DNA from: the human T2T-CHM13v2.0 reference genome, Homo sapiens | Assembly: GCF_009914755.1 (NCBI RefSeq) | Contig: NC_060947.1 | Strand: one strand, 5' to 3' | DNA: 64,000 bases | Shown: piece after piece, positions 1-64,000 of the stretch | How positions within the stretch are numbered: position 1 is the first letter of the stretch | Layout: each line of letters begins with the position of its first letter | Made by a program: the position numbers and the translations under genes | Notes under the pieces: generated by a model | Told to the model about the DNA's origin: nothing | What the model saw: the letters and a program-made list of their open reading frames with translations, nothing else | The model's database searches: none

Positions 1-2592
<2,592 letters not shown>

Positions 2593-3398
2593 CTGCAAGA
2601 GAAACAGAATGAGACTTTCCAGCCACAGGACCTTTGGTCTTGTGGAGGGAGAAATCAGTGAAGGCCGGCCACACTCAGTCACCTGGAATCAGGTGCTGCA
2701 TTTCTCCATCCGGGGCTTATCTGTTCCTGAGTAAGGCCATGGGGAGAAGTCAGATGAAAACAGGAAACCAGGGATCTCTGGGAGAAGTATTGATTGGGGA
2801 TAACAGGTTTCCTATGGGCAAAGCAGCCTTGAGTCTTTAGGAGGGGGTTGGCTACTCTTGTTAGTAGTTTCCCTGGAGCTAGCCTTGCCCTGAAAGATGT
2901 ACAGACCCTTGTTGGGGAGGCAAGGACATGACTATGTAATTGTATTGGGTGAGGGCGTGCTGAAATATGGGGTATTTCAAGATGCAGCAATCAGCCAGGA
3001 GCAGTGGTTCACGCCAGTAATCCCAGCACATTGGCCAATCCTCCCGCCTCGATCTTGGGACTACAGTACAGGCATGCACCACCCAGCCCCTACTAATATT
3101 TTTATTTTTGTTTTTTTTAGTGGAGAGGGTTTTGCTATGTTGACCAAGTTGGTCTCGCCCTCTTGGGCTCAAGCGATACTCCCGCCTCAGCTTAGGGACT
3201 ACAGGCATGCACCACCCTGCCTTTTGCTATGTTTCCAGGCTGGTCTTGACCTCCTGGGCTCACTCAATGACTTGAACCTGGGAAGCAGAGGTTGCATTGA
3301 GCCAACATCACACCACTGCACTCCAGCTTGGGCGACAGTGCAAGATTGTCAAATAAATAGATAAATAAATACATAAGAAAGAAAGAAAGACCAGCTGA

Positions 3399-4580
<1,182 letters not shown>

Positions 4581-4884
4581 CAGAACATGGCGAGGTGCAG
4601 TGGTTCATGCGTGTAATTCCAGGATTTTGGGAGGCAAGGTGGGCAGATTACTTGAGGTCAGGAGTTTGAGACCAGCCTGGCCAACACAGAGAAACCCCAT
4701 CTCTACTAAAAATACAAAAATTAGCTAGGTGAGGTGGTGGGTGCCTGTAGTCCTAGCTACATGGGAGACTGAGACAGGAGAACCCCTTGAACCCAAGAGG
4801 CAGATGTTGCAGTGAGCCAAGATCATGCCACTGCACTCAAGCCTAGATCACAGAGTGAGAATCCCTTTGGAAAAAAAAAAGGTA

Positions 4885-6880
4885 CACAACACTTCCATCA
4901 CCACAATGCTATTCCTTGTGCTACTCATTTTTAGTAATACTCACTCTCCTCCCACCCACCATTCCTAACCCCTGGCAACCACTAATCTGTTTTCCACTTC
5001 TACAATTTTGTCTTTTCTAGAATGCTGTACAAATGAAATCTTATAGTATATCACGTTTTAAGGGCTTATTCCACTCAGCATAATTCCCTGGAGATTCATC
5101 CAAACTATTAATATCTGTGTATCAATAGTTCATTGTTGCTGTTGTTGTTGAGACAGAGTCTCACTCTGTCACTCAGGCTGCAGTGCAGTGGAATGATCTT
5201 GGCTCACTGCAACGTCCGCCTCCCTGGTTCAAGTGATTTTCCTACCTCAGCCTCCTGAGTAGCTGTGACTACACGTGCATGCCACCACACCCTGGTAATT
5301 TTTGTATTAGTCATAGAGACGGGGTTTCAACATATTGGCAAGGCTGGTCTTGAACTCTTGACATCATGATCTGCCTGCCTCAACCTCCCAAAGTGCTGCG
5401 ATAACAAGGTAAGCCACTGTGCCTGGCCAATAGTTCATTTTTATTACTGAGTAGTATTCCATAGGATGGATGTTCCACAGTTTGACCATTCACTTATTGT
5501 AGGACATATTGATTATTTCCAGCTACTGGCTATTACAAATAAAGCTGCTATGAACAATTATGTACAAGTTTCTGGATAGGCATACATTTTAACTTCTCTG
5601 AAGTGTAATTGTTGAAATGTATGGTCATTGCATGTTTAGTTTTGTCAGAAACTACCAAACTGCTTTCCAGAGTGGCTGTAAGATTTTACCTTCCCAACAG
5701 CACTTAATGAGGTGTCCAGTTTCTCTGCATCCTCGTCACCATTTGGTGTTGTCACTATGTGCTTTATTTCATCTATTGTAATAAGTGTGTAGTGATACCT
5801 CACCATGGTCTTAACTTGCATCTAGTGAAGGAAATGAGGGTTGAACATCTTTTCATGTGCCTATTTGCTTATTTCCTCTTCAGTGAAGTATATGTTCACA
5901 TCTTTTCATGATTTTCTAATTGGATTATTTGTTTGTATTTTTTACCATTGAGGTTTATTATTATTATTACTATTATTATTATTATTATTATTGAGACAGA
6001 GTCTCACTCTGTTACCCAGACTGCAGTGCAGTGGCACGATCTTGGTTCACTCCAATTTCTGCCTCCCAGGTTCTAGCGATTCTCATGTCTCAGCCTCCTG
6101 AGTAGCTGGGATTACGGGCACGCATCATCATGCCTGTCTAATTTTTGTATTTTTAGTAGAGATGGGCTTTTGCCATGTTGCCCAGACTGGTCTTGAACTC
6201 CAGGCCTCAAGGGATCTGCCCTCCATCCACCTCGACCTCTCAAAGTGCTGGGATTACAAGCGTGAGCCACCACACTCAGCATACCATTGAGTTTTGAGAG
6301 TACTATACATATCCATTATATATTCTGGATGTGAGTCCTTTCTTGGATATGTGGTTTGCAAACATTTTCTCCTAGTCAAGACCCAGTTTTTTCATCCTTT
6401 TAACAGGGTCTCTTGCAGAGCACAAGTTTTAAATTGGATGAAATCTAATTTACTTGTTTTCTTTATGGATTATGCTTTTTGAACCATTCACTATACCCTA
6501 GATCTCAGACGTTTGTCCCATGCTTTCTTGTAAAAGATTTTTTTTTAGTTTTATATTTTAGATTTAAATCTATGATCCACTTGAGTTATTTTTTGTATAA
6601 AAATATGAAGATTAGGTCTTTTTTTTTTTTTTTTTAGCCTATGGCTCTGCAACTGCTCCAGCACCATTTGTCAAGCAGATGACCCTTCCTTCTTTTTGTC
6701 CCTGTAAAAAATCATTGTGGGGCTATTTCTAGGTTCTCTATTTTGTTCCAGTGATCTATGTGTCTATTCTTCTCCCAGTACTACACAGACTTGATTCCTG
6801 TAGCTATATAAGAAATATTGAAATATGGTAGAGCCATTCCTCCCACCTTATTCTTCCTTTCCAAAAATTGTCTTAGCTAC
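4885..6880 (-). mobile_element. Old L1 (L1M-type) 3' region fragmented by Alus; paralog at ~49045-51020
   Basis: cccctggcaaccactaatctg, aaagctgctatgaaca and tctggatgtgagtcctttcttggatatgtggtttgcaaac motifs typical of antisense L1M. Confidence 0.75.
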
Positions 6881-7858
6881 ATATATATATATTGAGATGC
6901 AGTCTGACTTGTGTTGCCCAAGCTGGAGCGCACTGGGGTGATCTCGGCTCACTGCAACCTCCACCTCCAGGGTTCAAGTGATTCTCCTGTCTCAGCTTCC
7001 TGAGTAGCTGGGATTACAGGCATGCGCCACCACACACGGCTAATTTTTTTATTTTTAGTAGAGAGGGGGTTTCGCCATGTTGACCAGGCTGGTCTTGAAC
7101 TCCTGACCTCAAGTGATCCGCCTGTCTTGGCCTCCCAAAGTGCTGGGATTACAGGCCTGAGCCACTGCGCCCAGTGTTGTCTAAGCTATTGGAAACTTGT
7201 TACAGCAGCAATCAAAAATGAAAACACATGGAAACATTTATTAGTGAAACAAAATAGAAAGTCAAAAAACAGACTGATCTATATGCAAACTTCAGCATGC
7301 ATTTCCAAACAGTGGGCAACAGATGATGGGTTGTATAATAAATGATTGCTTGACAAGTGTCTATCCATTTCAAAAACTAAAGATGAAATCCTTACTTTGA
7401 AGCATATAAAATAATAAATTCTAAAAATTCAGTGACTTAAATGTGAAAACGTGAAATCATAAAGAACTAGATGAAAATTTAGGAAAATATTACAGTGTAA
7501 GACATCCTGAGTTGGCATAGGAACTTCCTGACATTACTCCAAGGCTATAAACAATGAATCTGACATAAAGATGCAAAAATTAAAGTATCATCTAATTCAA
7601 AAGACACCATAAACAACTGTTTAAAAAGGCAAATGTTGGGGAAATTGGTGAAGCATCCCCAATAAACTAACAGTAACTATCTCTAATATACAACAAAGCT
7701 TTTGCATATCAATAAGAGAAACTGGAACAACTCAATGAAAAAATGTGTTCAGGCATGGCACTACTTCACTGTATAGCACAAAAGGATTATGAAATAGAAA
7801 GTATAAAAGAAAAATAATAAAGGAAATGGAGAATAGATCCCAGAAGTTTCAAAGTTCA

Positions 7859-8266
<408 letters not shown>

Positions 8267-9123
8267 TCACCTGAGGTCAGGAGTTTGAGACCAGCCTGAT
8301 TAACAGGGTGAAACCCCGTCTCTACTAGGGTTTGGTGGTGGGCGCCTGAAATCCCAGCTATTTGGGAGTTCAGAACAGTTCCCAGTAACAAAACCCTTGA
8401 TGGTTTGGCCCCACTGGGGAGTGAGATGTCTTCGAGTGGGAAAAGGTCAGAGGCCACAGATGGAGGATCAGCCCAGTTGGAGCTTTCTAAGTTACATTCT
8501 TTTTTTCTCCTTGTTTTCTCGATGGCTTATTACCTGTTCTGTAAACATACAGAGCAGACACTTGGCAGGGCTGGCCCAGTGGCAGCCGAAAGTGGCCTGA
8601 TAACATTAAGGAATAGGGGGCTTGGAAAGCTCCTAGAGAAAGTGCAGACTCATCAAAGCTGGCCAGTAACTGAGCATTCCTTTCCTACCTCTTTCTCTGC
8701 CCTCTGAGCTAGGCAATTACAACCAATATCACCCATCCATAGACTCCCTCCACACTGTAAGGCAGAAATCCTATAAGCGTCTCTGGGGGCTCATAGGCTA
8801 GGGACTGGAAAGAAGAATTGGCTCAGCTCAGCTCTAGAGGCTCTATATCCTACGACCTATCAATCCAGAAACCCTGAAACTCATATGGAGTGTCTGGGCT
8901 GACACATCTTCCCAGGAACAAAGAGTTATACAGAAAAACTATCGGATAGGCCTGGCATGGTGGCTCATGCCTGTAATCCCAGTATTTTGGAAGACCAAGG
9001 TGGGACGATCACCTGAGGTCAGGAGTTTGAGACCAGCCTGGCCAAGATGGCGAAACCCCATCTCTACTAAAAATACAAAATTAGCTGTGTGTGGTGGTGC
9101 ACGCCTGTAATCCCAGTTACTCA

Positions 9124-9420
<297 letters not shown>

Positions 9421-9919
9421 TCAGGAGGCTGAAGCACAAGAATCACTTGAACCTGGGAGGTGGAGGTTGCAGTAAGCAACCTTGCTTACTACAGTGGCTG
9501 GATCCCACCACTGCACTCCAACCTGGGCGACAGAGGAAGACTCCATCTCAGAAAACAAAAACAAAAACCTAATAAATGCAGTTAGGAAACTATCTTAAAA
9601 CACAAAATCCCCGTTTTTTTAGACTGATTGTTTAAAAGATAAAGAAAAACAGATCAACATGTTAAGAAAACCTATTTCAAAACGAGAGGAGTAGACTCAC
9701 CCTGCTGCAGTGCACCCTTGACACTAATGGTCGATTTTTAGATAAACGGATAAACAATTTCTTTTCAATCACAACCAATCTGATCATATATAAGACTCCC
9801 TTCCCAAGGCTCATCCTTCATAAACCCTCAGCAACTTGCCTAGAAAGTCCATCATTTTTTATGCCCAGTCTTAGTCCCATAATTTTTCATTTTTATATTG
9901 GACTCCAATTCAAGTTCTA

Positions 9920-10673
9920 GTAAAATGTTAGAGGAAAAGGATAAACTGAGGAAAGGACTGTTAAGCAAAAAGGATCCAGGGAAATTCTCAGCCTATCAAG
10001 ATTGCAAAAGACACTAAAATTAGGAGAGGCACTGTCAGGAAGGTATGCTCTAGAGAGAAAGTCAAGAATGTGGCCATGTTTGCTAGTGCTGAAGAGATCA
10101 GGCACGTGACTCAAGGAGCTCTTCCACTATGCTCAGCCATAGCTGGTAATAGAAATGATATTATCTTGGAAGCTACACAAAGGACCTGCTGGCCTAAAGG
10201 TGTGAATCACTATGACATACATTCTGAGAGGAGGGCTATGGGACCAGAGGGGAGAGCTTCAAGCTACAGAGGATTATTCTGAGTACTTGAAACCAAATGG
10301 AATTTGTCCTGCTAGATTTCAAAATGGTTGGAAGCGGTGACTCCTTTCTTCCAGTTTCTCCCATTTGAAATGGAAGTATCTGTAACTATTATCCTACACC
10401 TGTCTCGCCACTTTATTTTTGGAACAGATAACTTGTTTTCTAGTGTCACAAATTCACAGCAGGAGAATTTTGCCCCAGGATGTTTCATAACCAGAGTCTC
10501 ACCCATATCTGTTTTAGATGAGGAGATTTGGTAATTTTGAGCTGATCTTATATGGATAAAATGTTGGACTTCAGCTAATGTTGCATGGTTTGAGACATTT
10601 GAGGATTTGGGGATGGGGTGCATGTATTTTGCATGTGGGAGAGATGTGAATCCTTGGGGGCCAGAGGGCAGGT
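9920..10673 (+). mobile_element. Older MaLR (MLT1-like) fragment
   Basis: Characteristic gcatgtgggagagatgtgaatccttgggggccagagggcag segment. Recognition only. Confidence 0.55.
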
Positions 10674-11200
10674 TGTGGTAGACTGAACAATGCCCCTCCA
10701 AAAGATAGTGACATAGTAACCCCTGGAACCTGTGAGTGCTAGCTTACAACAAAAAAAGTGATTATGTTGGCCAGGTATGGTGGCTCACGCCTATAATCCC
10801 AGCACTTTGGGAGGCTGAGGCGGATGGGTCACGAGGTCAGGAGTTCAAGACCAGCCTGGCCAAGATGGTGAAACCCCGTCTCTACTAAAAAAAATATATA
10901 AAAATTAGCTGGGTATGGTGGCGGGCACCTGTAATCCCAGCTACCCAGGAGCCTGGGGCAAAGAATTGCTTGACCTGGGAGGCAGAGGTTGCAGTGAGCT
11001 GAGATCACGCCACTGCACTCTAGCCTGGGTGACAGAGTGAGACTCCGTCTCGAAAAAAAAAAAAGTAATTATGTTAAAGCTCTTGAGATGGGGAGATTCT
11101 CCTGGATTATCTGGGTGGCCCCTAAATGTAATAATGAGTGTCCTTATCACATTGAGGCAGGGAGATCTGACACAGACAGAAGAGAAGACGGCAGTATGCC

Positions 11201-11550
11201 TGCCATGGTTTGAACGTCCCCACCAAAACTTGTGTTGAAATTTAATTGCCATTGTAACAATATTAAGATGTGCGGCTGTTAGGAAGTGATTAATGCCATT
11301 ATCATAAGAGTGGATTAGTTATCATGAGACTGGGTTTGTTATAAAAGGGAGCTTAGCCACATTTTCTCTGTCTGTCTCCTGCACTTGCTTTTGCCTTTCA
11401 TCCTTCCATCATGACACAACCCTCACCAGATGCCAGCGCCATGTTCTTGGACTCCTAGCCTCTAGAACTGTATACGTAATAAACTTCTATCCTTTATAAA
11501 TTACCCAGTTTGTGGTATTCCATTATAGCAACAGAAAACAAACGAAGGCA
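11201..11550 (+). mobile_element. MST-family MaLR solo LTR
   Basis: tgccatggtttgaacgtcccc ... cctttataaattacccagt...tatagcaacagaaaac. 5-bp TSD atgcc/atgac. Confidence 0.8.
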
Positions 11551-11586
11551 ATGACCATGGAGATAGAGATTAGAGTGATGCAGCCA

Positions 11587-11930
11587 TGTATTAGTCCGTT
11601 CTCACACTGTTATAAAGAACTGCCCGAGACTGGGTAATTTATAAAGGAAAGAGATTTAACTGACTCACAGTTCCGCATGGCTGGGGAGGCCTCAGGAAAC
11701 AATCATGGCCAAAGGTGAAGAGGAAGCAAAGACTTTCCTCACATGGTAGCAGGAGACAGAAGTGCAAGCAGGGGAAATGCCAGACGCTTATAAAACCATC
11801 AGACCTCATGAGAACTCACTGTCACAAAAACAGCATGGGGAAAACCCGCCCCCCCCGTGGGGATTTGTAATCTGTGGGGATTACAATTGGAGATGAGATT
11901 TGGGTGGGGACACAGAGCCAACCCATGTCA
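11587..11930 (-). mobile_element. THE1-family MaLR solo LTR
   Basis: tgtattagtccgttctcacactgttataaaga ... ggggacacagagccaacccatgtca. Perfect 5-bp TSD agcca. Confidence 0.85.
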
Positions 11931-12439
11931 AGCCACAAGCCAAGAAATGCTGGCAATCACCGGAAGCTGGAAGAGGCAAGGAACAGATTCTCTCCCAGAG
12001 CCTCTGGAGGACTACAGCCCCGCTGACAACTTGATTTCAACTCAGTGAAACTGATTTCAGATTTCTGGGCTCCAGAATTGTGAGAGAATAAATTGATGTT
12101 GTTTATGCCACAAAGTTTGTGGTAATTTGTTACAGCAGCCAGAGGGAATTTGGGGTGATTGTAAGGAGTTATGTAAATTATGTTAAAGAACCATTGCAGT
12201 TGTAAGATGCATTCATTCATTCAACAAATAGTCGAGGCAATATAGAAGAGTAATTAAAAGCACTGACTTTGAGGCCGGGTGTGGGGTGGTTCACTCCTGT
12301 AATCCCAATGTTTTGGGAAGCCAAGGCAGGAGGATTGCTTGAGGCCAGCAGTTCCTTCCAGATCAGCGGGGGCAACATAGCAAGACCCCATCTCTAAAAA
12401 ATATTATTTTAATTAAAAATAAATAAATACATAAATAAA

Positions 12440-12635
12440 AGCACAGACTTTGGACTCAATTCATCTTGGGGGTGAATCCCAGCTCTGTCACCCACTGACT
12501 ATGTGAACTTGAGCACACTGCTTAATTCTCTGAGCCTCAGTCTCAACATCTGCACACTGGGGATGATAATAGTATTTAACTCAAGAGAAGATTGTGAAAA
12601 TCAATGGGAAGATGCACATAAAGGGCTTTGTGCTG
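12440..12635 (+). mobile_element. MIR SINE
   Basis: MIR core gaatcccagctctgtcac..tgtgaacttgagcacactgcttaattctctgagcctcagtctc. Confidence 0.75.
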
Positions 12636-13635
12636 GGCTCAAGGGCCATTGCCCTGTCCCTGCCCTAACAGAGCTTGCTGTCATCCTGGGAGGATCTTAG
12701 AGAGATCAGGGCTGTAGATGGAAAGCCCAGAGAGGAAAGGGGACTTGTTGGAGGTACTAGGGATGGGGGTAGGGGAAACTTCTTAGACAAATTGACTTAT
12801 GAGCTCCCTGATGAACACAGTGGGCCTTAATTACATACTCTTTTTAAAACTATTATTATAAATATTTTTAATATCAATGGGTAAAATATATTTCTGCTTC
12901 TTTGGTCTTTTAGAAAAAAACATACATAGAAGTGTAGAAGTGGTTTTTTTGTTTAAATTTCTTTTTTAAAAATTTTTTTATAGAGACGGGGGTCTCACTA
13001 TGTATCCCAGATTGTTCCAGAACTCCTGGCCTCAAGTGATCCTTCCACCTCCTGCCTCAGCCTCTCAAAAAGTGTTGGGATTACAGGCATGAGCCACTGG
13101 GACTGGCTCACTGAAATTTTTCTTTCTTTCTCTCTCTCTCTCTCTCTTTTTAAAGACAAGATCTCGCTCTGTGGCCCAGGTAGGCAGCAGTAGCCAGATC
13201 ATGGCTCACTGCAACCTCGTACTCCTGGGCTCAAGCTATCCTCCTACCTCAGCCTCCTGAGTAACGGACTACAGGCACACCACCCCACCTCGCTAATTTT
13301 ATTTATTTTATTTTTTTGTAGAGAAAAGAGACAGGGTATTGCTGTGTTGCCCAGGCTGGGGTGCAGTGGCATGATCGTGGCTCACTGCAACCTCTGAGTC
13401 CCAGGTTCAAGAGATCCTCCAGCTGTGGCCTCCCAAAGTGCTGGGATTACAAGCGTGAGCCACCGCTCAGGCCCAAATTTCTTACGTCACTACAGAGTTC
13501 CTAGGAAAAATTCCATACCTGAAAAAGTTAGGAACTGACAGGAAGGATTTGAGATGATGACCTGCTTCATATACACTCCTTATTAAAACTGAACAACAAT
13601 CCACCACTGGGGGGGTAAGGGAGATAGGAAAAATG

Positions 13636-13940
13636 GAAAGAGAAAATCAGCGCATGCGTACTCTGATTTTGGAAGAATCTAAAGAGAAAATCAGAGCATG
13701 CGTACTCTGAACTTGGAGTAGCCAATCCCAGGGGATGCTTTAGGCGGGAAAATCAGAGTCTCTGCCTCCATTTTGAGAAGGTTCTGTCCCTGGAGCCTGG
13801 ACTGATAGACCCCACATCAGCTTGGCTTTTCCCACCTACTGTTCTGACTTCTGATTGGCCAGATGGAGTTCACTAACTGCCCTGATTGGTCCATCATCCT
13901 GGAGCAGTGACATTGCAGGATATTTTCTCCTCCTCCAGCC
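13636..13940. promoter_or_regulatory. SSX8P promoter cassette: NRF1-like gcgcatgcg (13650), CCAAT 13722, E2F-type ggcgggaaaa 13743, two inverted CCAAT boxes at 13854 and 13885
   Basis: Motifs read directly, immediately upstream of the SSX1-type first exon and conserved in the SSX7 copy. Factor binding is inferred. Confidence 0.7.
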
Positions 13941-14159
13941 ACACTTTGTCACCAACTGCTGCCAACTCGCCACCACTGCTGCCGACCTCGCCACCACTGC
14001 TTTGTCTCTGAAGTAGGTTCTCTTTAAGGGACACCCTAGATGGGCTAATCGGGGCAGATAGAAAAGGAGGAAGCTTCTGTAGGGCCGTCAAGTGCTTGGG
14101 GTTCCGAAAATCTTGAGGACTGAAAGACAACTAATGCCTTTCAGGACGATCATCATGGA

Positions 14160-15172
14160 GGATTCTCCCGCCTTGGCCTTGGGTGTACAGGCCTGTATCA
14201 TCCCACCCCTGGTATTTTTGGGGGGGGGTATTTTAGTAGAGACAGGGATTCGTTATGTTGGCCAGGCTGGCCTCAACCGCCTGGGCTCAAGCAATCCTCC
14301 CGCCTTGGCCTCGGGACTGCAGGCACGCACCACCCCACCCTCACTAGTATTTTTTTATTTATTTATTTATTTTAGTACAGATGGTTTCGCTATGTTGGCC
14401 AGGCTGACCTCGACCGCCTGGGCTTAAGCAATCCTTCCGCCTCGGCCCCAGGACTACAGAAGTGCACCATCCTGCCCACGCTTTTCTTTTTTTTTTTTTT
14501 TTAGTAGAAACCGTGTTTCACTATGTTGGCCAGGCTGGCCTCAACCTCCTGGGCTCAAGCGATCCTCGTACCTTGGCCTCAGGACTACAGATGTGTGCCA
14601 TTCTGCCCCTGCTAGTTTTGTTGTTGTTCTTTTTACTAGAGACAGGGTTTCGCTATGTTGGCCGGACTGGGCTTGACCTCCTCAGCTCAAGTGATCCTCC
14701 CACCTCAGCCTCGGAACTACAGGCAAGAACCACCTCGCTGATGTTATTTTTTTGTTGTTATTACTAGTAGTAGAAATGGGGTTTTGCTATGTTGGCCAGG
14801 CTGGCCTCGACCTTCTGGGCTCAAGAGATCCTCTTGCCTCGGCCTCCGGACTACAGGCGAGCACCACCCCGCCCCCACTAATACTTTTTATTTTATTTTA
14901 TTTTATTTTTTTTAGTAGAGGGTTTCGCTAGGTTGGCTAGGCTGGTACCGACCTCGTGGGCTCAAGCAATCCGCCCCCCTTGACCAAAGTGCTGAGATGC
15001 TACAGGCCTGTGCCACTGCCCCCAGCTAAATTTTGTGATTTTTTTTTTTTTTTTGTAGAAATGAGGGGTTTGCTATGTTTCCCAGGCTGGTCTCATCCTC
15101 CTGGGCTCAAGAGATCTGCATGCCTCGGCCTCCCAAAATGCTGGGATTACAGGCATGAGCCACTGTGCCTAG
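14160..15172 (-). repeat. Tandem array of ~8 Alu-left-monomer (FLAM-like) units, ~130 bp period, in SSX8P intron 1
   Basis: Repeated T-rich linker + tagtagagac..gctatgttggccaggctggcctc..cctgggctcaagc.atcctcccgcct.ggcctc.ggactacagg. Confidence 0.85.
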
Positions 15173-17546
15173 CTGATTGCTGCAAATTGAAACACCCCAC
15201 ATTTTCTGTAAGTGATGGCAGGCTCATCTAGTCTCAGAGATTCTAGCTCTCTTCCTTCTAATAATTTACAAATCACCGAGTAATAGCCTCTAAATCTGTT
15301 CATATTAGTGAAGGTCATTTCTCTTCAACAGAACAGAACCCCTCAACCCTCTGCCTGATCAGATCCATCACCAGAGAGACCAGGTTATGTCTGGGACTCA
15401 CTTCCCTCCCTTTATTTATTGAGTGGGGGTGTCAGAACGCCCCCACTGAATAGTTACACAGTCACGTCCCTGCCTCCCCAACAAGGGTCTGTACATCTTT
15501 CAGGGTAAGCCTAGCCCCAGGGAAACTACTAACAACACTAGCCAACCCCCTCCCAAAGACTCAAGGCTGCTAGGAAACCTGTCATCCCCAAGCAATACTT
15601 CTCCCAGAGACTCCAGGCTCCCTGTTTTCGTCTGACTTCTCCCCATGTCCTTACTCAGGGACAGATAAGCCCCGAATGCAGACATGCAACCCCTAATTCC
15701 AGGTGACTGAGTGTGGCCGGGCTTCACTGATTTCTCCCTCCATAGGACCAAGGGTCCTGTAGCTAGAAAGTCTCAGGCTGTTTCTCTCGCAGGTGAGAGT
15801 GCTCCTGGTGCCATGAACGGAGACGACGCCTTTGCAAAGAGACCCAGGGATGATGATAAAGCATCAGAGAAGAGAAGCAAGGTGAGGTGACCTGGAGGGG
15901 GCAGAGCAGTGGTCCAGGGGACAGAGTAGGGTGACCAGGTTTCTGAGGAGGGGAGGACAGAGGTACTGGGGACAAGGAGCAGGGTCTCCGGGGAGATCTG
16001 GACCCTTGGGAGCCTCCCACCCTCGCTCTGTCATCACCTAGCATCCCTGGAGACAAGTCTGTGACCTTGCACTATATTTGGTAACTCTCAGTGCATTCTG
16101 GAAGGTGGGAAGAGAGCCAGACAGCAGCATTAAAGCCCTAATGTGTGCCACGGGAGAAGCTAGGGTAGGTCCCCCATGGTCTCTCAGTTAGCCATGGCAT
16201 CAACCAGGACGGATTATCATCCTCACTTCCCAGATCCAGCACACAGGAAGCGGCTCCAGCTGAATGGCAGACATACCTAGCTGAGTCGCCGCCAAAATTT
16301 CTTTTTTTTTTTTTAGGCCTTCAATGATATTGCCACATACTTCTCTAAGAAAGAGTGGGAAAAGATGAAATACTCGGAGAAAATCAGCTATGTGTATATG
16401 AAGAGAAACTATGAGGCCATGACTAAACTAGGTAACAGAAAGTTCTAGGAACAGACAAGTCTGGGGATACATGAGCATCCCTTTTCCTGCTTTGGCTACT
16501 TCTTAGGCTGCAGAAAGTACCCCACATTTTCCTTTTGTGCAGGGAAAAATCACAAGGCAGCTTCTGGGTGTTCTGCTCTTCTGTATCCTGTCAGAGCTGA
16601 GGGCAGGGACTGGCCATAGTGGAGCTTGTACCTGGACCCTGCACTTTTCTCTCCCTTAGGCATCTGTTCTGATGAGCCCAACGGTCTCTGTGGCATTGCA
16701 GCACACCTCCCACCCTACCTTCCTTCTCTCGGCTTGTCTTTTTCTCTCTCTCTCCCTTTTTTTTTTTTTTTTTTTTTTTTGAGTCAGAGTCTCACTCTGT
16801 CACCTAGGCTAGAGTGTAGTAGTGCAATCATAGCTCAATGCAGCCTCGAACTCCTGGGCTCAAGCAATCCTTCTGCCCAGCCAATGGAATAGCTGAGGCT
16901 ACAGGCACATGCCACCATGCCCAACTAATTTTATTTTATATTTTGTAGATATGGGGGTCTCTCTATGTTACACAGTCTCATCTTGAACTCCTGGCCTCAA
17001 ACAATCCTCCTGCCTCAGCCTCCCAAAGTGCTGGTACGACAGACATGAGCCACCGTGCCAGGCCTAAGTTTGTCCCTTAAGGAATAAACATTTTGCTTCT
17101 TTCTAGGTTTCAATGTCACCCTCCCACCTTTCATGTGTAATAAACAGGCCACAGACTTCCAGGGGAATTATTTTGATAATGACCGTAACCGCAGGATTCA
17201 GGGTGAGTAGATGGGAAGTGGCTGGAAAGGTCTCCTGAAACCCAGTTGCTTTTCAGCTCAGCTACCTGGGAAAGATCCTCTGACATTTGTTCTCTCATAC
17301 ACATCAGGGTTGAGTGAAAAAAAAATTGCATACAGAAAGTTAACTACAGAGGCTATTCATAAAATTCTAAAACATGCAAAACAGTAATATGTATTTTCAT
17401 GGATAATAAGTAAATGGTAAATGCATGAAAACATGAATGCGAATAAAAAGGCATCAAATTGAGGAGACTGGCTGTAAATGGAGAAGGGCCGGGGGCAGGG
17501 ATTGGTGAGTGCTGCACAGACAGCTTCAGTCATGACTTGTTGATAG

Positions 17547-17705
<159 letters not shown>

Positions 17706-20700
17706 TAGATAGGATTACAGGCACCCGCCACCATGTACACCTAATTTTTGTATTTTTAGTAGAAACGGGGTTTCACCATGTTGGCCAGGCTGGTCTCAAA
17801 CTCCTGACCTCAGGTGATCCACCCACCTCAGCCTCCAAAGTGCTGGGATTACAGGTGTGAGCTACTGCACCCAGGCCGTTTCTAGTGTTTCTAACATTCT
17901 AAATAAATAAATCAGATCTAACATAGTCATGGGGTAATGTTGAGATGCGACTGAACTCGATATTATTCCCCATACTTTTCTGTGTGTTTCAAACATTTCT
18001 TTTTTAAACGACATGTTGTTCTTGCTACACACTGTTAATGAATGAAAGGACAGTTAAGACAATTTTAAAAGTGAAAAAAAGGAAAATGTTAAAAGTGTAG
18101 ATCAGCCAAAAACTTCCAGAGATTGTTTCATTAACAGCATGTAGATATTGGATAAATATCTTAAGAGAGAGGGTGATGAACACATTAGGTAATAAAGATC
18201 GCTGTTTCTCTGTACTTTATTAAAACCAAATAGTCTTCTCATTCCCAAACAACCCCAATTCTCCATGATGAGCTTGGAAGTGAGTTTGAAAGAGTGCTCC
18301 CTCATCTAACACACAGAGAGCTTTCCCAATTGTCAGTGAGCAGAGATAACATAGGATGAAAAAAAGACAGGTTCTTCGGTAGAGATCTTTGTGCATTTCA
18401 GGAATATAAAGGGGACATATGTGTTTACCTGCTCTTCTGCTCTGACAATACAATCATAAGACAAGGTCGGAGTGTCTAAACTGTCCTCAATATACCTATT
18501 ACTCCCCAACTAAACAGGCCAGAATCAACCATCTCCCGCAATCACTATAAGAGACCTGAAAAGCCAGTGCTTGAGTGTCTGCCAAGTTTTGACATTAAAG
18601 GAGTGTCTTTTTACTGAAAATATTTCAGAGCCACTGGACTAAATTATCCACGGTTCATCACACATTTAACAGCTTAATTCACATACCATAAGATCCACCC
18701 ATTTGAAGTGTACAGTGATTTTTAGTTGTTCACATCTTGAGTGGATACAGTTCAGATTCCCAACCAATGAATTTAATTATTTGGGAAAAAGTAAAAGATA
18801 TGTAATGGAATAAGATGAGACTGTGATGGGATTTAACCCCCATTTGACAAACCATGAGATGTAAAATTCTGAATTGATGCCACAGATAAATGCACCAACC
18901 ATTACTAAACATAATTCAGAAGCAAATCTCAAATAACTCCTCAACAATGAGTGGACTCATACCCCTTTGCTGCAGAATGCCCTCATGCGACAGAAGTCTC
19001 TCTAGAGTTTGGAAATCTTTACCAACAAAGAAAAATTCTGATGTATTCTCTTCCAGTTGAACGTCCTCAGATGACTTTTGGCAGGCTCCAGAGAATCATC
19101 CCGAAGGTGAGTACCTCTCAAATCTAAAGGACCAGAGAACCTTTTTCCCTTCATGGATGTGAACACTGATAAGAGTGGGAGAATATCAAAAATGCCCTCA
19201 TTGCCTCTTTCTCCCCATGTCTATCACAACAACTTATGTAGCACCGACGGCTTGATAATACTAACAGTTGTGATCCTTAATACTTCTTTTGTTTTCATAG
19301 TGATGCCAGATACTATTTTAAGGAGTTCACATGGATTAATTAATTTAATCCATAAGAAGACCTCTATGATGTTGTTTCTTTTATTATCTCCAAATAGTAA
19401 TGAGTCACACACTTCGGTTGTCATCCATATAAAAGCCATGTGACTTGGCACAAATCTTCTAAGTTATTGGAGCTCCAGATTCCTAGTCCATGAAGTGGAA
19501 GTAAAGAATAATAGTTCATGTTATAGACCATAATTATCAGCAATATAACAATAAAATGAGGCTATCATGGTACAGAGATGTTAAAGAATTTTCCTGGGGC
19601 GCAGTGGCAGTGGTAGTCTAATCCAGAGCTTCAAGCCATTTAAAGCTCATTCACGTTTGTATTTGTTTATGAAGTTCAGATGTTGCTCACTAGGGCTTCA
19701 CCCCATAGGGCCTGATGGTGCTTCCATTGAGACACCCACTCTCTCAACAGGAAGGACCAGCTGGCCTCTCTTCTGTTACCGGGGCCACTCCCATGGCTTA
19801 GGAATCGCTTTGACTGTTGGCCCCTCCTTGAGCTCCTTAAGGGTTTTGTCTGCACCTGGGGCATCCGAGAAGCCCCAGTCCCAGCCCAGGGGATCCCTCA
19901 GAGGCCCCTGAATGAGTGATTCTGGAAGTGCAGATTCAGCTCTGGTTTAGAAGGTAAAGGGATCTGGGAGTTGGGTTGCCAGTATGGAGAACGAATTCAA
20001 AGAAGGATCCAGAAAGGTATTCATTGTTATTATTATTACATTTGAACAACGTTTACAAGCTCAGAGAGGACTTTCCCTTAGTCTATTTTACATGTATTAT
20101 TCACTATTTCATAAGTGAGGAAGTTGAGTAAAAAGTAGTTTAAGGGCCGGGCGCGGTGGCTCATGACTGTAATCCCAGCAATTTAGGAGGTCAAGGCGGG
20201 CAGATCACGAGGTCAAGAGATCGAGACCGTCCTGGCCAACATGGTGAAACCTCGTCTCTACTAAAAATACAAAATTTAGTGGGGCCTGGTAGCACCTGCC
20301 TGTAGTCCCAGCTACTTGGGAGGCTGAGGCAGGGGAATCACTTGAACCGGGGAGGAGGGGAGGAGGAGATTGCAGTGAGCCGATATCGCGCCACTGCACT
20401 CTAGCCTGGTGACAGAGCGAGACTTTGTCAAAAAAAAAAAAAAGTAGCTTAATATTGTTGGTCAGTGACATATCTCAATGCAACCAGAATTGGTATGGGC
20501 ACCACCTCACTGAATTCCACATTCAATGTTGGTGCCTCGGTAGGGTGGTATGCCATATCTGTTACTGCTTTCTTTGCTGCCTAGATAAATTTCAGCAAAC
20601 CATTTCTTTCCCTCTCCCTTCCCTGTATTCATCTCCCCACACCATCTTTCCCAGCAGTGTTTTGTCCCCTCTCTATGTTTTTACATTTACTCTCTGAGCA

Positions 20701-21611
20701 GCTGTCTACAAGCTTATATGGGATCCCTTGTATTTTATAGAAGTTCTTCCTTTTTTAGACGTTGTGAATTCTTAGAATGCTGTTTTTCTCCAAATCTTCT
20801 GTGTACCGCACTCTCAATCACATGGAGATTTCTGCTGTTTGCACGAATGTCAGTCTTAAAAAAGTGTGAAGATAAGCATTCTAATCCTGGAAACCCCATT
20901 CATTTAGGCCATTCCTTTTGCTTCTAATCTCCCAGGTTTCTCTTATTTAGGCAAGTGTAACTCTCCCAGCATTGTTGAGAACATTGATTAAGGTAATGCA
21001 TGTGAAGATGCTTTGTAAGCTCTAAAGCACTATAGAAATGTCACTGATTCTGTTTATCTGTGACCTTCACATTATAAAGATCATGCCCAAGAAGCCAGCA
21101 GAGGAAGGAAATGATTCGAAGGGAGTGTCAGAAGCATGTGGCCCACAGAACGATGGGAAACAGCTGCGCCGCCCCGGGAAAAGCAAATACTTCTGAGAAG
21201 ATTAATAAGAGATCTGGTAAGAGGAATCAATTTGGGAACAACTCCTCTGGCTTTTCTGGCTATGTTCAGGTGTGTGGACTGGGTGTGTGGCATGGATCCC
21301 AGACAAGTCTGGGTCCAGGCTGGGCTGAGGAGCTCGCCCAGCTCCAGATGAGATGTTAGACATGACTTCCAGAGACACAGACTGGAGTTGTCACCCATAT
21401 AAAAAACCACGTGACTTGGGGCAAGTCTTTCAAATTTTCTCAGCTCCAGACTCCTAGTCCATAAGATGGAAATAAAGAATCATAGTTCATAAATTGTTTG
21501 GAGACATTAAATTTAATCTAGAAGGCCTGATGACATGAAAGGTGCTCAAGCGATTCTATCAGTGATAACCTGGGATCATATCTTACTCAGCTCAATGCCT
21601 GATACCCAATG

Positions 21612-23297
21612 CAGGTGTACTTCAGAGATATTGCAGATTCGGTTCCAGACCACTGCAATAAAGTGAGTCACACACATTGTTTTTCGATTGTTTTGCAGTG
21701 CATAAAAACATTATGTTTACACTATAGTGTACTCTACTAAGTGTGCAATAGCATTATGTCTAAAAATGTACATACCTTAATTTTAAAATAATTCATTGTT
21801 AAAAAATGCTAACAATCTTCTGAGCCTTCAGTGAGTCACACTCTTCTTGTTGGTGTGGGGTCTTGCCTCAGTGTTGATGGCTGCTGGCTGATCAAGGTGG
21901 TGGTTGCTGAAGGGTGAAGTGGCTGTGGCAGTTCCTTAAAAGAACACAACAGTGAAATTTGCCACATGGATTAGCTCTCCCTTTCATGAAAGATTTCTCT
22001 GTAGTATGTGATGCTATTCGATAGCATTTAGCCACTTTAGAACTTCTTTCAAAGTTGAAGTGAATCCTCTCTAGCTGTGAAAGTTTTAGATGACATCTAC
22101 TTCCAATAAAAGGCTATTTTATCTTTATTGAAAATCTGTTGTTTAGTGTAGCCACCTTCATCAGTGATCTTAGCTAGATCTTCTGGATAACTTGCTGCAG
22201 CTTCTCCAACAGGGTTTGCTGCTACACCTTGCACTTTTATGTTATGAAGATGACTTCCTTCCTTAAACCTCATGAGCCAACCTCTGCTAGCTTCACACGT
22301 TTCTTCTGCAGTTTCCTCACCTCTCTCAGCTTTCATGGACTTGAAGAGAGTTCGGGTCTTGCTCTGAATTAGACTTTGGCTTAAAGGAATGTTGTGGCTG
22401 GTTTCATGTTCTATCCTGATCACTCAAACTTTCTCTATTTCAACAGTAAGACTGTTTTGCTTTCTTATTCGTGTGTTCACTGGGTATTAGTATTATTATT
22501 TCCTTGAAGAACTTTTCCTTTGCATTATATACTATTCTTTCCTTCAAGAACTTTTCTTTGCATGCACAGCTTGGCTATTTGGTGCAAGAGGCCTAGCTTT
22601 CAGCCTATCTTGGCTTTCAGCATGCCCTCCTCACTAAGCTTAGCCATTTCTAGATTCTGATTTAGTGTGAGAGAATGCAAGTCTTCCTTTCATTTGAACT
22701 GTTAGCGGCCATTGTAGGATTGCTAATTGTCCTAATTTCAGTATTGCTGTGTCTCAGGGAATAGGTAGGCCCAAGAAAAGGAAAAGAGTTGGGAAGCGCT
22801 CATCGGTGGAGCAGTCAGAACACACACAACATTGATCAATTACGTTCGTCATCTTCTCTGGGTGGAGTTCCTGTTACGCCCAAAACATTTACAAACAACA
22901 GGGTGACTATAGTCAATAATACCTTAGTCATACATTTAAAAATAACTAAAAGAGTGTAATTGGATTGTTTGTAACACAAGGATAAATGCTTGACCGGATG
23001 GATACCCTATTTTCCATGATGTGATTATTACGCATTGCATACATGTATCAAAACATCTCACATACCCCATAAGTATGTACACCTACTGTATATCCACAAA
23101 AATAAAAAAAATTATTTTAAAGACTAAAAAACAACAAAAACAATTGCAATAATAACATCAAAGCTCACTGATCACAGATCACCATAACAGATACACTAAT
23201 AACAGAAAAGTGTAACATTGGTGAGAATTCCCCTCAAAAAATTACAGTATCTGCAAAGCACTATAAAAATGAGGTGCCATAAAACAAGGTATGCCTC
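21612..23297 (-). mobile_element. Tigger1 DNA transposon (internally deleted) in SSX8P intron 6, containing an L1 3' fragment (~22896-23110)
   Basis: Both terminal inverted repeats are recognisable. ORF 22097..22423(-) gives CENP-B-type transposase sequence (SRGWLMRFK...[21 protein letters not shown]). Confidence 0.9.
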
Positions 23298-24574
23298 TGT
23301 GCCCTTAACAAATATGTGCAGCATGAAAGGAGGTATGGGTGAATGTTCCTGTAAATGAAGACGTTGGGAATCTAAACCTGACAACGGAAGGAGCCAGAAG
23401 CTAAAACTTTAATTGGTATTTGTCGTGTATTGGTGTGGATCTAAGGTCTCAGCCTCTTTAAGCCAGAGAATGTGAAAAACTGGATAAAGAAGGCCCATGG
23501 GCACTTGGGAGGGGGGAGGCATCTCCTTTTTTTGAGAAAACAGAGCCTAACATTCTTCAACCTACCCAGTCCTCATCTTCCAACTCTTCTTCATCATAGG
23601 ACCCAAAAGGGGGAGACATGCCTGGACCCACAGACTGCGTGAGAGAAACCAGCTGGTGATTTATGAAGAGATCAGAGACCCTGAGGAAGATGATGAGTAA
23701 CTCCGTAAGTGAACCTTTGGCTCATCCCCCACATCCCTGCAGATGTGCTATTCTGTTATGGTACTGGTATCCCATCTTGTCATTTGTTTCCCAAATCATT
23801 CCTTTCTCATAATTTTCTAGTGTACAGCATTGAGGCTGAATGATGAGATTTCCCATGCTCTTTCTACTCCCTGCCCTGTATATCCAGGGATCCTCCCTAC
23901 CCAGGATGCTGTGGCTTCCCAAACCCCAGGTCAGCCCTGATATGTGGCCACACCTTCCTCTAGCCTAGGAATGGATAACCCAGGCGAGGAAGTCACTGTG
24001 GCATGAGCAGATGGTTCACTTCGAGGAACCATGGAAGGCGTGTCCAGGTCCTGAGGTAGGGCAGAATCAGAGTGTGCAGGGTCTGCAGGTCTGGAGAAGT
24101 TGAGATTGAGTTATTGGGCAGTGGGAACTCGCTGTCACTTACTTTCCTTCTCTCTTCTCGCCTCAGCCTGGGGGATATGACACATGCCCATGATGAGAAG
24201 CAGAACATGGTGACCTTTCACGAACATGGGCATGGCTGCGGACCCTCGTCATCAGGTGCATAGCAAGTGAAAGCAAGTGTTCACAACAGTGAAAAGTTGA
24301 GCGTCATTTTTCTTAGTGTGCCAAGAGTTCGATGTTAGTGTTTCCATTGTATTTTCTTACACTGTGCCATTCTGTTAGATACTATCCTTTTCAATGATGA
24401 GCAAGACATACTTAATGCATATTTCGGTTTGTGTATCCATGCACCTACGTCAGAAAACAAGTATTGTCATGTATTCTCTGCATAGAACAGCACTATCCTC
24501 ATCTCTCCCCAGATGTGACTACTGAGGGCAGTCCTGAGTGTTTAATTTCAGACTTCTTCCTCTGCATTTACACA

Positions 24575-24605
24575 CCACACAACACACACACACACACACA
24601 CACAC
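24575..24605 (+). repeat. (CA)n in the SSX8P 3'UTR; homolog at 35018-35062 in the SSX7 3'UTR
   Basis: Read directly. Confidence 0.9.
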
Positions 24606-26662
24606 CAAGTACCATTATAAGCATCTCCCATCTGCTTTTCCCATTGCCGTGCATCCTGGTCAAGCCCCCCTCACTCTGTTTCCTGTTCAGCATGTACTCC
24701 CCTCATCCGATTCCCCTCTATCAGTCACTGACAGTTAACAAACCTTTGCAAACATTCCCCAGTTGTTTGTTCCTCTCATTATTGTACACACAGCTCTGTG
24801 CACATGTGTGAATATTTCTTTAGAAAGATTCTTAGAAGTGGAATTGATGTGTCAAAGGAGTCATTTATTCAACAAAACCCTAATGAGTGTGTCCTCGGGC
24901 TGAGCGCTATTCTAGGTGCTGGAGAGACATCAGGGAACAGGGCAGACAGATGTTTCTGACCACCATTCTAGAGGAGGATGTTTCCAGTTGTTCGTTTTCT
25001 TGATTTGTTTGTTTGTTTCTTCTAGAGATGGGGTCTTGCTCTGTCCAGGCTGGAGTGCAGTGGCATGATTATAGTTCAATGCAGCCTTGAACACCTGGGC
25101 TCAAGCAATCCTCCCACCTTGGCCTCCTGAAGTACTAGGATTACAGGCATGAGCCACCGCACCTGGCCTCCAGTTTTTATTTTGATAGAGACTATACACT
25201 TCAGTCCTGGAGCAGGATTCTGTAGCAGGTGGTTGGGCAATTTGGCCTTCGCTCTCTGAACAATTTTCGGGTTCTAGGGCTGTGATGGTCCATTTGGGAG
25301 TATGTGGGAGGAGACACAGATGAAATCGTCATCTGGGGAACGTGGAGGAATGAGGAAGATGCATGCACTGTAGACCCTGTGATGGCCAGGGAATAGAAGA
25401 GTCCACTTAGTCTCCATGCAGGGGATCAGCAGTGGGAAAGTCCCCTGGACAGAAGCATGAGACTGCCCATCAAGGGTCTCACCAACCAAGGTCCTGGGGG
25501 CTGGGGTGGAGATGATGATTTGGGAATGGGACAGTTCTTTCTCACAGGTACCATTGCAAGGTGCAGAGAGGAAACAGTTGTGGGGAAGGGAAGGGCAGAG
25601 GGGAGTCTATTTTAGAACGAACCATTGTGTGTCAATGGAGACATTAAGGTTCCATTTACACACAGCGGACTTGAAACACCAGCCCCAGGTGGAGGCAGGA
25701 TTGGAGCTGTTTTGACCATCCGTAACCCATCACCTTGGCCTCCTGGTTCTCCCCAGCCTTAGAAGGAGGACACTATCATCATTATGCCTATGTAATAGAT
25801 GAGAGACAGAGTCCCAGAGAGATGGTAGGTGTCTTGTCACAGGTCCTACAGCTGGCAGGTGCAGGAGGGGCTGAGTTTGGAGTTCACTGACTCTAGAAAC
25901 ATTAAGGAGGACAAGCGTGTGTGGTGGAGGGAGGGAGAAGTGAACAAGCCCCGGGTTCTGTCCCCAGTCACAAGGTAGATATTGTGGGTTCATTTACCCA
26001 AGACAAGGAGCCCTAGGACAGAGAGAGTGCGGGGAGGGAGAGGCAATCACGGATATAGTGGGGACAGTGGGAGACAGAGATATTCAGGGTGGGCAGAAGA
26101 GGGGCAGGCAAAGAAGCAGGGGATACCCAAGACCAAGTGTGGGCTGTCACAGCCACCAGAGGGAGAGGATGCCAGGAAGGAGGTTGTGGGGCTCCAGGAG
26201 CAACAGAGGTTCCCCAGATCTCTGAGCATGCCCTGCCTGGCACTGCAGGAAGAGGTGGCTGCCACCCAGGTCAGTGTGGACGTGCCTCTACCTGTGTCTC
26301 AGAGGAAACACATTCTGTTTTATCCCAATATCATTCTGTATTACACAAATGTAACATTCAGCTACTAGATATTGGGTGCCTTATCCTCCATGCAAGTAGA
26401 GGAGAGGATACCCTAAAAGAGATACTAAAGGATTTGATTTTTCTTTCTCCCTGGGATGATGGGATCCGTAAGTTGGGTCCCCCAGCCCACAAGACAGGTG
26501 CAAGGAAGGGTGGCTGGAAGATTGTGAGTCATGACAGGGAACATTTTTCGTTAGGTTCCATGGGTATATAAAGCTCCCGACTATCTGTCTATCATGAATA
26601 GATAAAGAGTGAACATGGTCCCCTCTCCACAAATGTGTTTCTCTCCTTCATTATTACAGTGA

Positions 26663-26908
<246 letters not shown>

Positions 26909-26971
26909 TGATCTTCTGACCTCGTGATGTGATGGCCTCAGCATCCCAAAGTGCTGGGATTACATGCGTGA

Positions 26972-27394
<423 letters not shown>

Positions 27395-28313
27395 TGATTC
27401 AGACGTTTCAAATGAACTTTTAAATTAACCTACCTGATGATTATCCTAAGGCCCTTTCTTGCTCCATGTTTTTTTGATTCTGGGTTTGGAGTTTTTCAGA
27501 AGCTTTCCTACAAAGAGCATCTCCTGGTCGGGCACAGTGACTCATGCTCTAGTGCCAGCACTTTGGGAGGCCAAGACAGGCAGATCACTTGAGGTCAGGA
27601 GTTCGAGACCAGCCTGGCCTACATTGCAAAAACTCTGCCTCTACTAAAAATACAAAAATTAGCCAGCTGTGGTGGTGGGCACTGGTGACTTCCAGTTCTT
27701 GCGGGGGCTGAGGCACGAGAATCACTTGGACCCGGGAGACACACCGTGCAGTGAGCTGAGATCACGCCACTGCACTCCAGCGTGGGCGACAGAGTAAGTC
27801 TCTGTCTCAAAAAACAAACAGCATCTCTCGCCTACACTCATTTGAGCTGTGGTCTTGTCTCCTCGGGTTTCTCTGTCAGTCTGATCCCATCTACTCTATC
27901 TACCAGGAATGCCTCAATATTTCTGGTGGACCACTGACACGTCTTCCTATTTTCCTCTACTGTCAAGGATTGACTCTTGAAAACATTTTCTTCCTACTTT
28001 GATGGAATGTTGAGTGGGGCACGGGATCTAGCTGCCATCTTGTTCCAATCACCTGTTATTAGATATTTCATGTATTTTTGTCACAATATAAGTGTAATTT
28101 TTCTCAATTTGGTTTTCTAAATGGCTATTATTAGCATGTAGAAACCCTATCTATTATTGTTAATAATATTTTGTTACCTGTCTGGGTACAGCTTCCCATG
28201 CATTTTGGCACAAGACTCAATCTATTTTATTCTTCAAAACAAAACTGACAGGCTGAGTGTGGTGGCTCACACCTGTAATCCCAGCACGTAGGGAGGCCGA
28301 GGCATGTGGATCA

Positions 28314-28583
<270 letters not shown>

Positions 28584-29141
28584 TCACTTCACCGGCAATA
28601 GATAGTTATAAAAGGATAATTTATGGAAGATTTCATAGGGGAGACTGATGGAAAGAAAGGAAGTATACATTTTACAGAGCTGAGCAGAACTCACTGCAAA
28701 AATCACCAGAACTGCCTTTTTCTCCAAAAGTGCTACCCATAAGCTATTCTACTACTGGTTCTTCTAGTCCTTTTCTCTATTCCAAATCCTCAAATTGTCC
28801 ATTTCCTTATTGGGGTAATTTTCCTCTGCCCAGATCTGGGTCCCCCACCACACTTAACACTGTCTGTGAGGGTGTGAATTCCCATTATTTTAGCTCAGGT
28901 TCCCAAGGAAACAGGCTTTGGGCCATACAGGACACATCTAGACAGACTATACTGAGAAGCCATGCTTGGAACGGTGCATGGGGAGAGGAGAGGGAATTTA
29001 TGTACCTGGCTCTCACTCATGGTTTTTTTTTTTTTTAATTGGTCAAAATTTACCACATAGGCATGAACTCCCCCACACTTCTAGATTGCATCATCTGCCC
29101 CTTTCACAGCTATCTGGGAAGCCAGATCCCACACTTTGAAG

Positions 29142-30442
<1,301 letters not shown>

Positions 30443-31013
30443 TGATCTGCCTGCCTTGGCCTCCCACAGTGCTGGGATTACAGGCGTGAGCCACCACGCC
30501 TGGCCTCTGCTAACACTTTTGGATTGTATGAAACACTACACTTCAAAGTGTGGGATCTGGCTTCCTAGACAGCTGTCAAAGGGGCAGTTGATGCAATCTA
30601 GAAGTGTAGGGGAGTTCGCACCTGTGGGGTAAATTTTGACCAATAAGAAAAGGAACCAGGAGTGAGAGTCAGGTACGTAATTCCCTCTCCTCTCCTCTCC
30701 TCTCCCCATGCACCATTCCAGGCATTGTTTCTCAGTATAGTCTGTCTAGAGGTGTCCTGTATGGCCCAAAGCCTGTTTCCTTGGGAATCTGAGCTAAAGC
30801 AATGGGCATTCAAACACTCGAAGACAGTGTTAAGTGTTGTGGAGGACCCAGATCTGGGCAGAGGAAAATTATCCCAATAAGAAAATGGACAATTTGAGGA
30901 TGTGGAATAGAGGGAAGGACTAGAAGAACCAGTAGTAGTATAGCTTAGGGGTACTATTTTTGGAGAAAAAGGCAGTTCTGGTGATTGTTCCAGTGAATTG
31001 CTCAGCTCTGTTT

Positions 31014-31126
31014 TATATATATAAATATACATAAAGGATATATATATATAAATATATATGTGTGTGTATATATATGTGTGTATATATATGTGTATATATA
31101 TGTGTGTATATATATGTGTATATATA

Positions 31127-31166
<40 letters not shown>
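31014..31166. repeat. Compound (TA)n/(TG)n microsatellite, present only in the SSX7 arm
   Basis: Read directly. The homologous site at ~28660-28675 has only gtatacatttta. Confidence 0.95.
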
Positions 31167-31223
31167 CATCATTCTTTCCATCATTCTCCCCTATGAAATC
31201 GTCCATAAAGTATCCTTTTATAA

Positions 31224-31436
<213 letters not shown>

Positions 31437-31904
31437 TAGTACAGAAGGGGGTTCACCAGCTTGGCCAGGCTGGTCTCGAACTCAATTGATCCACCAGCAT
31501 CAGTCTCCCAAAGTGCTGGGATAAGAGGCGTGAGCCACCGCACCCAGCCTGTCACTTTCTTTTTGGAGAATAAAACATATTGAGTCTTGTGCCAAAATGC
31601 AGGGGAAGCTGCACCCAGAAAGGTAACAAAATATTATATATATAGATAGATAGGTTTTCTACATACCAATATTAACCATTTAGAAAACCAAATTGAGAAA
31701 AAATACACTTATATAGTGACAAATATACATAAAATATCTAAAACCAGATGATTGGAGCAAGATGGCAGATAGATCCCATGCCCCACTCAACATTCCATTG
31801 AACTGGGAAGAAAATGTTTTCAAGGGTCAATTCTCAAGAGTAGAGGAAAATAAGAAAACGTGTCAGTGGTCCACCAGAAATATTAAGGCATTCCTGGGAG
31901 ATAG

Positions 31905-32195
<291 letters not shown>

Positions 32196-32608
32196 TGACC
32201 TCAACTGATCTGCCTGCCTCGGCCTCCCAAAGTGCTGATATTACCCAGCGTGGGACGCCGCCCAGGTGATGATCTTTGTAACAAAGCCTCTGAAAAACTC
32301 CAAACCCTGAATCAAAAAAACACAGAGCCGGAAAGGGCCTTAGGATAATCATCAGGTAGGTTAATTTAAAAGTTCATTAGAAACATCTGAATCAGCCAGA
32401 TTCCCCTCCAACACCACACTCAGATTGGCTGGCAGTAGCCACTTTTGCCTCTAAGATGAAACTCTGATAATTGTTCATTAAAGAAAGTGAAGGCCTGGCG
32501 AGGTGGCTCACACTTGTCATCCCAGCACTTTGGGAGGCTGAGGCAGGAGGATTGCCTGAGGCCAGGGGATCCAGACCAGCCTGGGCAACAAAGTGGATGC
32601 CGTCTCTA

Positions 32609-32770
<162 letters not shown>

Positions 32771-32773
32771 TCA

Positions 32774-32809
<36 letters not shown>

Positions 32810-35793
32810 TAACATATCAGAACTTGGTGTAACTTCAGCCCTTCACAAGGAGAGAAACACATTTGTGGAGAAGGGACCATGTTCACTCTTTATCTATCCA
32901 TGATAGACAGATAGTCCGGAGCTTTATATACCCATGGAACCTATGGAAAAATGTTGCCTGTCATAACTCACAATCTTCCAGCCACCCTTCCTTGTATCTG
33001 TCTTGTGGGCTGGGGGAACCAACTTATGGATCCCATCATCCCAGGGAGAAAGAAAAATCAAATCCTTCATTATCTCTTTTGGGGTATGCTCTCCTCTATT
33101 TGCATGGAGGTTAAGGCACTCAATATCTAGTAGCCGAATGTTACATTTGTGTAATACAGAACTATATTGGTATAAAATCGAATTTGTTTCCTCTGAGACA
33201 CAGGTAGAGGTACGTCCACACTGACCTGGGTGGCAGCCATCTCTTCCTGCAGTGCCAGGCAGGGCATGCTCACAGATCTGGGGAACCTCTTGCTCCTTGA
33301 GCCCCACAACCTCCTTCCTGGCACCCTCTCCCTCTGGTGGCTGTGACAGCCCACACTTGGCCTTGGGTCTCCCCTGCTTCTTTGCCTGCCCCTCTTCTGC
33401 CCACCCTGCATATCTCTGTCTCCCACTGTCCCTGCTGTGACCACGACTGCCTCTCCCTCCCCGCACTCTCTCTCTCCTAGGGCTCCTTGTCTTCGGTAAA
33501 TGAACCCACAGCCTTTACATTGTGACTGGGGACAGAGCCCGGGGCTTGTTCAGTTCTCCCTCCTTCCATCACACACCTGTCCTCCTTAATGTTTCTGAAG
33601 TCAGTGAGATCCAAACTCAGCCCCTCCTGCACCTGCCAGCTGTAGGACCTGTGACAAGACGCCTGCCATCTGTCTGGGTCTCCGTCTCTCATCTGTCACA
33701 TAGGCATAATGATGATAGTGTCCTCCTTCTCAGGCTGGAGAGAACCAGGAGGCCAAGGTGATGGGCCACGAACGGGCAAAACAGCTCCAATCCTGCCTCC
33801 ACCTGGGGCTGGTGTTTCAAGTCCATTGTGTGTGAATGGAGCTTTGATGTCTCCATTGACACAGAATAGTTTGTTCTAAAATAGACTCCCCTCTGCCCTT
33901 CCTTCCCCACAACTCTTTCACCTCTGCACTGTGCAGTGGTATATGTGAGAAAGAACAGTCCCATTCCCAAATCATCATCCCCACCCCAACTCCCAGGCCC
34001 TTGATTGGTGAGACCCTTGATGGGCGTTCTCATGCTTCTGTCCAGGGGACTTTCCCACCAATTGCTCCCCTGCATGGAGACTAAGTGGACTCTTCTATTC
34101 CCTGTCCATCACAGGATCTACAGTGCACGCATCTGCCTGATTCCTCCACATTCCCCAGATGACGATTTCATCTGTGTCTCCTCCCACATCCACCCAAATG
34201 GACCGTCCCAGACCTTGAAACCGAAAATCATTCAGAGAGCGAAGGCCAAGATGCCCAACCACCTGCTGCAGAATCCTGCTCCAGGACTGAAGTGTATAGT
34301 GTATATCAAAATAAAAACTGGAGGCCAGGTGCTGGGGCTCACACCTGTAATCCCAACACTTTAGGAGACCAAGGTGGGAGGATCGCTTTGGCACAGGAAT
34401 TTAAGAACAGCCTGGGTAACATAGACAGACTTTCTTGACAAAATCTTAAAAAAATTAGTGGGTCATGATGGTGCATGCCTGTAGTCACAGCTTCTCTGCA
34501 GGCTAAGGTGGGAGGATCACTTGAGCCCACGAGTTCAAGGCTGCATTGAACTATGATCATGCCACTGCACTCTAGCCTGGGCAGTGCAAGACCCCTTCTC
34601 TAGAAAAAAGAAACAAACAAAGAAACCCAACAACTGGAAACATCCTCCTCTGGAATGGTGGTCAGGAACATCTGCCTGCCTTGTTCACTGATGTCTCTCC
34701 AGCACCTAGAACAACGCCCAGCACGAGAACACACTCATTAGTGTTTTGTTGAATAAATGACTCCTTTGACACAGCAATTCAACTTCTAAGAATCTTTCCT
34801 AAAGAAATATTCACACAGGTGCAGAGACCTGTGCGCACATTAATGAGAGGAGCAAACAACTGGGGAACGTTTGCAAAGGTGTATTAACTGTCAGTGACTG
34901 ATACGGGGAATCAGAGGAGGGGAGTACATGCTGAACAGGAAACAAATTGAAGGGGGGCTTGACCAGGACTCATGGCAATGGGGAAAAGCATATGGGAGAT
35001 GCTTATACTGGTACTTGGTGTGTCTGTGTGTGTGTGTGTGTCTGTGTGTGTGTGTTTGTGTGTCTGGTGTGTAAATGCAGAGGGGAAAATCGGAAATTAA
35101 ACACTCAGATCTGCCCTCAGTAGTCACATCTGGGGAGAGAGGAGGGTAGTGCTGTTCTATGGAGAGAATACCTGACTATACTTGCTTTCTGAGGTAGGTG
35201 CATGGATACACAAACCGAAATACACATTAAGCATGTCTTGCTCATCAATGAAAACGCTAATATCTAACAGAATGGCACACTGTAAGAAAATACAATGGAA
35301 ACACTAACATCGAACTCTTGTCACACTAAGAAAAACGACGCTCAACTTTTCACTGTTGTGAACACTTGCTTTCACTTGCTATGCACCTGATGACGAGGGG
35401 TCCGCAGCCATGCCCATGTTCGTGAAAGGTCACCACGTTCTGCTTCTCATCATGGGCATATGTCGTATCCCCGAGGCTGAGGCAAGAAGAGAGAAGGAAA
35501 GTAAGTGGCAGTGAGTTCCCACCACGTGACAACTCAATCTCAACTCCTCCTGACCTGCAGACCCTGCACACTCTGATTCTGCCCTACCCCAGGACCTGCA
35601 CACGCCTTCCATGGTTCCTTGAAGTGAACCATCCGCTCATGCCACAGTGACTTCTTCGCCTGGGTTATCCATTCCTAGGCTAGAGGAAGGTGTGGCCCAC
35701 ATACAGGGCTGATCTGGAGTTCGGGAACCCACAGCATCCTGGGTAGGGAGCATTCCTGGATATACAGGGCAGGGAGTAAAAAGAGCTTACGAA

Positions 35794-36090
<297 letters not shown>

Positions 36091-36248
36091 CGTGGGAAAT
36101 CTCTCATCATTCGGCCTCAATGCTGTACCCTAGAAAATTATGAGACGGGAATGATTTGGGGAGCAAGTGACAGATGGGATACCAGTATCATAACAGAATA
36201 CCACATCTGCAGGGATGTGGGGGATGAGCCGAAGGTTCACTTACGGAG

Positions 36249-36349
36249 TTACTCGTCGTCTTCTTCAGGGTCGCTGATCTCTTCATAAATCACCAGCTGC
36301 TTTCTCTCACGCAGTCTGTGGGTCCAGGCATGTTTCCCCCTTTTGGGTC
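36249..36349 (-). CDS. SSX7: SSX7 last coding exon, SSX repression domain (SSXRD): [33 protein letters not shown]
   Basis: TAA at 36251-36249, followed by ctcc|gtaagt donor 4 nt after the stop. Confidence 0.95.
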
Positions 36350-36653
36350 CTGTGATGGAGAATAGTTGGAAAGTGAGGGTTGGGTAGGTTGGAGAGTGTT
36401 AGGCTCTGTTTTCTCAAAAAAAGGAGATGCCTCCCCCCTCCCAAGTGCCCATGGGCCTTCTTTATCCAGTTTTTCACATTCTCTGGCTTAGAGAGGCTGA
36501 GACCTTAGACCCACACCAATACAGGCCAAATGCCAATTAAAGTTTTAGCTTCTGGCTCCTTCTGTTGTGGGGTTTAGATTCCCAACCTTTTCACTTACGG
36601 GAACATCCACCCTTACCTCCTTTCATTCAGCACGTGTTTTTATTGAGGGCACC

Positions 36654-38670
<2,017 letters not shown>

Positions 38671-39066
38671 TTTATTGGGTATCAGGCATTGAGCTGAGTA
38701 AGATATTATCCCAGGTTATCAAAGATAGAATCGCTTGAGCACCTTTCATGTCATCAGGCCTTCTAGATTAAATTTAATGTCTCCAAACAATTTATGAACT
38801 ATGATTCTTTATTTCCATCTTATGGACTAGGAATCTGGAACTGAGAAAATTTGGAAGACTAGCCCCAAGTCACGTGGTTTGTATATGGGTGACAACTCCA
38901 GTCTGTATCTCTGGAAGTCCAGTCAAACATCTCATCTGGAGCTGGGCGAGCTCCTCAGCCCAGCCTGGACCCAGGCTTGTCTGGGGTCCATGCCACACAC
39001 CCAGTCCACACACCTGAACATAGCCACGGAAGCCAGAGGGTTTGTTCCCGAATTCTTTCCTCTTAC

Positions 39067-39202
39067 CGGATGTCTTGTTAATCTTCTCAGAGGTACTTGG
39101 TTTTCCTGGAGGGCACAGGTGTTTCCCATCGTTCTGTGAGCCAGATGCTTCTGGCACTCCCTTCGAATCATTTCCTTCCTCTGCTGGCTTCTTGGGCATG
39201 AT
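39067..39202 (-). CDS. SSX7: SSX7 exon 6: [45 protein letters not shown]
   Basis: 136 nt, visible inside ORF 38870..39244(-). Confidence 0.95.
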
Positions 39203-41158
39203 CTTTATAATGTGAAGGTCACAGATAAACAGAATCAGTGACATTTCTATAGTGCTTTAGAGCTTACAAAGCGTCTTCACATGCATTACCTTAATCAATG
39301 TTCTCAACAATGCTGGGAGAGTTACACATGCCTAAATTAGGAGAAACCTGGGAAGTTAGACGGGAAAGGAATGGCCTATGTGAATATCGTTTCCAGGGCT
39401 AGAATGCTTATCTTCACACTCTTTAAGACTGACATTCTTGCAAACAGTAAAAATCTCCATGCAATTGAGAGTTTGGTATACAAAAGATTGGAAGAAGGAT
39501 AGCATTTTTAAAATTCACAAGGTCTACAAAAGGAAGAGCTTCTATGAAATACAAGGGATCTCATATAAGCTCTTAGCTGCTGGGAGAGTAAATGTAAAAA
39601 CATAGAGAGGGGACAAAACACTGCTGGGAAAGATGGTGTGGGGAGATTAATACAGGGAAGGGAGAGGTAAAGAAATGGTTTGCTAAAATTAATCTAGGCA
39701 GCGAAGAAAGCAGTACCAGATCTGGCATACCACCCTACCGAGGCACCAACACTGAATGTGGAATTCAGTGAGGTGGTACCCATACCAATTCTGGTTGCAT
39801 TGGGATGTGTCACTGACCAACAATCTTAAGCTACTTTTTTTTTTGTTGTTTTGTTTTGAGACAGAGTCTCACTCTGTCACCAGGCTGCAGTGCAGTGGCA
39901 CGATCTCAGCTCACTGCAACATCCAACTCCTGTGTTTAAGTGACTCATGCAACAGCCTCCAGAGTATCTGGGACTGCAGGCAGGCGCTACCACGCCCCGC
40001 TAAGTTTTGTATTTTTAATAGAGATGAGGTTTTACCATGTTGGGCAGGATGGTCTTGACCTCTTGACCTAGTGATCCATCCACCTCAGCCTCCCAAAGTG
40101 CTGGGATTACAGTCGCTAGCCACCGTGCCCCGCTCTTAATCTACTTTTTATTCAGCTTCCTTGCTTATGAGATAGTGAACAATACATGTAAAATAGTCTA
40201 CGGGAAAGTCCTCTCTGAGCTTGTAAACACTGTTTAAATGCAGTAATAATAACAATTAATACCTTTCATGATCCTTCCTTCAATTCGGTCTCCACACTAG
40301 CAACCCAACTCCCAGATCCCTTTACCCTCTAAACCAGAGTTGAATCTGCACTTGTGGGGTCACTCATTCAGGGGCCTCCGAGGGATCCCCTGGGCTGGGA
40401 TGGGGGCTTCTGGGATGCCCCAGGTGCAGACAAGGTCCTCAAGGAGCTCACAGTAGGGAGGGGCCAACAGTCAAAACGATTCCTAAGCCATGCAAGTGGT
40501 CCCAGTAACAGAGCAGAGGCCAGCTGGTCTTTCCTATTGCGAGAATGGGTGTCTCAATGGAAGCACCAGCAGGCCCTATGGGGTGAAGCCCTAGTGAGCA
40601 ACATCTGAACTTCATAAACAAATGCAAACGTGAATGAGCTTTAAATGGCTTGGAGCTCTGGATTAGACTACCACTGCCACTGTGCCCCAGGAAAATTATT
40701 TAACATATCTATACCCCAATAGCCTCATTTTATTATTATGTTGCTGATAACTACGATTCTTTACTTCCATTTCATGGACCAGGAATCTGGAGCTCAGAGA
40801 ACTTAGAAGACTTGTGCCAAGTCACATGGCTTTTATATGGACGACAACCGAAGTGTGTGACTCATTATTATTTGGAGATAATAATAGAAACAAAGTCATA
40901 CAGGTCTTCTTAAGGATTAAATACATTAATCCATGTGAACTGCTTAAAATAGTATCTGGCATCACTATGAAAACAAAAGATGTATTAAGGATCACAACTG
41001 TTAGTATTATTAAGCTGTTGGTGCTACATCAGGTGTTGTGATAGACATGGGGAGAAGGAGGCAGTGAGGGCATTTTTTATATTCTCCCACTCTTACCAGT
41101 GTTTGCATCCATGGAGGGACAAAGGTTCTCTGGTCCTTTAGATCTGAGAGACACTCAC

Positions 41159-41208
41159 CTTCGGGAAGATTCTCTGGAGCCTGCAAAAAGTCATCTGAGG
41201 ACGTTCAA
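41159..41208 (-). CDS. SSX7: SSX7 exon 5: VERPQMTFCRLQRIFPK
   Basis: 50 nt, cag|ttg ... aag|gtgagt. Confidence 0.95.
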
Positions 41209-42517
41209 CTGAAAGAGAATATATCAGAATTTTTCTTTGTTGGTAAAGATTTCCAAACTCTAGAGACTTCTGTAGCATCAGGGTATTCTGCAGCAGAGTG
41301 TTATGAGTCCACTCATTGTTGAGGAGTTATTTCAGTTTTGCTTCTGAATTATGTTTAGTCATGGTTGATTCATTTATCTGTGGCATCAATTCAGAATTTT
41401 CCATCTCATGGTTTATCAAATGGGGACTAAACCCCATCACAGTCTCATCTTATTCCTTTACATATCTTTTATTTTTTTCCAAATAATTAAATTGATTGGT
41501 TAGGAATCTGAACTGTATCCACTCAAGATGTGCAACAACTGAAAATCATTGCACACTTCAAATGGGTGAATCTTATGGTATGTGAATTAAGCTGTTAAAT
41601 GTGTGATGAACCATGGATGATTTAGTCCAGTGGCTCTGAGATATTTTCAGTATAAAGACAGTCCTTTAATGTCAAAATCTTGGCAGACACCCAAGCACTG
41701 GATTTTCAGATCTCTTACAGTGATCGTGGGAGATTTTAGAATCTGGCCTTTTTAGTTGGGGAGTAATAGGTCTATTGGAGACAGTTTGGACGTTCTGACC
41801 TTGTCTTATAATTGTGTTGTCAGAGCAGAAGAGCAAGGAAACACATATGTGACCCCTTTATATTCCCAAAACGTACAAAGATCTCTACCGAAGAACCTGT
41901 CTTTTTTTCACCCTATGTTATCTCTGCTCTCTGGCAAGTGGGAAAGCTCTCTCTGTGTGTTGGATGAGGGATCACTCTTTCAAACTCTCTTCCAAGCTCA
42001 TCACGGAGAATCAGGGTTCTTTGGGAATGAAAAGACTATTTGGCTCTGATAAAATACAGAGAAACAGCGATCTTTATTACATAATGTGTTCATCATCCTC
42101 ACTCCTAAGATACCTATCCAATACCTACATGCTGTTAATGAGACAAACTCTGGAAGTTTTTGGCGAATCTACAGTTGTAACATTTTCTTTCTTCTTTTTT
42201 TCTCTTGTAACATTTTTTTAGCAGTCCTTTGATTCATTAATGGTGCTTAGGAAGAACAACATGTCATCTAAAAAAGAAATATTTCAAACACACAGAAAAG
42301 TATGAGGAATAATATTGAGTCCAGTCGGATCTCAACATTACCCCACAGCTATGCTAGGTTTGATTTATTTATTCACAATATTAGAAAAACTACAAACAGG
42401 CCGGGCATGGTAGCTCACACTTGTAATCCCAGCACTTTGGGAGGCTGAGGCAGGTGGATCACCTGAGGTCAGGAAGTTTGAGACCAGCCTGGTCAACATG
42501 GTAAAACCCCGTCTCTA

Positions 42518-42679
<162 letters not shown>

Positions 42680-43057
42680 TCAAAAACAAAAACAAACAAA
42701 ACACACTATCAACAAGTCACAGCTGAAGCTGTCTGTGCAGCACTCAGCAATCCCTGCCCGCCCTCCCTCCTCCACTTACAGCCAGTCACCTCAATTTGAT
42801 GGCTTTTTATTCACATTCATGTTTGTATACATTTACCATTTACTTATTATCTATAAAAATATATATTCTTGTTTTTCGTGTTTTAAAATTTTATATGAAT
42901 GGCCTCTGTAGTTAACTTTCTGCATGCAATTTTTTTTTTTTTCACTCAGCCCTGATGTGTATGAGGGAACAAATGCCTGAGGATCTTTCCCAAGTAGCTG
43001 AGCTGAAAAGCAGCTGGGCTTGAGGAGACCCTTTCCAGCCCCTTCCCGTCTACTCAC

Positions 43058-43153
43058 CCTGATTCCCTTGGTTACGGTCATTATCAAAATCATTCCCCTG
43101 GAGGTCTGTGGCCCCTGTATTATGCATGAAAGGTGGGAGGGTGGCCTTGAAGC
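43058..43153 (-). CDS. SSX7: SSX7 exon 4: [32 protein letters not shown]
   Basis: 96 nt, canonical splice sites, in frame. Confidence 0.95.
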
Positions 43154-43675
43154 CTAGAAAGAAGCAAAATGTTTATTCCTTAAGAGACAAGCTTTGACCT
43201 GTCACGGTGGCTCATATCTGTAGTACCAGTGCTTTGGGAGGCTGAGGCTGGAGTATTGCTTGAGGCCAGGAGTTCAAGGCTGCAGTGAGCTATGACTGCA
43301 CTACTGCAAACTAGCCTAGGTGACAGACTGAGACTCAGACTCAAAAAAAAAGAAAGAAAGAAAGATACAAGCCGAGAGAAGGAAGGTAGGGACGGTGTGG
43401 GGGTGCCGGGATGCCACAGAGACACTTGGACTCATCAGAACAGAAGCCTAAGGGAGAGAAACGTGCAGGATCCAGGTATGAGCTCCACTGTGGCCAGTCC
43501 CTGCCCTCAGCCCTGACAGGATACAGAAGAGGAGAACACCCAGAAGCTGCCTTGCGATTTTTCCCTGCACAAAAGGAAAATGTGGGGTACTTTCTGCAGC
43601 CTAAGAAGTAGCCAAAGCAGGAATAGGGATGCTCATGTGTCCCCAGACTTGTCTGTACCTAGAACTTTCTGTTAC

Positions 43676-43790
43676 CTAGTTTAGTCATGGCCTCATACTT
43701 TCTCTTCATATACACATAGCTGATTTTCTCCAAGGATTTCATCTTTTCCCACTCTTTCTTAGAGAAGTATTTGGCAATATCATCGAAGGA
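43676..43790 (-). CDS. SSX7: SSX7 exon 3, KRAB-related domain: [38 protein letters not shown]
   Basis: 115 nt, ctag|tcc ... ctag|gtaac. KRAB-A-like F-DIA-YFS-EW motif. Confidence 0.95.
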
Positions 43791-44209
43791 CTAGGAAAAG
43801 ATAAAAAAGGAATTTTGTCAGTGACTCAGCTAGACATGTCTGCCATTCAGCTGGAGCCCCTTCCTGTGTGCTGGATCTGGGAAGTGGGGATGATGCCATG
43901 GCTAACCGACAACATGAGCGACCTTTCCTAGCTTCACCCCTGCCACACAGTAGGGCTTTAATGCTGCTGACTGACTCTCTTCCCACTTTCCAGAATGGAC
44001 TGAGATTCACCAAATGTAGTGCACGGTCACAGACTTGTCTCCAAGGATGCTAGTTGATGACAGAGCGAGGATGGGAGGCTCTCAAGGATCCAGATCTCCC
44101 CCAAGACCCTGGTCCTTGTCTCCAGTATCTCTGTCCTCCCCTCCTCAGAAACTTGGCCACCCCACACTGTCCCCTGGGCCACTACTCTGCTCCCTCCAGG
44201 TCACCTCAC

Positions 44210-44278
44210 CTTTTGGATCTTCTCTGGTATTTGAGCACCAGCCCTAGGTCTCCTTGCAAAGGCGTCGTCTCCGTTCAT
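44210..44278 (-). CDS. SSX7: SSX7 coding exon 1 (gene exon 2): [23 protein letters not shown]
   Basis: GCCATG start at 44278, donor aag|gtgagg. The N-terminus matches my recollection of SSX7. Confidence 0.95.
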
Positions 44279-44912
44279 GGCACCAGGAGCAGTCTGACCT
44301 GCAAGAGAAATAGCCTGAGTCTTTCCAGCCACAGCAGCTTTGGTCTTGTGGAGGGAGAAATCAGTGAAGGCCGGCCACCCTCAGTCACCTGGAATCAGGT
44401 GCTTCATTTCTCCATCTGGGGCTTATCTGTCCCTGAGTAATGACATGGGGCGAAGTCAGATGAAAATAGGGAACCAGGGGTCTCTGGGAGAAGTATTGAT
44501 TTGGGATGACAGGCTTCCTGTGGGCAAAGCAGCCTTGAGTCTTTGGGAGGGGGTTGGCTAATGTTGTTAGTAGTTTCCCTGGGGCTAGCCTTACTCTGAA
44601 AGATGTACAGACCCTTGTTGGGAAGGCAGAGATGTGACTGTGTAATTTTATTCAGTGGGGGCATGCTGACACCCCGACTCAATAAATAATGGAAGGGAAA
44701 TGAGTCCCAGAGATAACATCGTCTCTCTGGTGATGGATCTGATCAGGCAGAGGGATAGGGGGTTCTGTTCTGTTGAAGAGAAATGAGCATGGCTAATATG
44801 AACGGATTTAGAGGCTATTACTGGGTGATTTGTAAATTATTAGAAGAAGAGAGCTAGAATTTCTGAGACTACAAGAGCCCGCCATCACTTAGAGAGAATG
44901 TAGGGAGTTTCA

Positions 44913-45038
<126 letters not shown>

Positions 45039-45502
45039 CTACTAAAACAACAACAACAACAAAACACACACACACACACACACATTAACAGAAGCGGAGT
45101 GGTGTGCACCTCTAGTCCCAAGGCCTACGCGAGAGGATCACTTGATCCCAGGAGGAAAGATTTGAGTGAGTTTTTTTTTTTTTTTTTTTTTTTTGAGTCA
45201 TGGTCTCTCTCTGCTGCCCAGGCTGGGATGCAGTGGTGTGATCATGGCTCACTGCAACCTCCGCCTCCTGGGTTCAAGTGATCCACCAGCTGTGGCCTCC
45301 AAAACTGCTGGAATTACAAGCGTGAGCCACCGTACCCGGCCCAAATTTGTTAAGTTACTAGAGTTCCCAGGAAAAATCCCATACCTGAAAAAGTTAGAAA
45401 CTGACAGGAAGGATTTGAGATGGCGACCTGCCTCACATACACTCCTTATTAAAACTAGATAACAAATGCACCACAGAGGAGGGGAGGGGTAGTAAGAATG
45501 GA

Positions 45503-45866
45503 AAAAGAAAATCAGCGCATGCTTACTCTGATTTTGGAAGAATCAAAAGAGAAAATCAGACCGTGCGTACTCTGAGTATGGAAGAATCGAGAGAGAAAGT
45601 CAGAGCATGCATACTCTGAACTTAAAGTAGCCAATCCCAGGGGATGCTTTAGGCGGGAAAATCAGAGTCTCCACCCCCACTTTGAGAAGGTTCTGTCCCT
45701 GGAGCCTGGACTGATAGAAGCCACATCAGCTTCGCTTATCACGCTACTGTTCTGACTTCTGATTGGCCAGATGGAGTTCACTAACTGCCCTGATTGGTCC
45801 ATCATCCCTGCATAGTGACATTGCACAATATTGTCTCCTCCTCCAGCAACACTTTGTTGCCACTGC
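45503..45866. promoter_or_regulatory. SSX7 promoter cassette: gcgcatgc 45515, CCAAT 45631, ggcgggaaaa 45652, inverted CCAAT boxes at 45762 and 45793
   Basis: Direct-orientation homolog of 13636-13960, lying between SSX7 exon 1 (-) and the OAT retrocopy (+). Confidence 0.7.
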
Positions 45867-45869
45867 GAC

Positions 45870-46230
45870 AAAGTGGGTGGTCCTCAGGCGCCGTCAGGAG
45901 ATTTTGAACTCTCTGAAGACCGTCCCTGGATCTTGGGTTAAAAATCTGTTTTCTAGTCTGAACAGCGAGAAGAAAAAAATAGTCGGATCTGTGATTTTTC
46001 TACTTGAAAGACACAATGTTTTCCAGACTAGCACATTTGCAGAGCTTTGCTGTACTTAGTAGTGGCTTTCATTCTTCAGTGGCTTCTATATCTGTTGCTA
46101 CTGAAAAAACAGTCCAAGGCCCTCCAACCTCTGATTACATTTTTGAAAGGGAATCTAAGTGTGGTGTGCACAATTACCATCCTTTACCTGTAGCCCTGGA
46201 GAGAGGAAAATGTATTTACTTATGGGATGT
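45870..46230 (+). pseudogene. Processed ornithine aminotransferase (OAT) pseudogene, 5' piece (5'UTR plus ~72 codons from ATG 46016)
   Basis: [72 protein letters not shown] matches the OAT N-terminus and is intronless. OAT-like sequences are known to be interspersed with SSX genes on Xp11. Confidence 0.93.
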
Positions 46231-46249
46231 GATTGTGGTATTGGTTACA

Positions 46250-46475
46250 TCCGCCTTGGCCAATCTTCCCGCCTCGGTCTCGCGACTACAGGTGGGAACC
46301 ACCCCACCCCCACTAATATTTTTTGTTTTTGGATTTTTTAAAAGAGACGGTTCCGCTATGTTGGCCAGGCTGGCCTCAACCTCCTGGGCTCAAGGGATCC
46401 TTCCACCACGGCCTCAGGACTACTGCCATTCTGCCCTGCTCATTTTTATTTTATTTTATTTTATTTTATTTTATT

Positions 46476-46510
<35 letters not shown>

Positions 46511-46925
46511 CTTATAGGAAAGACAGGCTTTCGCTACGTTGGCCAGGCTGGTATTGACCTCCTGGGCTCAAGCAGTCCTCCCACCTTGGCCTCGGAACTA
46601 CAGGAGTGAGCCATCCCACCCACGCAATTTTTTTGTTGTTCTTGTTGTTAGTAGAAATGGGGTTTCGCTATGTTGGCCAGGCTGGCCTCTACCTCCCGGG
46701 CTCAAACAATCCTCCCGCCTCAGCCTGGTGACTACAGGCTCACACCACCCCACCACCACTAATATTTTTAATTTTTCTAGCAGAGACAGTTTTGCTATGT
46801 TGTCCTGGCTGGTCCCTACCTCCTGGGCTCAAGCGATCCTCCTGCTTCAGCCTTGGGACTACAGGCATGCACCGCCCTGCCTTTTGCTATTTTTCCCCGG
46901 CTGCTTTTGACTTTCTGGGCTCGCT
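46250..46925 (-). repeat. Homologous FLAM-like tandem array (~5 units) separating the two OAT pieces
   Basis: Same unit and same internal deletion as 14160-15030. A ~2-unit remnant lies at 3030-3260. Confidence 0.8.
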
Positions 46926-47059
46926 CAATGATTTGAACCTGGGAAGCGGACGTTGCATTGAGCTGAGATCACACCACTGCACTCCAGCTTGGGCGACAGA
47001 GCAAGACTGTCAAATAAATAAATACATCCATACTTGAAAGAAAGAAGAAAGAAAAGAAA

Positions 47060-47111
47060 GGAAGGAAGGAAGGAAGGAAGGAAGGAAGGAAGGAAGGAAG
47101 GAAGGAAGGAA
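47060..47111 (+). repeat. (GGAA)13 microsatellite
   Basis: Counted directly; 52 bp of perfect repeat followed by (cgaa)3. Confidence 0.95.
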
Positions 47112-47167
47112 CGAACGAACGAACCAGCTGAAACTCTGTAAAAACAGTAAGCTTTGTGGTATATTAA

Positions 47168-48715
<1,548 letters not shown>

Positions 48716-48790
48716 GATACAGAACATGCCTGGGTGCAGTGGTTCACGCTTGTAATCCCAGCACTTTGGGAGGGCGAGGTGGGCAGATTA

Positions 48791-49001
<211 letters not shown>

Positions 49002-50064
49002 TTAGGTGACAGAGTGAGAATCCCTCTCAGAAAAAAAAAAAAAGGTACAGAACATTTCCATCATCATAATGCTATCCCTTGTGCTACTCATTTTTAGTAA
49101 TACTCACTCTCATCCCATCCACCATCCCTAACCCCTGGCAACCACTAATCTGTTTTTCATTTCTATAATTTTCTCTTTTCTACAATGCTGTACAAATGAA
49201 ATCTTATAGTATATAACGTTTTAGGGGTTTATTTCACTCAGCATAATTCCATGGAGATTCCTCCAAGATATTGATATTTGTGTATCAATAGTTCATTGTT
49301 GTTGTTGTTGTTGAGACGGAGTCTCACTCTGTCGCCCAGGCTGGAGTGCAGTGTCTCAGCTCACTGCAACCTCTGCCACCCAGGTTCAAGCAGTTTTCTA
49401 GCCTCAGCCTCCCAGGTAGCTGTGACTACAGGTGCATGCCACCACACCTGGGTAATTTTTATATTAGTAATAGAGATGGGGTTTCAACATACTGGCAAGG
49501 CTGGTCTTGAACTCCTGACGTCATGATCCACCCGCCTCGGCCTCCCAAAGTGCTAGGGTAACAGGGTGAGCCACTGTGCCCTGACGATAGTTCATTTTTA
49601 TTGCTGAGTAGCATTCCAGGGGATGGATATACCACAGTTTGACCATTCACTTATTTTAGGACATATTGATTATTTCCAGCTATTGGCTATTACAAGTAAA
49701 GCTGCTATGAACAATTATGTACAAGTTTCTGGATGGGCATACATTTTAATTTCTCTGAAGTGTAATTGTTGAATTGTATGGTCACTGCATTGTTTAGTTT
49801 TATAAGAAACTACCAAACTGCTTTCCAGAGTGGCTGTAAGATTTTACCTTCCCAGCAGCACTTAATGAGGTGTCCAGTTTCTCTGCATCCTTGTCACCAT
49901 GTTGTCACTATGTCTTTTATTTTAGCTATTGTAATAAGTGTGTAGTGATACCTCATCGTGGTGTTATTCTGCATCTAGTGAAGCAAATGAGTGTTGAACA
50001 TCTTTTCATGTGCTTATTTGCTTATTTCCTCTTCAGTGAAATGTATGTTCATATCTTTTCATGA

Positions 50065-50438
<374 letters not shown>

Positions 50439-51031
50439 TGAGAGTAGTATGTATATCCATTATATATTCTGGATGTGAGTCCTTTCTTGGATATGTGGTT
50501 TGCAAGCACTCTCTCCCAGGTCATAACCTGTTTTTTCATCCTTTTAAAAAGATTTCTTGCAGAGCACAAGTTTTAAATTGGATGAAATCTAATTTATTTT
50601 TTTCCTTATGGATTATGCTTTTTGAACCGTTCACTATGCCCTAGATCTCAGATGTTTCTCCTATATTTTATTGTAAAAGTTTTCTTTTAGTTTTATATTT
50701 TAGATTTAAATCTATGATCCACTTGAGTTACTTTCTTGTATAAAGGTATGAAAATTAGGTCTTTTTTTTTTGGCCTATGTCTACAACATCTTCAGCACCA
50801 TTTGTTCAGCAGACAATCCTTCCTTCTTTTTGTCTCTTGGTAAAAAATCAGTGTGGGGCTATTTCTAGGTTCTCTATTTTGTTCCAGTGATCTATGCGTC
50901 TATTCTTCTCCCAGTACTACACAGTCTTGATTCCTATAGCTATATAAAAAGTATTGAAATATGAAAGAGCCATTCCTCCCACCTTATTCTTCTTTTTCAA
51001 AAATTGTCTTAGCTATATAAATATTTTTTGA

Positions 51032-51244
<213 letters not shown>

Positions 51245-54200
51245 TGAAGCGATCTGCCCATCTCGGCCTTCCAAAGTGCTGGTATTACAGGCGTGAGCCA
51301 CCACTCCCAGCGTTGTCTTAGCTATTGACAATTTGTTACAGCAACAATCAAAAATGAATATACGTAGAAACAGATTAGTGTAACTAAATAGAAAGTCAAG
51401 AAACAGACTAATTTATATACCAACTTCAGCATGCATTTCCAAACAAACAGTGGGCAAAAGATGGGTTGTATAATAAAGGATTGGTGACAAGTGTCTATCC
51501 ATTTGAAAAAATGAAGATTAAATCCTTACTCTGAACCACATAAAATAATAAATTCTAAATGTTCAGAGACATAAATGTGAAAATGTGAAGTCATAAAGAA
51601 CTAGATGAAAATTCAGGAAAATATTACAGTGTAAGACATCTTGAATTGGCATAAGCAATTCCTGACATTACACCAAGGCTATAAACAATTAATCTGACAT
51701 AGTTAAAGATGTAAAAATTAAAGTATCATCTAAGTCAAAAGACACCATAAACAACCGTTTAAAAAGGCAAATTTTAGGCGGGGCGGGGTGGCTCACGCCT
51801 ATAATCCCAGCACTTTAGGGGGCTGAGGAGGGCGGATCATGAGGTCAGGGGATCAACACCATCCTGGCTACCACGACGAAACCTCGTCTCTAATAAAAAT
51901 ACAAAAAATTAGCCAGGCACGGTAGCACGCGCCTGTAGTCTCAGCTACTCAGGAACCTGAGGCAGGAGAATCGCTTGAACACGGGAGGCAGAGGTTGTAA
52001 ATTTAAGAGGAAGGAGAAGATTTCAATAAGCAATGGTGAGGAGAAAAATACTAGAATTTATTGAAAAGTGTAAAGTTTAGATTGTAAATTAAAAAAATTA
52101 TAGTCTTGAACTAAATTTGCAGGTATTATAAACATGGAAGATGGGAGGAGGGACAGAAAAGAAAAGAGAAGTTATTTTGGTGTTCAAGGAATGCATACAG
52201 ATACTAATGAATGATAGAATGGTAGAATGGTTAAAAACACGAGCATTTTATTTTGTTTTATTTTAGACAGGGCCTCACTCTGGTGCCCAGGCTAGAGTTC
52301 CATAGCACAATCGTGGCTCAATGAAGCCCCAGCCTCCTCAGCTCAAGTGATCCTCCTGCCTCAGCCTCCCATGTGGCTGGGACTTCAGGTATGAACCACC
52401 ACCCCTGGCTAATTAATTTTTTTTTGGTAGAGACAGGGTCTTGCTATGTTGCCCAGGCTGACCTTGAACTCTTGTCCTCAAGCAATCCTCCCAACTCTGC
52501 CTCTCAAAGTGGTGGGATTATAGGAGTGAGTCACTGTGCCCACTTAACACTAGTATTTTAGAGTACAAACTCTGGAACCAGACAGCTTGGGTTCAGTTTC
52601 TGGCTTCCCAACTTATTAAGCTATGTGACCTTGTGTAAGTCATATAACCTTTCCGTGTTTCAGGCTACTCCAGAGTAAACTGGGGATAACCACACTATCT
52701 AGCTCATTTGATTGCTATGATTAAATGGGCAAGTACGTGTAAAGCACTTAGAATAGTGCCTGTCATGTGGTTAAGTTAGTATATATCTTTTACTTGTTGT
52801 TAGTAATGACTTCAAATTACTTTTAAAATGTAAAGGCATATCTGGTTCAAGAAGAAGATGGTGAACCAGGAATAGCTGCTGGCTTCCTTCCCAAACCCAA
52901 CCCTGCAGATGCCACAGAAGAGGTGGGAAGTGGTTGGAGTTCAGAACAGTTCCTGTAACAAAACCCTTGATGGTTTGGCCCCACTGGGGGATGAGACGGC
53001 TTAGAGTGGGAAAAGGTCAGAGGCCACAGATGGAGGATCAGCCCAGGTGGAGCTTTCTAAGTTGCATTCTTGTTTTCTCCTTGTTTTCTGGAAGGCTTAT
53101 TACCTGTTCTGTAAACATATAGAGCAGACATTTGGCAGGGCTGGCCTAGTGCTAGCCCAAAGTGGCGTGATAACATTAAGGAATAGGGGGCTTGGAAAGC
53201 TCCTAGAAAAAGTGCAGACTCATCAAAGCTGGCCAGTAACTGAGCATTCCTTTCCTACCTCTTCCTCTGCCCTCTGAGCTAGGCAATTACAACCAATATC
53301 ACCCACCCGTAGACTCCCTCCACTCTGTAAGGCAGAAATCCTGTAAGCATCTCTGGGGGCTAATAGGCTAGGAACTGGAAAGAATTGGCTCAGCTCAGCT
53401 CAGCTCTAGAGGCTGTGTATCCTATGACCTATCAATCCAGAAACCCTGAAACTCACATGTAGTTTCTGGGGTGACACATTTTTCCCAGGGACAAAGAGTT
53501 ATATAGAAAAACTATCAGATAGGCCAGGCGCGGTGGCTCATGCCTGTAATCCCAGCACTTTGGAAGGCCTGAGGTCAGGAGTTCGAGAACAGCCTGGCCA
53601 ACACGGGAAACTCTGTCTCTTCTAAAAGTACAAAAATTAGCTCGGTGTGGTGGTGTGCAACGGTAGCCCCAGCTACTCGGGAGGCTGAGGCAGTAGAATC
53701 GCTTGAACCCGAGAGTCGGAGGTTATAGTGAGCCAGGATTATGCCACTGCACCCCAGCCTGAGTGACAAAGTGAGACTCTGTCTCAAAAAAAAAAAAATT
53801 CCTTTCTTTCAACACTTTGGAGTTATTACACCATTGTATCCTTGCCTCCAGTGTGGTGTTTGAGAGACCCAATGTCAGTTTAATTATTTTTCCTCTGTAA
53901 GTAACCTGCTATTTCTCTCTGATCGTTTTAAAACTACTTTTTCTTCCTTTCACAATTTTACATTTCACTGATCCTGTGTGTGTGTGTACTTATAAATACC
54001 TTTAAATCTTAAGTCATTTTTCTAAATCTGAGAAATTCTCTTTCATTACTTATTTCAGTACACTCTCTTGTTTAATGACTATATTCTCTTCTTATAAGGC
54101 TACTATTAGATGTGTTTTGACATTTATTCTTTTATCCTCCCTATTAATTAACTTTTCTTTCATTTACTTCATCTGTATCCATTACCGATTAGTTTTATGA

Positions 54201-55345
54201 ATTCTTTAGACTCATTTCCTCAGGTCAGCCTTTGCCTTTTCAACTATATCCGTTTTAATATCCAACCTATTTCACTGAATTATTTATTTGAGCATTTAAT
54301 GTTTTCATATCCAATCTATCCAATAGGTTATTTTTTATTTATTTATTTATGATGGAGTCTCGCTCTGTCACCCAGGCTGGAGTGCAGTGGCGTGATCTTG
54401 GCTCAATGCACCTCGCCTCCCGAGTCCGAGCAGTTCTCCTGTCTCAGTAGATAATTAAAAAAAAAAAAAAGCTGCATTTGGTGGTGTGTACCTGTAGTCC
54501 CAGCCACTCAGGAGGCTGGTGCAGGAAGATTGCTTGGGCCCTGGAGTTTGAGGCTGCAGTGAGCTAGGATTGGGTCACCGCACTCTAGCCTGAGTGACAA
54601 AATGAGACTTTGTCTCTGAAAATTAAAAAAAAAAAAAAAGATCGTAGGCACGATTTTACTCAGAAGGGGGAGTAATATGAGATGTACACGGGCCACTGCA
54701 ATGGGTTTTTGTGGTAGGAGAGATATTGGGATCGACTTGGACTCCACCAAGGACAAGTGGGGATTTATAGTCAAGAGCAGGGTGGTGGGGAGCAGGGTCA
54801 GAAGATGGGAAATTACTTGGAGGAGACATCAGGTGCAGGGGGATTCTGGCTAAACAGAGTTGACAGGAATTTTGCTGAAACAGGCTTAATGGGCAGAGTC
54901 CCTGGATGGGGAGGTGTGAGCCACCTCACCTGGCCAACAGGCTATGTTTAATATGTCAGTTTTCATAAGTAATCTAGGTATAATTGTTAAAAATGAATAA
55001 ACGAGGTAAATGTGAGATACATGTTTATAAATGAACTTTTCATGTAATTGGAAATCTTTTTTCTCTTGCTCTTATCATAGGAAGATGAAATATTAAAGTT
55101 ATGTTGTGTTAGATTAAGTAATAGGTACTCATTAAATGTCGGGATCTTTCCAACTAAGAAAACAGCTGAAACAAATCGCTAAACATAAATACAAGTTTGT
55201 TCTTGGCCCTTAAGTTTTATAAAACACAAAAGATACTTGGATCCATTAATAAAATGCCCTGTTCTACATTGAAAATTGTTCTGGCTGGGTGTGGTGGCTC
55301 ACGCCTGTAATCCCAGCACTTTGGGAGGCTGAGGCGGGTGGGTCA

Positions 55346-55591
<246 letters not shown>

Positions 55592-55758
55592 TTAAAAGTT
55601 CTTAGTATATGTAGTTCCATATACAAAATATACAGAAAACAATTTTTATATCAAAAAATTTTGTGTGGTCTGAGTGATAAATATATTTTTATCCTAAAAC
55701 AAAATGATTGGTTGCCTTAGCATAAAAAAAAATAGTTTAGCCCAGGTGCAGTGGCTCA

Positions 55759-63480
<7,722 letters not shown>

Positions 63481-64000
63481 TGGAAATCTTTACCAACAAA
63501 GAAAAATTCTGATGTATTCTCTTTCAGTTGAATGTCCTCAGATGACTTTCGGCAGACTCTAGAGAATCTTCCCGAAGGTGAGTATCTCTCAAATCTAAAT
63601 GACCAGAGAACCTTTGTCCCTCCATGGATGCGAAAACTGGTAAGAGTGGGAGAATATCAAAAATGCCCTCACTGCCTCCTTTTTCCCATGTCTATCACAA
63701 CACCTGATGTAGCATTGACGGCTTGATAACACTGACAGTTGTAATCCTTAACACTTCTTTTGTTTTCATAGTGATGCCAGATATTCTAAGCAGGTTACAT
63801 GGATTAATTTATTTAATCCTTAAGAATACGTCTATGACGTTGTTTCTATTATTATCTCCAAATAATGTCTCATACATTTCAGTTGTCATCCACACAAAAG
63901 CCATGTGACTTGGCGCAAATCTTCTAAGTTCTCTGAGCTCCAGACTCCTGGGCCATGAAATGGAAGTAAAGAATCATAGTTCATGTTTTAGATCATAGTT
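63481..64000 (+). pseudogene. 5'-truncated SSX pseudogene (probably SSXP5): exon 5 homolog 63528-63577 plus flanking introns
   Basis: Colinear with 19010-19540. The exon reads ECPQMTFGRL*RIFPK with an in-frame TAG at 63560-63562. It is joined upstream to a truncated Alu. Confidence 0.9.

What the first reader, a model, noticed from the sequence alone, without database searches (positions are those of the whole stretch)
13330..14020. SSX8P and SSX7 appear to use opposite strands of the same promoter cassette (promoter flip)
Seen in the sequence: 13330-13960 and 45195-45866 are homologous in the SAME (+) orientation, yet SSX8P runs + and SSX7 runs -, and their gene bodies are an inverted repeat. 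The cassette is therefore inverted relative to the gene in one paralog. SSX8P has a candidate exon 1 at the right end (cactttgtcacc...tctctgaa|gtaggt, 14012). SSX7 has an unrelated one at the left end on the other strand (...aaaatcaga|gtaagc, 45527). From memory these match the different 5'UTRs of SSX1-type and SSX2-type mRNAs. Inference: the promoter is intrinsically bidirectional (NRF1-like, E2F, CCAAT boxes on both strands), and a local inversion was tolerated because the divergent TSS was spliced onto exon 2, splitting the family into two 5' architectures. I cannot tell whether this has been described before.
Basis: partly seen in the sequence, partly recalled or inferred. Interest (0 to 1): 0.8.

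Follow-up and report, generated by a model that had tools for sequence, protein, structure and literature searches.

The report
SSX promoter block flipped between paralogs
The same ~660-base promoter block sits in opposite orientation relative to the gene in two branches of the human SSX cancer-testis family (SSX1/SSX6P/SSX8P versus SSX2, SSX4, SSX7 and others), so each branch reads its first exon from a different strand of that block, which makes a natural test of whether a promoter works both ways.

Summary
Window 13297-13959 and 45172-45866 are homologous on the same strand (80.7% over 709 bases). The SSX8P and SSX7 bodies are the arms of a 14.4-kb tail-to-tail palindrome.

In the whole genome the block has 13 copies, all at SSX loci. 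It lies sense to the gene at 3 of 13 (SSX8P, SSX1, SSX6P) and antisense at 10 of 13. The three sense loci form one clade in both the cassette tree and the gene-body tree (100/99), so the arrangement arose once.

Each class has its own exon 1 on opposite strands, spliced to the shared exon 2. The best-conserved part of the block is a pair of CCAAT boxes. An old chr6 retrocopy carries the SSX1/8-type exon 1.

It is not a simple in-place inversion, because both flanks differ. The antisense class abuts a processed OAT retrocopy. The sense class has about 190 bases found nowhere else, followed by an Alu-monomer array.

Which state is ancestral stays unresolved. True bidirectional firing is inferred, not shown. 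I found no description in print. Interest is moderate.

The parts
13297..13477 (.). Alu-b: an internally deleted antisense Alu fused to the left end of the cassette (SSX8P copy)
   Evidence: It aligns to 45172-45345 in all 13 copies. It is a right-monomer/left-monomer fusion when compared with an Alu majority consensus built from 33 window Alus.
13478..13959 (+). Non-Alu promoter cassette, SSX8P copy, sense to the gene
   Evidence: 81.0% over 525 columns to 45346-45866. There are 13 genomic copies.
13854..13889 (.). Pair of inverted CCAAT boxes (ATTGG at 13854 and 13885), the best-conserved stretch of the cassette
   Evidence: Mean pairwise identity is 0.95-0.97 for windows covering 13834-13893 in 11 distinct copies. 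Box 1 is present in 13 of 13 copies and box 2 in 12 of 13.
13749..14012 (+). SSX8P exon 1 (RefSeq NR_027250.2, hub table); donor GTAGGT follows 14012
   Evidence: The donor is kept in 3 of 3 sense-class loci. About 60 nt of its 3' end are spliced to exon 2 in the chr6 retrocopy.
13950..14001 (+). 21-base tandem repeat (2.5 copies) that makes up the 3' part of SSX8P exon 1
   Evidence: TRF. The SSX6P copy is shorter here.
13960..14150 (+). X: sequence found only in the sense class (end of exon 1, the donor, start of intron 1)
   Evidence: The genome search with 13950-14235 finds only the 3 sense-class loci, 3 of 3 candidates. It has no significant similarity to candidate SSX7-locus regions.
14229..15132 (.). 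Tandem array of an Alu-derived unit of about 132-137 bases (5.6-6.6 copies) in SSX8P intron 1, running into Alu-a
   Evidence: TRF.
15031..29465 (+). Left palindrome arm: SSX8P from intron 1 (Alu-a) through its 3' flank
15793..15881 (+). SSX8P exon 2, the shared acceptor exon that holds the ATG
   Evidence: Hub table; acceptor checked.
30216..45064 (-). Right palindrome arm: SSX7 with its 3' flank, ending in Alu-a
44927..45171 (.). Alu-a: a sense Alu truncated at its 3' end, abutting the poly-T of Alu-b at SSX7
   Evidence: Read from the sequence. Repeat-type hits appear.
45172..45345 (.). Alu-b, SSX7 copy
45346..45866 (+). Non-Alu promoter cassette, SSX7 copy. It has the same chromosomal orientation as at SSX8P and is antisense to SSX7.
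45494..45619 (.). 44-base tandem repeat (2.9 copies) that carries the minus-strand donors of the antisense-class exon 1
   Evidence: TRF. The third copy is present in 7 of 13 loci.
45571..45709 (-). SSX7 exon 1 (RefSeq NM_173358.2, hub table); donor GTACGC. An alternative GTAAGC donor lies at 45527.
45762..45797 (.). The same pair of CCAAT boxes, 53 and 84 bases upstream of the SSX7 start on the minus strand
45867..45875 (.). 9-base junction filler. Eight of its bases are the reverse complement of 45850-45857.
   Evidence: Read from the sequences.
45876..48716 (+). Processed OAT retrocopy (LOC791097): the last 22 nt of OAT exon 1 joined directly to exon 2, later exons juxtaposed, poly-A at about 48705. 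It is interrupted by Alus.

Best explanation
A block of about 660 bases lies in opposite orientation relative to the gene body in two SSX lineages. The block is an internally deleted Alu fused to about 480-520 bases of unique promoter sequence. In SSX1, SSX6P and SSX8P it is sense to the gene. Transcription runs rightward out of the block through a lineage-specific exon 1, made of a 21-base repeat plus unique sequence with donor GTAGGT, and is spliced to exon 2. In the other ten loci (SSX2, 2B, 4, 4B, 7 and five more) the block is antisense. Transcription runs leftward from about 50-90 bases beyond a pair of CCAAT boxes into the 44-base repeats, which supply the donor, and is spliced to the same exon 2.

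Shown: the structure, the single origin, the splice sites, and the old age of the sense-type exon 1.

Inferred: one ancient complex rearrangement produced the second arrangement. It would have made an inverted copy of the gene body beside a direct copy of the block, with breakpoints in Alus and at the 5' end of the OAT retrocopy, probably while the tail-to-tail palindrome formed. The new copy survived because the CCAAT-box core can start transcription in either direction. The direction of change is open.
For: 1. Same-strand cassette homology with inverted bodies.
2. Genome-wide split of 3 of 13 sense and 10 of 13 antisense. Locus names were fixed by exact peptide matches to the review's tables: SSX1, SSX2, SSX4 and SSX6/8.
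3. The sense class is one clade in the cassette tree (100/99, one change) and in the body tree (100/99).
4. RefSeq exon 1 lies on opposite strands of the block, with valid donors and a shared acceptor (hub table).
5. The chr6 processed pseudogene has the sense-type exon 1 spliced to exon 2. The SSX8P transcript aligns from position 228 with the exon boundary at 264, whereas the SSX7 transcript aligns only from its exon 2. The retrocopy is 85.9-87.5% identical to the X copies, which are 91.1-96.9% identical to each other on the same columns.
6. Published SSX2-promoter bisulfite primers map to the gene strand inside the block.
7. Conservation peaks at the two CCAAT boxes. They lie 53 and 84 bases upstream of the SSX7 start, and 65 and 96 bases upstream of the point where the retrocopy's exon-1 homology begins.
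8. The strong minus-strand GTAAG donor is present in 9 of 10 antisense loci and 0 of 3 sense loci.
9. Members of both classes are testis-expressed, and some are inducible by demethylation (review tables).
10. NF-Y and NRF-1 motifs are reported as over-represented in human bidirectional promoters (passage in PMC3082894).
Against: 1. No locus shows annotated transcripts in both directions.
2. The RefSeq SSX8P start (13749) lies upstream of the CCAAT pair and beyond the SSX7-start equivalent (about 13800). On annotation alone, the two classes could be using neighbouring but different core elements.
3. The block is CpG-poor (observed/expected 0.27 and 0.37), unlike typical bidirectional promoters.
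4. The exact NRF1-like word is in 2 of 13 copies.
5. Both flanks differ between the classes, so an inversion as such cannot be demonstrated.
6. The source of the 190-base X is unknown.
7. Rooting with the chr6 retrocopy or with an Alu consensus leaves the deep nodes unresolved. Gene conversion among X copies could distort every tree.
Confidence: 0.72

Rival explanations
1. There are two adjacent one-way promoters, not one two-way core. The sense class starts at about 13749 and is driven by the elements to its left: the plus-strand CCAAT at 13722, the E2F-like word at 13744 and the 44-base repeats. The antisense class is driven by the ATTGG pair to the right of its start. The block merely carries both promoters, and each lineage keeps the one that points at its gene.
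For: The RefSeq starts (13749 plus; 45709 minus, equivalent to about 13800) overlap by about 52 bases instead of diverging (hub table). The plus-strand CCAAT and the E2F-like word are each kept in 12 of 13 copies. The block is CpG-poor.
Against: The elements needed by each putative promoter are equally conserved in the class that would not use them. The chr6 retrocopy's exon-1 homology begins near 13950, downstream of the ATTGG pair, which fits a start there. A single RefSeq 5' end is weak evidence for the main start site.
Confidence: 0.25
2. This is the reader's simple local inversion: about 0.7 kb was flipped in place in an otherwise unchanged locus.
For: The shared block is short, is bounded on one side by Alus, and is inverted relative to the body.
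Against: After an in-place inversion both outer flanks should still match, and neither does. X (13960-14150) and the flank 9915-13296 occur only at the sense loci, apart from a partial copy of the flank's first part (9259-11309) near locus H, where it is the distal flank of an antisense unit. The OAT retrocopy that abuts all 10 antisense cassettes is absent beside the 3 sense cassettes.
Confidence: 0.08
3. It is an artefact of assembly or annotation.
For: The region is ampliconic and palindromic.
Against: The sense arrangement recurs at three loci that differ by 5-11%, each with its own diverged flanks. The splice sites are valid. An independent chr6 retrocopy records the sense-type splice.
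Confidence: 0.02

Closest known systems
Bidirectional (divergent) promoters built on CCAAT/NF-Y boxes
   Same: Two CCAAT boxes lie between start sites on opposite strands. The motif types are among those reported as enriched in human bidirectional promoters (NRF-1, GABPA, YY1, NFY; passage in PMC3082894). That paper's reference list also names a mouse gene pair driven by an array of CCAAT boxes (title only seen).
   Different: Here the two directions are used in different paralogs, not at one locus. The block is not a CpG island. Firing in both directions from one copy has not been shown.
X-linked ampliconic palindromes that carry cancer-testis genes (SSX2/SSX2B, SSX4/SSX4B)
   Same: SSX8P and SSX7 are arms of a tail-to-tail palindrome with a 750-base spacer. 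The family is described as ampliconic and shaped by duplication (PMC13616518 passages; PMC2963798 passages).
   Different: In SSX2/2B and SSX4/4B each arm carries its cassette in the same relation to its gene. In the SSX8P/SSX7 pair the arms stop in intron 1, and the cassettes outside them are direct repeats.
New first exons arising from divergent transcription or promoter capture after duplication (general idea, recalled from the literature, not from a call)
   Same: A rearranged gene copy is rescued by transcription from the other strand of an existing promoter, which is spliced into the old exon 2.
   Different: Both derived and ancestral forms persist as multi-member lineages, and the same block can be compared in 13 copies.
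OATL (ornithine aminotransferase-like) sequences clustered with SSX at Xp11.2
   Same: The link between SSX and the OATL1 cluster is long known (Chand et al. 1995, as cited in PMC2963798).
   Different: Shown here: the copy is a processed retrocopy whose truncated 5' end is exactly where the homology between the two cassette classes stops.

Membership tests
Bidirectional promoter | Two start sites on opposite strands within 1 kb at the same locus | tested here: not met
   The hub table lists no antisense partner at SSX8P or SSX7. The OAT pseudogene next to SSX7 is not marked as transcribed. Only annotation was available, not 5'-end data.
Bidirectional promoter | CpG-island context | tested here: not met
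   GC 0.47 and 0.46; CpG observed/expected 0.27 and 0.37.
Bidirectional promoter | Motifs typical of the class (NF-Y/CCAAT, NRF-1, E2F) | tested here: inconclusive
   ATTGG box 1 is in 13 of 13 copies, box 2 in 12 of 13, plus-strand CCAAT in 12 of 13, the E2F-like word in 12 of 13, and the exact NRF1-like word in 2 of 13. The consensus words are recalled, and binding was not tested.
Bidirectional promoter | Activity in both orientations | not testable with these tools
   Indirect only: both classes contain testis-expressed genes (review tables).
Simple in-place inversion | Both outer flanks unchanged between the two states | tested here: not met
Inverted-repeat palindrome (X ampliconic type) | Two long inverted arms around a short spacer, each holding a gene copy | tested here: met
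   Arms 15031-29465 and 30216-45064, 84.9-89.5% identical, spacer about 750 bases. This identity is far below the >=97% used for 'ampliconic' in PMC13616518 (abstract).
Processed pseudogene (the OAT copy) | Exons joined without introns | tested here: met
   The end of exon 1 is joined to exon 2. Three later exons are juxtaposed at 47200-47560, whereas they lie 1.1-0.7 kb apart on chr10.
Processed pseudogene (the OAT copy) | Poly-A tail and target-site duplication | tested here: inconclusive
   A poly-A run is present at about 48705. I saw no duplication by eye between the 5' junction and the sequence after the tail.
SSX 5' cassette | Block present next to an SSX gene body | tested here: met
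   13 of 13 block copies lie within about 2.2 kb of an exon-2 match. Three further body matches have no block beside them: SSX11P and two partial matches, one of them the partial SSX copy upstream of SSX1.

The most novel reading that the evidence does not exclude
A core of about 150 bases with two CCAAT boxes is a naturally orientation-independent, methylation-gated germline promoter. When a rearrangement turned it round, divergent transcription gave birth to a new first exon. That exon is either the SSX1/6/8 type (built from a 21-base repeat and unique sequence) or the SSX2/4/7 type (built from 44-base repeats whose donor was later sharpened from GTACGC to GTAAGC). This founded a lineage that includes SSX1. 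The 13 copies would then be a dated natural experiment on how promoter direction and first exons evolve.
Probability: 0.4. Interest if true: 0.65.

Novelty: new variant of a known kind. Interest (0 to 1): 0.5.

Why it matters
If the core really fires both ways, the SSX family gives a rare within-genome comparison: 3 against 10 paralogs in which one promoter drives the same downstream exons from either strand. That bears on how direction is set at promoters and on how new first exons arise after duplication.

It also has practical weight. SSX1-type and SSX2-type genes have different 5' UTRs and mirror-image promoter layouts. Methylation assays, reporter constructs and paralog-specific probes designed on one class therefore do not transfer to the other. 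One paper cloned an 'SSX1 promoter' as sequence upstream of the ATG. In the genome the ATG lies in exon 2, and the sequence directly upstream of it is intron 1 with its Alu array.

Tried and rejected
1. The cassette as the OAT promoter carried along with the pseudogene: rejected. Sensitive BLAST and local alignment against 26 kb of the chr10 OAT locus found only exon matches and nothing for the cassette. The OAT copy is processed, so it carries no promoter.

2. X as diverged OAT exon 2: a MAFFT alignment looked suggestive, but the local score of 22 was reached by 53 of 200 shuffles. Through a slip in that script (a repeated dictionary key), the minus strand of 45867-46250 was not tested.

3. 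A larger shared block of 'cassette plus repeats': the plus/plus similarity of 14162-15174 to 46248-46894 (69-75%) is probably generic Alu similarity. The first region is a true tandem array and the second is not.

4. Polarity. A tree rooted on the chr6 retrocopy gave a star. The AU test does not reject retrocopy plus sense class as a clade (p 0.419). Rooting on an Alu majority consensus puts the sense clade inside the antisense copies in the best tree, but the deep nodes have 35-58% support.

Arguments for antisense first: it has the majority of loci; locus H groups with the sense clade (95/94, on a branch of 0.0037); and Alu-a reaches about 30 bases further at SSX7 than at SSX8P (by eye).

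Arguments for sense first: X has no source anywhere else; the antisense junction is a 9-base templated filler, typical of a rearrangement; the old retrocopy carries the sense-type exon 1; and the strong antisense donor is a derived base.

5. A target-site duplication for the chr6 retrocopy, to fix its true 5' end: nothing convincing.

6. Closed routes. Earlier findings were not open. Gure et al. 2002 is not held. The only account I saw of its 10-exon scheme, with an extra 5' untranslated exon, is the review's paraphrase.

7. Print searches. Eight searches found no description of the orientation difference. Subscription papers are not covered.

Full report
**Observation.** A self-comparison of the window shows 13297-13959 and 45172-45866 aligned on the same strand (80.7% over 709 columns, E 0.0). 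Meanwhile 15031-16500 aligns to 45064-43607 on the opposite strand (86.6%). The left 175-180 bases of the shared block are an Alu. The remaining 480-520 bases are unique and align at 81.0% over 525 columns. On a larger scale, SSX8P and SSX7 are the arms of a tail-to-tail palindrome: 15031-29465 against 45064-30216, in seven collinear blocks of 84.9-89.5%, with a spacer of about 750 bases. The arms stop inside intron 1, in an Alu that I call Alu-a. The two promoter blocks lie just outside the arms and are direct repeats.

**Family-wide picture.** The assembly that holds the window could be searched.
- The non-Alu block plus the end of SSX8P exon 1 (13470-14020) has 13 matches, all on the X.
- A probe covering the end of intron 1 through exon 3 has 18 matches: 16 on the X and 2 pieces of one chr6 copy.
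- Pairing the two lists, the block is on the same strand as the gene at 3 of 13 loci and on the opposite strand at 10 of 13.
- Only the three same-strand loci match the last 60-70 bases of the probe, which is the 3' part of SSX8P exon 1.
- Three further body matches have no block beside them: SSX11P in this window and two partial matches, one of them the partial SSX copy upstream of SSX1. In SSX11P and in the copy upstream of SSX1, the body runs from Alu-a straight into Alu-like sequence inside the OAT pseudogene. That pattern fits an Alu-Alu deletion of the promoter.

**Names.** I translated exons 2-4 of each locus and compared them with peptides printed in a review (PMC2963798, passages and Table 3).
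- The locus at C23:47.66 Mb encodes the SSX1 peptide [20 protein letters not shown] exactly.
- The locus at 47.52 Mb and SSX8P are the only 2 of 11 translations with AMTKLGFNV, which the review assigns to SSX6 and SSX8.
- SSX2 (KASEKIFYV) and SSX4 are confirmed in the same way.
- The sense class is therefore SSX1, SSX6P and SSX8P. The antisense class holds SSX2, SSX2B, SSX4, SSX4B, SSX7 and five others.
- By recalled map distances those five are probably SSX3, SSX5, SSX9P and two pseudogenes. These last names rest on memory, not on a call.

**First exons.**
- According to the hub's RefSeq table, SSX8P exon 1 is 13749-14012 on the plus strand and SSX7 exon 1 is 45571-45709 on the minus strand.
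- The donors (GTAGGT after 14012; GTACGC after 45571) and the shared exon-2 acceptor are in place.
RefSeq does not use it for SSX7.
- When the two annotations are mapped onto one alignment, they overlap by about 52 bases on opposite strands: 13749 corresponds to about 45658, and 45709 to about 13800.
- A processed SSX pseudogene on chr6 gives independent evidence. It aligns to the spliced SSX8P transcript from position 228, that is 37 bases before the exon 1/2 boundary, and by local alignment for about 60 bases. It aligns to the SSX7 transcript only from the first base of exon 2. An mRNA with the sense-type exon 1 spliced to exon 2 therefore existed when that retrocopy formed.
- On exons 2, 3 and 8 the retrocopy is 85.9-87.5% identical to ten X copies. 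Those ten are 91.1-96.9% identical to each other, with a mean of 92.3% for sense-antisense pairs. The sense-type exon 1 is thus at least about as old as the deepest split among the present X copies.
- For the antisense class, bisulfite primers published as 'SSX2 promoter' map to the gene strand inside the block, from the second CCAAT box to the 44-base repeats (PMC5341296 passages).

**Anatomy of the block.**
- In an alignment of all 13 copies, the best-conserved stretch is 13834-13893. Mean pairwise identity there is 0.95-0.97 among 11 distinct copies, against about 0.85-0.9 elsewhere.
- That stretch holds two inverted CCAAT boxes. Box 1 is present in 13 of 13 copies. Box 2 is present in 12 of 13, and locus H has ATTAG instead.
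- The boxes lie 53 and 84 bases upstream of the SSX7 start. They lie 65 and 96 bases upstream of about 13950, where the retrocopy's exon-1 homology begins. That near-symmetry is what a two-way CCAAT promoter would look like.
- A plus-strand CCAAT (12 of 13 copies) and an E2F-like word (12 of 13) lie further left. The exact NRF1-like word is in only 2 of 13.
- The block is CpG-poor.
- The antisense-class donors sit in a 44-base tandem repeat. A third repeat copy, which holds the RefSeq SSX7 donor, is present in 7 of 13 loci.
- In the first repeat copy, 9 of 10 antisense loci have a base that makes GTAAG on the minus strand. All 3 sense loci and locus H keep the G seen in the other repeat copies. 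The strong donor therefore looks derived within the antisense class.

**Boundaries: not a simple inversion.**
- To the right of the block in SSX7 comes a 9-base filler, eight bases of which are the reverse complement of the adjacent 45850-45857. After it come the last 22 bases of OAT exon 1 (20 of 22 identical to chr10), joined directly to OAT exon 2. Later exons are juxtaposed and there is a poly-A run.
- The OAT pseudogene is thus a processed retrocopy. The block itself has no detectable similarity to the OAT promoter or exon 1.
- All 10 antisense loci share this junction.
- In the sense class, homology to the antisense class stops at the same point (13959 / 45866). It is followed by about 190 bases (X) that occur only at the 3 sense loci in the whole genome, and then by a tandem array of Alu-monomer units that merges with Alu-a.
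- To the left of the block, the antisense class has Alu-a and the gene. The sense class has another Alu and a 3.4-kb flank.
- The first part of that flank is the distal flank of an ordinary antisense unit. Locus H is collinear with window 1637-11309, and the SSX11P unit (1-9567) is a direct copy of the SSX7 unit. The SSX6P sense unit begins at 9915.
- The sense gene therefore sits just beyond an antisense unit, with the two blocks as direct repeats and the two bodies inverted.
- This fits a single complex event, such as an inverted copy of the body joined to a direct copy of the block through template switches at Alus. It does not fit a 0.7-kb flip in place. That mechanism is my inference.

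**Single origin, open polarity.** The sense class is one clade in the cassette tree (100/99, one change) and in the tree of intron 1 to exon 3 (100/99). Everything else is nearly a star. Rooting attempts with the chr6 retrocopy and with an Alu consensus leave the deep nodes unsupported. The arguments on each side are listed under Tried and rejected. I rate the direction as roughly even.

**How it probably works.** The conserved CCAAT pair, presumably bound by NF-Y (not tested), recruits the transcription machinery without strong directional preference. Which direction gives a stable mRNA depends on what lies downstream: a donor that can reach exon 2. After the rearrangement, the copy facing the other way used the opposite start zone and a cryptic donor. 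Both lineages then persisted as testis-expressed genes, some of them inducible by demethylation (review tables). The main rival reading is that two neighbouring one-way promoters happen to share the block. The RefSeq start at 13749 favours it, and only 5'-end data can exclude it.

**Literature.**
- The review reports, from Gure et al. 2002, extra 5' and 3' untranslated exons and 10 exons of which 8 are used by all members. Different 5' exons may therefore already be in print.
- The SSX-OATL1 linkage is old knowledge.
- A 2026 study of X ampliconic families treats SSX copy number and selection. The 12 of 16 SSX passages that the look-up showed do not mention promoter layout.
- Eight searches found no account of the orientation difference.
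- Gure 2002 is not held, and no supplements were consulted.

**Verdict.** This is a real, cleanly documented structural feature with a plausible but unproven functional reading. It is a new variant of known themes: two-way CCAAT promoters, palindrome-driven duplication, and the birth of new first exons. It is of moderate interest.

Noticed in passing
window 1-9567 against 41697-53797: The SSX11P unit is a direct copy of the SSX7 unit (body, OAT retrocopy, 5 kb of flank; 86-90%), but it lacks the promoter block, the 5' part of the OAT copy and part of the Alu region. The body ends in Alu-a and resumes in Alu-like sequence, which looks like an Alu-Alu deletion that killed the gene. The partial SSX copy upstream of SSX1 has the same deletion.
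   Followed up: partly
window 45876-48716: LOC791097 is a processed OAT retrocopy (exons joined, poly-A at about 48705) interrupted by Alus. A sense Alu at 48727-49044 has a clear 12-base target duplication. I saw no target duplication for the retrocopy itself.
   Followed up: partly
window 14229-15132: A tandem array of an Alu-monomer unit of 132-137 bases (5.6-6.6 copies) lies in SSX8P intron 1. Arrays at the same place in the SSX1 and SSX6P loci give the same staggered self-matches.
   Followed up: partly
L030 (C6:119772500-119776499) 1611-2852: The chr6 processed SSX pseudogene (probably the psi-SSX10 of the review) has a short A-run at its 3' end. A second 116-base piece at 3329-3444 matches transcript positions 1118-1233 at 91%. 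Its true 5' end could not be fixed.
   Followed up: partly
L016 (C23:47560000-47569999), locus H: This antisense-class locus has no usable ATG reading frame in exons 2-4 (stops in the translation). Its second CCAAT box is mutated to ATTAG, it has a GC-rich insertion of about 29 bases in the block, and it lacks the strong donor. It is probably a dead copy. In the cassette tree it sits next to the sense clade.
   Followed up: partly
L017 (C23:47685000-47694999), locus D: This antisense-class locus has an open frame through exon 4, but no exon-8 match on its strand downstream in the genome search. It lies tail-to-tail with SSX1 and seems truncated at its 3' end.
   Followed up: no
window 51997-53797 against 61679-59867, and 7137-9567 against 63479-59570: Further inverted repeats of 1-2 kb (86-89%) lie in the flank between SSX7 and SSX15P. 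They show that the region is built from nested direct and inverted duplications.
   Followed up: no
PMC3018173: [quoted passage not shown] In the genome the SSX1 ATG is in exon 2, so contiguous genomic sequence upstream of it would be intron 1 with the Alu array, not the block described here. Which fragment was really used could not be told from the passages seen.
   Followed up: no
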